Notes: generated from the sequence alone by a model not told the origin. A stretch of DNA of 64,000 nucleotides from an uncultured bacterium (GCA_963771165.1 CAVYSN010000001.1:62980-126979); one strand, 5' to 3'. Positions 1 through 64,000 are shown, counted from the first letter of the stretch. Program-made: numbers and translations.

Positions 1-364
1 TGCATTTGAACCCGTTGACAGTCCGTTTATTCCCCGTATTTTGAACGTTGAGCTGCGCGTTCTGATTCATCTGTTTTAACATGGCTCCGGCCATATTCAT
101 CATATCGAGGCTCATGACCAGTACCTGTTTTTTGTCGGGATCCACTCTGTAGACTTTCTTTGTTCCAAGATCGAGGATCTGGTATTGCGCTACATTTTGA
201 TGTTCGATCCGTGCCTTGTTTCCTTTGATCTTCATGGTCTGGATTGTGTTCACACCGGGCTGGCCCATCATGGCACTGGTCTCCACTTTTTGAAGGATCG
301 TTGTATCAGCACTGCAAAGATTTGTTACGCCAACGATTGCCAGAATGACTAGAAAATGTCTCAT
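1..364 (-). CDS. Secreted hypothetical protein (DUF4412-like), 3' partial at window edge
   Basis: Minus-strand ORF starting ATG 364-362 with an AGGAGA SD upstream. Signal-peptide-like N-terminus MRHFLVILAIVGVTNLCSA. Its ATG overlaps the TGA stop of the upstream kinase gene (ATGA). Not in the ORF track because it runs off the window. Confidence 0.55.
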   Translation of the reverse strand, partial: MRHFLVILAIVGVTNLCSADTTILQKVETSAMMGQPGVNTIQTMKIKGNKARIEHQNVAQYQILDLGTKKVYRVDPDKKQVLVMSLDMMNMAGAMLKQMNQNAQLNVQNTGNKRTVNGFKC

Positions 365-3300
365 ATTGGTTCTCCTGAGTTTTTTTGTGATTCGTATCCT
401 TTTTTAAGATCTTCCATAACGTCCTTCAATGTAGAATAGCGTTGATTTCGGTCCTTTTCCAATGTCTTTAAGATAATTTTGTGCAGCCAATCGGGAATGT
501 CGGGATTTAGTTTGAGCAGATCAGGCGGCGGCTGGCTCAAATGTTTCAAAACGATTGTTCGCGGATCTTCTCCGGTGAAAGGCTCTTCTCCAGTGAACAT
601 GTAAAACATCAAAACACCGATAGCATATTGATCCGACCGCACGTCAAGGTCCTTTCCTTGAATTTGTTCAGGGGACATATACTTGGGCGATCCCATGACC
701 TGGCCGCTGGTTACATCCACATTGTCCATGGATCGAGCAATTCCAAAATCCAGAACGTGTGGGTTCATAGATTTGTCCATCAAAACGTTCTGCGGTTTCA
801 AATCGCGATGGATGATTCCCTGGGCATGAGCTGCCTGAACTCCCTGCATCATTTTAACAGTCACGGCCAGCAAGGTCTTAAAATCGGGTTTCGCTCTTCT
901 GATCCAGTCATCCAGACTATGTCCTTCGATGTATTCCATGGAGATGTAGCGATTGCCTTTGTATTTACCTGTGTCGAAGACTTTGACAACATAAGGATGC
1001 GCAATACTGCGCGTGACTTTGATTTCACGAAGGAAACGTTTTTGAATCACAGGGTCTGTGCTGATTTCCGCACGCAAAACTTTGAGCGCAACGATTTCAT
1101 CGAGATCACGATCTCGAGCTTTATAAACATGACCCATTCCACCAAGGCCGATTTCCTTGATGATTTCGTATCTTTGGTTGAGAATCATGCCGGCAACAAT
1201 GTCTGCTACTTCCAGCTCTTCCAAAATCTGATCCGCGCCTGCATAGCGACGTTTCGGATCTTTGTGTAAACACTTCTGCATGATTTTTAACAGGAATACA
1301 GGGACCGGAAGGGGATAAGTATCCGGAAAAGCTGGAACCTGTTTGAGATGCTGCAGTTCAACGTCCTGGCCGCTAAAAGGCGTTTTTGCGTACAGCATTT
1401 CATAAAGCACAATTCCAAGCGAATAAATGTCCGTGCGCGCATCCACCTTTTGGCCCAGAATCCGTTCAGGACTGGCGTATTGTTTGGACACCAGGGTGCT
1501 TCCTTTTTCCCATTTCGCATCGATTCCAAAATTCGCAATCTTAATATGATTGCCGGTCGCGCAGTAAATGTTTTCCGGACAAAGATTTTTATGAACCACT
1601 TTTTTCTTGTGAGCAAAGGATAATCCAAGGCAAAGCTGTGAAACCATCTCGCATACTTCCGATACTTCCAGTGGTCCGTGCGCGAGCCGCTGTCGCAATG
1701 TTGGTCCTTCCACGAATTCCATGCAGACGAAATAGTAATCTTCATCCTTTCCGCTGTCGTAGATCGTTAATATGTTGCTGTGGATCAGACCGGACACGAT
1801 GCGAGTTTGCTCCAGAATGTTGCGGGTGATGTTCTTGTCCTGCTCCGGAAAACGCCGGATCAGCACCGGGCGCGCCAGCACAGTGTCCTGCGCTTTGTAA
1901 AGCGTACCAAAGGGGTCTTTTCCCAGCTTTTCCAGCAGCTCGTAGCGGGATGCGAGAATCCTTTTGAGCCCCGTGGGTGTAAAATCCGGGCTTCCCTGGA
2001 CACCATCTAATAAATTCGAAGACTTGATGCGCTGAAGCCTTTTTAACGCATCACTGTAATCGAGATCCACGGAGACGATCTTTTCGTAAATTTCACTCGA
2101 TTTCGAATACTGTGCCCCTTTCTCATAAGCCAACGCCAGACCGTAATAGGTCTGAATGTTGTTTTTGGACAGAGGCTGGTCCCGGATGGCTTCTTTAAAT
2201 TTTTCCTGTGCCACCGAGATACATTTCCATTTGAGTGAAAAGCTGTCCAAGCATGAGACAGGCCTCCGGGTAGTCGTCATCTTCCGATTGGACCTGTTGG
2301 AGAATGGATATGGCCGGCTGGATACTCTTTCTATCGATCAGGAGTTTTGCTGCGCGGATGCTTTTATGGGAGCGGACCAGACATTCTATGGCTTGTTCTA
2401 CCATATCCGCCTGTTCAAAGTAATGTGCCGCCTGTTCGAAGTTTTTTGCTCTGTCAAATAACTCCGCAGCTTTTTTGTAATCCTGCTGCTTGAGAGAAAG
2501 TTCAGCGGCCTTAGGATAGTCTTCCAGCGCCTCATAATAATCCGTAGCGCGTCGATAGTCCTTGAGCCCTTTCAAATGCTTCTGCCGCTCTTGCTCTGCG
2601 TCCAATTTGCAAATAGAGTTCGCCCGCTTCATGAAACTTACCCTGTTGGAAACAGATGTCTGCCAGGAGTTCCTTATTTTCCAGCTCGTCACCCAACCGG
2701 GAAAGGAGCTGGTATGCGGATTCATACTCGTGGATTCGATAATAAAGTTCTGCGGCTTTTTCATACTGATTCGAGAGGGAATAACATTCCGCTGCCTTTG
2801 TATAGTTTTCGGTAAGCTCAAAAGCCTCAGCAGCCCGTTCGTATTTCTTAAAGCGAAGATATAGAGTTCCCGCCGCTTGACCGACTTTGATCATTCTTGT
2901 TCGGTGACTTTGAATGAACCCCTTCTCTTCCCGTTCGCTATAGAGTTGTTTGAAGCGCCGGAAGTATACATCTGCAGCGCGTTCGTATTTTTGCGCTTGA
3001 ACATACAGATAAGCGGCGCGATCCAGAAGCTCAGCTTTTTCGGCAAGAAAAGCGGCACGGGGAATGTCACCGGCCTTTTCGGCCATTTCGGAAGCCCGCA
3101 TGACGTCGCCATTCTTTTCAAACATCGCCGAGGCTGTCCGGTAATCCTTTCAATCTGCCGCTGTAAATTTCGGCGGCATCGGAAATTTTTCCGGCCTGGA
3201 CATAATATTTTGCAGCTTCTTTCCAGTCGCCGCTCTTTTCCAGCATGCGGGCTGCAGAGTGTATAGTGGCCGCCTTTGAGATACATCTGCATTGCGTTCT

Positions 3301-3391
3301 TTTCATCTCCGGCCAGATAGTAAAAATCGCCGGCTTTTGAGTAATCCTCTTGACGTTTCGCCTTCCTGGCTTCTCTTAAGTAATCGGACAT
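361..3391 (-). CDS. TPR-repeat / pseudokinase / Ser-Thr protein kinase multidomain protein, split over at least 5 reading frames (likely assembly indels)
   Basis: ORF pieces 2891..3391, 3118..3306, 2532..3125, 2195..2821 and 361..2280 are collinear on the minus strand. The N-terminal pieces carry TPR/Sel1-like repeats. The middle kinase-like domain lacks the catalytic Lys (VLIRRF), has HKN for HRD and NFG for DFG. The C-terminal domain is canonical (GLGGMG, ALK, HRDLKPQN, DFG, SPE). Confidence 0.75.
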
Positions 3392-3556
3392 CGGCTATTC
3401 AGGATTGTTGAGATACGGATTGCAAGGGCAGAACACACGCATTTACACATTTTATCACGTTGAGCAGGAGGGGGTTGTTCTTCAAGAAAAGATAGCGATG
3501 AGAGTAAAGAGCGAACGAATTCTTTGCTTCCTTCACGATCTTTTGTCCAAAAAGAG

Positions 3557-5000
3557 CTAGAACCCGTATTCTTTCCACCGTTTGGTGACAAGCGCTTTAA
3601 CTTCCGGACTCATGACAATTTCATCCGGCCACGGGCGAGTGAATCCTTCTTCTTTCCACTTTCGTGTTGCATCCACTCCCATGTGCGAGCCGTAACCCAT
3701 CAGGCGAGACGAGTGATCCAGAACATCGACAGGCCCCATCACGAATTCGATGTCACGTTCCGGATCAATGTGATTCAATGCTTTCCACGCGACTTCACTG
3801 ATATTCTGAACATCCACATCGTCATCTACGACAACAATGACTTTTGTAAACATCGCCTGGCCCAATCCCCAGATCCCGTGCATGATCTTTCGCGCATGTC
3901 CGGCGTAGCGTTTCTTGATGCTGACAAGCATCAGGTTGTGAAACATTCCTTCAAAAGGCATGTGCATGTCAACGATTTCCGGGAATTGTTTCCGGATGAC
4001 AGGCAGAAATAGTCGCTCCACGGCCTGTCCCATGTAATCGTCTTCCTGCGGCGGCGGTCCGACAATGATGGTTTGGTAAATCGGATTCTTTCGATGGGTA
4101 ATGCAAGTCAAATGAAATGCGGGATACAGATCTTCTAATGAGTAATAACCCGTGTGATCGCCGAAAGGTCCTTCGATTTTCAGTTCTTCCGCCGGGTCCA
4201 CATAACCTTCCAGAACAATTTCAGCATGGGCCGGCACTTCCAGATCCACCGTTTCGCAACGAACCATCTCGACTGATTTTTCCCGTAACAGATCCGGCGA
4301 AGAGCATTTCGTAGATGTTGTCCGGCAGCGGTGCGATGGCGCTAAACGTAAGGACCGGGTCGCAGCCGATTGCTATTGCCACTTCCATCCGCTTTTTCTC
4401 GGCAAGATATTGTTGATGATGCGCTGCGCCATGTTTGTGCAGCTGCCAGTGCATCAAAAGAGTGCGATCATCGATCACCTGCAAGTCGATAGCATCCGCA
4501 ATTGTGTTTGCCCGTTTCGCTGATCAACGGTAAATACGAGCGGTAGGGTAATGTATCGTCCGCCATCCCTGGGCCAGCATTTTAAAACAGGCAAAGATTT
4601 CAGCGAAGGGCTTCTCTTTTACAATGACTTCTTTGCATGGACCCGACTTCACGCTCTTAGGCGCCATTTGTGCGATTTCGGTGAGTCGTGGAATCAGCTT
4701 GAGCTTATCCATAAAATTGGCTGGTTTTTCGAGGAGCTCAAAATACTTTTCAAAAAATGTTTCGTACGAATCGAGCCCCAATGCTGCCAGCATTCGTTTT
4801 TTGCTTCCCAGTGCATTGATCAGAACGGGAATGTCGTAACCCCTGGGATTTTCAAATAGAAGCGCCGGACCATTCTGTTTGGAAATACGATCGGTGATTT
4901 CAGCGATTTCCAGTTCCACGTCGACCGGGGCTTGTATCCGCTTTAGCTCCCCCATCTGATCGAGCGTTTGTACGAATTCACGGAGATCTTTATATGCCAT
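3557..5000 (-). CDS. ubiD: UbiD-family decarboxylase (3-octaprenyl-4-hydroxybenzoate carboxy-lyase-like), split in 3 frames
   Basis: Pieces 4524..5000 (N-term MAYKDLREFVQTLDQMGELKRI), 4221..4484 and 3557..4267 (C-term) are collinear and match the UbiD family end to end. Confidence 0.75.
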
Positions 5001-5008
5001 GGATCATC

Positions 5009-6556
5009 TCACACGAGTAGTGGCAGAGCATTTGCCCCGCTGTTGTGTCTGAACGTGCTGGCGTTCAGGGCGTGCCTTGCCCACCGAGGGTGATGTTCTT
5101 TTGCAAATGCTCTGCAAGTTTGATGAAATTTTGCAGAGCATTTCCTCGGAGGAGCATGTTCATACAAAGACAAAATCACCAATTCAAAAGTCTTGTTTTC
5201 GGAATTACACAGGAATTGCTCTGCCACTACAAGCCTTCGAACTCTTACCCGTTGACGTTCTGGATTCTTCTCAACTTTCCGACTGCGTTTGTTGCCGCTC
5301 TCGCAATTTCCACTTCCTTGATCTCTTAAATAAGGCTCAAGATAGGTGATCGCAACCGGCTGATGCATATTACCAAGCAAATCAATTAACTGAATCTTAA
5401 ATTTTTTATCTGCACCTTTTAAGTAAGCTGCAACTCCGGGTACGGCGCGAGGTCCTAATTCTACCAGATAGCTTTCGGCCTGACTTTCGAATTCCGGATC
5501 TTTTAAATTCAGAACAACGGTATCGATGTACGCAGATTCTCCCAAAGCGTACAGGCTAAAGCTGAGCGCTGTCTTAACCGCCGGCTCTTTTCCCGTTGAA
5601 AGTGAAGCTGCAGTCTCTGAACGTGCTGAGTCAGATTCATACGTCCGATTCCTTCAATCGCCGAAATTTGCAAAGCCTTATCTTCGGAATCCAAATACTT
5701 TACCATCCAGGATTCGTATGCTGGATCCGCGATTCTGCTGATTGCGTGAAAAGCAGCACGTCTGTAATCGTCATCATCGGAATATTCAAACAGTTTTTGC
5801 AATTCCGGCAAGGCTTCTCGATAACGAAGCTGTCCCAGAACGCGCGCGGTGTCTGTTACAACATCTTCATTCGAATGCTTTAGCATAGGAACTAAGATAA
5901 GGTCCGGCGGCAGGATCTCCAATGTAGCCAAGCGATCGTACGGTGGTCCGTACCATTTTCGTATTGGGTGACCTCAAGTAGAATGCAAGTCTTGGCAGCG
6001 AGGATCTTGCGCGCAGCAGACCGAGTACGGCAGCCGCTTCGATTCGATTGTCTGATCACTTTCTGATCCAGCACGAAAAGTGATGGAATCCACCGCTTGC
6101 TGATCCACTCTCAACCATGGTTCCACAATCGTGACTTCCGGCGGATCAAAAAGCGCCGAAATCGATGCCATTAACTTTTTTAACTTTCCATGTTCGTGAC
6201 TTGGAATGTAGACCTCGGTTAACAACGACATCGCCTTTTCCTGGGCTTCGCCTTGCGTATTTCGCACGGCCCGGCTGAGATAAGCGACCTGTTGCGGATG
6301 ATGAATTTTACCGAGAGCTTCCACCACGGCCAGCTGAACTTTTGGATCTTTATCGAGCGTTGCTTCGTCTAAAGCTTCGAGTCGCCAGCTTTTCACCGCG
6401 ATCCCCAACTTCTTTTGCAGCTTCGACAGTGCACTTTCGGATCTGTGTTTTTCAGATTCTGAATCAGCTCATCTGTCGAGAGCTTCTCAGCCGCAAAAGA
6501 TGGGAGCGTAAACGCTAAAGACAATAGTACCAGTGTGATCTTATCTAACCTCATCT
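5009..6556 (-). CDS. HEAT/PBS-lyase-like repeat protein with signal peptide, split in several frames; the 3' end reads through repeat R1
   Basis: Pieces 5974..6408, 5509..5931 and 5009..5545 carry HEAT-like repeats (VAYLSRAV, ARVLGQL, LLGNMHQ). The N-terminus MRLDKITLVLLSLAFTLPSFAAEK starts at 6556 in another frame. The C-terminal ~80 codons are translation of the MITE-like element. Confidence 0.55.
5015..5233. repeat. MITE-like element R1 with terminal inverted repeats GAGTAGTGGCAGAGCATTT / AAATTGCTCTGCCACTACAAG and two internal GCAGAGCATTT boxes
   Basis: Box 1 at 5021 (direct), box 2 at 5107 (inverted, AAATGCTCTGC), box 3 at 5137 (direct), box 4 at 5214 (inverted). The same architecture recurs at 51419..51635 and 53919..54310. 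Confidence 0.7.
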
Positions 6557-6603
6557 CATCTTCTCCAGTGTAAAGTTAGATTTATTGTAACATGAACAGA
6601 CAA

Positions 6604-6630
6604 CAAAAAAGGCGGGCAAAAAGCCCGCCT
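6604..6630 (-). terminator. Rho-independent terminator downstream of the pilX-like gene
   Basis: GGCGGGC-AAAAA-GCCCGCC hairpin with an A-run on the plus strand (a T-run on the minus transcript), immediately after the stop at 6653. Confidence 0.7.
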
Positions 6631-6652
6631 TGAAACTACAGTCTTAAGGTAT

Positions 6653-8947
6653 CTATTGCACTCGTTGCGACTCTTCCCAGTCTCGCATGCGTACCGACTC
6701 TGTCGACCAAATGTCGCTAGGGTTCTCACAATCATAGTGGAGGTCGAGGCTACCGAAGACCTCTGTTTCGTCCACATCTCCTGAGCAGGTCGCCCGGTCT
6801 TCCGCAATCACGAACCCATTCACACCGACGGTACCATTAAAGCGGATCGATTCATGTGCCAGATACGCGCCTGCGAAGTTCTGTTGCGTTCCTGTGGGGG
6901 CTCCATTGCAATCCGTGCTATTGCAAGCAAGATCATCTGCGGTTCCGTGCAAGTTTAAGTCGCGTCCCGCTACGACCGCCCACCTATAGTCCGGATCACC
7001 GGCCGGTGGATTGATGTTGACCGTTCCTCCGGCACGAACATTGCCGTAACCGATTACTGTGATTCTCCAGGTTGCGTTCAAGTCAAACAACGGATCGTCG
7101 TCGATATTGATTTGAGCAGCAGGATTCGAAGTTCCTGTATCGTAATAAAAAATTCTGCTCACGTTGCCGCCGAAATCGACATCCGCGTAGGTGAAGATCA
7201 CAGCATTGTAGAGGGGCGAATAGATATCGTTGCCGGTTGCAGTGATATCACCATTGCTTATAATCGTGGACGTATCGAAGTCAGCGCTGTTGTCTCCTGT
7301 GTCAACCGTCTCATACAAGCCTGAGACGGCGTTCAATTCCACTGCTCGGACTCCTGGCAGTGGTTTTGTGAAAAGGCAGGAGCTATAAGTGCCGCACGAG
7401 GTTGAACGCGGTTGGGCTGTACCTGCTCCGCCAACCGATTTTAGTGCATTGCTTCGAGCGTCCACGCCATTGACATGGGGGAAGTCATTCACGTTCCAGT
7501 CATTTTGATCGGAGCCGCTGTTGTCTACTGAGGCAATATAAGGAGTATTCGGGATCGTCTCAAATTCTCCACCTGACGGACAGACTTCGGTGCTCAAGCT
7601 GTTATCCGGATTCCATCCGTAGAAAGTGTTGTTTTGACCGGTGACTCCCTCGGTCGCGGGGGTCCATGAAGAGCCTGAATCTAATGACCACGCATCGGCA
7701 TTGCACAACCCAGGTGTAAGCCCGCAAGTAACCACACGTCCACAATTATCTAACCGTATGGTATCGATATTTGCCTGGTCACTGTTTCCGATTAACCGCC
7801 AGATCCATCTTGAGTCCTTGGGAGGCTCGAGACCGAGCCCTGTATCGCCATAATTGCGATAGGCTTTGTATATGTAAATGGTGTTGTTATCGGCTTTCAC
7901 GATCGCGAAGTACTTTGAACTGCCGGGGTCGAATTCAGTGGGCGCCGGGCAATGTAGGAAATCGGGCAGTGTTCCATCAATCGAAGTATTGAATATTGCC
8001 GGATCGGGTCTGAAAATAGCATTGTAAGGGTTCACAATAGGGATGTAGATTTCCGGCTGTGTTCCCATGTCTCCAAGGATTGCTCCACCGTCGTATAGGA
8101 ATCCTTCTGTTCCCGTCACGGATCCGCAAGCGGATGGCCCCTCCCAGGTCATTGTCCCGTTTGCATGCGCGCTACCGCACTCGCCGCAAAGCTCAAGAGA
8201 TCCATGAACATTCATGTCGGAGTCGCTTCGGATTGCAACCGAGCCGACCGGGGAGAATCGCCCTACCAGATGACGTTCGGACTGGCCGCGGGTGGCAATT
8301 GTCGTATCCTCCGATGCGTCGTCGTCTAAATCCACAAACACAGGATAGATAGTCCGTACTTCGACTCTGACTCGCAGATCCGTATCGTTCGAATCGGCAC
8401 TGACCGGATCATAATTATCGAAAACTCGGGCATAAACGACTGTTCGAATATTGCCGTCATACCGATTGTCATTGTTTTCGTCCACGCCTAACCGGAATAC
8501 TTCCCAGTTTAATCCTGGAAAACTTGCTAACGTATCAATTCCGGATACGGTTTCCTCATTATCATTATCTATCTCTAAACGGTTCATCGTGGGATCGAAA
8601 TTATTCTTAAACCCTAAAATGTTCGCCATCCCGGTGGGCTTCACGGATCCATTCAGAACTCCATCCAGATCAGAAGGTCTGACAGTCACCACATAAGTCC
8701 TGATGGTTCGGTTCGCAAAATCAACCGCCCACTCTGCGTCGGCAAGAGCGTGAAAGGAATCCTGCTCGTTTTGTGAAATCAGGTGTTCCGTATTGCTTTG
8801 CATCACAAGCGAAAGCGAAATCAGCACCAGTGTCAGCATCACCATCATCGTGATGACCAGAGCAACACCTGGCTGCTTTGCTTTTCCGATTGTTTTTGCG
8901 AGGATTCTTGCGTTTCGCAGGATATATTTTTTCATAGATGCTCCCAT
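6653..8947 (-). CDS. Large PilX-N-domain pilus-associated protein (Asp/Asn/Gly/Thr-rich, adhesin-like)
   Basis: N-terminus GVALVITMMVMLTLVLISLSL fits the PilX_N pattern. 764 aa, low-complexity D/N/G/T-rich body. Last gene of the minor-pilin operon. Confidence 0.6.
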   Translation of the reverse strand: MGASMKKYILRNARILAKTIGKAKQPGVALVITMMVMLTLVLISLSLVMQSNTEHLISQNEQDSFHALADAEWAVDFANRTIRTYVVTVRPSDLDGVLNGSVKPTGMANILGFKNNFDPTMNRLEIDNDNEETVSGIDTLASFPGLNWEVFRLGVDENNDNRYDGNIRTVVYARVFDNYDPVSADSNDTDLRVRVEVRTIYPVFVDLDDDASEDTTIATRGQSERHLVGRFSPVGSVAIRSDSDMNVHGSLELCGECGSAHANGTMTWEGPSACGSVTGTEGFLYDGGAILGDMGTQPEIYIPIVNPYNAIFRPDPAIFNTSIDGTLPDFLHCPAPTEFDPGSSKYFAIVKADNNTIYIYKAYRNYGDTGLGLEPPKDSRWIWRLIGNSDQANIDTIRLDNCGRVVTCGLTPGLCNADAWSLDSGSSWTPATEGVTGQNNTFYGWNPDNSLSTEVCPSGGEFETIPNTPYIASVDNSGSDQNDWNVNDFPHVNGVDARSNALKSVGGAGTAQPRSTSCGTYSSCLFTKPLPGVRAVELNAVSGLYETVDTGDNSADFDTSTIISNGDITATGNDIYSPLYNAVIFTYADVDFGGNVSRIFYYDTGTSNPAAQINIDDDPLFDLNATWRITVIGYGNVRAGGTVNINPPAGDPDYRWAVVAGRDLNLHGTADDLACNSTDCNGAPTGTQQNFAGAYLAHESIRFNGTVGVNGFVIAEDRATCSGDVDETEVFGSLDLHYDCENPSDIWSTESVRMRDWEESQRVQ

Positions 8948-8958
8948 TGTTTGACTTT

Positions 8959-9876
8959 CTAGTAGCGATGCTTTCGAACCAGAACTTGTGTCGTAAAGTC
9001 CGCACTCTGATAATCCCCAACTTTATCGGCACGATCTGTGGCTGTAAGATCAATTTGAATAATGTCAACACTGTTGGTGAATACCCCGAGAGGGACAGTT
9101 AACGCAATCGGCCCGGCACTTGTTTTCCTGTAATAGCTCAATCGGAATTCACTGATATTTGTGGCAAACGTCTGCCACGTGGCGGTCAGTGTGGGATCTG
9201 AAACTGGAGGTGTTAGATACCTTTCAGCAGCCCGTTGGATTTCGCATTGAGTGTAGTCCGGCTTAGCAGCTGTAGCTTCGTCGCAGATGGAGTCTCCATT
9301 CGTATCGGGCGTAAGTCTGTACATGACATGAAGAGGGCTGGCAAAAATTTCCGTTTCTGCCACAGCAAAAGCCTGAGCTGCTCCGGGGGTGATGTTTAAA
9401 ACGTCTCCGGTCCGGCTTGAGCAGGTTGTTGATTGCCAGTTTCTTCCGCGTTCTACGATCAAAATAGGAATGCCGTCAAATGGGCAGGCAAATTTCCCTT
9501 CCCCGGTTTCGACTGTGATAGTCGAAGCCCCACTTGCAATCGGTCCGGTAGGCAGGGAGTTGTAGCTATCTACATCCCCACGGAAAACGATCTGATTATC
9601 ATCACCGCTGTAAACAGCAGGATTCCAGGTCAGATTGGCTCCAATCTGACCGCCATTCGGTACCCCAAACCCGATCAGCCTCATTTCGCGTTCCATCGCC
9701 TCCAGAGTGAGCCTTCCATTTTCCTGCAGATTTGCCCTCTTTTCGGAGTGCAGGTACATCCACCTTCCACTGTCAAAAAAGTAATAAATACCAATCGCCA
9801 TGAGCGAGAAAATGGCAACGCTCACGATCATTTCCAGCAAACTAACACCTTTTTCCAAGCGTTTCATAAAGGTCAC
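8959..9876 (-). CDS. pilW: Type IV pilus minor pilin, PilW-like
   Basis: Prepilin-type N-terminus KG/VSLLEMIVSVAIFSL. Operon position between the pilV-like and pilX-like genes. Confidence 0.6.
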   Translation of the reverse strand: MTFMKRLEKGVSLLEMIVSVAIFSLMAIGIYYFFDSGRWMYLHSEKRANLQENGRLTLEAMEREMRLIGFGVPNGGQIGANLTWNPAVYSGDDNQIVFRGDVDSYNSLPTGPIASGASTITVETGEGKFACPFDGIPILIVERGRNWQSTTCSSRTGDVLNITPGAAQAFAVAETEIFASPLHVMYRLTPDTNGDSICDEATAAKPDYTQCEIQRAAERYLTPPVSDPTLTATWQTFATNISEFRLSYYRKTSAGPIALTVPLGVFTNSVDIIQIDLTATDRADKVGDYQSADFTTQVLVRKHRY

Positions 9877-9877
9877 C

Positions 9878-10327
9878 TTACTGAGTGATCAGCGTGGGGA
9901 AAACGATCCTTTTTTGTTCCAGCGCCTCAGAGTCCGACTTCAATGTTCCGGCGGAATCGTAAATGTCATACCCTGCCACCACGATGACTGATTTCGCATT
10001 CGTAAGGGCCGTGTAGTCTTCAACGACCCAGTGCACAGAATACTTATCCGCAGATCCGCCCGGCATCGGCCACTTCGGGAATGATGGAGTGGGATGGGTA
10101 CCCGCAACTAAATCACTGTGAGAAACCGGAATGGACCTGAGATAATCCAACTGCATTTGACCAAGATGGTTTAATGTGGCGCTTCTGCCCGAATTTGTAA
10201 TCTGCTTATATCCACCGGGCAATAGAGCCATAATTCCAAGCGCGACAAGTGAAAGGATTACAATTGCAACAAGAATCTCAATCAATGAAAACCCTTCTTG
10301 AGTTTGTTCCGGATCCTTTAAGTGCAT
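9878..10327 (-). CDS. pilV: Type IV pilus minor pilin, PilV-like
   Basis: N-terminal prepilin motif EG/FSLIEILVAIVILSLVALG. Confidence 0.6.
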   Translation of the reverse strand: MHLKDPEQTQEGFSLIEILVAIVILSLVALGIMALLPGGYKQITNSGRSATLNHLGQMQLDYLRSIPVSHSDLVAGTHPTPSFPKWPMPGGSADKYSVHWVVEDYTALTNAKSVIVVAGYDIYDSAGTLKSDSEALEQKRIVFPTLITQ

Positions 10328-10334
10328 GATTCCT

Positions 10335-10853
10335 CTACTCCTTCACTTTCGTTACCATTCCATTGGTCTGGACAGTGATGCGATAAATGTAATCATCGGT
10401 TGATTTCACCCGAATTGTGCTTCCACCGGTGATGGTGGCGGCGCCTCGGGGATTAAAAGTCACTTCTGTGATTCCTCCGGTCAAAATCTTGAGTCCACTG
10501 GCCACCGATGTGTCCGCATTGGAATATTTTACAAACGTCCCGTCCTTGTCATCATCCATCTGGACTTCGTAGGTGTTGGATGGATCTTCATTGAAAACAA
10601 CCTTGTAATTGATTCGCTTCTTTACGGCTGCCATTCTTGCAAAGCGGATGTTCATTGTGATTTGTTCCACAGCGGTTTGAGAACGGTAATTCTGTATCGT
10701 TTTAAAGAACGCAGGCAGGAATATCGCCGCAACAATTGCAATGAGACCTACCACGATCAGGGCTTCCAGTAAGGTGTACCCGCGATCCAATCCATTATCT
10801 TTTTCGCCCATTGTATTGTGATCCTCAGCAAACACCATACCCGACAAAAACAC
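10335..10853 (-). CDS. Type IV pilin-like pseudopilin, FimT/GspH-like
   Basis: Prepilin motif RG/YTLLEALIVVGLIAIVAAI followed by a GspH/FimT-like beta domain. First gene of the operon. Confidence 0.55.
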   Translation of the reverse strand: MFLSGMVFAEDHNTMGEKDNGLDRGYTLLEALIVVGLIAIVAAIFLPAFFKTIQNYRSQTAVEQITMNIRFARMAAVKKRINYKVVFNEDPSNTYEVQMDDDKDGTFVKYSNADTSVASGLKILTGGITEVTFNPRGAATITGGSTIRVKSTDDYIYRITVQTNGMVTKVKE

Positions 10854-10961
10854 TAGCGTAACTCCTTTAATTTTAATATGTTACCATCATTGCCTTTGAA
10901 TAGGAACGAAGCGCCCTACAAAAAAGTGCTACTTTTTGTAACATCGTAGCCCTAATCAGGA

Positions 10962-12603
10962 GGGGCGTATTCTCCGCAGTTCAATGAGAGTTTTTTCTTT
11001 GTCTCCGGAGTCAAGAGCGCGCTGAACGAGCAGAAACCTGGGATCCCAGGTCGACGCCTCAGATAGAATTGTGAGGGCTTCGACGGTTCTACCAAGATGC
11101 AAAAAGGCTTCGCACATCATAAGGATAAGCTCCACCGATTCCCGTCTGTTCGGGTAAACCTGAACAAAATAGGACAGCGCTTCTTCATATTTTTGTTTGC
11201 GATAGCGAATGATACCCAGTCCGGTTTTGCGTCAATAAAATTCGGATCGATTTGAAGAGTCGTCCGAAAGCTTTGCTCCGCTGCTTCGGATTGACCCATT
11301 TCCAGCAACGTAAATCCAAGTCCTGAATGGACGTACGGATTGTGTGGATTTAGGCCGCGCGCTTTCAAATATTCCTCCAGCGCAGCATCATACTGCTTGA
11401 GTTGAAACAGCACGAAAGCAAGATTGATGTGAGGCCGGTATTTTTGAGGAGATTTTTCAACGGTGTCAGCCCAGAGCGTTATCCGCTTCTGCCAGACAAG
11501 ATTTCTTTTCCAGGTGGCGGCGACGTAGAAAGATCAACAAACAGGATAAGGCGAATGGTATTAATCGAGTACCCGACCTTGCAAGAGTGACGGTGTAAGC
11601 CACACAGGCACAGAATCCGAACATGCTGAGATACGTCCGATGTTCCGCCATGAAATCGTTGAGCGGCAGAAGCGAAGAAGGTGCCAGATTTAAAAAGAAC
11701 CATGCTCCCCAGAAAAAGAGCCACGGGTGAATTTTTCTGGACCTCCACAACACAAACATCATAAAGGCAACGACGAGAAGGGAGACGAGAAATTTCCAGT
11801 GCGTCGGATGAAGTGGTTCGACAAAGTGATCCACATTCAGGGGAACCGGAAAAATGGCGAGTCCCAGATATCGCAACCAGACATACATCTCGGTGGAGAG
11901 ATACACTGAGAACGAATAAGGCATTCGGGCTTCAATAAAAGAGAGACGAAAAAGAGCCCCGCATGCGATCAGCAAAAATGTAACAATATGAAAAATGCGA
12001 TGCTTCTTGACAGACTCCCTTCCGAAAAAAGCGTAGTTATAAAGAAGAGCTGCGGCCGGAATCAAAGCGGATTCCTCTTTGCAAAGCAAGCCCAGCAGCA
12101 GAAACAAAACGAACGCTACCGGTTTGAACCAGGCCGGTTTGCGAAGATGAGCATCGAAAGACAATAATGCTGCCCAGTAGAAAAAGTGCGCAGAGCAAGA
12201 TCGGACGGCTTGCTGTGTAAGAAACGGATTCGGTATTCAGAGGATGCACGGCAAACAGGGCAGCCGAAAAAAAGCAAAGGAGCGCGCTCCCGGCGGATCG
12301 TCGCATGAAAACGTAAAAAAGACCTGTCGACAGCAGGTGCAAAACGAAGTCAAAAACGTGATAAGAAAAAGGATCCTTCTGACCGATGCGATAGTTCACA
12401 GCGTAGGTAAAAAGAGTCAATGGCCGAAAGGGTTCAAATCGTGCGATGTTTTGCCAAACCGATAAATCTCTTAAGGCAAAATTGAATCGGATCAGGCGTT
12501 CATCATCGTACTGAAACTCTCCATGAAAAGCGTTCGAGTAAGCGATCCATGCAATCACGCTGATCAGAAGCAGAGCCAGAAGGTCTCTTCGCCTGCCGTT
12601 CAT
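10962..12603 (-). CDS. TMTC-like membrane protein (DUF1736-type polytopic N-terminus plus C-terminal TPR repeats), split in 3 frames
   Basis: Pieces 12037..12603 (MNGRRRDLLALLLISVIAWIAYSNAFHGEFQYDD..., typical TMTC/DUF1736 N-term), 11466..12164 (TM helices) and 10962..11413 (TPR: AALEEYLKARGLNPHNPYVHSGLG). True ATG at 12603. Confidence 0.6.
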
Positions 12604-12630
12604 GGAGAGCACTATACTACGCTTTGTAAC

Positions 12631-12740
12631 GTCCGCGAGACTGTCCCAAAAATGAGTTGGAGCGCGGACTTCCAGTCCGCAAAAACAGGTAATTTCGACG
12701 AGTCTTTGCCGGCAAGGTTGTGCCCGCGCTCCCACTAGAT
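12631..12740. repeat. ~105-nt structured intergenic repeat, copy A (second copy at 21713..21818)
   Basis: Near-identical core AGTTGGAGCGCGGACTTCCAGTCCGCAAAAAC ... GACGAGTCT ... GCGCTCCCACTA. It contains the hairpin GCGGAC-TTCCA-GTCCGC and a long-range stem GGAGCGCGG/CCGCGCTCC. Sits in the divergent region between the TMTC-like gene and suhB. Confidence 0.7.
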
Positions 12741-12779
12741 GTTCGACAGGCTCCACTACTATCAAGGTACAATATCGGC

Positions 12780-13574
12780 ATGAAGCTCGAGACTTTCTTG
12801 CGCCAACTGTTGTTGCAAGCAGGTGACCGCCTGCGGAAACAATTTGGACGCGTAAAGAGTGTTCACTATAAAGCGGGTTCAGTAACAAATCTCGTAACAA
12901 ATGTTGACCGGGATGTCGAAAAATTCATTAAATCCCAGATTCGAAAGAGATACCCGAATGACAGCATACTGGCGGAAGAAAGTGAGCTGGAGAAGGCGCA
13001 TTCTCCGCAAAGATGGATCATCGATCCGCTGGATGGAACGACGAATTTTGCTCACGGTTTGTCTTTGTTTTGTATTTCGATCGGCGTCGAAATGGAAGGG
13101 GATTTAATTGCGGGCGGAGTATACGATCCGATGCACGACGAGCTGTTTTTTGCGAGCAAAGGAAAGGGAGCGACTCTCAACGGAAAAAAGATCCGGGTGT
13201 CACGGATAGAAAAGCTGGAGCAAAGTCTGCTCGTTACAGGTTTTCCTTATGACATCCATGAGAACCCCGAAAAATCTTTACCCTATTTCAACGCTGTGAT
13301 TCAGCGCGCCCAGGGTTTAAGGCGGCTTGGATCCGCCGCTCTGGATATTTGTTATCTTGCAATGTCGCGCTTCGATGGATTCTTTGAAGTGTTTCTGAAT
13401 CCATGGGACACAGCCGCAGGATGTCTGATCTTGCGCGAAGCGGGTGGAGTCATTACTGATTTTTCAGGAAAACCATTTTCCATTTATCAGCGTGAGCTGG
13501 CTGCGAGTAACGGTTTGATCCATGATGAAATGATTCAGGTTTTGAAAAAGGTGAAAAATGAAAAGGTCCGGTAG
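12780..13574 (+). CDS. suhB: Inositol monophosphatase family protein (SuhB-like)
   Basis: IMPase motifs (ILAEESE, WIIDPLDGTTNF, DPWDTAAG). The track start 12720 reads through repeat A, so ATG 12780 (MKLETF) is preferred. Confidence 0.8.
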   Translation: MKLETFLRQLLLQAGDRLRKQFGRVKSVHYKAGSVTNLVTNVDRDVEKFIKSQIRKRYPNDSILAEESELEKAHSPQRWIIDPLDGTTNFAHGLSLFCISIGVEMEGDLIAGGVYDPMHDELFFASKGKGATLNGKKIRVSRIEKLEQSLLVTGFPYDIHENPEKSLPYFNAVIQRAQGLRRLGSAALDICYLAMSRFDGFFEVFLNPWDTAAGCLILREAGGVITDFSGKPFSIYQRELAASNGLIHDEMIQVLKKVKNEKVR

Positions 13575-14986
13575 CTTGCTGGTATTTCTGCTTTTGGCGG
13601 CGCTTGTTTCGGCTCAAGACAAGAACCGCCGCAATTTTTCCTGGACTTTCGATCAGAAGAACGATCCGATCTTGCAAGTAAAGAATGAATCCGTGGATCC
13701 TGTGAGAGTGGAAGTGCGATTGTTGTTTCAGGATGACAGCTATCGATACCCGGAAGATATCGAAGTTCCTTCCGGCGAAAGCCGTTTTTTGCGGATCCGT
13801 GAAGCGCTCGATCGTCTGTCGCGGCGATATGGAGATCTTGCAAGTATGAGCTCCGGAATTGTGCAAATTCAATTCGTAGGAGATAACCAGCAAATAGAAA
13901 GCACGATTGTCAATCTGAATCCGAAAATGGGTGTAACTATCCGACAAATCTCCCGGACACGCAGCACCGGTGATTCGCTCCGTGGAACCCCGGTCCGGAC
14001 CGCCTTCCGGTGGAACAGTTGTAACGATAGCAGGTGAGAATTTTACGGAAGCAACCACAGTCAAATTTGATGGAATTCCTGCGATGCGAAATCTTCAGTC
14101 CGGCGATGCTTTGATAGCGATTGCACCGCCGCACAGTGCTGGAAGCGTCGATATTGAGGTCAGCAATGGGAGGAGCCGCACCGGATTGCGGAAAGCGTTT
14201 ACCTATGCATCGGCAAGTCCTGTCATTGTTCGATTCGATCCGGACAGTGGAGCTCCGGCGGGTGGTGCCACGATCCGTATACGCGGCCGGAATTTTCAAC
14301 CGGGAGCAAGGATCCTGTGGGATGGTCGGGCGCTATCCACACGCTTTATCAGTCCGGAAGAGGTGTCCGTTACAGCTCCTGCAGGCCCCAGCGGTTCTAT
14401 TTCTGTAGAACTCTTGAATCCGGATGGAACCCGTTTTATTTTGGAAGACGCGTTCCTCTACCAAGGCGGACCACGCGTGATTGCAGTTCAGCCGCAAATG
14501 GGTAGTCCGGATGGAGGATACAGGGTGACAGTGGCCGGGGACAATTTTGATCCGGGTTGCAGCGTTCTTTTCAACGGCAATTATGGAGAAACGACGTACA
14601 TCAATCCGCGGGCGCTCGCTGCGGTGGTTCCTCCCGGTGAGAGCGGTGCAGTGGATGTATCCGTCTCCACCGAGGATGGGGAAACGGACACATTGCAGAG
14701 CGCATTCACCTATAATGAACAGCCCGTGATTCACTCCATGTCAGCGTATCCGAATCCGATCGTACGAAATACGACGACTACGATTACTGTAGAAGCTGAT
14801 GATCCGGAGGCTGGTCCGCTCGATTACGAGTATCGCATTGCACAGGGACCGGGGATCATCACAGGGCAAGGGCGAACGGCTGTTTATAATTCTCCGAATG
14901 TGACCGGCATAGCAGTCATTCAGGTAACGGTATATGATCAGCATCGCGCAAAGGCGCAACAGAATCTTGAAATTCACGTGGAGTAA
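13558..14986 (+). CDS. Secreted protein with 3-4 IPT/TIG domains; one frameshift near 13960-13990
   Basis: Signal peptide MKRSGSLLVFLLLAALVSAQ. Repeated P..G..GGT.VTI.G.NF IPT motifs (e.g. GGTVVTIAGENF). ORFs 13558..14037 and 13970..14986 are collinear. Confidence 0.6.
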
Positions 14987-14988
14987 TT

Positions 14989-15237
14989 ATGGAAGAAGCA
15001 CCCATCATCAAACTTAATTTTGGAAGATATCTAAAACCATCCGTTGCGCCCTGCTCATTTTGCGGTGTAGACATTCCAGGCAAGGCTGGATTTCTGTTAA
15101 AGATTGAGAATCTGACAGGGAATACGCTCAATGAAATCCATCTTTGCACCAAGTGTATGGAACACAGCCGCCAGTATGAGGCAGAAATTGATCTGTCGAC
15201 AAGCAACCCGCAACATTCGCTCAAACTCGGATTTTAA
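14989..15237 (+). CDS. Small zinc-ribbon-like protein (CSFCG ... CTKC)
   Basis: 82-aa ORF starting 3 nt after the IPT gene stop, with two CxxC pairs. Confidence 0.4.
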   Translation: MEEAPIIKLNFGRYLKPSVAPCSFCGVDIPGKAGFLLKIENLTGNTLNEIHLCTKCMEHSRQYEAEIDLSTSNPQHSLKLGF

Positions 15238-15244
15238 CTCAGAG

Positions 15245-15296
15245 ACGCAAAGACGCGGAGACGATCAAAAGACTTTGCGTCTCCGCGTCTTTGCGT
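15245..15296. terminator. Bidirectional hairpin (19-bp perfect stem) between convergent genes; member of a GACGCA-heptad hairpin family
   Basis: ACGCAAAGACGCGGAGACG ... CGTCTCCGCGTCTTTGCGT. The arms are built from AGACGC(A) heptads. Lies between the zinc-ribbon ORF (+) and tyrA (-). Confidence 0.6.
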
Positions 15297-15355
15297 TAAT
15301 TCTTATCCATTCATCCAGCAGATTGCGCATGTGTTTTGCGGTGCGAAGCATATTT

Positions 15356-16029
15356 TCACCATTCGACTTCCAGAAAAGTTTTCAGCAAGTCAGGTGACGT
15401 ATTCGCCAGACGAGTCATGGATTGAAAACCGGGCCCCTTGAAATCCGGTGGCACGCTTTTACCTATTTTTTGAAGCAATCCTGCAAGGACAGCAGGAAAA
15501 TGGCTGGTGACGGATACGAAGCGATCATGCTGGTTCGCATCAACAACCACCGGACGCCCTCCAAGGTCTTTCGCGAAAATTTGCACAGTTTTCAAATCCC
15601 GATGCGATGAATGCCTGGAAGTACAAACAAAAAATGGAGCATTCTCAAATAAGTTCTCCCGCCATCCTTTTTCGCCGGCAAATTCATTTCCAGTCATCGG
15701 ATGACCGCCAATAAAACGCAGTTTTCTGCGGTTTGCGAGCCGGATCAGTTTCGCTTTTCCGCTACACACATCCATCAACAGCCGGCCAGGATCAACCCTG
15801 TCGAAGAAAATCTGTTGTCTGAGCGTAATGAAGACAGATGACAGTGAGGTCTGCGTCCGCGGCATCTTCCCATTGCTTGCTCGCATGGTCAAGCAAGGAG
15901 TGGAGTAATTGGAGCCGTTTTGAGGAAGTATCAATACCTGTAATCGAATATGTGCTTTTGATTTTTTCGAAGCGTTAAAACGATGGAACCTCCGATCTGG
16001 CCGAGCCCGACGATGGCGATTCGCTTCAT
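15356..16029 (-). CDS. tyrA: Prephenate dehydrogenase (TyrA), frameshifted
   Basis: N-terminus [15 protein letters not shown] begins at 16029 in one frame. The core ([22 protein letters not shown]) is in the 15356..16255 frame. Its ATG overlaps the aroF TGA (ATGA). Confidence 0.75.
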
Positions 16030-17059
16030 CGCGTTTTCCAAAGCCTGTCCCGTCCAAGGGCAGATGCGATCGCCTTGAGCTCCCGCATGAGATCCGCGAA
16101 CCCTTGAAAATCGAGGCTCTGAGGGCCATCGCTTTTGGCTTTTTCCGGTTGTCCATGCACTTCAACCATGATTCCATCGGCGCCGACCGCAAGCGCGGCT
16201 TTGGCAAGCGCCGGCACCAGACTTCTCCTTCCCGCCGCATGACTCGGATCCACAATGATCGGTAGATGCGAAAGCTCCTTGATCACCGGTACAGCGGAGA
16301 TATCCAGCGTGTTTCGCGTGTATGTTTCGAACGTCCGGATTCCTCGTTCGCACAGCATCACCTGAGAGTTTCCACCGGAAAGAATGTATTCACTCGCAAG
16401 CAAGAATTCTTCGATCGTAGAAGACAACCCGCGTTTGAGCAGAACCGGTTTCTGGGCTTCGCCTGCGGCCTTCAGCAAAGAAAAATTTTGCATGTTGCGC
16501 GCTCCGATCTGAACCACATCGGCATATTGCACAGACCGTATTCATTTCAGAAGCGGACATCACTTCTGTAACAACCGGTAATCCGGTTTTTTCACGCGCT
16601 TCAGCCAGGTACTTCAGTCCCTCTTCTCCCAATCCTTGAAAACTATAGGGGGAAGTCCGGGGCTTATAAGCGCCGCCTCGTAACATGTGGGCGCCCTGTT
16701 CTTTTACAAATTCGGCAACTTCCAGTAAATGATCGCGTGATTCCACAGAGCAGGGACCTGCAATGATTACGAATCCTCCATGGGTCCCTACCTCGGAACC
16801 GTTGATGCGAACAACGCTGTCGGCTTCGTGGAAGTCGCGTGAAGCCATTTTGAATGGCTTTGTAATGCGAATCACTTCTTCCACAGCCTTCAAGATCCAG
16901 AAATGCTTCTCTGGAAATATGCGACGTGTCTCCCAGCAGACCAATGACCGTACGTTCCTCACCACGAGACACGTGATAACGAATGTTCATCTGATCCAGA
17001 TGTTGGATCACATCACTAATCTGTTTTAGCGTCGCCGCATGACCCATCACGACAATCAT
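16026..17059 (-). CDS. aroF: 3-deoxy-7-phosphoheptulonate (DAHP) synthase with N-terminal ACT-like regulatory domain (Thermotoga type), split in 3 frames
   Basis: [44 protein letters not shown] (ACT domain), then [14 protein letters not shown] ... [23 protein letters not shown], then [10 protein letters not shown] ... DPSH. The pieces are collinear with Thermotoga maritima DAHP synthase. Confidence 0.8.
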
Positions 17060-17076
17060 AAAAACCTCCTAGCTCA

Positions 17077-17138
17077 TTAACGCAAAGACGCAATGACGCA
17101 ATGAAAAAAATCTTCGCGGCTTAGCGTCTTTGCGTTAA
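17077..17138. repeat. Intra-operon hairpin TTAACGCAAAGACGC ... GCGTCTTTGCGTTAA between aroH and aroF (GACGCA-heptad family)
   Basis: 15-bp inverted arms with a 32-nt spacer. Followed on the minus transcript by the AGGAGG RBS of aroF. Confidence 0.55.
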
Positions 17139-17142
17139 ATCT

Positions 17143-17499
17143 TCATAGGTCCGGCCGCAGGGAAGCCGCATTGCCCAAGTACTGATGGCGTACATCTTCC
17201 TGAGCCGCATTTGTTTCAAACAAAACTAAAACTCGTAAAACTCTTTCCAGCGCTCCTTCTACGGGAATCTCCTGGCCACACAAGAAAGGAACCAATTCCC
17301 ATCCAAGTTTGGTCCGGACGGCTGCTGGAAATGCCGCATTCAAATCGGGCGTCACCGTAAAAAAAACCGTCGATACGTTCTCTCGCTGGATTTGATTCGA
17401 ATCGATCAATGCAAGCATCAACTCTTCGGCAGCTGCAACGATTGCCTGCTTCTCATTGATGCTGACCTGAATGGCTCCACGAACACCTCGTATCATCAC
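17143..17499 (-). CDS. aroH: Chorismate mutase, AroH class (monofunctional, B. subtilis type)
   Basis: MMIRGVRGAI ... TPDL ... LRPDL, about 118 aa, matches AroH end to end. Confidence 0.8.
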   Translation of the reverse strand: MMIRGVRGAIQVSINEKQAIVAAAEELMLALIDSNQIQRENVSTVFFTVTPDLNAAFPAAVRTKLGWELVPFLCGQEIPVEGALERVLRVLVLFETNAAQEDVRHQYLGNAASLRPDL

Positions 17500-18218
17500 A
17501 ATCTCCTGAAGCTTTCATAGAACTTTTGCAACTTCTCAACGTGACCTGAACGGATGATTTCAACGATTCTCGAACCAACGATAAATGCATCGATTGCGCC
17601 TTGATATGGTTCCGTGTCTACCGCACTCTTGATTCCGAAGCCGAGGGCCAAGGGCACGCGTGCGTGTTTCTTGACTTGAAATGCTTTATTTCTGATCTGC
17701 TCATGATTTTGAATCGTGGCGCCCGTTGTTCCCTTCAGGGAGAGCAGATACACAAATCCTTCGGCCGCCGCTGCGATTCGTTTTAAACGTTCTTCACCGG
17801 TTGAAAGGGAGATAAATGAAATCCAGAATATTCCACATTCTTTTGTCATTTCCCGCCACTCCGCCGATTCTTCAAAGGGCACATCCGGTACGATCAGATA
17901 CTTCGCGCCGCATTCCGCGGAAGCTTTCATGAATTCTCTCTGACCATACGCGAGAATCGGATTTGCGTACGACATCAAGGCCAGCGGTACGCGGGTGGAC
18001 TTGCTTTGCAAGAGCTCGAATAGAGAATCGATTGAAAAAGCGTGCTCCAGCACCTCAGAGGCGGCACTCGCCAGGACGGGTCCGTCAGCAACCGGATCTG
18101 TAAACGGGATTCCGATCTCAATCGTGTCGGCGTATTGCAGCGTAAGATCCAGGATTTCTGAGAAACGGGATGCATCAGGGAACTGCGCCAGCAAATAAGG
18201 ATAAAAGAGTTTTTTCAC
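17496..18218 (-). CDS. trpA: Tryptophan synthase alpha chain
   Basis: TrpA family similarity across 240 aa. Overlaps trpB by 4 nt. Confidence 0.85.
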   Translation of the reverse strand: MKKLFYPYLLAQFPDASRFSEILDLTLQYADTIEIGIPFTDPVADGPVLASAASEVLEHAFSIDSLFELLQSKSTRVPLALMSYANPILAYGQREFMKASAECGAKYLIVPDVPFEESAEWREMTKECGIFWISFISLSTGEERLKRIAAAAEGFVYLLSLKGTTGATIQNHEQIRNKAFQVKKHARVPLALGFGIKSAVDTEPYQGAIDAFIVGSRIVEIIRSGHVEKLQKFYESFRRL

Positions 18219-19381
18219 TCCAGCTCCTCCAGCACAATGTTGAGATCCTTGTCGCCGCGTCCCGATAAATTCACCACAATCGCGCCGCTCTGATTTGTCA
18301 GTGTTTTCAGATAAGCGATTGCATGACAGGATTCCAGGGCAGGAAGAATTCCTTCTGTTTTTGCCAGTGTTTGAAATGCCTCAAGGGCTTGCTGATCGGA
18401 AACAGTTACGTATTGCACACGTCCCGTGTCTTTCAAGTGGCTGTGCTCCGGACCAACCGCCGCATAATCCAGTCCGGGCGCTATGGATTCCGTGTCCTCA
18501 ATCTGTCCCTGTGATCTTTGCAAGACATAGGTGTAAGCGCCGTGCAGAATTCCCGGTTTGCCATGTTTGAGTGTTGCAGAATGGTGTCCGGGTGCGTCGC
18601 TGTTTCCCCCCGCTTCCACTCCTATCAACCGAATGCCCGTGTTGAGGAGTGGATAGAATAGTCCGATCGCGTTGGATCCGCCTCCTACGCAAGCGATTGC
18701 AACAGAAGCTTTTTGATTCTCAACCTGAATCTGCGCAACAACTTCTTCACCGATCACTTTTTGGAAATTGCGAACAATCATCGGATACGGATGAGGTCCT
18801 ACGACGGATCCGATCAGGTAATGAGTATTGTCGACGTTTGCAATCCAGTCGCGGAGCGCTTCGTTGATTGCATCTTTCAACGTTTGTGAACCCTGGACCA
18901 CAGGACGGACTTCCGCGCCAAAATGTTTCATCCTGCGAACATTCAATTGTTGTCGCTGCACATCTTTTGCGCCCATATACACAACGCAATCGAGTCCAAG
19001 CCGTGCACAAGCTGCGGCAGTAGCGACTCCGTGCTGCCCGGCTCCCGTTTCAGCAACGATCCTGCTCTTCCCAAGTTTTGCTGCGAATAGAGCTTGACCG
19101 AGACAGTTGTTGATTTTGTGTGCGCCTGTATGGCACAGATCTTCGCGCTTTAAATAAACCGGTCCGATTTGTAATTGCTCGGTTAGACGTTTTGCAAAAT
19201 AAAGTGGCGTCGGTCTTCCTGCAAATTCTTTCAGCTCGCGGGATAGGCTGCTTCGGAATTCGGAAGATCCGGCTATCCGTTCATAGTCGCTTTCGAGCCG
19301 CAACAACGCTTCCATCAATGTTTCCGGGACAAATCGCCCACCATACTTACCGAAATATCCCCGGCTATCCGGTACTGTCAT
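18215..19381 (-). CDS. trpB: Tryptophan synthase beta chain
   Basis: PLP-enzyme motifs (HTGAHKINN, GGGSNAIG). Confidence 0.9.
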   Translation of the reverse strand: MTVPDSRGYFGKYGGRFVPETLMEALLRLESDYERIAGSSEFRSSLSRELKEFAGRPTPLYFAKRLTEQLQIGPVYLKREDLCHTGAHKINNCLGQALFAAKLGKSRIVAETGAGQHGVATAAACARLGLDCVVYMGAKDVQRQQLNVRRMKHFGAEVRPVVQGSQTLKDAINEALRDWIANVDNTHYLIGSVVGPHPYPMIVRNFQKVIGEEVVAQIQVENQKASVAIACVGGGSNAIGLFYPLLNTGIRLIGVEAGGNSDAPGHHSATLKHGKPGILHGAYTYVLQRSQGQIEDTESIAPGLDYAAVGPEHSHLKDTGRVQYVTVSDQQALEAFQTLAKTEGILPALESCHAIAYLKTLTNQSGAIVVNLSGRGDKDLNIVLEELE

Positions 19382-20685
19382 TTTCCGTTCACCAGCCGGA
19401 TGAATTCGCGAATCTTATTTCCATCTTTGATGCCCGGCTCGCTTTCGACGCCGCGTGCTACATCGACCCATTCCGGATGACAAAGCGAAATCGCCTGTGA
19501 GATATTTCCTGCATGTAATCCGCCGGCAAGCGCAAACAGGGATTTCCGGCTCAGTAGTTCCCATGCCTGAGGGAGATCGGATTCCGGGATTTTGATGTCG
19601 AGCAAACGACCTTGAGAAGCTTCGGTTTGCTCTGCTATTTCACGCAAAGACGTTAGAGTTGTTGCATGCCAGGTTGGAATCGAAGCGCTGCACGAATCAT
19701 AGATCTGGGCGATGTTCAGGGCGCATTCGGCGATGGTTGATTCGATCTCCTGCCGCGATTGATTGCGAAATACGCCGATGCATGGAACAGCAATCCGTTC
19801 ACGGAACGACTTCAGGCTCTCAACGGAGATTCGTCTCGGACTCTCTGCGAAAATGAACCCCAGAGCAGAAGCTCCCAACTCAGCGGAAGTTCTCGCATCA
19901 CGCTCAGTTGTGATGCCACAGATTTTTACCTTCGTGTGCGATGCAGATCGAACAAAGCGGGACAGTTCTTCGGCTGGATTTTCGGAACGCAGAAAATGTT
20001 CGCCAATCAAAGCGCCGTTGTATCCAAGCGAAAAAACTTTTCGCAAAACCTCAACACTGTCGATGCCGCTTTCTGCAATGCAGTAAGCATCGGGAAGAAG
20101 ATCTCTCATTCGAACAAATCTTGATAGATCGACCTGCAAGGTCTCCAGATCGCGTGAATTTACGCCAATGTACCGGACCGGGAAATCGAGTTTCTGCAAA
20201 TCCTTCTCGTCCGTGACTTCAACAATCGCATTCATTCCGATCTTTTCACACAATTGTTGCATTTCTCGAATCTGTTCCGGTTTTAGAAATCTTGTAATCA
20301 GCAGAATAAAATCTGCACCGGCTTCCTTTGCTTCAAGGATCTGGAATTCATCCAAAATAAAATCCTTTTGCAAAAGCGGCGTCGAAACTGCTCGGCGCAC
20401 CTGGCGCAAATCGTCCAGCGATCCTTGAAAGAAGTGTTCTTCGGTCAACACCGAAATGGCTGCGGCTCCTGCAGCTTCATAGGATCGAGCCAGCCGGTCG
20501 AGATCCAGGCCCGGTCGAATCGCGCCGACCGAAAGCGATGCGCGTTTGATCTCTGCAAAAATTCGGAATTGATTTCTCTCCCAATAGAGACGCCGGTCAT
20601 CCAGAGGAACATCCGGCGTATGCTGCGATTTACGTTGTTCCACATCGGTCTTTTTACGTTTCAGAAGCTCCGCGATTGTTTTCAT
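19378..20685 (-). CDS. trpCF: Bifunctional indole-3-glycerol-phosphate synthase / phosphoribosylanthranilate isomerase (TrpC-TrpF fusion)
   Basis: IGPS half (MKTIAELL ..., FILDEFQILEAKEAGADFILL, IGVNSRDLETL) plus PRAI half (KICGITTERDA ... IQIYD). The real ATG at 20685 overlaps the trpD TGA. The track start 20922 is a read-through extension. Confidence 0.85.
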   Translation of the reverse strand: MKTIAELLKRKKTDVEQRKSQHTPDVPLDDRRLYWERNQFRIFAEIKRASLSVGAIRPGLDLDRLARSYEAAGAAAISVLTEEHFFQGSLDDLRQVRRAVSTPLLQKDFILDEFQILEAKEAGADFILLITRFLKPEQIREMQQLCEKIGMNAIVEVTDEKDLQKLDFPVRYIGVNSRDLETLQVDLSRFVRMRDLLPDAYCIAESGIDSVEVLRKVFSLGYNGALIGEHFLRSENPAEELSRFVRSASHTKVKICGITTERDARTSAELGASALGFIFAESPRRISVESLKSFRERIAVPCIGVFRNQSRQEIESTIAECALNIAQIYDSCSASIPTWHATTLTSLREIAEQTEASQGRLLDIKIPESDLPQAWELLSRKSLFALAGGLHAGNISQAISLCHPEWVDVARGVESEPGIKDGNKIREFIRLVNGK

Positions 20686-21690
20686 GCGGGGAACATCTCC
20701 TGGAGTCGTTTTACCACGCGAAGGGCCGCGCCTGAATCCAACGATTCGATCACAGCCTGCTTTGCACTTTCCTCCGTTGCATCCGGATGGTATGCAAGAT
20801 AACCCAGCAAAGCGTTGAGTAATACAGTATCCCGTCGGGCACCTTTTTCTCCGTTCAAAATGGCCTGCGTAATCCGTGCGTTCTCCGCCGGCGAGCCTCC
20901 TTTCAGGTCTTCGCTGCAGCATTCCAGGAACCCGAAATTCGCTGCATTTTTGACGTCAGGTGGCCCAAACGTGCTGTGTAGAATGAATTCAGCAGAAGGG
21001 GATGCTTCATCGAAGCCATCCACTGAATGAACCAGGAAGGCGCGCTTTTGAGAATCGAGTTTTCGAATTGCTGACTCCATCAAAGGAAGAGCACGCCTTT
21101 CATAGACTCCAATGACTTGAACCTCAGGAATGGCTGGATTGGTCAACGGCCCGAGTAAATTGAAGATGGTTGGAGTGTCAAGCTGTTTTCGGACCATAAC
21201 AACAGATTTTGTTGCCGGATGATAGTCGGGAGCAAAGAGGAAAACGAAACCGGTTTTTTCCAGCGCCCGCGGACAGCTGTTCCGGGCTCATGCTGTGCGA
21301 GATCCCCAGCTCATGCAAGAGATCCGCGCTTCCGCTTGCCGATGAAGCGGCACGATTTCCGTGTTTGACGATCGGAATTCCGCACCCGGCCAGAACAAAT
21401 GCTGCGCTCGTTGAAATGTTAAAACTATTCTTTTTATCTCCGCCGGTTCCACAAGTGTCCATGATCCGAATCCCATTCAAATGAACTCGAATGCATTTTT
21501 CCCTCATCGCTGCAGCAAAACCAGCAATTTCTTCGGCGGTTTCCCCTTTCCTGTGAAGCTCTGTTAGAAACGCTCCGGTTTGTGCAGAATCCCATGCTTG
21601 TTCCATCATTGCGAAAACAGCTTCTTTACTTTCGCGGGCGTTTAAATCCTCACCGAGCTTTACCTTTTCGATGAACTCTTGATATTTCAT
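20682..21690 (-). CDS. trpD: Anthranilate phosphoribosyltransferase, split in 2 frames
   Basis: N-terminus MKYQEFIEKV ... DTCGTGGDKKNSFNISTSAAF (21178..21690) and C-terminus (20682..21197) are collinear. Confidence 0.8.
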
Positions 21691-21712
21691 TTTCGCAGTT
21701 GACCTATTAACG

Positions 21713-21818
21713 CCCGCGAGATCCTCCCAAAAGTTAGTTGGAGCGCGGACTTCCAGTCCGCAAAAACTGTTAAGCTCCACGAGTCTATTGCGGGCCAAAG
21801 ATGTCTGCGCTCCCACTA
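21713..21818. repeat. ~105-nt structured intergenic repeat, copy B (trpG-trpD spacer)
   Basis: Aligns with copy A at 12631..12740. Fills nearly the whole 125-nt trpG-trpD spacer. A C to T change in the 3' arm keeps the long-range stem as a G-U pair when read as the plus-strand RNA. Confidence 0.7.
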
Positions 21819-22388
21819 AATCTGATCCAGGAAGTTTTTCATCAAGCGCATTCCTTCCTTTGTCATATAAGATTCCGGATGAAATTGCACACCTTCGGTC
21901 ATTGTTCCTCGCACTCGAAGTCCCATGATCTCTCCCGCTGGCGTGTGCGCAGAAATATGCAGCTCAGCTGGAAGCTTTTCTTCAGCCACAATCAATGAAT
22001 GGTAGCGCGCCGCCGCAAACGGGTTTGTCAGTCCTGAAAAGACTCCATTCCCATCATGGATGATCATGGATGTTTTCCCGTGCATTAGAACAGGAGCGCG
22101 TTGTACTCTCCCGCCAAAAACATGTGCGATGCATTGATGACCGAGGCAAACCCCAAGCACAGGAACCCTGGAGTGAAAATGCAAGATCATTTCATTGGAG
22201 CAGCCGGCATCAATCGGTGTTCCCGGTCCAGGTGAAATCACGACATGTGAGGGGCGGTACTCTTCCGCCTCCTGCACTGTAACCTGATCGTTATACTTAA
22301 CCTTCACATCGGCTCCCAGTATCAGAAAAGCCTGATACAGGTTGTATGTAAATGAATCGTAGTTATCGATCAGCAGGACACGGTTCAT
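21816..22388 (-). CDS. trpG: Anthranilate synthase component II (glutamine amidotransferase)
   Basis: Class-I GATase motifs (GVCLGHQ, H/E triad region). Confidence 0.85.
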   Translation of the reverse strand: MNRVLLIDNYDSFTYNLYQAFLILGADVKVKYNDQVTVQEAEEYRPSHVVISPGPGTPIDAGCSNEMILHFHSRVPVLGVCLGHQCIAHVFGGRVQRAPVLMHGKTSMIIHDGNGVFSGLTNPFAAARYHSLIVAEEKLPAELHISAHTPAGEIMGLRVRGTMTEGVQFHPESYMTKEGMRLMKNFLDQI

Positions 22389-23710
22389 AAAGGCTCCCGG
22401 GACATCTCCAACATTTTTCGCAGCGCCATCGCTTTATTGTTAATCTCTTCGAACTCTTTTTCGGGAACAGAATCTGCAACAATTCCCGCTCCTGCTGTGA
22501 AACGATAACGTCCTTCCTGGTACTGAAGACATCGAATCGCTATGCAATGATCCAGCACTCCATGTGCGCCGAAATAACCAACCGATCCGGCATAGAGCCC
22601 GCGACTGTGCGGTTCGAGCTCTTCAATGATCTGCATCGCACGCACCTTCGGTGCGCCCGATACTGTGCCGGCAGGAAAGACGGAAGAGAGTAGTTTTTGC
22701 AGAGATGGCGTTTTCGAAACAGTGGATTCCACCGTAGAGACAAGATGCATTACGTGCGAGTATCGTTCCACTTTCATGAACTCTGTGACCTGAACGGATC
22801 CGGGATCGGCCAGCCTTCCCAGATCGTTTCTTGCAAGATCCAGCAGCATCATGTGTTCCGCCTTTTCTTTTTCATCTTGCAGCAGATCGGTTTCGAATCC
22901 CCGATCTTCCTCCTCATCCTTGCCGCGCTTGCGCGTTCCGGCAATCGGCCGCAACAGGATTCTGGATCGCTCCGTGCGCACCATGGTTTCAGGACTCGAT
23001 CCGAAGAATTGAAAACGGTCCTGGAAATTTAAATAGAACATGTAAGGGGAAGGATTGATCATTCGAAGCGCGCGGTACATTTGAAATGGATCGGCTTCAC
23101 TTTCACCATCATATTGCATCGAGAGCACCACTTGATAAATATCTCCCGCAGCGATAAACGCTCTCGCTCGTTCGACCATCGACTCGAATTCTTTTTTGGA
23201 CACATTCGCGACTGGTTCGGAAGATGAGCCGGAACGGGGCATGGGAAGAATTGTACGAAGGCATGCGCGAATCTCCTGCGCAAGCTTGTCTGTTCTTGCT
23301 CGTCAAGTATCGAATTCAGATAGATTCTGTTCTTCAGATGATCAAACGAGAGGATCGCAGAGGGAAGAACGAATCCCGCTAGAGGATCCCTGGAAGGTTT
23401 GAGACTGATTTTTGGGTGCAGTAGAGCCGCGAGCGGATACGACAAAAATCCGATGAATCCGGAAGTCAGTCTTCCATTTTCTTTTTCGGGCAACGAATGG
23501 ATTTGTTCTTCCAGTGAATCGAAGTACGGTCCGGCCTGAGCCGGATCTTCCAGAACAAAGTATTGCTTTGGGCAGAATTCCGATGAAGGAATATCTTCCC
23601 ATGGTTTCGTTTTTTTCAACGCTTTCCAAAAGGAAGAGCGGCTGCAATGGCGTCAGCTTCAGAAATGCCGAAACCGGAGTCTCTAGATCCGCCGCAAACT
23701 CGTTACTCAT
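22385..23710 (-). CDS. trpE: Anthranilate synthase component I, split in 3 frames
   Basis: Pieces 23342..23710 (MSNEFAADLETPVSAFLKL), 23059..23619 and 22385..23242 (chorismate-binding domain, GTVSGAPKVRAMQII) are collinear. Confidence 0.8.
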
Positions 23711-23728
23711 TGCTCATGACTCATTACT

Positions 23729-23768
23729 AAAAACAAGAAAACCCACTGACTCTTTCGAATCAGTGGGT
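23729..23768 (-). terminator. trp attenuator terminator: 12-bp stem, GAAA tetraloop, then UUUUCUUGUUUUU
   Basis: The minus transcript ACCCACUGAUUC-GAAA-GAGUCAGUGGGU is followed by a U-run, 18 nt upstream of the trpE ATG. Confidence 0.8.
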
Positions 23769-23819
23769 CGTTAAGATTCCTTTTAATTTGTCGTGGTCAG
23801 AGGAAGCCCAACAACCCGC

Positions 23820-23867
23820 CTAGCGGTACCACCAGTAATAGCGGTTGATTGTTGGACGAAACTTCAT
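23820..23867 (-). CDS. trpL: trp operon leader peptide MKFRPTINRYYWWYR (tandem Trp codons)
   Basis: 15-codon ORF with UGG UGG at codons 12-13, ending about 50 nt upstream of the attenuator terminator. Confidence 0.7.
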   Translation of the reverse strand: MKFRPTINRYYWWYR

Positions 23868-23995
23868 ATCTGACCTACATGGAGAACATAGACTAGTTCC
23901 CGTTCCATTGTCAAGGTGAGTGGGGATAAGAGAGGTCAAAAGCTAAAAGTTAAAGGTTAAAGGTGTTTACTCAGAAAACACCTCATCCTTTGATG

Positions 23996-24551
23996 CTACA
24001 ACCAGGCTAGATATTGTTGCAAAACTTTTTTGACAAACATTCGGGTGGTACGAAAGGGAGGGATTCCGCGATGTCGATCTACAGCGAACTCTCCGGTGTT
24101 ATAAGCAGCAATCGCAAGCTCCAGATTTCCGGCATACCGGTCGATTAACATTTTGAGATGCTGCACGCCTGCGTCAATGTTTTTGTATGGATCGTACAGT
24201 TCCTGTGCGCTGACCTTATACCGTGAAGCGGTTCGCGGTGTGAGCTGCATCAGTCCGCGAGCACCTTTGTTGGACGTAGCCTTCGATTTGAAATTTGATT
24301 CGTGTTTCATCAAAGACGCTACAAGCTGCCAGCTGACCCCGTATTTTGTTGCCACGTTCATGAACCATATCCGCGTAACGCGGAGGTACGAAGTGGGATG
24401 GTAGAACAGACGGTTTTAATTCCCCGGGGGGAGCCAACAGTGCAAGATCAAAGCTCGGAGTGGCGGGAATGATCTCAAAGGATTCCTCTGCCACTGAGAG
24501 GCTGCCGGAAAACAGCAGCAATGCACAGACAAACAAAGACCATCGAAACAT
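23996..24551 (-). CDS. Lytic transglycosylase (SLT domain) with signal peptide, frameshifted
   Basis: N-terminus MFRWSLFVCALLLFSGSLSVA (24216..24551). SLT domain ESNFKSKATSNKGARGLMQLTP (23996..24361) is in another frame. Confidence 0.7.
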
Positions 24552-24672
24552 AAAATTTACCTCTCCAGTTTATGAATGCGGGGAAAAACTCAGTCCTGTT
24601 TCGTGATCTATCGTTGATTCAACAGCTATTTTATGATTTTTTTTTGGCTTTGCAATGTTTCGCAGAAAAAAA

Positions 24673-24693
24673 ATAGTTGACTTTGTCAACTAT
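24673..24693. promoter_or_regulatory. 21-bp perfect palindrome ATAGTTGAC-TTT-GTCAACTAT in a divergent promoter region (candidate operator)
   Basis: 9-bp perfect inverted arms, 3-bp spacer, contains TTGACT. Lies between the SLT gene (-) and the GT2 gene (+). Confidence 0.45.
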
Positions 24694-24856
24694 TTCTGAA
24701 TCTTTCCCCGCCTGGTGTGACAAGGCTTTCGTACTGCCAGATCGCGCGTCCAGTCTACGGCAGTATATTGTTCGGTCGTACACACGGATGAACGATTGAA
24801 CCTCCTGATCCTACCCTTCACAGCGGAAAAGGCCGCCAGTCCGGCATCGTGATAAA

Positions 24857-25885
24857 ATGGCTTCCATTGTTATGCCTCCGCTTGTGAGCTTCATCGTTGT
24901 GAACTGGAATGGCTCCGCTTTTCTCGAAGAATGTTTAACGTCGCTATTGAAGCAGACTTATGCAGATTTCGAAATTCTAGTTGTGGACAACGGTTCGACG
25001 GATGCTTCTTTTCAGATTCTAGAACATTTTCCGGAGGTCATCGTCATACGCAATGAAAGGAATCGCGGGTTCGGTCCCGCGAACAATCAGGCCTTGCTGC
25101 AAGCGAGGGGCGAACTGATCGCCTTTGTAAATAATGATGCGGTACTGGAGGAATCTTGGCTTGCACACATGATGGCTCCTTTTGATTCTCCTGACATCGG
25201 GATGTCTGCCGGAAAAACGTTGTCTTATTTTGACCGGCAAATCATCGACAACACGGGACACCTTCTGTACTGGGACGGAGTGAACCGTGGCAGAGGAAGA
25301 ATGCAAAAGGATGAAGGACAGTTCGATTCTATTCGCAGCGCACTGTTCCCGAGCGGTTGTGCGTGCGTGTTTCGCGCGAATACTCTGCGCCAAATCGGTT
25401 GCTTCGATGAAGATTTCTATCTTTACGGCGATGATACCGAGATCGGTTTGCGCGCGCGGCTCGCCGGTTGGGAGTGTTCATTCGTTTCGGCTGCGGTTGC
25501 TTACCATCGCTATTCCGGTTCAACAGATCGGTATGATCCGATGAAATTCTTTTTTGTTGAAAGGAACCGATTCTGGGTTGCGCTGAAATACTTTCCCGTT
25601 GAATTGCTTTTGCTCAATCCGTTTTTCAGCGCGGCACGGTGGTTCTTTCATTTGCTTGCGCTGATTTCAGGAAAGGGGGTTTCCGGCGAATATGTCCGGA
25701 GCAGGCCCGCTTCGGAATTATTGTCACTCTGGTGGACTGCTCAGATTTCCGCCTGGAGAGCGGCTCCCCGGTTCTGGCGAAAAAGACAGGAACTTTTCAA
25801 AAAATTTCATTGGACTCGCCGCCGTTTTTACAAGTGTTTCCTGCCGAATCGTTTGAGTTTGCGTGAATTAACATTCACTTCATGA
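24857..25885 (+). CDS. Glycosyltransferase family 2
   Basis: GT-A N-terminus (VVNWNG ... DFEILVVDNGSTD ... NNDA ... DED). Confidence 0.8.
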   Translation: MASIVMPPLVSFIVVNWNGSAFLEECLTSLLKQTYADFEILVVDNGSTDASFQILEHFPEVIVIRNERNRGFGPANNQALLQARGELIAFVNNDAVLEESWLAHMMAPFDSPDIGMSAGKTLSYFDRQIIDNTGHLLYWDGVNRGRGRMQKDEGQFDSIRSALFPSGCACVFRANTLRQIGCFDEDFYLYGDDTEIGLRARLAGWECSFVSAAVAYHRYSGSTDRYDPMKFFFVERNRFWVALKYFPVELLLLNPFFSAARWFFHLLALISGKGVSGEYVRSRPASELLSLWWTAQISAWRAAPRFWRKRQELFKKFHWTRRRFYKCFLPNRLSLRELTFTS

Positions 25886-26016
25886 GTCATGAGCGATGAG
25901 CAAGAGCAAGAGAACCGCCAAGACGCCAAGAAACCAAGTTCCCAGGATTAATTATTTTTTCTTGGCGTTTTTGACTATCTTGGTTTCTTGGCGGTTTTCC
26001 TGACTCATGACTAAGG
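25886..26016. repeat. Degenerate short-tandem-repeat region arranged as a ~50-nt-arm imperfect inverted repeat
   Basis: TCATGAG x2, CRATGAG, CAAGAG x2, (A)ACCGCCAAG, ACGCCAAG, AAACCAAG. The 3' half is its reverse complement (CTTGGCG ... GGTTTCTTGGCGGTTTTCCTGACTCATGAC). Confidence 0.55.
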
Positions 26017-26018
26017 TT

Positions 26019-26715
26019 ATGAAAATCCTTATAGCGCTTCCGGCCCGAAACGAAGAGCAAAATATCGGAGTTGTGTTAGACCAGATCCGCAGACAGTATC
26101 CGCAATTATCCGGTGCTTGTCGTAAATGATGCCTCTCAAGATTCAACCGCACAGGTGGTTCGAAAGTACGGCGGAGTTTCTCTCATCCAACTTCCTTTCT
26201 GGATGGGCTATGGCGGAGCATTGCAGACCGCATATAAATACGCTTATAGAAACGGATTCGATGCGGTGGTCCAATTGGATGCAGACGGCCAACACGACCC
26301 ATCTTCCATTCAACAATTTCTGAGCCACATCGATCAGGCTGATGTCGTTGTCGGCTCCCGTTTTTTAGCAGACTCCGAGGCATACCGGATGCCCTTTATC
26401 CGTCGGATGGGCTGCCATTTTCTTTCTTTTCTTGCTAAACACCTGACCGGAATGAGAATTACAGATCCAACATCCGGCTTCCAAGCTCTCAATCGTAAAG
26501 CGCTGGGCTTCGCCATTCAGGATTACTATCCAATGGATTACCCTGATCTGGATGTGTTGATTCTGATGCATCGTTTTCGTTTAAAGGTCATGGAAATTCC
26601 TGTGAACATGCATCGTTCTCACGGCAAAACAGGAATGCACGACGGATTACAAGTCTGGTATTATGCATTCAAGATGATTCTGTCCATCTTTGTGATGATG
26701 CTCCGAAAGGCTTGA
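26019..26715 (+). CDS. Polyprenol-phosphate sugar synthase, GtrB/DPM1-like GT2, frameshift near 26105
   Basis: MKILIALPARNEEQNIGVVLDQIRRQYP then a frame change into VVNDASQDSTAQ ... VQLDADGQHDP ... VVVGSRF. Confidence 0.75.
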
Positions 26716-26718
26716 GCC

Positions 26719-27070
26719 ATGCCACTCAATCAACGAATCTTTGCGATTGCGCTGGCTGTTCTCTTTTTTCTTTTTGTAATCGACCTGGCCAGACGGAAAA
26801 AGCTACGTGTGGAGTATTCCATCCTGTGGAGCATGACGGCAGCCGCTATTCTCGTGCTGGTTCTCTGGTATGATTCATTGCTGTTTATTACAAAAGTTAT
26901 TGGCGCTGTTCTTCCTACTACCACATTATTTATCTTTGGATTGATGTTCTTATTGTTTGTGAACCTGCATTTCTCGGTGAAAGTTTCCGAACTCTCCGAA
27001 CAGGTAAAGAATCTTGCCCATGAGATAGCTATACTGACTGTGGAGGAGGAGAAAAGGCGGGTGAGCGGAG
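26719..27070 (+). CDS. Small membrane protein (DUF2304/GtrA-like partner); 3' end uncertain
   Basis: 3-4 TM helices directly after the GtrB-like gene. The track ORF runs to 27246 through nonsense-looking sequence overlapping the next gene, so an indel error near the true stop is suspected. Confidence 0.45.
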
Positions 27071-27073
27071 CGG

Positions 27074-28246
27074 TTGATGCGTATTTTGATGGGAATCCCG
27101 TTTTTATATCCTGCGTTAGGATACGGAGGAGCAGCGCGTTCGGCGTACGAACTGTCCTGTGCATTGCACGATCTGGGGCACCATGTGACGGTGCTGACCA
27201 CAGACGTGTGGGATTCTGCGAAACGATACAGTGCGAACGGTTCTGAGCCCCCTTTCGAAGTGGTTCGGGTTCCAAATCTCAGCAACAAAATTGCTTACTA
27301 CTTTCAGTTTTATACTCCACTGGGCGTTTTGAAACATGCGGAACGGTTGCTTGCGGAAGCGGACATTCTTCACTTGCATACGTTTCGAAATCTATTGAAT
27401 GACCTGCTTGCCCGAACCGCAGTCAAACAGCGAAAACCTTTTGTTTTGAGTGGCCATGGAACGATTCCGCGAATCGAACGTTTTCGGTTCATCAAGCAGA
27501 TGTACGATTTGATGATCGGCCGGTGGCAACTGGACAATGCGGCAGGATATCTTGCTGTTTCCGTTGCCGAACGGAAGGCGATGCGACGCATGCAGCTGGC
27601 GAAAGAAAAGATCAAGGTGATTCCCAATGGTGTCGGAAAGATTCATGTTCCTGCTGCCGGAAATTTTCGCGAAAAATGGGGATTTGAGCCGGGCGAAAAA
27701 ATGATTCTTTTCCTTGGAAAGATTACGCCAAGAAAGGGAGTACAGCATCTGGTGCGAGCCTTTGCCGGAATCCGGCATAAGGCACGCCTCGTGATTGCAG
27801 GAAATGACATGGGTTATGCTTCGCGGATCAGGCAATTGATTGCGGAATTCAGACTACAGGATCGTGTCATCTGGACGGGACTTTTGGACGATGAGCGCAA
27901 GTTTGAGGCCCTTTCCGATGCAAACGTCACGGTTTATCCTTCCGTAAATGAAGTATTTGGGCTGGTTCCGCTGGAATCGATTTTGTCCGGAACCCCGGTG
28001 ATCGTTTGTGATGATGATGGTTGCGGTCAAATCATCCGCACGACCGGAGCGGGAGATCTTGTGCCATGGGGAGATTCTTCGGCGTTATCTTACGCGATCA
28101 GCAAACGCCTCGAAGAAGGAAAAAAACCGGAAGAGATCCAGCTTGCCCAGGAAAAAATCCGTTTGCATTTTAACTGGCATCTCATTGCCAGAGAAATCAC
28201 GGGATTCTATCAGAGCTGTTTGAACACACAACAAGCTCTTCTATGA
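27074..28246 (+). CDS. Glycosyltransferase family 4 (GT-B)
   Basis: N-terminal GT4 fold (GGAARSAYELSCALHDLGHHVTVLT), C-terminal EVFGLVPLESILSGTPVI. Confidence 0.8.
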   Translation: MMRILMGIPFLYPALGYGGAARSAYELSCALHDLGHHVTVLTTDVWDSAKRYSANGSEPPFEVVRVPNLSNKIAYYFQFYTPLGVLKHAERLLAEADILHLHTFRNLLNDLLARTAVKQRKPFVLSGHGTIPRIERFRFIKQMYDLMIGRWQLDNAAGYLAVSVAERKAMRRMQLAKEKIKVIPNGVGKIHVPAAGNFREKWGFEPGEKMILFLGKITPRKGVQHLVRAFAGIRHKARLVIAGNDMGYASRIRQLIAEFRLQDRVIWTGLLDDERKFEALSDANVTVYPSVNEVFGLVPLESILSGTPVIVCDDDGCGQIIRTTGAGDLVPWGDSSALSYAISKRLEEGKKPEEIQLAQEKIRLHFNWHLIAREITGFYQSCLNTQQALL

Positions 28247-29040
28247 GTCTGGCTGCAGTCATTGTCCACTTCGGAAACCCGCACCCGACGCAAAGACTCA
28301 TCGAAGTTCTCCGTTCTTGCCCTGCTGTGAGCCGTACGATCGTTGTTCTCCATGATTCTTATCCGTTGCACCGCGTCAAGGAAGTTGAGTGGGTTGAAAA
28401 GGAGAATCGCGGTTATGCAGCAGGTTTGAATCGGGCGGTGGAGCACATTCTGGCAAATCCTGGCGATGTTCACGTGATACTTGCTTTAAATCCGGATGTT
28501 CAGGTGGATTCGAAAACAATTGAGAAGTTGTATGCGGAGCAAGAGGCGCAGCATGCCGACTGCCTGTTTCCTGTCCTTCAGGAGAATGGACGGCTAACAT
28601 ACGGTTATCGTTTTTCACGATTTGGCTCCTTGTTATCATCCATGGATCCGGAATGGTATTCGGGCGCCTGCTTTATTTTTTCGATTCAAGCGTGGGAGCA
28701 GACCGGAGGTTTTGACGAAAGCTATTTTCATTACTTTGAAGATCGGGATTTCTGTTTGCGTTTGCGGCGAGCGGGTTTGCGTTTCCATCAAGCTTCTGAA
28801 ATCATTATTGAACATGCAGGAAAATCGGGGGCTGACTATCCCGCATCTGAGTTACCGAAATTTGCGGTGCGCAGCCATCTAATGGCGCTGGAACGAAGTA
28901 AATTGTTGGGGCCTGTGAGTTTCTTGAATGTCACTGCGCGCCATATTTTGTATCTTTTTCGATGGAAAAGAGGATGGCGGGGAATTCCCAAATGGCTCAA
29001 AGGAATCGAGGAATTTGTGACAGGAACGGTTGTAGAATAA
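28243..29040 (+). CDS. Glycosyltransferase family 2 (rhamnosyltransferase-like)
   Basis: GT-A fold. GGFDESYFHYFEDRDFCLRLRRAG motif. Confidence 0.7.
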   Translation: MSLAAVIVHFGNPHPTQRLIEVLRSCPAVSRTIVVLHDSYPLHRVKEVEWVEKENRGYAAGLNRAVEHILANPGDVHVILALNPDVQVDSKTIEKLYAEQEAQHADCLFPVLQENGRLTYGYRFSRFGSLLSSMDPEWYSGACFIFSIQAWEQTGGFDESYFHYFEDRDFCLRLRRAGLRFHQASEIIIEHAGKSGADYPASELPKFAVRSHLMALERSKLLGPVSFLNVTARHILYLFRWKRGWRGIPKWLKGIEEFVTGTVVE

Positions 29041-29044
29041 AACC

Positions 29045-29353
29045 ATGAACACGCGTGATGCCCGGCGTGTAAAGCTCAACCTCCCCGTGAGCATTTTTTT
29101 GCTGAATGACGATCATTCGGTCTCTTCAGAGAGTCAGGGACGACTCCGAGATCTATCCAGAGGTGGATGCGCGTTTTATCATCGGTCGAACCTGCCGGTG
29201 GGCAAACGCGTTGAACTACGTATACGATTAAATGAAGCGCTTGCAAAAAAGTTAAACAAGGAGGAATTAAAAGCGCATGGGGCAATCATCCGTTCAATTC
29301 CCGGATCAGGGGGCTACTTATTGTCCGTCAGGTTCGTGCGCACAAAACCGTAG
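29045..29353 (+). CDS. PilZ-domain protein (putative c-di-GMP receptor)
   Basis: RxxxR (RRVKL) and DxSxxG (DLSRGG) motifs in a 102-aa stand-alone protein. Confidence 0.7.
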   Translation: MNTRDARRVKLNLPVSIFLLNDDHSVSSESQGRLRDLSRGGCAFYHRSNLPVGKRVELRIRLNEALAKKLNKEELKAHGAIIRSIPGSGGYLLSVRFVRTKP

Positions 29354-29360
29354 TGAAAGG

Positions 29361-29447
29361 GGATCAGGAGAAGATAAGGAGATAAAAAAAAATTCTTATT
29401 TCATCTCCTAATCACATCCGATCTCCATATCTCCCTTTTTACACGAG
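29361..29447. repeat. Intergenic repeat family C, copy 1
   Basis: AGGAGAT-N19-ATCTCCT hairpin, then ATCTCC repeats and CCCTTTTTACACGAG. A homologous element lies at 42361..42463. Confidence 0.55.
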
Positions 29448-29822
29448 AGGATGGCGCGCTTCGATCACACTTTTCATTCCACCACGAACATTGAATTCAC
29501 CACGCACCATAGCCCACTTTGGCTTACAGGCTTGAACAAGATCCTTTAGAATACGGTTGACTGCATTTTCATAGAAGATGCCGAGTGTCCGATAGGCGTT
29601 GATATAGTTTTTTAATGATTTCAGCTCGAGGCACAACTGATCCGGTTCATATTCAATCGCGATGGTTCCAAAATCGGGTAATCCGGTTTTCGGGCAAACA
29701 GCTGTGTATTCCGGGATGCTGATGCTGATCCGGTAGCCCGGATATTGATTCGGCCAGCATTCAATCGCCGGCAAATCGGCATTGATGCCCGCCCGCGCGT
29801 GATCTTCTGTATAATCTGGCAT
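29439..29822 (-). CDS. queF: NADPH-dependent 7-cyano-7-deazaguanine reductase
   Basis: QueF motif EYTAVCPKTGLPDFG, 127 aa. Confidence 0.85.
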   Translation of the reverse strand: MPDYTEDHARAGINADLPAIECWPNQYPGYRISISIPEYTAVCPKTGLPDFGTIAIEYEPDQLCLELKSLKNYINAYRTLGIFYENAVNRILKDLVQACKPKWAMVRGEFNVRGGMKSVIEARHPLV

Positions 29823-29881
29823 AGGATATCTTACTGGTTCAGATTAGATTATAGTAGGAACCGAAATAAAAAAAGCGGCAA

Positions 29882-30574
29882 ATGGAAAAGTTTGAAGTGA
29901 AAATCAGAAATTTTGTTAGAAACGCAATTTTGTTGTTGATTGCTTTGTGTCTCTATTCTTGCGGTGGTGAAAAAAAGCAGGACCAGGCGCCCGCACCTCC
30001 TTCCTTTCCTAAAAATACTCCGCAGGACCTGAATTATGAAACGGCTTCGAGGGTCCTTCAGGACATGAAGCTCTACACCGAAGCAGTAAAGAAATTGAAT
30101 CAGCCAGCATCACAGAAGCTGGACCAAAATTATCAAGGCGTCATTTTCAAAACACAGCAGAAGCCGTTATTCTTGAATGTTTACCCCGATCCGGCGGGAG
30201 GAAGAGTGGTCTTTTTGCTGGTTCCGAAAGACGCCACAACAGGATCCAGTTATTTGCTGACCTTTGACAGGAAACTTCCCGTCATAGACAGCGAAACTGT
30301 CGAATTACAGGTGCGAACACGCGATCCGGAAAAACCTCTCACGTGCACCGCCCAGGTTTCCGATACCGCAGCTTACATGACGGAATATCCGACCCATGAC
30401 ATTGTGGTGGAATATCAGTTCACCAAGAAATTTCTTCAGAGCGGTAGTTACGATTTCGATGCTCTTACGGTTCCAGGGTATCGCCCGCGCGGTTATATGT
30501 TTATTACATTCGATCTGGCCAAAGCCGAAGTGAAAGATCAAACTGTAAATCTAACAGCTGCCTGCGTCGATTGA
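29882..30574 (+). CDS. Hypothetical lipoprotein
   Basis: Signal peptide with lipobox-like LYSCGG. Confidence 0.5.
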   Translation: MEKFEVKIRNFVRNAILLLIALCLYSCGGEKKQDQAPAPPSFPKNTPQDLNYETASRVLQDMKLYTEAVKKLNQPASQKLDQNYQGVIFKTQQKPLFLNVYPDPAGGRVVFLLVPKDATTGSSYLLTFDRKLPVIDSETVELQVRTRDPEKPLTCTAQVSDTAAYMTEYPTHDIVVEYQFTKKFLQSGSYDFDALTVPGYRPRGYMFITFDLAKAEVKDQTVNLTAACVD

Positions 30575-30858
30575 TGGAGGAAATTCCGGTAACGGATATC
30601 CTGGATCTTCATACATTTGCGCCTCGCGACATAAAGACTGTTGTCGAAGAATATCTGTATCAGTGCACACAGAAAGGATTTCGTTATGTTCGAATCATTC
30701 ACGGAAAGGGGATCGGCGTGAATCGCGAACTCGTCCGGTCGATCCTGAAACGTTCCGAATTCGTTGAATCTTTTGAAGAAGGACCGGATTGGGGCTCCAC
30801 CGCCGTAACATTATTCACCACAGAGGATGCGGAGAACACAGAGAAAAGAACGAAATGA
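30571..30858 (+). CDS. Smr-domain protein
   Basis: LDLHTF ... RIIHGKGIGV is the Smr signature. Confidence 0.7.
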   Translation: MMEEIPVTDILDLHTFAPRDIKTVVEEYLYQCTQKGFRYVRIIHGKGIGVNRELVRSILKRSEFVESFEEGPDWGSTAVTLFTTEDAENTEKRTK

Positions 30859-30897
30859 ATTTTGCTCGGCGCCCTCCGCGTTCTCTGCGGTGAAAAT

Positions 30898-32985
30898 TCA
30901 GGCGATTTTTTCTTGTGGGGCGGACATTTTAGCCGAGACGGCTTCAAGATCCGCGTACAATTCAGAAATTTTCTGATATCGCTTATCCGGATTCTTTGCC
31001 ATTGCGCGGATGAGAACTTCTTCCAACTCCTTCAGAAGGGTTGGATTGATGCTTGTCGGTTTAGGAACCGCCTCCCGGATATGTTTATTCAACACAGCAA
31101 GCGACGAATCTGCTATAAAGGGAAGTCTTCCGGTAAACACTTCAAACAACACGACACCGGCCGAATAGATGTCTGTCCGATGATCCACTCCGAGCCCCTG
31201 TGCCTGTTCGGGTGACATATAGTCGGGTGTTCCCATAATGGTTCCGGCTGAAGTCATTCCTTTCATATCCGCAACGCGCGCAATCCCGAAATCCATGATT
31301 TTCACATCGCCGGTGCTTTCCAGAAGTATGTTCTGGGGCTTCATGTCGCGATGGACAACCCCTTTTTCATGCGCTGCATCGAGAGCGCTGCAAATCTGTT
31401 TGCCGATTTGCAGCCCGATCCGGACCGGCAGCATCCCGCGTTGCCGTATGAGATGCTTCAATGTAATACCTCTTACATATTCCATACTAATAACATAGTA
31501 GTTATCCAGCTCGCTGTAATCGTACGTCCGCACGACATTGCGATGCGTTATTCTGCGAGCAAGCTTCAGCTCCTGTTTGAAGCGATCGAGAGCTACGGGA
31601 TCCTGTTGAAATACTTCGCTTTTTAGAAGCTTCAGGGCGACAACTTCATCCAGCTGTCTATCCAACGCCTTGAACACGACTCCCATGCCTCCCGCTCCCA
31701 GGATCGACTGCACCTGGTAGCGACCGGCGATAATAGAACCTGGCCCGATGGACTCCAGAGAAACGGAGGACTGGGTCCCGGAAGTCTGCGGCGATGGCGA
31801 AATGAAACCAGTGGGCGCATTGGCCGAGAAAGTGACTGTGGGTTGCTGCGAAAGGTATTCCACCAGCTGCTGTTTCTCCTTCAATTGTGACAGGAGCTTT
31901 TTGAACGATTGGGCCAGTATCCCAACTTCGTCGCGAGAGGTTGTCTCAATCGGGACATCGAAATTGCCTTCTTTAACTTCGTTCACTGCATTGGTAAGAT
32001 CGCGCAATGGACCTGTGATCCGGCGCGATCCCAGAAAGCTAATCAGAAAAGCAAGAGCCATCATTCCGATACCAACGATCAGCACGTTCTTTTGAAACTG
32101 CCGGAACGCAAACAACTCGCGGTCCAGAGAGCGAAACGCCGCAAATCTACCGAGCGTTTGCCCATCCAGATTTTTCAACAGTCTGTAAACTCCAACATAC
32201 TTCTCGTTGCCGATCTGAAACTCGAACGGCACATCCGGTGTGCTTGCGGCGGAAACGGATTGCGTTAGGTCTTCACGTTCTTCTGTAATCGTGCTTGCAA
32301 TCAAGGAAAGCCCGTCTTTCTCAATGAAGAACGCAGCCTCTGAATGAGTGTATTCCTTGAGTTGAGTTACGAGGGCATCGTTGATCGAATATCCGACGGC
32401 GAGCGCTGCGGTGATGATATCTCCTGTAACAACCGGAAGCGCAATCGCGTGATACAGATTCTGATTTTCCAGCATCAATCCGCTGACTTCGTCTCCTTCC
32501 AGAGCGCTGGAAATCAAAGGAACATTTTCGAGACTCTGTCCGCTGACGCCCGGTTTATCCGTACGCGCAAGAATCACACCCTCCGCATCCGTGACGATTA
32601 TGAAATTGCTTTTGATGCTTTCTTCTGTGTCGCGCGCCAGATCCAGGATGCTGTTGGAATCGGCTTCCTGAATATATGCTTGAATATATGGACTTTGCGC
32701 AAAAATCTTGTTTGCAATTTTTAGCTTCTCATAGCGGTCTTTCTGAAATGTTTCAAAAACCGACAGCGTTTGTTTCAGATCTGATCGAATAGTTTCATGC
32801 GCGAGCGCCCTTGCTCTACGGGAGCTGAAAAGAATGGTTACGGCGATCAACAACACGATGATCAGAGCCGTGAAGAGGAAGAATTTCAGATTCAGGCTAA
32901 GACCGGGCTTAGTATCGTTCATTTTCGTCGTAATCTTTCCCGAATTTGTTTTTGTGCTTTGCTTTCTTGAAATTCCGTCCGTCAA
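30898..32985 (-). CDS. Receptor-type Ser/Thr protein kinase: TM, periplasmic sensor (Cache-like), HAMP, kinase
   Basis: N-terminal TM helix, ~250-aa extracytoplasmic region, second TM, HAMP-like segment (GPLRDLTNAVNEVKEGNFDVPIE), then a canonical kinase (GAGGMG, ALK, HRDMKPQN, DFG). Confidence 0.75.
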   Translation of the reverse strand: MTDGISRKQSTKTNSGKITTKMNDTKPGLSLNLKFFLFTALIIVLLIAVTILFSSRRARALAHETIRSDLKQTLSVFETFQKDRYEKLKIANKIFAQSPYIQAYIQEADSNSILDLARDTEESIKSNFIIVTDAEGVILARTDKPGVSGQSLENVPLISSALEGDEVSGLMLENQNLYHAIALPVVTGDIITAALAVGYSINDALVTQLKEYTHSEAAFFIEKDGLSLIASTITEEREDLTQSVSAASTPDVPFEFQIGNEKYVGVYRLLKNLDGQTLGRFAAFRSLDRELFAFRQFQKNVLIVGIGMMALAFLISFLGSRRITGPLRDLTNAVNEVKEGNFDVPIETTSRDEVGILAQSFKKLLSQLKEKQQLVEYLSQQPTVTFSANAPTGFISPSPQTSGTQSSVSLESIGPGSIIAGRYQVQSILGAGGMGVVFKALDRQLDEVVALKLLKSEVFQQDPVALDRFKQELKLARRITHRNVVRTYDYSELDNYYVISMEYVRGITLKHLIRQRGMLPVRIGLQIGKQICSALDAAHEKGVVHRDMKPQNILLESTGDVKIMDFGIARVADMKGMTSAGTIMGTPDYMSPEQAQGLGVDHRTDIYSAGVVLFEVFTGRLPFIADSSLAVLNKHIREAVPKPTSINPTLLKELEEVLIRAMAKNPDKRYQKISELYADLEAVSAKMSAPQEKIA

Positions 32986-33568
32986 TCGTCAAATTGACCT
33001 TCAAAGGCTTGTCACCTACCGTTACTTTTTGCATCGTTTGTCCCTCTTCCGCATACACTCGTAGCTGAAAATCTCCATTCGGGATGTTCCCCAAAGTGAA
33101 ATACCCTTCCTGGTCCGCAATCGTATAGTGCGGCGAAGAGGTAACGATGATCGTGGCGGACATTTGCGGATGTACATTGCAAAATACTTTTACGACACCT
33201 GGATGCTCAAAGGTTTGAGTCTTATTCCCTCCGCCTTTATAAAGTCCGAGATCGAACCGGTTCGGCGCCGACACAGAAAAGATGTTGTGGAATATGGAAT
33301 CGAGATTCGGAAACTGAACGGACGCTCCTACCGGAACAGCGAGAACACGCGGAGCAAATTGCTTATCCTTTGTCGCCATGGTGAATTTCTTTTTCAATGC
33401 TTCCTGGGGTATGTTCGATTGCGAAACGGCTTCCAGATACAGGATCACCGAGGAGTGGTCTGTCTTCTTTTTCTCACCTTTGAGGAGCACTTGCACCATA
33501 CCGAATACTTCGTGGGCATTCGCCTCCAGCCCGAATAGAAGAAGCATGAGTGCCGCGAAAAACCGCAT
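32909..33568 (-). CDS. Secreted cupredoxin (amicyanin-like type-1 Cu site) fused to a CarbopepD_reg-like beta-sandwich
   Basis: Signal peptide. FAPRVLAVPVGASVQFPNLDSIFHNIF ... FCNVHPQM (His, Cys-x2-His-x2-Met ligands). C-terminal GYFTLGNIPNGDFQLRVY. Overlaps the start of the downstream receptor kinase. Confidence 0.55.
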   Translation of the reverse strand: MRFFAALMLLLFGLEANAHEVFGMVQVLLKGEKKKTDHSSVILYLEAVSQSNIPQEALKKKFTMATKDKQFAPRVLAVPVGASVQFPNLDSIFHNIFSVSAPNRFDLGLYKGGGNKTQTFEHPGVVKVFCNVHPQMSATIIVTSSPHYTIADQEGYFTLGNIPNGDFQLRVYAEEGQTMQKVTVGDKPLKVNLTIDGRNFKKAKHKNKFGKDYDENERY

Positions 33569-33625
33569 GGAACCTTACCTCGCCAGATCTGTTATCTTAT
33601 TGCAGAGTCAAATTTAGAGCAAGGT

Positions 33626-33690
33626 TAGACGCGTCTGAGAGTCGTGAGTCATCGCGTCGACGCACAGACGCGTGACGCACAGACGCATAC
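33626..33690. repeat. Palindrome-rich GACGCA-heptad repeat in a divergent promoter region
   Basis: TTAGACGCGTCTGA, then GTCGACGCACAGACGCGTGACGCACAGACGC. Confidence 0.5.
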
Positions 33691-33712
33691 GTCCGTGCTA
33701 TGATGGCCTGCA

Positions 33713-33940
33713 ATGAAATGGCGAGTGCGTCTTGTAACGAAACGCAAAAGAAAACGGGCGCTGAGAATCAAAGGAAACTCAATCGACGAACTGGCTGCAA
33801 AACTTGCCAAGCATTCCAGCAAATTTCTCGATTTTGAAATTGAAACACCTGTTAATGATCCCGCTTACTGGAAATCCCTGATCCTGGCAAAACTTTTCCA
33901 GAAAACCCATCGTGAAGACTCCACTCCCACCCTCTTCTAA
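33713..33940 (+). CDS. Hypothetical small basic protein
   Basis: 75-aa ORF only, no recognised domain. Confidence 0.25.
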   Translation: MKWRVRLVTKRKRKRALRIKGNSIDELAAKLAKHSSKFLDFEIETPVNDPAYWKSLILAKLFQKTHREDSTPTLF

Positions 33941-33998
33941 TTTCAGATTTCAGATTGCAAATTGTAGATTGAATATTTCTTTGCGCCTTTGCGTTAAA

Positions 33999-34901
33999 TC
34001 ATTCGTGCATTTCGACACAAACTTCCTGAACTTCGACCTGCAGAGTCGTATGATCAAGATGAAACGCGGCGCGCAACAGATCTTCCACTCGTGTCCGAAC
34101 ATCAATCGGATCGTAATTTGGCTGCACAACGATATGCGCGGAGAGCGCATGAGATTTGGAGCCAATGCTCCAGACATGAAGGTCATGGATATTCTCCACA
34201 CCGGTTAAGTTTCTTACTTCTTCACGGATCCGTTTTAAGTTCAAGTGTTTCGGAACAGCCTCCATCAGGATATTGACGGAATCACGGATCAAGCTCCATG
34301 CGCTGAAAAGGACGAGACCACCGATCAAAAAACTCAATAGCGGATCGAATACGGGCCAGCCGGTTAGATAGATGAGAACTCCTGCGACCAGCGCTCCGAC
34401 CGATCCGAGCGCATCGTTGATGACGTGAATATAGGCACCACGAACATTGAGATCATGATGACCGTGCAGCATCCAGGCGGAGATTAAATTCACAATCAAA
34501 CCCGCTGCGCCAATTGTTATGATTCCCGTACTGCTCACAGGCACAGGAAGAAATAGCCGCTGTAAAGCTTCGTAGTAGATAAAACCGATCATCAAGAATA
34601 AAACAAGCCCGTTGAAAAGCGCCGCCAGAACTTCGGTACGATAATACCCATAACTTTTTTCGGCGGTTGGTGCTCTACGCGTCATATTTGCAGCATACAA
34701 ACAGATAAGTAGCGCCAGCATATCGGAGAGCATATGCCCCGCATCTGAAAGCAATGCAAGGCTGTTGGTGAGGTAACCTGAAATGGCCTCGACCACGAAG
34801 AAGGCCGAAGTCAATATGAAGGCTGTCTTTAAAACGCGTATATCGTGGCCATTTCCCCCTCCCCTGGAAGGAGGGGGATTTGGGAAATTAGAACTCGACA
34901 T
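33999..34901 (-). CDS. Cation diffusion facilitator family transporter (CzcD-like)
   Basis: Six TM helices plus C-terminal HDLHVWSIGS ... HIVV. Confidence 0.85.
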   Translation of the reverse strand: MSSSNFPNPPPSRGGGNGHDIRVLKTAFILTSAFFVVEAISGYLTNSLALLSDAGHMLSDMLALLICLYAANMTRRAPTAEKSYGYYRTEVLAALFNGLVLFLMIGFIYYEALQRLFLPVPVSSTGIITIGAAGLIVNLISAWMLHGHHDLNVRGAYIHVINDALGSVGALVAGVLIYLTGWPVFDPLLSFLIGGLVLFSAWSLIRDSVNILMEAVPKHLNLKRIREEVRNLTGVENIHDLHVWSIGSKSHALSAHIVVQPNYDPIDVRTRVEDLLRAAFHLDHTTLQVEVQEVCVEMHE

Positions 34902-34908
34902 GTGACCC

Positions 34909-35811
34909 TCACTGGGTCGTGGTCAATGCCTCATCAATAATTTTCTTAAATTGATCAACCGGAATGGCTCCAATGACAGTTCTTCCATTCACCAAAAAAG
35001 AAGGCGTAGAGCTTAACCCGAGACTGCTTGCTTCTGCTGTATCTGCAGCCACTTTTTGTTCGGTTGTCGGATCAGCCATACACTTTTTCAATTCTTCAGA
35101 GTTTATACCATTCTGTGCGCCGAATTCCTGCATCTTGGCATCAAAATTTTCTTTGGTAATTGCTTTTTGATTTGTGAAAAAATAATCGGAAAGCTTCCAG
35201 AATGCATCGGGATTCTGTTTATGAACGCATACCGAAATCGCCGCTGCGTCCTTTGCCCAGTTGTGCATGGCAAGCGGAAGATGTTTGTATGCCACCTTTA
35301 CTTTTCCTTCGTATTGTTTCAGCAGATCTTTTACAGTAACGTGTGCCGAGCTGCAGTATGGACACTGAAAGTCTGAATATTCCACGATCGTAACTTTGGC
35401 ATCGGGGGCTCCGGTTGTGGGCACGTTGGCAAGGGAGACTTTATCCAGGTTCCTTTTGTAAGGATCGACGGTCATATCGAACGTCTTTCCCACGATGAGC
35501 TTGTTTTCTGTTGTGATCCACGCTTCCTGTTTTTGATCCACACGATCCCCTTTGAACTCGACCACAACCGGATAAGTTCCGGGAACGTCCTTTGATTGCG
35601 GATTTTCTTTTACTGTGATCGTTACATTGGCAGGGACGTTGAAAGCCTTACGAATGTAGTTGGCGATCTGTTCATGCGTCATGGAAGGCTTCACCGGTGC
35701 AGCGGTCTGTTCCTGCGCGCAGGCGCACAGCTGAAAAGTGAAGACAGCCAAGAACAAGAAAACGATTGAAATCTTTTGATACTTCATCATTTCATCCTTT
35801 TGATTTTGCAC
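34909..35811 (-). CDS. DsbA-like thiol:disulfide oxidoreductase lipoprotein
   Basis: Signal/lipobox LCACAQ. Thioredoxin-fold CPYC active site (DFQCPYCSSAH). Confidence 0.75.
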   Translation of the reverse strand: MQNQKDEMMKYQKISIVFLFLAVFTFQLCACAQEQTAAPVKPSMTHEQIANYIRKAFNVPANVTITVKENPQSKDVPGTYPVVVEFKGDRVDQKQEAWITTENKLIVGKTFDMTVDPYKRNLDKVSLANVPTTGAPDAKVTIVEYSDFQCPYCSSAHVTVKDLLKQYEGKVKVAYKHLPLAMHNWAKDAAAISVCVHKQNPDAFWKLSDYFFTNQKAITKENFDAKMQEFGAQNGINSEELKKCMADPTTEQKVAADTAEASSLGLSSTPSFLVNGRTVIGAIPVDQFKKIIDEALTTTQ

Positions 35812-35977
35812 TGAAATCTAAGTCTAACCTAAATAGATTAGAATGCCATTCAGGCGGTTTTGTGCTCTATCCTTTCTCTTTTCGTATTGGTGAGTTTCCA
35901 CCGGACCGAGGAAAGAGGCGGTAAGATTGAAAGTTTAATGGTCGCGCTCGCGGAAGGCAAGACCTTCCATAGCGTCT

Positions 35978-37090
35978 TTATAGCCGGCTCTCAGTTCGTA
36001 ACCCATACCAGAAGATGGCTGCCAGAATCGCTGCTGCAGGCAGAGTGAGCAACCACGCCAGCAGTATCTGAAGGATCACGCTTTTTCTTGCGGTTCGGTT
36101 TACGATTCCAATGCCGAACAGAGCTCCGCAAGACACATGAGTCGTAGAAAGTGGAAGGCCGAACAAAGAACCGAACAGAACCAGCGCGGCAGTTACAAAA
36201 TTTCCGGTGAATGCCTGTCCGGGATTCATTTCGGTCACCTCAAAACTCATCCTTTGTGCGATCCTCTTCGAATGGATCAACCCGCCTGCAGTCATGAAAA
36301 TTGCAACGGACAATAAGCCAATTTTCGGTGAAACGAATGGTATTGCGAGAAACAGAGCAGCCAGCTTCGGCGTATCGTTCATACCGCGAGCCAGGGAAAC
36401 GGCCCCCGCGCTGAACATATGAATCAAGTCCATGGCCTTTTGCAAATTGACGCCCATGAAATGGCCTGGATAAATGATGCGACAGTGCTTTTGTTCGGCA
36501 ATCGAGACGCGTACACCTGAGGATTGTATCGTCAAAAGTCCCGGAGCTCCGATCAAGACCTCCTGCGTTTCACCGATGCAAAGACAATAGGAGCTTTGTA
36601 CGCCTGTTCTTAAACGAAGCCTGTGGCAGACTCTATAAAGCAGAGTGGTCAGAAACAACGCAGCAACGGGTCCAAGTAACAAAGGGACAAAAAAAGATTT
36701 CCCGAGTGCTGTAAATGATGTAAGTCCGCCGCTAGCAATACCGCAACCCATCAAAGCTCCGACCAGACTATGAGTCGTTGAAATTGGAAACCGCAGCAAA
36801 GTTGCGAGCATGACAGTGCATGCGGCAGCCAGCGCAACCGTTGTCAGGAACGCGGGATCCTGCAGAATTGCATTCTGCACAATGCCTTTGCCGGAGAATA
36901 ATGTCAGGAGTCTTGTGGTCATGAAGAAGCTGGCAATTGATCCTGCAAAGGTTGCAATCAGGCCCCATGCCAGCGCGCGATTGTAGGAAAGGACCTTGCT
37001 TCCATATAATGTTGCAACGCCTTTGAAGTCATCGTTCGCACCGTTCGCGTAAGAAATAAAAAACGTGGCAAGTGCTAGAACTGAATTCAT
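35978..37090 (-). CDS. Inorganic phosphate transporter, PiT family
   Basis: Duplicated signature GANDDFKG / ARGMNDTPK and PISTTHSLVGALMG / PLSTTHVSCGALFG. Confidence 0.75.
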   Translation of the reverse strand: MNSVLALATFFISYANGANDDFKGVATLYGSKVLSYNRALAWGLIATFAGSIASFFMTTRLLTLFSGKGIVQNAILQDPAFLTTVALAAACTVMLATLLRFPISTTHSLVGALMGCGIASGGLTSFTALGKSFFVPLLLGPVAALFLTTLLYRVCHRLRLRTGVQSSYCLCIGETQEVLIGAPGLLTIQSSGVRVSIAEQKHCRIIYPGHFMGVNLQKAMDLIHMFSAGAVSLARGMNDTPKLAALFLAIPFVSPKIGLLSVAIFMTAGGLIHSKRIAQRMSFEVTEMNPGQAFTGNFVTAALVLFGSLFGLPLSTTHVSCGALFGIGIVNRTARKSVILQILLAWLLTLPAAAILAAIFWYGLRTESRL

Positions 37091-37093
37091 GCT

Positions 37094-38152
37094 TTAGCAA
37101 CAGCTGGCCTTCGAGGATTCTCCTGAAGTGGAAGATGTTCCGCATGCAAACAGGCCGAAGTGTTTGACCGGAGCAGACACTTCAAAATGGCGGCCGAGAC
37201 GCGTTTCTGAAAGCATTCGTGCCGTGTTGCGGCAAACGGGAACCGGACGATTGGCTTCGAACACGTGATGATCATCCAGAACAAATCTGGCAGCCGGTCC
37301 CGCCAAACTTCCTTTATAAATGGCTATCTGCCCGTAGTCTTCACACCGGCGGTCAAGAGGATCTGAAAACCGGAAACCACGAACCGTCATTGAATAAAAC
37401 ACGATTGGCTCTCCCAAAACATCTCTTTGCACTTCCATCCGGCTCATGGTTCTGGGGTCCTGAAAGCCACAATCCTTTATCACATCAAACCAGTCATGCT
37501 CATACTCGGCTCCACCCAGACATTCCGCCACCATCTCTGAATGATTACGAATTGATTCCGGCACGCGTCGATCGGATACAATGTCGGAAATGTAAAACTC
37601 CCCCCCTTCTTTCAACACCCGAAAAATCGTTTTGAAGACCAGATCCTTTCGAGGAGACAGATTGATGACGCAATCAGATATGACAAGGTCTATTGATTCA
37701 TCAGGAATCGATTCAGCTACCTCGATAAAATCCTTTTCAAAGCTTACGTTTGGACTGTTGTAGTGGAAACGATCCATCACCATTTGTGTGTTCCTTCTGG
37801 CAACATCCAACTGTTCATCGGTCATATCTATTCCACAGACCGATCCTGAAGGTCCGACAAGCCTGGAGAGAATGAAAGCATCGACTCCAGCGCCCGATCC
37901 CAGATCCAGTACGCGTAGTCCTGTTAAATCATCTTCCGGAACCGGACAACCACATCCATAATGACGGGCTTTGACTTCTTCCGGTATCAATTCAAGTATG
38001 TGTTTAAACCGGGACTGACTTTGTTCCGTGCAACATGCTTTCTGGGAAAGATCCGACTTGCTTTTTAGATGCCTTCCATAATAATCACGCAAGATCGAAC
38101 GGACGTAATCCAGATCTTGCATGCTGGAAGTCGATGACAAGGATTGATTCAT
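37094..38152 (-). CDS. arsM: Arsenite S-adenosylmethionine methyltransferase (ArsM family)
   Basis: HYGCGCP ... VLDLGSGAGVDAF ... GIDMTDEQL ... ISDCVINL, plus N-terminal CC and C-terminal Cys residues typical of ArsM. Confidence 0.7.
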   Translation of the reverse strand: MNQSLSSTSSMQDLDYVRSILRDYYGRHLKSKSDLSQKACCTEQSQSRFKHILELIPEEVKARHYGCGCPVPEDDLTGLRVLDLGSGAGVDAFILSRLVGPSGSVCGIDMTDEQLDVARRNTQMVMDRFHYNSPNVSFEKDFIEVAESIPDESIDLVISDCVINLSPRKDLVFKTIFRVLKEGGEFYISDIVSDRRVPESIRNHSEMVAECLGGAEYEHDWFDVIKDCGFQDPRTMSRMEVQRDVLGEPIVFYSMTVRGFRFSDPLDRRCEDYGQIAIYKGSLAGPAARFVLDDHHVFEANRPVPVCRNTARMLSETRLGRHFEVSAPVKHFGLFACGTSSTSGESSKASCC

Positions 38153-38242
38153 GAGCTTTTATTCCTTAGATGTGGTTTGCCGCGGAATTATTCTAACTCC
38201 AAATTGGATGCGAGCGCCATGAATCGCGCCCTCATACTCGAT

Positions 38243-40007
38243 TCAGCTTTTCTTGCTCGCGATCCAGCGATCGATTTTTCCATCGAGAACATCCAGCGGA
38301 ACAGAGCCAGTCAACAGTATTTCATTGTGGAATTCACGCACGTTGAACTGATCTCCAAGCGCTTTTTCCGCCCGATTACGAAGCTCCCGAATTTTCATTT
38401 GCCCCACTTTGTAACCGAGCGCCTGTCCCGGAGCGGCGATATAGCGTTCGGTTTCACTGACGGCACGAGCCTCCTTAACGGCAGCGTTTTCATACATGTA
38501 ATGGAGCACATCCTCGCGAGTCCAATCTTTTGCGTGCAGACCCGTATCCACCACCAACCGGATCGCCCGCCACAATTCCGCGTTCAAAGCCCCGAAATAC
38601 TGATATGGATCCTTATAGACTCCCAGTTCTTTGCCGAGAGATTCCGCATACAAACCCCAGCCTTCGATATAAGCGCCAAATCCGCCAAAACGTCTGAAAC
38701 GGGGTAGTTGCTCCATCTCTTGCTGGATGGCAATTTGAAAATGATGTCCGGGTGCCGCTTCGTGAAGTGACAACGCTTCCATCGCCCATTTTGGCCTGGC
38801 AGAGAGATCGTAGGCGTTTACATAAAAAACACCCGGACGTGAACCGTCAGGCGATGCAGCATCGTAAGAGCCTCCGGAAGCAGACTTCTCGCGAAAAGGT
38901 TCAACGGCTCTTACCTCGTAGTCGGCTTTCGGCATCATGTCGAAGAGTTTTGGCAATAACGGCCGAACCTTATCTTTTAACGCCGTGTATCCGTCCACCA
39001 GATCTTCACGCTTCGTAAAATAGAACCGCTTTTCGTTGTTCATGAATTCGAAAAATGCTTTGAGATCCCCCTCAAATCCGACCTCCTTCATCACTTTGCG
39101 CATTTCGTCATGAATTCTTTTGACCTCGGAAAGCCCGCGGTCATGGATCTCTTCCGGAGTCAGAGTTGTGGTTGTAAAAGTCTTCACATTGTATGCATAC
39201 ATCGCCTTCCCATTGGGCAAAGCACTCATTCCCACGGTCGTACGCGTATGCTTCATATAATCATCGCGGATGTAATCGTGCAGCGAGCGGTAAGCCGGTA
39301 CGATTTTATTTTGAATCGCTTTCGTGTATTCGTTCATCAAACGCGCGCGATCGATTTTGTGAAATTTTCCGGAAAAGCTCTTAATCGGCTCCCAGAACAA
39401 GCTTTCCTCAGGATTTTCCACCACTTGTGCTTGCAACTGGGGCAAGACTTTTTCCATGACCACCTTGGGCTGAACGTAACCCTTTTGTATACCCTCTTTC
39501 ATATTTACGATTGCCTGGTTCACCCAAACGACAAAACCATCGATCCTGTGCAGAAAGTCTTCGTAATCCTTTACAGTCTTGAAAGGATGAGCCCCTTTCC
39601 CGGATCCCATTTGTGCGAAAAAGTTGGGGATACCGAAGGATTGATTAACAGGAAGCAGGTGATCGGGATATTGAAAGCCTTCGACGTCCGATTTCGCGCC
39701 CTTGTTTAAAAATCTCGTAAGTTAACTGATCCTGCGCATTTAAGCCGGAGACATCCAATGTTTTGATTTTTTTCAGGTATGTTTTTTCCAGGTCTTCCCG
39801 TTTTTTTCTCTCTTCAGGTCCAATGAAGTTCGGAAATCGATCGTTGTAGCGCGGATCGCCGATTTCAGTCGCCAGAAACGGATTCAGTTTCAGCATTTCC
39901 TCAAAATAACTTTCAACAAGGTCGTTGAGTTGTTTGTTCTTCGTTTCGGCGGAAAGCGGCACGATACCGATGAACATTAAAATCGAAAATAATGCGATGA
40001 ATTTCAT
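38243..40007 (-). CDS. DUF885-family protein (predicted secreted metallo-hydrolase-like), frameshifted
   Basis: N-terminus with signal peptide (MKFIALFSILMFIGIVPLSA) at 39645..40007. Remainder at 38243..39610 with HEAAPGHHFQ. Confidence 0.6.
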
Positions 40008-40172
40008 AGTCCTTCCTTTTACCTCAAAGCAGGAGTTAATGGTTAAAGATTGTAAGGACGAGGTTTCATAGCGACTGGACACTGGCGCATATGTTTTCAG
40101 CACGGTCGCGATAAATGCTCACCTACATCTACGAATTTAAGCATAACGTAAATGGTATAGTAATAAATTTCC

Positions 40173-42007
40173 ATGGACGATAAAAAGGTTGTGATCATCG
40201 GAGGTGGGCCTGCCGGGTTAACCGCCGCATACGAGCTTTGTAAACGGAACATTCCGTCGGAAGTACTGGAGAAGGATCCGGTTGTCGGCGGACTGGCTCG
40301 AACGGTTTCTTACAAAGGCTATCACTTCGACATCGGTGGTCATCGTTTTTTTACCAAAGTTCGGGCCGTGGAGAACATGTGGCACGAAGTATTGCAAGAA
40401 GGATTTTTTGTACCGCGGAAGACTCTCACGCATTTATTACAACCATAGATTTTTTTATTATCCACTTCGCGCCTGGAACGCGCTCCTTGGCCTCGGCCTT
40501 TTCAATAGTTTTTTGATCGTCAGCAGTTATGTCTGGGCCCGTTTGTTTCCCAACCCGAAAAATGAAACTTTCGAACAATGGGTTTCGAATCGCTTCGGCA
40601 AACGATTGTATCGTATTTTTTTTCAGACCTATACCGAAAAAGTCTGGGGAATTCCCTGTAATGAAATACGTGCCGAATGGGCAGCTCAGCGGATCAAGGG
40701 CCTCTCTCTCACTGCGGTTCTAAAAAACACACTGCTGAAAAAGGAGACCCAAAGGAAAGAAGATGTGATCAAATCGCTCATCGATGCTTTTCATTATCCG
40801 CGTTACGGGCCCGGCATGATGTGGCAACGGGTGGCAGACAGCGTCACAAAGAATGGTTGCAGACTCCAACTTAATGCGGACGTCGAGCGAATTCGATGGA
40901 ATAAACAGGGGGTCCAGTCCGTGGAAGTGAACCATGACAGAGGCAAAGAAGTGGTTTCCGGAACGCATTTCATCAGCACCATGCCGGTTCGGGAACTGAT
41001 TCACAAGTTGGCTCCAGCCTCCGCCGGAAGAAATTCTGAACGCTGCATCAACATTGAATTACAGAGATTTCATTACAGTCGCTCTGATCGTGAATCAAAA
41101 AGATGTGTTTCCGGATAATTGGATTTACATTCATGATCCGGAGGTGAAAGTCGGTCGCATCCAGAATTTTAAAAACTGGAGTCCGGATATGGTGCCGGAA
41201 CAAAATAAGACTTGCCTGGGGCTTGAGTATTTTTGTTTCGAAGGGGATGGACTCTGGAACACGCCGGATGCCGAATTGATCGAGCTCGCAAAAAAGGAGG
41301 TCGAAACTCTGGGACTTATACGCGCTGACGATGTTGAGGATGGTATGGTTGTCCGAATGCCCAAGGCATATCCCGTGTATGATTCGATTTATAAACAAAG
41401 TCTGGAGACGATTCAGAAGTTTCTTGCGTCGTTGGAGAATCTTCAACTGGTTGGCCGGAACGGAATGCACAAGTATAACAATCAAGACCATTCGATGCTG
41501 ACGGCGATGCTGGCGGTCCGAAATATTGAAGGTCAAAAGTACGATCTATGGGCCGTCAATGTCGACCCTGAATATCATGAAGAAGTTACGGGTGTCCAGG
41601 CGGAAGATGAATTCGCCATGCTTGCCTCGCAACAGCCGTTGGTGCCTGAACGGTTGGAGCCTGCGCTGGATCGTGCGGTTCTCAAGTCTCTTGCAAGAAT
41701 GGATAAACTCGCATTCGCAACCGCGATTGGAACCGTTTGCGGCCTGATCATTCTTGTAGCGACGATCTGGCTGAAGATACGGGGGCCTATGGAAGGAGCG
41801 AATTTGTGGTTGCTGGGACAGTACTTCCTGGGCTATTCGCTTTCTATAAAAGGGGCCTTCATCGGTTTTGGTTACAGTTTTTTCTGGGGATTCTTTTTCG
41901 GCTGGTTGTTCGCGTACTTGCGTAATCTCGCTATCGGTGTATTTCTGTATTATGTAAAACAGGAAGCAGAGGCCTCATCGTTTAAAAACCTTTTAGACTA
42001 TATCTAA
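40173..42007 (+). CDS. FAD-dependent oxidoreductase (amine-oxidase/protoporphyrinogen-oxidase-like) with C-terminal 3-TM membrane domain, split in 3 frames
   Basis: Rossmann VVIIGGGPAGLTAAYEL ... VGGLARTV. Pieces 40173..40448, 40282..41118 and 41054..42007 are collinear. The C-terminus has hydrophobic helices. Confidence 0.6.
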
Positions 42008-42017
42008 GGAGTCACTC

Positions 42018-42326
42018 TTGGCGCGTGTTCGTCCCCCCGAAGAAGAACGATTGATCCATGCTGTTGTCGTTCTGAACGCAAAAATTCTGGGATTGATTCT
42101 TGGAATCATTTTCGGACTCATCATTTTTATCGCAACCAATTGGCTTGTATTGAAAGGCGGCGCCGTTGTGGGGCCTCACCTTCAGCTTCTCGCTCAATTC
42201 TTTATTGGATACAGAGTTTCCTTTTGGGGTAGTATCATCGGATTTTTTTGGGGCTTCGCTGTTGGTAGTCTCTGTGGCACGACGATCGGATGGATTTATA
42301 ACCGACTCGTGGAGCTCCGCAATTGA
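42018..42326 (+). CDS. Small membrane protein paralogous to the C-terminal domain of the upstream oxidoreductase
   Basis: LAQFFIGYRVSFWGSIIGFFWGFAVG (here) against LGQYFLGYSLSIKGAFIGFGYSFFWGFFFG (upstream). Confidence 0.5.
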   Translation: MARVRPPEEERLIHAVVVLNAKILGLILGIIFGLIIFIATNWLVLKGGAVVGPHLQLLAQFFIGYRVSFWGSIIGFFWGFAVGSLCGTTIGWIYNRLVELRN

Positions 42327-42360
42327 TTCACCACGGAGGGACGGAGGTCGTGAGGAAAAG

Positions 42361-42463
42361 GGGATATGGGGATAATTGAGATGAGGAGATTGTTTCCCGT
42401 TAAAAATTAAATGAGCTTATCTCCTTCTCACTATCATCTCTGCATCCCCTTTTTTACACGAGC
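42361..42463. repeat. Intergenic repeat family C, copy 2
   Basis: GAGGAGAT-N27-ATCTCCT, then ATCTC repeats and CCCCTTTTTTACACGAG, matching 29361..29447. Confidence 0.55.
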
Positions 42464-42505
42464 CTTAGCTTCTGCTGTCTTGCGGCCTTACCGTTTTACG
42501 AGTCT

Positions 42506-43681
42506 GTGGTTATGAAAATCGGGGTGGATGCGAGTTGCTGGTCCAATCGCCGCGGATTCGGACGTTTTACGCGGGAATTATTGACGGCTCTGGCCAGGAT
42601 TGACGATCGAAACCAATTTTGGTTCTTCCTCGATCAACAAACCGCAAGGGAAAATCAACTTCCGCAAAATGTTCACGCCATTGAGGTCCAAACGCGAATT
42701 CCACCAATCGAAGCGGCCTCGGCTTCCGGTCGAAGATCGCTTTCGGATGTTTGGAAGATGATTGACGCGGTGGGAAAACAGACTCTGGATCTGTTCTTTT
42801 TCCCTGCGATTTATTCATACTTTCCAATTCGTAATCGCGCAAAAATAGCAGTTACGATTCATGACATGACTCCTGCCCGTTTTGCCAGCTCGATCTTTCC
42901 AAACAAGAAATTAGAATTGTTTTGGAACTTGAAGGAAAAATTCGCTTTATGGCAAGCGGACAGGATCGTAACGGTTTCCGAGTATTCCAAAAAACAAATC
43001 ATGGAATATCGCCGAGTGGCGGCAACGCGAATCAGTGTTATTTCTGAGGCCCCCGGTGAAGAGTTTCGCACTCTTCCACACGATCGAAAGCGAACCGAAG
43101 TTTTATCGAAATTTGGAATCAAGCTATCGGATCACTATTTGCTGTATGTCGGTGGCATCAGCCCGCACAAAAATTTGCAATTCCTTGCCGGAGTATTCAA
43201 AACTCTTACACAAATGGGCCCATTTTCGGATTACAAACTGATATTTGCCGGCGATTTTGAAAAAGATTCTTTCTATTCCGATTATGCGGCGCTTCAGAAA
43301 ATTCTCGAACAGATGCAACTCTTGAATAGAGTAATCTTTACTGGCTATGTTGACGATTCCGTTCTTGCCCATCTGTACAATTCCGCCGCATTGTTCATAT
43401 TTCCTTCGTTGCAAGAGGGATTCGGTTTGCCTGCAGTCGAGGCGATGGCTTGCGGAACTCCGATTGTTGCAAGCAACGCAGGTTCTCTGCCTGAAATCAT
43501 TCATGATGCGGGTGAATATTTCGATCCGGCGGATGCGGACATGGCGCTTGAGGTGACCCGCCGTGTGTTGCTGGATGAAGGGTTGCGACAGGAGATGCGC
43601 AGGAAAGGTTTGGAGCGGGCACGGCTCTTCAGCTGGAACCGCGCCGCGCAGCAAACTCTCGACGTTTTTGATAGCATGTAG
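42506..43681 (+). CDS. Glycosyltransferase family 4
   Basis: GT-B C-terminus EGFGLPAVEAMACGTPIVASNAGSLPEII. Confidence 0.8.
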   Translation: MVMKIGVDASCWSNRRGFGRFTRELLTALARIDDRNQFWFFLDQQTARENQLPQNVHAIEVQTRIPPIEAASASGRRSLSDVWKMIDAVGKQTLDLFFFPAIYSYFPIRNRAKIAVTIHDMTPARFASSIFPNKKLELFWNLKEKFALWQADRIVTVSEYSKKQIMEYRRVAATRISVISEAPGEEFRTLPHDRKRTEVLSKFGIKLSDHYLLYVGGISPHKNLQFLAGVFKTLTQMGPFSDYKLIFAGDFEKDSFYSDYAALQKILEQMQLLNRVIFTGYVDDSVLAHLYNSAALFIFPSLQEGFGLPAVEAMACGTPIVASNAGSLPEIIHDAGEYFDPADADMALEVTRRVLLDEGLRQEMRRKGLERARLFSWNRAAQQTLDVFDSM

Positions 43682-43711
43682 GGCGGGTCTCAGACCGGCG
43701 TCTACAAAAAA

Positions 43712-44938
43712 ATGCGATTTTGCATGCTCACAACCTTTTATCCCCCTTACAGTTTTGGCGGGGACGCGATTTACATTTACAGACTAGCAAATGAGCTTGC
43801 GCGAAGAGGACATTCCATCGATATCATTCACGATGCTGATTCGTTCCAGCTCCTTCAGACAGAAGGGCTGAAAGGAGATTTCCCGAATCATCCGAACGTC
43901 ACAATCCATCCGCTGAAAAGTTCGGCAGGGTTTCTTTCCCCTTTGTTAACGCAGCAAACTGGTGCTCCTTTTTTCAAGCAAAAGAGAATCCGCGAGATCG
44001 TGGAAGGCGGTCGCTACGATGTCATTCATTACCACAATATGTCTCTGATCGGAATCACCGCGCTTGCCTATGGTGAGGCAATCAAACTGTACACGACTCA
44101 TGAGCACTGGCTGGTTTGTCCGATGCATGTGCTATGGAAGTATGACCGCGAAGTTTGCACCAAAAAAAACTGTATTCCGTGTCAGCTTCATGGAAAACGG
44201 CCCCCTCAGTGGTGGCGCTACAGCGGACGTATGGAAAAAATGCTGCGTCACGTGGATATGTTTATCTCTCCCAGCCGGTTTACACTTCAGAAGCATCATG
44301 AAATGGGTCTGAATATACCAATGCTTCACATTCCTTATTTCCTCTCCGAATCAAAATCCGGATCGGAGATCGATGCAGAGTCTCCGCATTCGAGTCCTTA
44401 TTTCTTGTTTGTCGGAAGGCTCGAAAAAATCAAAGGATTGCAGAATCTGATCCCGATCTTTCGAAAGCACCCCGAATTCAATCTTCTCATTGCCGGTCAG
44501 GGAAACTATTCCCGGCAGCTCAAAGAGCTTGCTGCAGGCGCTGAAAATATTCAGTTTCTTGGAAAGCTGGGCCATTCAAGTCTTCGCCGCCATTACAAGC
44601 ATGCTACAGCCGTGATCGTTCCATCCATCTGTTACGAGGTTTTTGGAATCATCATCATTGAGGCATTTGAGATGAAAACTCCCGTTATCGTAAACAATCT
44701 TGGAGCTCTGCCTGAAGTTGTAGAAGATAGCGGCGGCGGGATCATTTACAATAATGAAGCGCAAATGGTGGCTGCGTTGAAGGAGCTTGCCGCAAATGAT
44801 CAAAAGCGTGATGAACTAGGACGTAAGGGGTATGATGCATTTTTACGATTTTGGAATGAAGAGAGTCACATGCGTCAATATTTACAGCTCATCGAAGAGC
44901 TTCAGAAAAAACGTTTCATGAAAGGGGTTGCCGTTTGA
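43712..44938 (+). CDS. Glycosyltransferase family 4
   Basis: YPPYSFGGDAIYIYRLANELARRGH ... EVFGIIIIEAFEMKTPVIVNNLGALPEVV. Confidence 0.8.
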   Translation: MRFCMLTTFYPPYSFGGDAIYIYRLANELARRGHSIDIIHDADSFQLLQTEGLKGDFPNHPNVTIHPLKSSAGFLSPLLTQQTGAPFFKQKRIREIVEGGRYDVIHYHNMSLIGITALAYGEAIKLYTTHEHWLVCPMHVLWKYDREVCTKKNCIPCQLHGKRPPQWWRYSGRMEKMLRHVDMFISPSRFTLQKHHEMGLNIPMLHIPYFLSESKSGSEIDAESPHSSPYFLFVGRLEKIKGLQNLIPIFRKHPEFNLLIAGQGNYSRQLKELAAGAENIQFLGKLGHSSLRRHYKHATAVIVPSICYEVFGIIIIEAFEMKTPVIVNNLGALPEVVEDSGGGIIYNNEAQMVAALKELAANDQKRDELGRKGYDAFLRFWNEESHMRQYLQLIEELQKKRFMKGVAV

Positions 44939-45909
44939 AAGCACTCATCACCGGTGGAGCGGGTTTTATCGGAAGTCATCTGGCAGAGATGTTAATGGGG
45001 ATGGGACATAGCGTCGATGTAATCGATGATTTGTCCACGGGTAATTTCCGGAACCTTTCCGGTTGTCAGGGGAGAGCTGAATTTCGATTCATTCATGGTT
45101 CTGTGATGGATGAAAGGCTTCTGCACATGCTGATTGATCGCAACGACATGGTTTACCACCTGGCGGCGGCCGTTGGAGTGGAACTTATTGTCAAACAGCC
45201 AGTGAAGACAATTGAAACAAACATCAAGGGAACGGAGTTGGTTTTGGAGATTGCCAAGAAATTCCGGAAGCGCGTTCTGCTTGCCAGTTCTTCGGAAGTT
45301 TACGGAAAAAGCGAAAGGGTTCCCTTTTCAGAAGATGATGATTGTGTTTTTGGCTCCACGACTTTCAGTCGTTGGAGTTATGCTTGTTCCAAAGCGATCG
45401 ATGAATTTTTGGGACTTGCTTATCATCGTCAGTTCGGGCTTCCAGTCTTGATTGTGCGCTTCTTTAATACAGTGGGTGAAAGACAGACAGGACAATATGG
45501 CATGGTGATTCCCCGTTTCGTAAAATCGGCGCTGGCCGGAGAACCGATGGAAGTGTACGGTGACGGTAAACAGACACGGTGTTTCGGGTACGTGAAGGAT
45601 GTGGTGAATGGGGCGATAGCGCTTGCGGAGGATGCATCCTCTTACGGCCATGTATACAACATCGGTTCATCGGAGGAAATTTCAATTGAGCTTCTTGCGA
45701 AAAGAATCAAAGAACTCACTGGGAGCAATTCTGAAATCCGATACATACCTTACGAGCAGGCTTACAGCCAGGCTTTTGATGATCTTCGGAGAAGAGTTCC
45801 TTCGCTGGAGAAAATTCAGAAACGAGTCGGATATCAGGCGAAGACATCTCTGGATCAGACCTTAAAGATCATTATCGAATGGATGCGCGAAGAGTATGAC
45901 GCCAAATGA
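44935..45909 (+). CDS. NAD-dependent sugar-nucleotide epimerase/dehydratase (UDP-glucuronate decarboxylase / GalE superfamily)
   Basis: ITGGAGFIGSHL Rossmann motif, YxxxK region. Confidence 0.8.
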   Translation: MKALITGGAGFIGSHLAEMLMGMGHSVDVIDDLSTGNFRNLSGCQGRAEFRFIHGSVMDERLLHMLIDRNDMVYHLAAAVGVELIVKQPVKTIETNIKGTELVLEIAKKFRKRVLLASSSEVYGKSERVPFSEDDDCVFGSTTFSRWSYACSKAIDEFLGLAYHRQFGLPVLIVRFFNTVGERQTGQYGMVIPRFVKSALAGEPMEVYGDGKQTRCFGYVKDVVNGAIALAEDASSYGHVYNIGSSEEISIELLAKRIKELTGSNSEIRYIPYEQAYSQAFDDLRRRVPSLEKIQKRVGYQAKTSLDQTLKIIIEWMREEYDAK

Positions 45910-46663
45910 AATCAGCGTCCCGATCCTTACGTATCATTCACTGGATTCCAGCGGCTCTGTGATCTCGACATCTCCGGAAAAATTTCGGGAACAAATGAAA
46001 GGCTTATCTCAGTCGAATACGCAGGTTATAACGCTTCGTGAGATCGCCTCCTGTTTGCGCGAACGGCGCAATTTGCCGTCTGATAGTGTTGCTTTGACCT
46101 TCGATGATGGTTTCCAGAGCGTCTATGACGTCGCGCTTCCGGTTCTGCAAGAATATGGTTTCCCGGCAACCGTATTTTTAGTTACGGATTTCTGCGGCAA
46201 AAATAACCAATGGTATGGCCAATCCGGCCGCATTCCGACATTCGATCTTCTTTCGTGGGATCAAATTCTAGAAATGGCGAAACGGAACGTGGAATTTGGC
46301 GTGCATTCAGCAACCCATCCCGACCTCACAAGAATCCCGAAGGGAAAAATCGCAGATGAAATTCTGGGTGCGCGCGACAAGATTCGCGAGAGATTGGGGC
46401 ACAGCGAAACAGCTTTTGCGTATCCGTACGGAAAATATTCGGATGAAGCCGGGAGGATTATTGAGTCCAACTTCTACGCCGCCTGCTCTACGGAAATGGA
46501 TTTTGCTTCCGCAGAGTCCAACTTACACTTCCTGCCGCGCATTGATATGTATTACTTTTCAAGCAATAACTTCCTTTCTACGATCGGTACGGCGTCTTTC
46601 AGAAGATTTGTTCATCTTCGCAAAATTCTGCGCGGGCTGAAGCGAATGATGATGGGCGACTGA
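45896..46663 (+). CDS. Polysaccharide deacetylase (CE4 family)
   Basis: VALTFDDGFQSVYDVALPVLQEYGFPATVFLV. Confidence 0.75.
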   Translation: MTPNEISVPILTYHSLDSSGSVISTSPEKFREQMKGLSQSNTQVITLREIASCLRERRNLPSDSVALTFDDGFQSVYDVALPVLQEYGFPATVFLVTDFCGKNNQWYGQSGRIPTFDLLSWDQILEMAKRNVEFGVHSATHPDLTRIPKGKIADEILGARDKIRERLGHSETAFAYPYGKYSDEAGRIIESNFYAACSTEMDFASAESNLHFLPRIDMYYFSSNNFLSTIGTASFRRFVHLRKILRGLKRMMMGD

Positions 46664-47230
46664 TTGATGCTCTTAAGGGTGCTGCTCTTCTCAGGTTTGG
46701 TGTTTCATAAGCTGGTATGGGAAATCTGGAAAAGGAAATATCCATCCGGTGCAAAATTCAAACCTTCCACTCTAGTCAAAAGAATCGTGAAACTTTGTAA
46801 AGTTGCTTTTCTGGTGTTCCTGCTGGTTCAGTCGCTCTTTCTGGATATTTTTCCGATCCACAATGCTCCGCCTTATTTGCGTTACCTTGGGGTTACGCTT
46901 TTTATCCTCGGTTTATGCATTTCCATCAGTGGACGAATTCGCCTCGGACAAAACTGGGCGGATCTGGAAGACCAGCGGGTCCTGCCGAAACAAGAGCTCG
47001 TTACTGTCGGCATTTATCATTACATCCGACATCCCATTTATCTGGGTGATGTTTTTTTGGTGACAGGATTCGAACTCGCGTTAAACTCCTGGCTCTTTTT
47101 GCTGGGATTCATGATCGCTATGGTTGTCATCCGCCAGGCGATCCTGGAAGAGAAGTTGTTGAAGAACGCATTTCCAGAATACGGCGAGTACTGCATGCGT
47201 ACGAAACGATTCCTTCCATTTATTGTTTAA
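46664..47230 (+). CDS. Isoprenylcysteine carboxyl methyltransferase-family membrane methyltransferase
   Basis: 4-5 TM helices plus RHPIYLG motif. Confidence 0.6.
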   Translation: MMLLRVLLFSGLVFHKLVWEIWKRKYPSGAKFKPSTLVKRIVKLCKVAFLVFLLVQSLFLDIFPIHNAPPYLRYLGVTLFILGLCISISGRIRLGQNWADLEDQRVLPKQELVTVGIYHYIRHPIYLGDVFLVTGFELALNSWLFLLGFMIAMVVIRQAILEEKLLKNAFPEYGEYCMRTKRFLPFIV

Positions 47231-47276
47231 CATAATTGTAGTGGCGGGTCTCAGACCCGCCATACGAATTTCTTAA

Positions 47277-48698
47277 ATGAATCGACCACACGTTGTGATC
47301 CTGGGTGCCGGGCCTGCGGGACTCGGCGCTGCATTTCACCTTGCAAGGCGCAAGTTTGCGGATGTTACGGTTCTGGAACAGAACGCCCATCCGGGTGGAA
47401 ATGCCGGCAGTTTTGAGATCGAAGGAATACGTGTTGATTTCGGAAGCCACCGCCTCCATCCCGCCTGTGATCCTGATGTCATGAATGACATTCGAAATTT
47501 GCTCGGTGATGATTTGCTCCTGCGGCCCCGCCACGGAAGAATTCGCATGCAAGGACGGTGGATTCATTTTCCCTTGCGTATGTTGGATCTGGCTCTTCGT
47601 CTTCCTCCCGGTTTTGTGATCGGGGTCTTTGGAGACCGGATTCGAAAGGTCTTCAACCGGAGCAACCCGAAGGTCCAATCCTTCGCCAGCGTATTAGAAT
47701 CCGGTCTGGGACGCACCATCTGCAGAGATTTCTATTTTCCGTACGCGCTGAAAATCTGGGGCGTCCCGCCTGAAGAACTTGCTGCTATTCAAGCGCACAG
47801 GCGGGTCTCTTCAGGTTCCCTGACGAAAATGTTTCGCAAGGTTCTTTCTGTTTTGCCGGGCCTCCGACCGCCAGGACATGGTTACTTTTTCTATCCCCGT
47901 CTGGGCTATGGCCAGATCTCTGAAGCATTTGAAGCCGCTGCTGTAAAAGAGGGAGCGCAGGTCCATTTTCGAGCTCGAGTCGAATCGGTGGAGCTTTCAA
48001 ATGGCAAAGTGACGGGGGTGCGTTTTCAGAAAGATGGATCTTTGCATGAATTGGAAGCGGGCCACGTATTTTCAACAATTCCGGTCAACGCGCTTGCGCG
48101 ATGTGTTTCGCCGCCTGCGCCGGCAGCAGTGTTGGATGCAGCCGCGCGTATACGTTTTCGCGGGATGATTCTTGTGTATTTATTGTTGGAACAGGATCAC
48201 TTTAGCGAATTTGACGCGCATTACTTTCCTGAACCGGATGTTGCCGTATCTAGAATCTCTGAGCCCAAAATCTTTTCCAACGGAGCCGGCACTCCGGGTG
48301 TCACTGTTCTTTGCGCCGAGCTTCCATGCGAAGTAAATGGTCCCTTCTGGACGAAGTCAGACGGAGAACTGAGCCAGCTGGTTTTGGATTCCTTAAGGAA
48401 TGCTGATATTCCGATCGACACAACGATCCTCAAAGTTCTGACTCGCCGCTTGCCGAATGCTTACCCAATCTACTATCAGGGCTATGAAGATTTCTTTCAA
48501 ACGGTGGATCGCTGGGCCAGTCAAATCGATGGGTTGCTGAATTTCGGCCGCCAGGGGCTTTTTGCTCATGACAATACACACCACGCACTGTTCATGGGCT
48601 ACGCTGCTTCGAAATGTCTGGGTGAAGATGGTCAATTGAACCTCACACGATGGGAAGAGTATCGCAAAATATTCGAAACTCACGTCGTTGAGGATTAA
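47277..48698 (+). CDS. FAD-dependent oxidoreductase, paralog of the 40173..42007 enzyme
   Basis: VVILGAGPAGLGAAFHL. Shares the GSHRLHP, YFFYP and AYPIYYQGY motifs with the other copy. Confidence 0.65.
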   Translation: MNRPHVVILGAGPAGLGAAFHLARRKFADVTVLEQNAHPGGNAGSFEIEGIRVDFGSHRLHPACDPDVMNDIRNLLGDDLLLRPRHGRIRMQGRWIHFPLRMLDLALRLPPGFVIGVFGDRIRKVFNRSNPKVQSFASVLESGLGRTICRDFYFPYALKIWGVPPEELAAIQAHRRVSSGSLTKMFRKVLSVLPGLRPPGHGYFFYPRLGYGQISEAFEAAAVKEGAQVHFRARVESVELSNGKVTGVRFQKDGSLHELEAGHVFSTIPVNALARCVSPPAPAAVLDAAARIRFRGMILVYLLLEQDHFSEFDAHYFPEPDVAVSRISEPKIFSNGAGTPGVTVLCAELPCEVNGPFWTKSDGELSQLVLDSLRNADIPIDTTILKVLTRRLPNAYPIYYQGYEDFFQTVDRWASQIDGLLNFGRQGLFAHDNTHHALFMGYAASKCLGEDGQLNLTRWEEYRKIFETHVVED

Positions 48699-48714
48699 TG
48701 TATATGAGCAAGAA

Positions 48715-50253
48715 TTACCTTCGACGCCAGATCACATAAAGAATGAAGGCGGCCAGCGCAAACAATGGCAGAGGGGAAGGTCCGTAAGGGAAATATTCCT
48801 TCATGGACTCCATTCGACTGAGAGTCGTAAGCACCGGCAACTGAAATCCTCCTGAAAAAACGCGGATCACCGGCTCCAGAATTCCTGAACCGCGTTCCAC
48901 ATCCCTGTACATCGCCATGCACCAGGCGAGCGTGTACGACATTAGAATCAGGCTTTGCCGGATGAAAGGAGTCAGCGCCATCAACACAACCGATACTGGA
49001 ACAAACAACAACGGAATCAGAACAACCAGATATCGAATACCCGTATTGAATTGAAAATTCGTGTAATTAACTCCGCCAAAAAAGAGCCAGAGGGCAACAC
49101 AGACCAAGAACAGGAAGCGGAGCTCCAAGCGAGGCAGTTTTGGGTCACGGATCCAGAATGAAAAGAAAGCGAGTAGCAAAAGAGGGCAGCTCAGGAACAA
49201 TCCGTAGCGATAGTCTGACAGAAGAGACCACATCAGATCGGTTCTCGGGAAAACGAAACCGCGGAATCCGGTCTCTACCCATTGATTGATCGCAGGCATG
49301 TGATACTGGGGCGGATGAAAGGGATCGCCAAAACTTTTCCATTGATAAAACCAGAGCAATGCCAGCGGAATGAGGGCGCCGGCTGCAAATCGCACGGAGT
49401 GCGCAGCCCGATTTTCACGGTACTTGATCAGACCGTAAAGCCATAGCAATGCAAGCGGAATTACGCCACTGTAATCCAGAAGAACGCAGAATCCGCCGGC
49501 CAGACCTGCCAGCATGAAACGCGCACCTATGTTTGATGACGGCAGGCGAACGCCGCTATTCCACAACAAAACAAAACCGGCAAACAGAATGTGCGCTGTC
49601 ATCAAGTTCTGATTGAGGTATCCCGTGCGATAAAAAATTGGCGTGCCGAAGCCGTAAAGAATCGATAACCAGAGTGCGGTCCGGTTCGATCCAAAGATCC
49701 TTCGCAACACAAAAAACATCAGTACCACACCGGCGGCGGAGAATGGAGCCATGCAAAAGATTTGCATGACAAGCGCGGCCAACCCCAGTTTCACATCCAA
49801 TCCCCGGCGCCAGGCTTCCTCATAAAAATCGCGTGCAAGCGGCCATGGGGAATCATATTTAGGAGGATTCACCGTGCCGGATCGGTTGCGCGTTTCCATC
49901 ACGTGATTCACAACCCTGTCAATCCATGATCGATTCAATAGATAAGGAACGGATCCAATCATGGAAGCGCCGGGATTATTGTTGATGTGCCACCCATGGC
50001 CGGGTTTTTCAAACAGATCCGGGTGGAGCCCGGCATATTCATCGATGCGGAAGGTGTAATGGTCGCCGATCGAAACGGCAAGGTAAATTTCACGCACGAT
50101 GTTGGTGGAGAAATGCAAAGCATACAGAAACCAGCAACTCAGAAATAAACGGACTGCAGTTCCACGGGTCGTGTAGCGCCATGCTTCGGGCTCGATTGGC
50201 ATGATGCTAGTGTAGCCCCGGAGGGCCGCCGGCAAAAGTAGGCCGCGGCTCAT
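48715..50253 (-). CDS. Polytopic membrane protein, putative GT-C-type glycosyltransferase
   Basis: More than 10 predicted TM helices; sits in the glycan locus. An internal start MPIEPEAW is possible. Confidence 0.4.
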   Translation of the reverse strand: MSRGLLLPAALRGYTSIMPIEPEAWRYTTRGTAVRLFLSCWFLYALHFSTNIVREIYLAVSIGDHYTFRIDEYAGLHPDLFEKPGHGWHINNNPGASMIGSVPYLLNRSWIDRVVNHVMETRNRSGTVNPPKYDSPWPLARDFYEEAWRRGLDVKLGLAALVMQIFCMAPFSAAGVVLMFFVLRRIFGSNRTALWLSILYGFGTPIFYRTGYLNQNLMTAHILFAGFVLLWNSGVRLPSSNIGARFMLAGLAGGFCVLLDYSGVIPLALLWLYGLIKYRENRAAHSVRFAAGALIPLALLWFYQWKSFGDPFHPPQYHMPAINQWVETGFRGFVFPRTDLMWSLLSDYRYGLFLSCPLLLLAFFSFWIRDPKLPRLELRFLFLVCVALWLFFGGVNYTNFQFNTGIRYLVVLIPLLFVPVSVVLMALTPFIRQSLILMSYTLAWCMAMYRDVERGSGILEPVIRVFSGGFQLPVLTTLSRMESMKEYFPYGPSPLPLFALAAFILYVIWRRR

Positions 50254-50270
50254 CGCGCCAGAGTCCTCTC

Positions 50271-50639
50271 TTGACTTTTATTTTAGTATTTACTAAAATA
50301 TTGACTATGGAAGTTTTTCAAGCCTTACAGACGCCGCGCAGGCGTGAGATTTTGAGACTGGTTTGGGATGAAGAGCTGTCGGCAGGCGAAATTTGCCGAC
50401 GTCAGAGAGATGTCACATTTGGCGCTGTTTCGCAGCATCTTCGCATACTGGAAGAAGCGGGCCTGGTCGGAAAACGGGAAGATGGAACTTACAGATACTA
50501 CATCGCAAAGAAGGAGACCTTAGGAGCGCTGCGAAAGTATCTGGAAGAGATGTGGGATGCATCTTTGTACCGGTTAAAGATCCGAGCCGAGATCGAAGAC
50601 GCGCGGAGAGGGCCACGATCAAAAAAGAGGAGAAAATGA
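50271..50639 (+). CDS. ArsR/SmtB-family transcriptional regulator
   Basis: wHTH LSAGEICRRQRDVTFGAVSQHLRILEEAGLV. Confidence 0.8.
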   Translation: MTFILVFTKILTMEVFQALQTPRRREILRLVWDEELSAGEICRRQRDVTFGAVSQHLRILEEAGLVGKREDGTYRYYIAKKETLGALRKYLEEMWDASLYRLKIRAEIEDARRGPRSKKRRK

Positions 50640-50640
50640 T

Positions 50641-51408
50641 ATGTCCAGGGAGCTGATTCATTCATTGGAAAGAACGATCGTCATTTGCGCAAAAAAATCG
50701 ACGGTCTTCCGTTTTTTTACGGATTCAAAGCGTTTTGCAGATTGGTGGGGCGAAGGTTCCACGATAGAAGGTCACGTGGGTGGGTCGTTACTTATTCGCT
50801 ATCCGAACGGAATTCTGGCCTCCGGTAAAGTTCTTGAAATGGAACCAGATAAACGAATCGTTTTTAGTTACGGCTATAACTCGGGCAAGCCGTTTCCTGC
50901 CGGCGAATCGCGAGTCACCATTACGGTGCAAAAGCACCCAGATGGTACTGAGTTATCGCTTCGACATGATTTGCCGGATTCTGCCGTACTAGATGAACAC
51001 ATCCAGGGTTGGCGCTATCAATTGGCCCTCTTTGCTAATGTTGCGTCGCGTTATCAGCATTTTGACGTGTCAGCAAAGGTCGATGCCTATTTTGATCTGT
51101 GGAACACGACGGATGCTGAGGCGCGTTTAACAAAGATGAACGGGCTGCTGGAACCTGAGATCACTTTCCATGACAAATTTAGCTGTACTCTGGGATGGGA
51201 GGATCTAAATGCGCATCTTTCGGCCTATCAATACTTCATGCCCGGAATGAGCCTTGCAAGGGAAGCTGAAGCGGAACAGTGTCAGGGTACCGTCCTGTCC
51301 AGATGGGTCGCAAACAAAAAGGATGGAACTCAAGCCGGGAAAGGATGGAACGTGTTTACGTTTTCTCCAGAAGGACGCATCCGTCACATCACCGGATTCT
51401 GGGAATAG
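50641..51408 (+). CDS. SRPBCC (AHSA1-like) tandem-domain protein
   Basis: Typical ArsR partner. Two Bet v1-like halves. Confidence 0.65.
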   Translation: MSRELIHSLERTIVICAKKSTVFRFFTDSKRFADWWGEGSTIEGHVGGSLLIRYPNGILASGKVLEMEPDKRIVFSYGYNSGKPFPAGESRVTITVQKHPDGTELSLRHDLPDSAVLDEHIQGWRYQLALFANVASRYQHFDVSAKVDAYFDLWNTTDAEARLTKMNGLLEPEITFHDKFSCTLGWEDLNAHLSAYQYFMPGMSLAREAEAEQCQGTVLSRWVANKKDGTQAGKGWNVFTFSPEGRIRHITGFWE

Positions 51409-51418
51409 TCCGGAAAAT

Positions 51419-51635
51419 TGCAGTGGCGAGAGCATTTTGCCGTCTAATTGAAAATGGCTGGCATCTTTCAGATGGATAACCATTTGTTATTATGAGCCTT
51501 TCCTGTAAGGCAAATGCTCTGTTTCCTGCCTCTCAGCAGAGCCTTTCCAAATGCAAAGAAATCCGGCGACAGTTGATAGGCTGTTGACGGAAAAGTTCAT
51601 ATTAAGGGGAGCGGGAAATGTTCTGCCACTGCAGC
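51419..51635. repeat. MITE-like element R3 (GCAGAGCATTT-box family)
   Basis: Left end TGCAGTGGCGAGAGCATTTTGCC, right end GAAATGTTCTGCCACTGCAG. Internal boxes GCAAATGCTCTG (inverted) and CAGCAGAGCCTTTCC (direct). Packed between two convergent genes. Confidence 0.7.
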
Positions 51636-51640
51636 CTGCA

Positions 51641-52827
51641 TTAGGAAGTAGGTTTTTCTTTGAGTTGTTTTTCGATCAGGCCTTTGTCGATCTCGCTTTT
51701 CTCATCCGGGGCTTCCACTTTCACAGTCGGAGCCTCTTCCTTCTTTAAGACCTTTTCCATAACCGGCCTGGCCTTCTCATCTTGTATCTTCTCAGCCACA
51801 ATCTCAGGGAATTTATCCGGCGCGATCCATCCCTGTTCCACGGCGTGTTTTGCCGCTGCGAGCGTATCATCGGTCAGGATCAGCGTGCTGCCTGCTTCAA
51901 TCACTTTCTTGGCAAGTTCCCGAATGGCTGCAGGCCGTTTTAAGTCACGGCTGACGTTTCTGATGTAGATCGCCAGGATTCGTTTGGGATACATAGAAAG
52001 GATTTCATGATAGATTTCAGGATCCTTTTGTCCGCTATCTCCTATCAGGATAAATGGGAGATGGCTTACGACGTCCATGATGTGGCGGATCGTTTCCAGT
52101 TTGTGGTCGCGGTGGTTGTGCGGCAATGTATCCCGCGAGCCTCCCCAATCCCGCAGGAGCAGCGGTCCAATCGGAATATTCTGCAGATAGAAAAACTCCA
52201 TCAGCAGGTCATACAAATTCCAGGGACTGCTCGATACATAATAGAGCGGGTTCGTGGGCTTTCCATTCTCCTCATGCAAAGCCTGATAAAACGCGGCGAC
52301 TCCTTTGAAGGGCATTCGCGTTCTTGCATTTCCCAAAACTATGTTTTTGAACATTCGAATCACATTCGTAGCATCCGTTTGAAGAACGGTGTCATCCATA
52401 TCACTGATGACACCAAACCTTGCATCTTCCGATGGGATCATCACGTAACCCGTTTCTTGAATCTTTCCTTGACCCGGATGCATTGGCTCCAGGAGTTCAA
52501 CGTCCACCTGGTGCCAGAGTTTGTCCTGAACAAGGGGAACGGACGGTTGCAGGGAGAAACTGAAGTAGCCTTCCGAATCGGTTATGGCTTCCTGGGTGAA
52601 GCCGTTTATGGAAGCTCGTGTCCGGGCGCCGGGGATCTCATCGCTTTCGAAACGTTTCCACGCGTTTCTAAAATTCCGCCATGCTGAGTCTGTCACCGCT
52701 GACAGGCCAACATCTTTGCTTTCCAGTACCCGGCCACGGAGATAGACGATTCGTGGATTTCCATACCCGCGATACGGAACAATTTGAATCGGACTTTTCG
52801 CGCGAAGTTTTCGGGCCCAATTGCGCG
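51641..52827 (-). CDS. App1-family (DUF2183) phosphatase; probable frameshift near the 5' end
   Basis: DDTVLQTDA ... YVSSSPWNLYDLL ... LLRDWG. The conserved N-terminus IVPYRGYGNPRIVYLRGRVLE is in frame upstream of the track start 52696, but the ATG at 52827 is in another frame. Confidence 0.6.
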
Positions 52828-52874
52828 CTTTGTTTATAGGGAGTCATGATTTTACCGTTCTACATATATTATCT

Positions 52875-53925
52875 ATGGATATGGAGCTTCCTGTTCAACC
52901 GCCCGTCCCGCCGATGCTGGCTGTCCTTTCGCGCGAGTTGCCTGAAGGCAAAGGATGGTTGTTCGAGCCGAAGTGGGATGGTTTTCGAGCGCTCGTTTTC
53001 CGGGATGGTAACGATTTAATGATCCAGAGTCGCGATTTGAAACCGCTGGACCGCTATTTTCCGGAGCTCCAGGAAGACTTGCGGAAAGTCCTTCCCCGGA
53101 AAGTTGTTCTGGATGGAGAAATTGTTATCGCCGGCCCGAACGGTCTGGATTTTGACTCATTACTGATGCGGATTCATCCCGCTGCTTCACGCATCGCGAA
53201 ACTGGCAAAGGAAACGCCCGCTTCCTTCGTTGCGTTTGATATTCTGGCGCATTCCAGCACGAATTTGATGAATGTTTCGTTGGAACAACGAAGAAAAACG
53301 CTGGAGAAAATCGGCGCAAGTCTTCCACCGCCTTTCTATTTAACTCCGGCTACAACCAGCATTGAAAACAGCAAAGGATTGGTTTATCCGCTTCGAAGGG
53401 GCCGGTTTGGATGGAGTGATCGCGAAAGAATTAGATCAGGTTTATGTGCCCGGTGAGCGGGTCATGCTCAAGGTGAAACACCAGCGCACGATCGATTGTG
53501 TTGTCGGAGGATTTCGCTGGTTCAAGGATCTGAAAGGACAGGCGATCGGTTCATTGTTGCTCGGTTTATATAAAGACAAAACTCTGCATTACGTAGGGCA
53601 TGCATCGAATTTTCAGAAAGAGGAGCGCCGCAAACTTGTAGAGTTTTTGAAACCCTACCGCGATTCTTCGGGAAAGGAAGGATTTGGAGCCGGCCGAACG
53701 CCGGGTGGAATCAGCAGATGGACAAAGAACGCCGATGTGACCTGGGAACGATTACGTCCGGAACTTGTTTGTGAGGTTGCATTTGATCATTTGCAAGGTG
53801 AACGGTTTCGTCATGCTGCATCGTTTCTTCGATGGCGACCGGATAAACCACCCATCGAATGCACCTTTGATCAGATCGACACAGCGGTCCCCTTTGAGCT
53901 GAAGCAGATCTTTGACATCGAGTAG
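52875..53925 (+). CDS. ATP-dependent DNA ligase (ligase domain only, LigC-like), frameshifted
   Basis: Motif I KWDGFR in EPKWDGFRALVF. Pieces 52821..53456 and 53362..53925 are collinear (adenylation plus OB domains). Confidence 0.75.
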
Positions 53926-54310
53926 TGGAGCCTGTCGAAAAATTCGACGAACTGTGGCAGAGCATTACAACGACTGTGCACGGGCAGCATGGACTCTACG
54001 ATGCTTAACAGTAATCAGAATTCTTGTTGTGTTGGAAATGCTCTGCATCATCCCCGAAGAAGCAGAGCATTTTCTAAAGTAAGAATGCCTATACTCAATG
54101 CTAGAGTCATACCTTCGAAAGAAAGTCCCTGGTCACGGAATGCTCGCCAGCACGGTGGAAGCAACACCTGAATGGACAAGTGTGGATTTTCTGGGAGGAA
54201 TTGCTCGGCAGAGCATTTGCTCAACTGCTGAAAGCATAGGCTAAGAACAATTCATCAGAGCGGAACTAAAGCTTAGCAAGAGTACCCGTCAAATGCTCCG
54301 CCACTACGAG
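53919..54310. repeat. MITE-like element R2, composite (about 1.5 units) of the GCAGAGCATTT-box family
   Basis: Left end CGAGTAGTGG overlaps the ligase stop codon. Boxes at 53966 (direct), 54033 (inverted), 54063 (direct), 54207 (direct, fused to an AGGAATTGCTC right-end fragment) and 54291 (inverted, AAATGCTCCGCCACTACGAG). Confidence 0.7.
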
Positions 54311-54355
54311 ACTGACGTGTTTCTGCGGTTAAACTATAATCGTGAATAATCGGCC

Positions 54356-57300
54356 ATGACTCATACGCGCAAAGACCCTCTGATTGGCAGCAGGATCCGG
54401 GAATACGAGATTCTTGAACTGCTGGGAAAAGGAGGGATGGGTTCTGTCTATCGAGCTCGCCATGCCTATCTCGAAGAAGAACGCGCAATCAAAGTCATTC
54501 ATGGCCGACATACCGGTGATAGTGGTTTCATCGAGCGCTTCATACGTGAAGCAAAGATCCTGACAAGACTGCGCCATACGAATCTGGTCCAGCTTTATGA
54601 ATTCGGGACGTTGGAAACGGATTCATTTTTCATGGTGATGGAATTGATCCGCGGAGAAAGTGTGTGGCACAGGATCCAACGAATGGGGCGAATTCCAATT
54701 CCGGATGCCGTTCGAATGATGCGTGAAGCCGCTTCCGGTCTCCAATGCGCCCATCAAAATGGAATTATTCATCGCGATATTTCGCCTGACAATCTCATTC
54801 TTCTGAACAATAGCCTCCCGGAAATCACGAAGGTCATTGATTTCGGAATTGCAAAACCTTTGCTGGACACCTCCCTGCAGCTCACGGCTTCCAATCTGTT
54901 TATAGGCAAACCGGAGTATTGCAGTCCGGAACAATGCACGTTTTCCGAAAACAGACAGCCGCTCGATGCGCGCTCCGATATTTATTCCCTGGCGGTTACG
55001 TTTTATCAGATGTTGACAGGAAATCTTCCGTTCTATTCAAAAAGTCCACAGGGTTACTTCATGAAACACGCTCACGAACTACCCGATGCTCCTTCTTCCC
55101 ATTTTGCGGCAGGAACTTTTCCGGAGCTTTTAGACAGGCTGATTTTAAAGGCGTTGTCAAAACGACGTGAAGATCGCCACGAAAACCTCGGAGAATTTTT
55201 ATCTGAGCTCGACGCATTCTCTGAACAGCGAAGCATTCCCCTTCTGTTTTCTTCCGAACCGGAGATTGGAGAAGTGTTTGCCGGACGTTACTTGATAGAA
55301 AAGAAGCTCGGCAAGGGCGAGATGGGAATGGTTTTTCAAGCGGTCGACAAGATATTGGAGATTCCAGTCGCTTTGAAAACGATCTCCTGGGACATCGCGG
55401 AAGATGAAAAGAATTTGGCGCGTTTTAAGCGGGAAGTGATCCTGGCACGCAAAGTAAGTCACGCGAACGTTTGCCGCGTGTATGACATTGGAGAAAACGC
55501 AAATGTTCATTATGTATCGATGGAACTTGTGGAAGGTAAGACGCTTGCGGATTACATGCGCGCCCAGGGGCGGCTCACGATGGAAGCAGCCATCCCGATT
55601 TTGGAACAGGTGCTATACGCGATTCGCGAGACTCATCGTGCAGGGATTATTCATCGCGATTTAAAACCGCAAAACATCATGATCGATCAACAAATGCGCT
55701 TGAAGATCATGGATTTTGGAATCTCACTCTCGCCAGATTTTTCTCGAATTACGCAAACCGGATCACTTCTTGGAACGCCGCATTACATGGCTCCCGAAGT
55801 TTTTGAGGAAAAGAAGGTGGATGAGCGCGCGGATCTTTATTCCTTTGGCGTTTTGATGTACGGCCTATTTACGGGACGCCTTCCGTTCGATGGCCCGACT
55901 CCGATCGCTGTTATCTATGCGCACCTAAAGGGAGATCCGCTCAAACCTTCAGAGATTGTTCCGTCATTTCCAGCAGGTTTGGAGCGAATCATTCTGAAAG
56001 CTCTGCAAAAAGAACCTTCGAAAAGGTATGAAAGCGCAGACAAAATCCTTCATGATCTTGCGTTGATCAGTCAACCGACTTCCGATCCGAAGTTGCATGC
56101 AGGGGAACAATTTACACATAAGTTGATTGCGGAGCACCGGTATGGAAAAGCGATCCGGGTTCTTCAGTCGTTGCTGAAAGAACACCCGGGCAACCTTCAA
56201 TGGAAAAAACTTTTAAAGAATGCGGTCGCAGAGAAAGCAAAAAGGGACATTCATCGCACACGATTTTTGATACGCAAAGGCAACTGGATGCAGGCTGAAG
56301 TGTGTCTGGACCGAATTGGAGGACCGCAGCTGGAAGTTCCAGGCGTTCTCAATCAGGTCAAGAAACTGCAGGAGCTTCTGATATCCGGGAAAAAATTCGC
56401 GGTTGAGAAGTACGTGAAGGAAGCAGAGGAGAGGCTTTTGAGAAGCGACTATCTGGCCGCGATGGCGAGTCTGGAATCTGCATGGCATTTGCAGCCAAAC
56501 GATCCTGCAATCATTCAAATGCAGGAAAAAATTCAGCTCGCACAGGAAACGGAATCCACGGAAAAATATAAAAAACAATTGAATGAAGCTCAATTGCTGT
56601 TGTCTGAAGGTCACGATGAACAAGCGTTCTCCATTGCTCAGGAAATTCTTGGCGAAAACCCTTCCCATCGATCAGCCAAGGCTCTTCATGATCAAATTCT
56701 CGATAGCCGTTGGGAGAAAGTTCAGGAGCCCATCAAGCAAGGCCTCGAACTTGCCGTTCAACCCCTCTCTTTTTGTGATTTTGAAGTTGCGCTGGATCTG
56801 TTAATGAAATTGCAAAGCGATCTTGAGATAGAGTCCTGCCGAAAGGAAATTGACAGGATCCGGAAAGCCGTCACATCGCTCGACTCGGCTTTTCAAGCGG
56901 AGCAGTACTACGACGTTCCGCACGTGGTGAAAAAATTGCTCGCAAAGGATCCCTTTCGCTGGTTGGAACCGCATCGTTCTGTTTTTACCGAAATTGAAAG
57001 CGCTGCTGCGGAAAGACTAACCCAGCGTCAAAAGACAGTTCAGGAAGCGCTATCCGAAAGCCGAACCCTCTTGAACGCAGAACGTTACTTAGAAGCACTG
57101 GCTAGAGTAGAAGAAGTATTGACAAGCTGGTCCGTGCCGGAAGCGGAAGAATTGAGATCTAGGATCCTTCATGCCTATCGAGAATCGAAACAGCGAGAGG
57201 CGCAAGAATTCGCCGTGCAACTGGAATGGGAGCAAGCGATATCATGCTGGAAGGAGATCCTTGTTTTTTTTCCGGAAGCAGCCGAAATCAAGCAGTCTGT

Positions 57301-58894
57301 GTCACAAGCCGAATCTCATGTGCGAACGGAACTTGGCGCTCAACAAGAACTTCTTCGTAATCTGAAAAATTGCTATTCCTTAATTCTAAAAGAGCACTGG
57401 GCGGAGGCGCAGGATCTTGTCGAAAGCATGTTGAAATCGATTCAGCCGGGATTCCGGCTCATTGAAATGGAGAAGCAGATAGAGGCGCTCCAGACTGAAA
57501 TCCTTCTTTATAACAGACAGCAGCAAAAGCATCTGGAATCTGTTTCGCTTGAATTATCGGAGATTCGAAAACTGTACAGACGCGGACTATACGCAGAGGC
57601 CCTGGAAAAAATTTCCTTGATACTCGAGTTGGATATTGTGCAGGAAGAGGCTTTGGAATTGAAGATTTCCATTGAAAAAGCCATTCAGGTCCAGTCTGTG
57701 TCGTTGAGGTTCCAATCGGCAGTGCAAAAAGGGAAGGAGTACTACGAGCGCCGGAACTGGCAGAAGGCGATTGAGTTCTGGAAGAAGGCGAGTTCACTTT
57801 CGGATGAGACCTACGTGAAGGATTGGATCGATCAGGCCGAGCAACTTTTGAAAAAGGAACGGCAGACTCGCTTATCAATCATTGCAATGCTTGCCGAAGC
57901 GGAAGAATTAATCTTTTACAACAAATTTGTAGAAGCTGGCCGGAAAATCGACAAATGCAGAAAAGCTCTCTCAAACGAGTTTTCCCTGGAAGATCTTTCC
58001 GAACAAGTACGAAAGTTATCAGCCAGACTGGAGACTGAAATACAAAAAGAGGAGGCCTTTCGTTACAGTCTGCAAGCAGAACTGGAAGAAGCGGCGCTTC
58101 TGTATCATCAAAAGCTTTATCCGCAAGCGCTGCTGAAACTGGATGCGATCCTGCAACAACAGCCTGAAATGGAGACTGCCATGCAGTTAAAATCTTCGAT
58201 TGAAGCGGCCGAAGGGGAGGAACGGAACGTGTTGGAGATCATTCGAGCCGTTGTAAAACTCGTTGTGAAAAAGGACTTCAAGCACCTTCCGGGTTTGTTG
58301 TTGAAGCTCAAGGAAACATCGATCCGAACACCTTATGCCGAAGATTGTTCAAGCATTATTGATGAAATGCCTTTACTGGTTCTGGAAATCGAATCGGGTG
58401 ATCAGGTTGCTGTGCAAGGACGGTTGGATCGTTTGTTTTCGCGATCTTTGCTCTTGCTCGAGTATGAACAGACGCTAAGGACTTTTGTAGAAGCACTGGA
58501 ATCGAGGAATCAGAAGGAACATGATCTGCAAAAGACGCTTTCGGAAGGACTCGAGTTATTGGAAGCAGGGGATCGTAAAGGAGCGCTCCAGTGTTTGGAG
58601 AGATTTCATCTGATCCTTGGAGGTAAACAGCAGAAAAAAAAATCTCAACCCGCGGAACATTTAGACCGGACAGCAACGTTATCTGACGACGATCTGAAAC
58701 TTTCCGAATTCGAATTGCAGACTCTACAACATTCGTTGTTGCATCATGAAGTTGAATCGATCCTTTCAACTGCTCATAACATCCTGATCGCCGGTGACAA
58801 AGCGCGAGCAGAGGAGCTATTCTTGCAAGTTCTTGAAATCGAACCGGACAACCAGGGAGCGCTCGAAGGATTGCGCCAAGTAAAACAGGATTGA
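54356..58894 (+). CDS. Giant tandem dual Ser/Thr kinase with ~900-aa C-terminal TPR/coiled-coil array (1512 aa)
   Basis: Kinase 1 has GKGGMG, AIK, HRDISPDN, DFG. Kinase 2 has GKGEMG, ALK, HRDLKPQN, DFG. Both carry a full catalytic residue set. The rest is helical repeats. Confidence 0.85.
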   Translation: MTHTRKDPLIGSRIREYEILELLGKGGMGSVYRARHAYLEEERAIKVIHGRHTGDSGFIERFIREAKILTRLRHTNLVQLYEFGTLETDSFFMVMELIRGESVWHRIQRMGRIPIPDAVRMMREAASGLQCAHQNGIIHRDISPDNLILLNNSLPEITKVIDFGIAKPLLDTSLQLTASNLFIGKPEYCSPEQCTFSENRQPLDARSDIYSLAVTFYQMLTGNLPFYSKSPQGYFMKHAHELPDAPSSHFAAGTFPELLDRLILKALSKRREDRHENLGEFLSELDAFSEQRSIPLLFSSEPEIGEVFAGRYLIEKKLGKGEMGMVFQAVDKILEIPVALKTISWDIAEDEKNLARFKREVILARKVSHANVCRVYDIGENANVHYVSMELVEGKTLADYMRAQGRLTMEAAIPILEQVLYAIRETHRAGIIHRDLKPQNIMIDQQMRLKIMDFGISLSPDFSRITQTGSLLGTPHYMAPEVFEEKKVDERADLYSFGVLMYGLFTGRLPFDGPTPIAVIYAHLKGDPLKPSEIVPSFPAGLERIILKALQKEPSKRYESADKILHDLALISQPTSDPKLHAGEQFTHKLIAEHRYGKAIRVLQSLLKEHPGNLQWKKLLKNAVAEKAKRDIHRTRFLIRKGNWMQAEVCLDRIGGPQLEVPGVLNQVKKLQELLISGKKFAVEKYVKEAEERLLRSDYLAAMASLESAWHLQPNDPAIIQMQEKIQLAQETESTEKYKKQLNEAQLLLSEGHDEQAFSIAQEILGENPSHRSAKALHDQILDSRWEKVQEPIKQGLELAVQPLSFCDFEVALDLLMKLQSDLEIESCRKEIDRIRKAVTSLDSAFQAEQYYDVPHVVKKLLAKDPFRWLEPHRSVFTEIESAAAERLTQRQKTVQEALSESRTLLNAERYLEALARVEEVLTSWSVPEAEELRSRILHAYRESKQREAQEFAVQLEWEQAISCWKEILVFFPEAAEIKQSVSQAESHVRTELGAQQELLRNLKNCYSLILKEHWAEAQDLVESMLKSIQPGFRLIEMEKQIEALQTEILLYNRQQQKHLESVSLELSEIRKLYRRGLYAEALEKISLILELDIVQEEALELKISIEKAIQVQSVSLRFQSAVQKGKEYYERRNWQKAIEFWKKASSLSDETYVKDWIDQAEQLLKKERQTRLSIIAMLAEAEELIFYNKFVEAGRKIDKCRKALSNEFSLEDLSEQVRKLSARLETEIQKEEAFRYSLQAELEEAALLYHQKLYPQALLKLDAILQQQPEMETAMQLKSSIEAAEGEERNVLEIIRAVVKLVVKKDFKHLPGLLLKLKETSIRTPYAEDCSSIIDEMPLLVLEIESGDQVAVQGRLDRLFSRSLLLLEYEQTLRTFVEALESRNQKEHDLQKTLSEGLELLEAGDRKGALQCLERFHLILGGKQQKKKSQPAEHLDRTATLSDDDLKLSEFELQTLQHSLLHHEVESILSTAHNILIAGDKARAEELFLQVLEIEPDNQGALEGLRQVKQD

Positions 58895-58960
58895 CAGGGT
58901 TGATTTTATTTACAGAAGTTTAGCAAAGGAAACAAAGAGAATTGACGCATGCTTGTTTTC

Positions 58961-59095
58961 GGAGAAATCGATGATAGATCGTGCTGTTGAAGAGGTTCAA
59001 AAGGCCGGAGGAATGATCATCGAAAGAGGAGAATTTTCTCCGGATTTTCCCAACGCCTTTGTAGGCGACCAGGACGGATACATAATCGAAATTTG
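58961..59095 (+). pseudogene. 3' remnant of a glyoxalase/VOC-family gene (44 codons)
   Basis: MIDRAVEEVQKAGGMIIERGEFSPDFPNAFVGDQDGYIIEIWYE resembles only the C-terminal beta-strands of a VOC domain. No room for the N-terminal half after the kinase stop. Confidence 0.35.
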
Positions 59096-59162
59096 GTATG
59101 AGTAAAGTATTGACTCTGAATAAAACCAGTACTATTTTTCTTCAGGAATAGCCGAGGAGTAT

Positions 59163-59924
59163 ATGTTAAGAACCTTTCTGATTGTCTGTTTCAGTGTGTG
59201 TAGTGTGCTGGCTGCTGACACCGTTAAGGTTCAGCCCGAGTTCGAATATCCTATTATTGATCCGAATTCCACCTACAGTTGGGAAAGCGTGCGCAGTGAA
59301 TGCCTTCCCCCGACTGAGAAGGATCCTGCAGAGCGTTGCACAATCAAGAAGCTCGGCGATTTGGGGCAAGTGGATAATAAGAATTTTTATTTCACTTTAT
59401 ACGAGTGGCTGGATAAGAGTGAAGTCGAAGAGCATGAAAAATCGGACCCGCCGGCAAAATATCCTCGCACGAACACAGCAATCGTGCTGTTTTATTCCAC
59501 TAAAGAGTCTCCAAATATGCTGCGACCGTTTTATGCGGATCGAACGGACCTGAATGTGGGTTGGTTTGAAGAACCGCGAATCATCAGAGGCGCGCAGGGC
59601 GTTCTTCTGCAAATTCCGCATCGCGGACCGAAAACGGCGAACACGGAAGTCGACAGCATTTTGAGCTGGCAGGCTTCAGAGTGGCGAATAATAGATACTC
59701 AATCCTGGGTTGATGATTTGCAAAATCGTTTGCCGGAGGGATGCTCTGTGATTCGTGAGACTCTCGTGAACTTTGAAAGCATGAAAGCGAGCAACTATCT
59801 TTGGAAGGCTTCCGATTCGAACTGCTGTCCGACTTGCGGCCGTTTTTCAGCGACTCTGGCTCTGCAGGAAGATCGTTTGGTGATTAAAAATCTGCAACAC
59901 AACCTGAAAGCTCGTTTGAAGTAG
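59163..59924 (+). CDS. Secreted hypothetical protein
   Basis: GAGGAG SD. Signal peptide MLRTFLIVCFSVCSVLAADT. Cys-rich C-terminus. Confidence 0.5.
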   Translation: MLRTFLIVCFSVCSVLAADTVKVQPEFEYPIIDPNSTYSWESVRSECLPPTEKDPAERCTIKKLGDLGQVDNKNFYFTLYEWLDKSEVEEHEKSDPPAKYPRTNTAIVLFYSTKESPNMLRPFYADRTDLNVGWFEEPRIIRGAQGVLLQIPHRGPKTANTEVDSILSWQASEWRIIDTQSWVDDLQNRLPEGCSVIRETLVNFESMKASNYLWKASDSNCCPTCGRFSATLALQEDRLVIKNLQHNLKARLK

Positions 59925-60024
59925 TTGTTGCCCTGATGTAGGGGCGCGATTTATCTCATCCGGATCATCCTCCTACATAAGTTATCGGTGCATCGGAAGG
60001 TTGCCCCTCTTCGAACAAATCGGA

Positions 60025-61473
60025 TTAACCGGACCATTTTGGTATCCGGAATCCTATTAATGGTAACAAGGAAGATGATTGCTGCGAGCCCTCTTGATTG
60101 AAAAGAATGTGTATTAAAACAGGATACGGTCGCGCACTCATATTCATCCACCAGAAATCGATAGGATTGCGCGTCGTCCCTTCACGCTTTGCGATCTTAT
60201 AGGATTCTATCGTCGTGCAAATCCACTCGATCGGGTTCGACCCTCCATTTTTTAAGAGAATATTGATTTGCCGCGATCCGGTCAGTACAAAGTACGTGTT
60301 GAAAAGCAGGAATCCCCAGAGTACACAAATGGCGGCAAGAACCGTGGATATCTTTCTGAAACGTAAAAAAAGTTCTGAGAGGCCAAACGCCCAGAAAACG
60401 TATAGATGCGTTAAGAGTCTTTGTCCGAAAGTACTTCCAGGAAAGATAATCGCAGCAAAGCGGATGCTGATGATGACGATGGAAACCACTGCAACCGCCA
60501 CGATGGCATGACGGCGCTTCTTGAAAAAAGCCAGTATCAAACCAATCGTTCCTAGAAGTGCAATAGGCGACCAGGGGTAAATTCCAGCCACCGGATGGAA
60601 AAAAAGCCAGAAGAATTTAAAAAGGCGTGCTTGGGCATGCTTTGCGACCGACACAGCGTATCCTGTCGCAATTAGTTTTCCGTATTGACCTAAATTGAAG
60701 AACACATGAATCATAAGAACCGGAAGCGCCCCGGCAAGTATTTCAAAACACGTATGCACAGCGTTTTTAAAACCCTTTTCGCGTTCCAGGTAAATCACAC
60801 CCAGCACAAGGACCGGTACAATTACGATATTGTTGTTTCGCAGAAGTACGGAAAAAGCCAGAACAAAACCGAGTAATACTTTTCGAAAGTGGATCGGGCC
60901 TAGTCGCCATTCATTTGTTGAAATAGCCAGCACAAATGAGCATGTCACAAGAAAAGTATCTGATGCGTGAGCAAAGGAGGGAACTGTAAAAGTATAAAAA
61001 ACCAATGGAGTTCCGATAAAACAAGATACCGAAATAAGAAGGGAAGCAATCGGGGAAAGTTTTTGATGGCGAACGAGAACATAATAGGCCAACGCAACAG
61101 AAAGAAAGCTGTAAAAAATACTTCCCGAAAAAAAACCGAAGGTATGCGAAAACGGAAACCTGACGTTTTGCGCATAAGGCCTGAATTCGCGGAGTACGGA
61201 AAAAAGGTCCATCACATACAGAAAAGGAAGATACAGAAAGGCAATCCCACAGGAGTAATAGGAACCTATTTTGCCATCCGGACCCTGTAGGACTCGAATT
61301 TCACGATGCTCAATGTATTGATTTTCGAGATCGAAATCGTGATCTTTCAATAGACTGATTGTCAAACCGTAGTACGAAATGCCGTCGTTTTGAATCACGG
61401 GCCTTCCATAAAACAGAGCCAGAACAAGAAACAGGAACAGAAGAAGACCCAGCATCACGATATGAATCTTCAT
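60025..61473 (-). CDS. Polytopic membrane protein, putative GT-C-like glycosyltransferase
   Basis: More than 10 TM helices. Converges with the upstream gene. Confidence 0.4.
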   Translation of the reverse strand: MKIHIVMLGLLLFLFLVLALFYGRPVIQNDGISYYGLTISLLKDHDFDLENQYIEHREIRVLQGPDGKIGSYYSCGIAFLYLPFLYVMDLFSVLREFRPYAQNVRFPFSHTFGFFSGSIFYSFLSVALAYYVLVRHQKLSPIASLLISVSCFIGTPLVFYTFTVPSFAHASDTFLVTCSFVLAISTNEWRLGPIHFRKVLLGFVLAFSVLLRNNNIVIVPVLVLGVIYLEREKGFKNAVHTCFEILAGALPVLMIHVFFNLGQYGKLIATGYAVSVAKHAQARLFKFFWLFFHPVAGIYPWSPIALLGTIGLILAFFKKRRHAIVAVAVVSIVIISIRFAAIIFPGSTFGQRLLTHLYVFWAFGLSELFLRFRKISTVLAAICVLWGFLLFNTYFVLTGSRQINILLKNGGSNPIEWICTTIESYKIAKREGTTRNPIDFWWMNMSARPYPVLIHILFNQEGSQQSSSLLPLIGFRIPKWSG

Positions 61474-61587
61474 TTGCAGATGATGTTAACATGAATGATA
61501 TGGTTGCAGGGGCGTGATTTCAAAAACCCGCGTTTATGTTTGCTGATCGGGCGCGTTGAACCACGTTCCACTACAGGAGTGTGCACT

Positions 61588-61782
61588 ATGACTTACGAAG
61601 AAGCTTTCGATTACATGCGCAGTCTCAGCAGTTTTGGAGAAGATAAGATCCGCGAAGTGTTAACGGAGCATTCTCAACAAACAGGATCTGATTTTATTTT
61701 GAAGGACGAAGACAGCAACACATCTTTCCAAATTAGATATACTGAACAGGACGGTTTTATCATAGACGCTTTATTTTCATGA
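61588..61782 (+). CDS. Small hypothetical protein
   Basis: MTYEEAFDYMRSL ... . Its stop overlaps the next start (ATGA). Confidence 0.35.
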   Translation: MTYEEAFDYMRSLSSFGEDKIREVLTEHSQQTGSDFILKDEDSNTSFQIRYTEQDGFIIDALFS

Positions 61783-62750
61783 TCATTCACACTTCCGAGA
61801 TCGCGATCAGCAGACTGCCTCAAGTACAACTCGATAGCGCCTTTCCTTTAAGAGATATCGTTCATATGGTTCTTGCAGGAGGACCCTCTCAGACTCTTTA
61901 CAATCTATCCACAGGTATGCATCAGCGCGCTCTGGAGTATCTCTGCTGCGATGCCGACGGCGCGATTCTTGAGGATGTGCGAGGACGCCCTTACTTCAGT
62001 GCAGACCGGGCGGACAGGCTCCATGAATCGCTTGGTGTTTTTGCAGTGGCGGGAGTGCATTTTGAGCGCACTCCAATTATGACGTCGAACGGGCAAGAAG
62101 GCACGATGGGGGATCTTGTTGAAGCTGCCGCAAAATCGTTCAAACAGGATTCGCGCGAAAAAAGCTGGTGCTTAATGCTTTTTTCGATTCATCCCGGCGT
62201 GACAGCCGAATGGCTCAACGACAAGGGTGAATTGCAAAGCGTAGAAAGAATTTTAAAGGCGGAATCTGCGAGCCCTTATGGAAATGGGTGCTGCTTCGGG
62301 ACCCATCGTCTGGAAGGAATCGCGTTCGCTATCAGACGTTTTTGTCTTGAAAATGACCTGGAGCCTTCTCAGTTGAAAAGTGTCTGGCTGGAAGGGTATG
62401 AGTATCTCCAGGGCGCTACCCAACTGATCAAGAGAAATCAGCGCGATGACGGCTCGCTGCAACGATCCTGGTTTCGTAAAGCGCCGTTTCCAACAGACCT
62501 ACTGGAGCTTCGTGAGGTATTCAAAGATGTCGCGCCGTTTCAGCAACGGGATACTGCCGTGGTTTATGCGACAGGTCATTGCCTGGATGCGATCAGTCCG
62601 ATCGCAGAATTCCTGCCTGATGAGCAAGAATGGATGCAACGCGCATGTTACATCCTTGCACAAACAATTGAAGCTAGTTGGACCTCAGTCGGCCGGAACA
62701 TCGGTCCGCTCACGCATGCCATCCATGCCTTGAAATTGCTTGATGTGTAA
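61779..62750 (+). CDS. Hypothetical protein (possible alpha-alpha-toroid / prenyltransferase-like repeats)
   Basis: 323-aa intact ORF. QRDDGS-like motif. No confident family assignment. Confidence 0.4.
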   Translation: MIIHTSEIAISRLPQVQLDSAFPLRDIVHMVLAGGPSQTLYNLSTGMHQRALEYLCCDADGAILEDVRGRPYFSADRADRLHESLGVFAVAGVHFERTPIMTSNGQEGTMGDLVEAAAKSFKQDSREKSWCLMLFSIHPGVTAEWLNDKGELQSVERILKAESASPYGNGCCFGTHRLEGIAFAIRRFCLENDLEPSQLKSVWLEGYEYLQGATQLIKRNQRDDGSLQRSWFRKAPFPTDLLELREVFKDVAPFQQRDTAVVYATGHCLDAISPIAEFLPDEQEWMQRACYILAQTIEASWTSVGRNIGPLTHAIHALKLLDV

Positions 62751-64000
62751 ATGTATCCCGGTATCTTTCTAATTTCGGCCGCCACACTACTCTTTCAAAT
62801 CTCGTTGACGAGAGTTTTTTCAGTTCTGTTTTACCATCACTTTGCTTTCCTTGTGATCAGCACGGCGCTATTTGGATTTGGTTTTAGCGGCGTATTCCTT
62901 TTCTTTTTTCAAAGCAAAATTCGGAACATAAAAAACACTTTAAGCCTCAGCGCGCTGCTCTTCGCCGTCTCGAGTTTGCTGTCTTACAAGCTTATTCTCA
63001 TGCTTCCGCATCAATTTATGGATATTGCGGATAATCCCCGGCAGATTGTCCGGTTGGTTCTCAATTACGCTCTTCTCATTGTTCCTTTCTTTTTTTCAGG
63101 TGGCGTGATTGGTTTGATCTTGAGCACTTACACTGAGAAATCAGGGAAACTGTACTGCGCGGACCTGGTCGGCGCCGCGATTGGATGTCTTGCCGTGTTG
63201 TGGTTGGTCCCTTCGTTGGGGGCGTCCGGAGCTATCGTTTCCTCCGCATTCCTGGCAGCCGCTGCGGCTCTGGTTTTTTGGCCACATTCCGGAATGTTGA
63301 AAGCCGCATCCATTCTGATTGCAGGTTTTACTCTCTTCGTGATCCCGGCCGCAGAAACGTATCTTCCACTCCCCATGTCGCAGATTTTCTACGAAAAGCA
63401 CGGCAATTTTTTTCAAGCGCCCAAACGCAAAATTGAATTTTCGGCATGGAGTCCCGTTTCCCGTCTGGATGTTATTGCAACCGGACGAACCAAACTCATT
63501 TATCTGGACGGGGGCTCCAACGTCTCCTTTCTTGTACCGTTTCGTCGCAAAGATTTAAAGGATATCGAACCACGCCTGAATTCTCGTACGGTGCCTTACA
63601 TGATCGCCCCGAGAACATCTGCCTGCATTATCGGGCCGGGGGGCGGAGAGGATGTTCTGAACGCATTCTCTTTTGGTGTCAAACGAATCATCGCAGTTGA
63701 AATGGATCCATTGATGGTAAGCATCGTTAAGGGTAGATATAACACGTTTCTTGGAAATCTATTTCATCAGCCTTCTGTTCAACTGATCAACGATGAAGGG
63801 CGCAGTTTTTTGCGTCGTTCCGAAGAACAATTTGATCTCATTCAAACGGTGCACAACTGTTCGCCCATGGCTCTTGCAACAGGCGCTTTCAATCTTTCAG
63901 AAAGCTACTTATTTACAAAAGAAGCATTTCAGGAATACTGGCAGCGATTAAAACCTGGCGGAATGCTTGCGATCAACCGGAGTGGGATTCTTCGCGCTGC
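62751..64000 (+). CDS. Spermidine-synthase-like aminopropyltransferase with N-terminal polytopic membrane domain, 3' partial
   Basis: Verified open frame from ATG 62751 to the window end. 6-7 TM helices, then the IIGPGGGEDV methyltransferase-fold motif. Absent from the ORF track because no stop falls in the window. Confidence 0.65.
   Translation, partial: MYPGIFLISAATLLFQISLTRVFSVLFYHHFAFLVISTALFGFGFSGVFLFFFQSKIRNIKNTLSLSALLFAVSSLLSYKLILMLPHQFMDIADNPRQIVRLVLNYALLIVPFFFSGGVIGLILSTYTEKSGKLYCADLVGAAIGCLAVLWLVPSLGASGAIVSSAFLAAAAALVFWPHSGMLKAASILIAGFTLFVIPAAETYLPLPMSQIFYEKHGNFFQAPKRKIEFSAWSPVSRLDVIATGRTKLIYLDGGSNVSFLVPFRRKDLKDIEPRLNSRTVPYMIAPRTSACIIGPGGGEDVLNAFSFGVKRIIAVEMDPLMVSIVKGRYNTFLGNLFHQPSVQLINDEGRSFLRRSEEQFDLIQTVHNCSPMALATGAFNLSESYLFTKEAFQEYWQRLKPGGMLAINRSGILRA

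Follow-up and report, generated by a model that had tools for sequence, protein, structure and literature searches.

For both kinase domains of the protein described here, the best relatives of known structure are the PASTA receptor kinases, namely PknB of M. tuberculosis, Stk1/PknB of S. aureus and StkP of S. pneumoniae. M. tuberculosis PknG is a soluble Hanks-type kinase with an N-terminal rubredoxin-like domain, one kinase domain and a short C-terminal TPR domain. Among the eukaryotic two-kinase proteins, RSK and MSK are composed of two active domains and JAK and GCN2 of a pseudokinase and an active kinase; in all of these, and in plant tandem kinase proteins, one domain regulates or activates the other. 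Relocated basic residues are found in WNK, where the beta3 Lys has moved to the Gly-loop, and in tyrosine kinases, where an Arg at D+4 replaces the Lys at D+2 (HRDLAARN). Of the domains found tethered to prokaryotic kinases, the TPR heads the list of the most common (PMC2877116).

The DNA analysed here, referred to as the window, is a stretch of 64,000 nucleotides from an uncultured soil bacterium of the Acidobacteriota; positions are counted from its first letter, and features are on the + strand unless stated otherwise. A complete gene at 54356-58894, including the stop codon, starts with ATG and encodes a tandem Hanks-type kinase of 1512 aa, to which protein P0001 of the public databases is identical. 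The ORF and its two kinase domains, first pointed out in an earlier note made from the DNA, were confirmed by the ORF list and translation, by Pfam and by our own domain mapping, which places kinase domain K1 at residues 10-292 and K2 at residues 305-574, followed by an all-helical tail of ~935 aa. The product is probably a soluble, cytoplasmic, PknB-like Hanks-type Ser/Thr kinase belonging to a large, vertically inherited Acidobacteriota family with a fixed K1-K2 tandem. The gene is an ordinary member of a common family, and the sole unusual feature of the protein is a conserved rewiring of the K1 active site, a variant that is possibly new.

The gene, its family and its locus

The Pfam Pkinase profile (PF00069) matches the protein in two stretches with 329 bits against a curated cut-off of 31.7 (E 2e-98), as expected of a Hanks-type kinase. 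Neither a transmembrane segment nor a Pfam match to a PASTA domain is present in the 1512 aa, and the hydropathy maximum, 1.29, falls in a segment with charged residues. The NCBIfam model of the Stk1/PknB PASTA kinases (NF033483) scores 586 bits against 450, but this assignment was rejected for the lack of a PASTA match and of a transmembrane helix; the best stretch spans only profile positions 1-282 of 563, and the cut-off is exceeded only because the two kinase domains add up.

At E <= 1e-5 the protein matches 7917 database proteins. Seven are full-length orthologues of 60-100 % identity, including the identical P0001; the other six come from independent samples, are 60-74 % identical and 1507-1519 aa long, and have the same start and end. 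The same K1-K2 head is found in dozens of proteins from Acidobacteriota MAGs, and three paralogues (P0017, P0020 and P0036) all lie on one 592-kb contig. The protein has each of the features that define the family: an N-terminal domain of the K1 type (HRDxSPDN...GKPEY) is joined by a short linker to a canonical K2, after which comes the conserved 'LIAExxYxKAIK' helical module. The earlier note would have been refuted by a kinase-domain phylogeny placing the protein in a common conserved family of known role; the protein does belong to a common conserved family among its relatives, which bears out only the first half of that condition.

Three related contigs (L001, L060 and L061), whose orthologues are 65-71 % identical, have a common gene order with the window: amine oxidase, a 500-aa protein, ArsR, AHSA1, APP1, ATP-dependent DNA ligase, the kinase, a 253-aa protein, a 482-aa membrane protein and a 323-aa protein. 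The window differs from these contigs downstream by small deletions only. The ligase (52821-53925; Pfam DNA_ligase_A_M and DNA_ligase_A_C) is split over two reading frames here, and is intact (335-349 aa) and directly upstream of the orthologue in all three contigs. The 253-aa protein downstream (59163-59924), whose N-terminus is hydrophobic and which no Pfam model matches, is 72 % identical to its L001 counterpart, and L060 and L061 each have a 254-aa gene at that place. The glyoxalase gene remnant that had been reported downstream of the kinase gene is real: a 5'-truncated glyoxalase/VOC sequence at 58971-59105, consisting of the last 43 codons and the stop, shares 60 % identity with residues 79-121 of a glyoxalase that is intact (121 aa) in the same position in L060. 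The upstream intergenic region (53926-54355, unstranded) is 430 bp long, compared with ligase-kinase spacers of 51-160 bp in L060, L001 and L061. It contains five copies of the REP-like 11-nt sequence GCAGAGCATTT, with one inverted pair at 54036/54062 (the whole window has 13 copies, with 1.8 expected), and a sigma70-like site, CTGACG-17-TATAAT, at 54312-54340. This region had been described as a MITE-like element, R2; the repeat cluster is there, but its MITE nature could not be shown.

That the two-kinase architecture is an artefact, with adjacent genes fused by an assembly indel, or that the locus was recently acquired or rearranged, as the earlier note had hinted, is exceedingly unlikely. 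Nearby genes are indeed split by frameshifts (the ligase, and a second kinase gene at 361-3391 on the - strand), the tetranucleotide distance of the kinase gene ranks second of 40 windows, and there are repeats upstream and a gene remnant downstream. The six orthologues from independent samples, however, have the same architecture, start and stop, the K1-K2 head recurs in ~89 tandem proteins, and the flanking gene order is kept on both sides in the three related contigs, from which we conclude that the gene was inherited and not acquired. Its G+C content is typical (0.473 against 0.482), and the compositional shift fits the Leu/Glu/Ala/Lys/Gln-rich tail. The intactness of the gene in an error-prone assembly, which had been singled out as noteworthy, is unremarkable, since with ~12 probable frameshifts in the 64-kb window (counted by eye in the ORF list) the chance that a 4.5-kb gene is spared is ~0.4.

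A role as the kinase component of an anti-phage system, such as PD-T4-6, MADS or a BREX PglW-like system, is suggested by strong PADLOC matches to the models of PD-T4-6 and mad6 (lowest E 1e-164) and by NCBIfam matches to MAD6 and PglW. All these matches are nevertheless confined to the kinase domains, as expected of any Hanks kinase, and the two in NCBIfam do not reach their curated cut-offs (MAD6, 322 bits against 460; PglW, 173 against 990). Neither the 8 kb around the gene nor the syntenic loci contain a methyltransferase, a helicase, a nuclease or another partner in defence, and the surrounding genes are of the housekeeping kind and conserved in their order, so that this role is very improbable. 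Nor was a conserved partner gene for an FHA protein or a PP2C phosphatase found adjoining the orthologue group, in the window or in the syntenic loci.

The active site of K1

Both domains retain GxGxxG, the beta3 Lys, the alphaC Glu, HRD, the Asn, DFG, SPE/APE, the alphaF Asp and the alphaH-I Arg, and thus the Gly-loop, beta3 Lys, HRD and DFG motifs that the earlier note had listed together with further catalytic motifs. Active kinases are usually distinguished from pseudokinases by the beta3 Lys, the HRD Asp and the DFG Asp (PMC13519141), and all three are present in K1 (K46, D141 and D162) and in K2 (K341, D435 and D453). A description of the protein as 'active+active' requires a caveat for K1, which, unremarked in the earlier note, lacks the catalytic-loop Lys.

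K1 (54383-55231) is a PknB-like kinase domain by Pfam, domain mapping and motifs, and is of a type that we refer to as K1 type. Its catalytic loop reads HRDISPDN, with Ser143 in place of the catalytic-loop Lys and Asp145 at D+4, and its P+1 loop reads GKPEY, with Lys185 in place of the P+1-loop Thr, so that both elements of the canonical catalytic loop (the HRDxKxxN Lys and the P+1 Ser/Thr) are missing; the activation-loop Thr177 is present. Among solved structures, its best match is PknB of M. tuberculosis (E 1.4e-44), in which K140 aligns with S143 and T179 with K185. In Ser/Thr kinases the conserved P+1 Ser/Thr contacts the catalytic loop (reviewed in PMC6213207); the two positions swapped in K1 touch each other in these enzymes.

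Among 232 sampled domains, Ser, Ala or Cys at D+2 is accompanied by Lys or Arg at P+1 in 98, and Lys by Thr in 116; D+4 is Asp in 95 of the 98 domains with the paired swap. This co-variation is weak as statistics, because it goes back to what is essentially a single evolutionary event, with one independent case besides. The K1 clade has 100/100 bootstrap support in a run in which it comprises 102 domains, and when the signature columns are masked, 117 of 118 swap-bearing domains still form one clade, the exception (P0227) having arisen outside it. The K1 clade, which includes single-kinase proteins as well, is separate and old, and three positions have changed together in it (catalytic-loop Lys to Ser, D+4 to Asp and P+1 Thr to Lys).

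K1 could instead be an ATP-binding regulatory domain, a catalytically feeble functional pseudokinase that would control K2 allosterically, as JH2 does JH1 in JAK, with substrates phosphorylated by K2 only; we regard this as possible but doubtful. The catalytic-loop Lys is missing from 98 of 98 members of the K1 clade, and in the RIO and Bud32 kinases, which are mainly ATPases, the same Lys is absent (HxDLSxxN), a parallel that counts in favour of this explanation. The other tandem kinase of the window (361-3391) already pairs a pseudokinase with an active domain, its first domain having HKN, NFG and a beta3 Arg, in agreement with the earlier note's description of two different tandem-kinase architectures in the window. 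K1 has also decayed to HQN, HHN or GFS forms in eight tandem lineages in which K2 is intact, and its catalysis must therefore be dispensable in some contexts. By the three-residue definition, however, K1 is not a pseudokinase, and its remaining catalytic residues (Gly-loop, alphaC Glu, Asn, DFG, activation-loop Thr and SPE) are conserved across the clade. Many proteins have a K1-type domain as their sole kinase domain; the initial sample of 232 domains includes 19 such cases, several of them in proteins that also have PDZ domains and a transmembrane segment, and a wider search found further examples. Finally, when the tandem proteins with Ser, Ala or Cys at D+2 of the first domain are considered (n=89, a count that includes the window's other kinase gene), both domains are intact in 76, only K2 in eight, only K1 in five and neither in none, and K1 is thus the only intact domain in five lineages. 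Judged by its sequence, K1 is probably catalytically competent.

We tentatively suggest that the K1 type (HRD-x-S-P-D-N ... G-K-P-E-Y) may be an undescribed, active class of bacterial Hanks kinases, in which the lysine of the catalytic loop has been relocated to the P+1 loop and an Asp at D+4 has co-evolved, and which in the K1-K2 family may be hard-wired to a canonical PknB-like kinase as a two-step relay on a TPR-like scaffold. On the reading of the protein that we favour as the more likely, both K1 and K2 would bind ATP and transfer phosphate, and Lys185 from the P+1 loop would supply the positive charge usually given by the catalytic-loop Lys; alternatively, Lys185 might pair with Asp145 and so tie the P+1 and catalytic loops together. 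The two domains might activate each other through activation-loop phosphorylation, in the manner of the paired domains in PknB dimers or RSK, and the tail might recruit partners or substrates, or drive oligomerization, replacing an extracellular signal. If the K1 type is indeed such an active class, it would parallel in bacteria the 'displaced lysine' of WNK, and the relocated Lys could alter the phospho-acceptor or substrate specificity of K1-type kinases. A literature search, incomplete in its coverage, found neither the K1-K2 family nor the HRDxSPDN motif described.

K2 and the helical tail

K2 (55268-56077) is a canonical PknB-like RD kinase by Pfam, domain mapping, motifs and Foldseek, with the motifs HRDLKPQN, DFG, a TQT activation loop and GTPHYMAPE, and with both the catalytic-loop Lys (K437) and the P+1 Thr (T474). 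The counterparts of PknB R10, L33 and D76 are kept as R311, L334 and D377, and the PDB entries matched include the PknB L33D and D76A mutants; Foldseek TM-scores against PknB, PknA and Stk1, normalized to the target, are 0.8-0.92. The linker between K1 and K2 (55232-55267, residues 293-304) is short and predicted to be flexible, with pLDDT <50 at residues 292-298 of a K1-K2 model whose pTM of 0.47 means that no fixed arrangement of the two domains is confidently predicted. This AlphaFold model contains no confident K1:K2 interface, and intramolecular cross-activation is therefore unsupported by it; no PDB match spanning both kinase domains was found. The earlier note had proposed separate phylogenies of the two domains as a check for internal duplication. 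K1 and K2 share 31.6 % identity, a value no higher than that with unrelated kinases, and in a neighbour-joining tree of domains sampled by similarity to the query they are never sister groups (0/100 bootstraps), K2 falling in a K2 clade (68/100) and K1 in the K1 clade (100/100), so there is no sign of a recent duplication.

The tail (56087-58891, residues 578-1512) is all-helical and TPR-like by AlphaFold, Foldseek and Pfam, with no transmembrane segment. The AlphaFold model of residues 571-1512 has 36 helices (mean pLDDT 82.7, pTM 0.35), and its best PDB matches in Foldseek are all long TPR scaffolds, the top ones being those of IFT-A, CTR9, SKI3, Naa15, P58IPK and OGT (E 1e-7 to 1e-4, with TM-scores of only 0.06-0.10). 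One Pfam TPR model exceeds its cut-off (Fis1_TPR_C, residues 595-632, 30.8 against 25.3) and the others fall below theirs; precomputed TPR matches are more numerous in the orthologues. The tail is, as modelled, a TPR-like helical scaffold, and a non-canonical one because long helices of 27-40 aa take turns with short ones of 14 aa, giving a period of ~55 aa instead of 34; the '900-aa TPR array' of the earlier note is broadly right with this qualification. A self dot-plot reveals an internal duplication of ~176 aa (offset 176-177; the best 30-residue score is 58, and 20 shuffles give 42 at most), with copies at 57167-57676 (residues 938-1107) and 57698-58204 (residues 1115-1283). Just before the last three helices, a Lys/Gln-rich segment (58625-58702, residues 1424-1449) is predicted from pLDDT <50 to be disordered.

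Comparison with known kinases

The likeness to the PASTA kinases is clearest in K2, with its HRDxKPxN catalytic loop, DFGI, TQT activation loop and counterparts of R10, L33 and D76. Unlike them, the protein carries a pair of kinase domains, has no PASTA domains or transmembrane helix but a cytoplasmic helical tail of 935 aa, and has a K1 that lacks both the catalytic-loop Lys and the P+1 Thr. PknG is likewise a soluble Hanks-type kinase followed by a TPR-type domain, but it has a single kinase domain, a rubredoxin-like domain and a short TPR domain, and no specific sequence relationship to it was seen. Closer are the Acidobacteriota K1-K2 receptor kinases (e.g. P0011 and P0014-P0017), whose K1-K2 heads are 45-59 % identical, and which share with the protein the conserved first tail module (LIAExxYxKAIK...) and the TPR-like repeats. 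Like most relatives, these have a C-terminal transmembrane helix and a small, PEGA-like ectodomain, whereas the orthologue group P0001-P0007 has neither and ends just past the last repeat.

The eukaryotic two-kinase proteins resemble this one in having two kinase-fold domains in one chain, although their origin is independent, K1 and K2 both being PknB-like bacterial kinases. With WNK and the tyrosine kinases, K1 shares the loss of a normally invariant basic residue and the presence of another basic residue nearby; in K1, D+4 is Asp and not Arg, and the new Lys takes the place of the conserved Thr in the P+1 loop.

Domain organization of the tandem kinase

The ORF at 54356..58894 (+) is translated without interruption into a protein of 1512 residues, and a public database protein (P0001, from a 159.7-kb contig in NCBI/ENA) is identical to it. 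An earlier note on this DNA had described two apparently active kinase domains ahead of a 900-residue TPR array. Pfam recognizes two protein-kinase stretches (E-value, 2e-98) together with weak TPR matches, and a profile made from both domains of the protein places the first (K1) at residues 10–292 and the second (K2) at residues 305–574. A column-by-column comparison finds in both domains the GxGxxG loop, the β3 lysine (K46 in K1, K341 in K2), the αC glutamate, the HRD aspartate (D141 and D435), the catalytic-loop asparagine, the DFG aspartate (D162 and D453), the SPE/APE motif, the αF aspartate and the αH–I arginine, and the description of intact motifs is correct for every residue that it named.

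K2 is a classic RD kinase of the PknB-like kind, with a TQT activation-loop motif. At the positions of PknB R10, L33 and D76, residues of the back-to-back N-lobe dimer interface through which PknB is activated, the 81 K2 family members have Arg or Lys (81/81), Leu (76/81) and Asp (79/81) respectively; PDB entries 3ORI–3ORT and 3ORM concern the PknB mutants L33D and D76A. K1 keeps the leucine and an acidic residue at the interface positions but has Arg-Glu where PknB has Asp-Arg. The interface residues fit an N-lobe pairing of kinase domains, short of proof. An intramolecular K1:K2 interface is not supported, since the AlphaFold model of K1–K2, although confident for both domains (mean pLDDT 83.4), has a pTM of 0.47 and a floppy linker, and no PDB entry covering K1 and K2 at once was matched in the structure search.

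The tail (residues 571–1512) is modelled by AlphaFold, from a 28-sequence alignment, as 36 helices and no strands, with a mean pLDDT of 82.7 and a pTM of 0.35, values that give confidence in the local structure but none in the overall shape. A long helix of 27–40 residues followed by one of 14 residues recurs 14 times with a period of about 55–60 residues, and the one disordered segment is Lys/Gln-rich (residues 1424–1449). The best PDB matches found with Foldseek are all long TPR scaffolds (IFT-A, CTR9, SKI3, Naa15, P58IPK, OGT and APC/C subunits; E-values 1e-7 to 1e-4), with TM-scores of only 0.06–0.10, and a single Pfam TPR model, Fis1_TPR_C (residues 595–632), scores above its curated cut-off. 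The supposed TPR array is better described as a TPR-like helical repeat scaffold than as a canonical TPR array. A self dot-plot shows an internal duplication of about 176 residues within the tail (938–1107 against 1115–1283), with a score of 58 where the shuffle maximum is 42.

Three genes of the window encode kinases, with five kinase domains between them. The other tandem-kinase gene (361–3391, −) encodes an N-terminal IFT/clathrin-type TPR region, then a pseudokinase and a canonical kinase, which agrees with the earlier claim of two different tandem-kinase architectures; its first kinase domain is clearly a pseudokinase (HKN, NFG and a β3 arginine), and the gene lies in four overlapping ORFs, split either by frameshifts or by sequencing errors. 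The third, Hanks-type gene (30898–32985, −) encodes a receptor kinase with dCache_3, HAMP and Pkinase domains. An ORF at 32909–33568 (−), overlapping and just upstream of it in another frame, matches cupredoxin and CarboxypepD_reg models weakly, in each case under the Pfam cut-off.

K1 and K2 of the tandem kinase are 31.6 % identical, which is no higher than the identity of either to unrelated bacterial kinases (31–34 %). In a neighbour-joining tree of domains sampled by similarity to the query, the K1-type clade, single-kinase proteins included, was recovered in 100 of 100 bootstraps and the K2 clade in 68, whereas K1 and K2 were sister groups in none; both domains of the 361–3391 gene fall outside the two clades. 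These values give no sign of a recent internal duplication, the origin for which the note had proposed domain phylogeny as a check. Identity at the level of unrelated kinases and the failure to group as sisters point instead to an ancient joining of two separate kinase lineages, or to a duplication whose age puts it beyond detection.

The active site of the first kinase domain

A point not caught in the earlier note is that K1 has exchanged two active-site residues, a lysine for serine and a threonine for lysine. The catalytic loop reads HRDISPDN in K1 and HRDLKPQN in K2, with S143 in place of the catalytic-loop lysine, and the P+1 loop reads GKPEY in K1 and GTPHY in K2, with K185 in place of the threonine. 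The closest solved structure to K1 is that of Mycobacterium tuberculosis PknB (E-value, 1.4e-44), and the alignment is gapless at the signature region, S143 lying opposite PknB K140 and K185 opposite T179. In PKA, Thr201 is hydrogen-bonded to both Asp166 and Lys168. According to a review of bacterial Hanks kinases, their conserved P+1 Ser/Thr interacts with the catalytic loop (PMC6213207), from which it follows that the two exchanged positions lie close together in space.

Among 232 kinase domains sampled from the best 120 database relatives and the other window kinase gene, 116 have Lys and Thr at the two positions and 98 have Ser/Ala/Cys with Lys/Arg; D+4 is Asp in 95 of these 98 and variable in the remaining domains (Gln, Asp, Glu, Ser and others). 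A further 243 domains were drawn from an exhaustive search that covered 1.84 billion representative proteins. Even with the signature columns masked, one clade holds 117 of 118 Ser/Lys domains. The sole outlier, the first domain of P0227 (917 aa, from an ENA contig), has the same Ser and Lys swap (HRDVSPPN...GKVSY) but is placed among Lys/Thr kinases, and it may represent an independent second origin. The pairing of the catalytic-loop Lys-to-Ser change with the P+1-loop Thr-to-Lys change is conserved in more than 100 sampled domains, and a literature search for the HRDxSPxN signature found nothing relevant. This sharply conserved signature might be the part of possible interest to kinase specialists.

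The catalytic-loop lysine that K1 lacks normally touches the γ-phosphate, and its loss favours the main rival to an active K1, namely that the domain is regulatory, like that of JAK. Every other catalytic residue is nevertheless conserved across the K1 clade, and K1-type domains serve as the sole kinase domain of many proteins; in P0100–P0113 such a domain is accompanied by PDZ domains and a transmembrane segment, and in P0088, P0090 and P0092 it is joined to the same helical tail as in the 1512-residue protein. We count both observations towards activity. Filtering tandem proteins for S, A or C at position D+2 of the first domain gave 89 proteins, the product of the other kinase gene of the window among them. 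Of these, 76 retain two intact domains, which again argues for activity, and none has lost both; only K2 is intact in eight and only K1 in five, the latter counting against a regulatory K1 and the decay of K1 seen in eight lineages in its favour. We infer that K1 could be active with a relocated lysine (Lys185), a reading to which we give an even chance at best and perhaps rather less. If the K1-type variant is active, it would represent a new way for the kinase fold to position its catalytic charges, and it would sharpen the sequence rules by which kinases are called active or dead.

A kinase family of the Acidobacteriota

A database search with the tandem kinase gave 7917 relatives at E-values ≤1e-5. 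Six full-length orthologues (60–74 % identity, 1507–1519 residues) start and end alike, about 30 longer relatives (36–47 % identity) have the head and much of the tail in common with it, and dozens of relatives of about 900 residues share the K1–K2 head alone. The named members are without exception from Acidobacteriota MAGs, and the only close match among species-representative genomes is likewise from an Acidobacteriota MAG (L005, 74 % identity); a scan of contigs with over-specific peptide patterns gave otherwise generic kinases from many phyla. Three paralogues lie together on a 592-kb contig. The Acidobacteriota are among the most abundant bacteria of soil and have large sets of Ser/Thr kinases, which to our knowledge are almost unstudied.

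Multi-kinase bacterial proteins are not rare: among the top matches of the exhaustive search, the ranking of which favours multi-domain proteins, 104 of 116 new representatives carry between two and four kinase domains. Metagenomes commonly contain tandem Hanks kinases, and the two-kinase protein belongs to a large conserved family; a literature search on bacterial tandem kinases found nothing relevant. Four giant bacterial proteins (P0066, P0084, P0086 and P0152; 2457–7165 aa) have four to six kinase-domain stretches, several of them degenerate in P0066 and P0086, and one of the four is from a Planctomycetales genome.

In most relatives a single transmembrane helix close to the C-terminus precedes a small PEGA-like ectodomain, and for this reason they are predicted to be receptor kinases whose cytoplasmic stalk is very long. 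The orthologue group (P0001–P0007) has no hydrophobic segment and ends directly after the last repeat, and appears to be a stable soluble derivative. The tandem kinase would then be a cytoplasmic two-kinase signalling protein, with a tail that may recruit partners or drive assembly and with K1 and K2 both presumably regulated via activation-loop phosphorylation; a specific relay between K1 and K2 would be a further putative step. No conserved partner gene was found adjoining the orthologue group. An FHA-σ54 activator gene adjoins both a 60 % orthologue (contig L003, 6417–7802) and a membrane-bound relative (L063, 11920–13287), and a TPR protein of about 425 aa is encoded directly after two membrane-bound relatives (L062, 11132–12406; L063, 10482–11771). 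Both are possible partners, and neither was found in the window among the ORFs scanned. Models of the anti-phage kinases PD-T4-6, MAD6 and PglW match the kinase domains only, MAD6 and PglW below the curated NCBIfam cut-offs, and on this confinement and the gene context a defence-system role was rejected.

The locus and its flanks

The gene order around the tandem kinase is shared with three contigs that carry orthologues, L001 (71 % identity), L060 (71 %) and L061 (65 %), and runs from an amine oxidase through a 500-aa protein (−), an ArsR-type HTH protein, AHSA1, an APP1 phosphatase (−) and an ATP-dependent DNA ligase to the kinase and a 253-aa protein and, further along, a 482-aa membrane protein (−) and one of 323 aa. 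Identity to the syntenic counterpart is 72 % for the 253-aa protein and 66 % for the 482-aa protein. The GC content of the gene (0.473) is close to that of the window (0.482), and its tetranucleotide distance is rather high (second of 40 windows), a rank that fits the Leu/Glu/Ala/Lys/Gln-rich composition of the tail. Horizontal transfer is rejected by synteny and GC, and the notion of an acquired or rearranged locus is not upheld; family membership likewise removes the suggestion that the locus is special. The locus is best read as inherited, its downstream side having undergone local erosion. The finding is genuine yet for the most part ordinary, the protein being a member of a common, conserved and uncharacterised Acidobacteriota kinase family at an inherited locus.

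The glyoxalase remnant reported downstream is confirmed, the last 43 codons of a 121-aa gene remaining (60 % identity to the L060 reference). Genes for cytochrome c, an M48 peptidase, MerB and DinB are present in L060 and absent from the window. The first of these follows the kinase in L060 and L003; the other three form a block of about 3 kb that in relatives lies between the genes for the 253-aa protein and the 482-aa membrane protein (window 59925–60024 against L060 14859–17772).

Upstream, the ligase occupies two reading frames (52821–53456 and 53362–53925, +), whereas three related contigs have an intact copy (335–349 aa) in the corresponding place; the split reflects an assembly indel or else marks a pseudogene. 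A candidate σ70-like site (CTGACG-17-TATAAT, a consensus match only) ends 16 nt upstream of the kinase ATG. Elsewhere in the window an 86-nt direct repeat (12627–12712 and 21708–21793; 84 % identity, 9 kb apart) contains a GCGGACT-TCC-AGTCCGC hairpin. The ligase–kinase spacer is 430 bp long, as against 51–160 bp in relatives. The earlier note had placed a MITE-like element here; a search for repeats of at least 40 nt gave no MITE-like family that reaches the spacer, in which only an 11-nt motif, GCAGAGCATTT, is repeated, the extra DNA containing five copies. The motif occurs 13 times in the window where 1.8 copies are expected, a number reached in none of 100 shuffles, and is clustered at three intergenic spots (4299–5224, 51512–51626 and 53957–54301). 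The copies are partly arranged in inverted pairs about 15 nt apart, and these pairs resemble REP-type hairpins.
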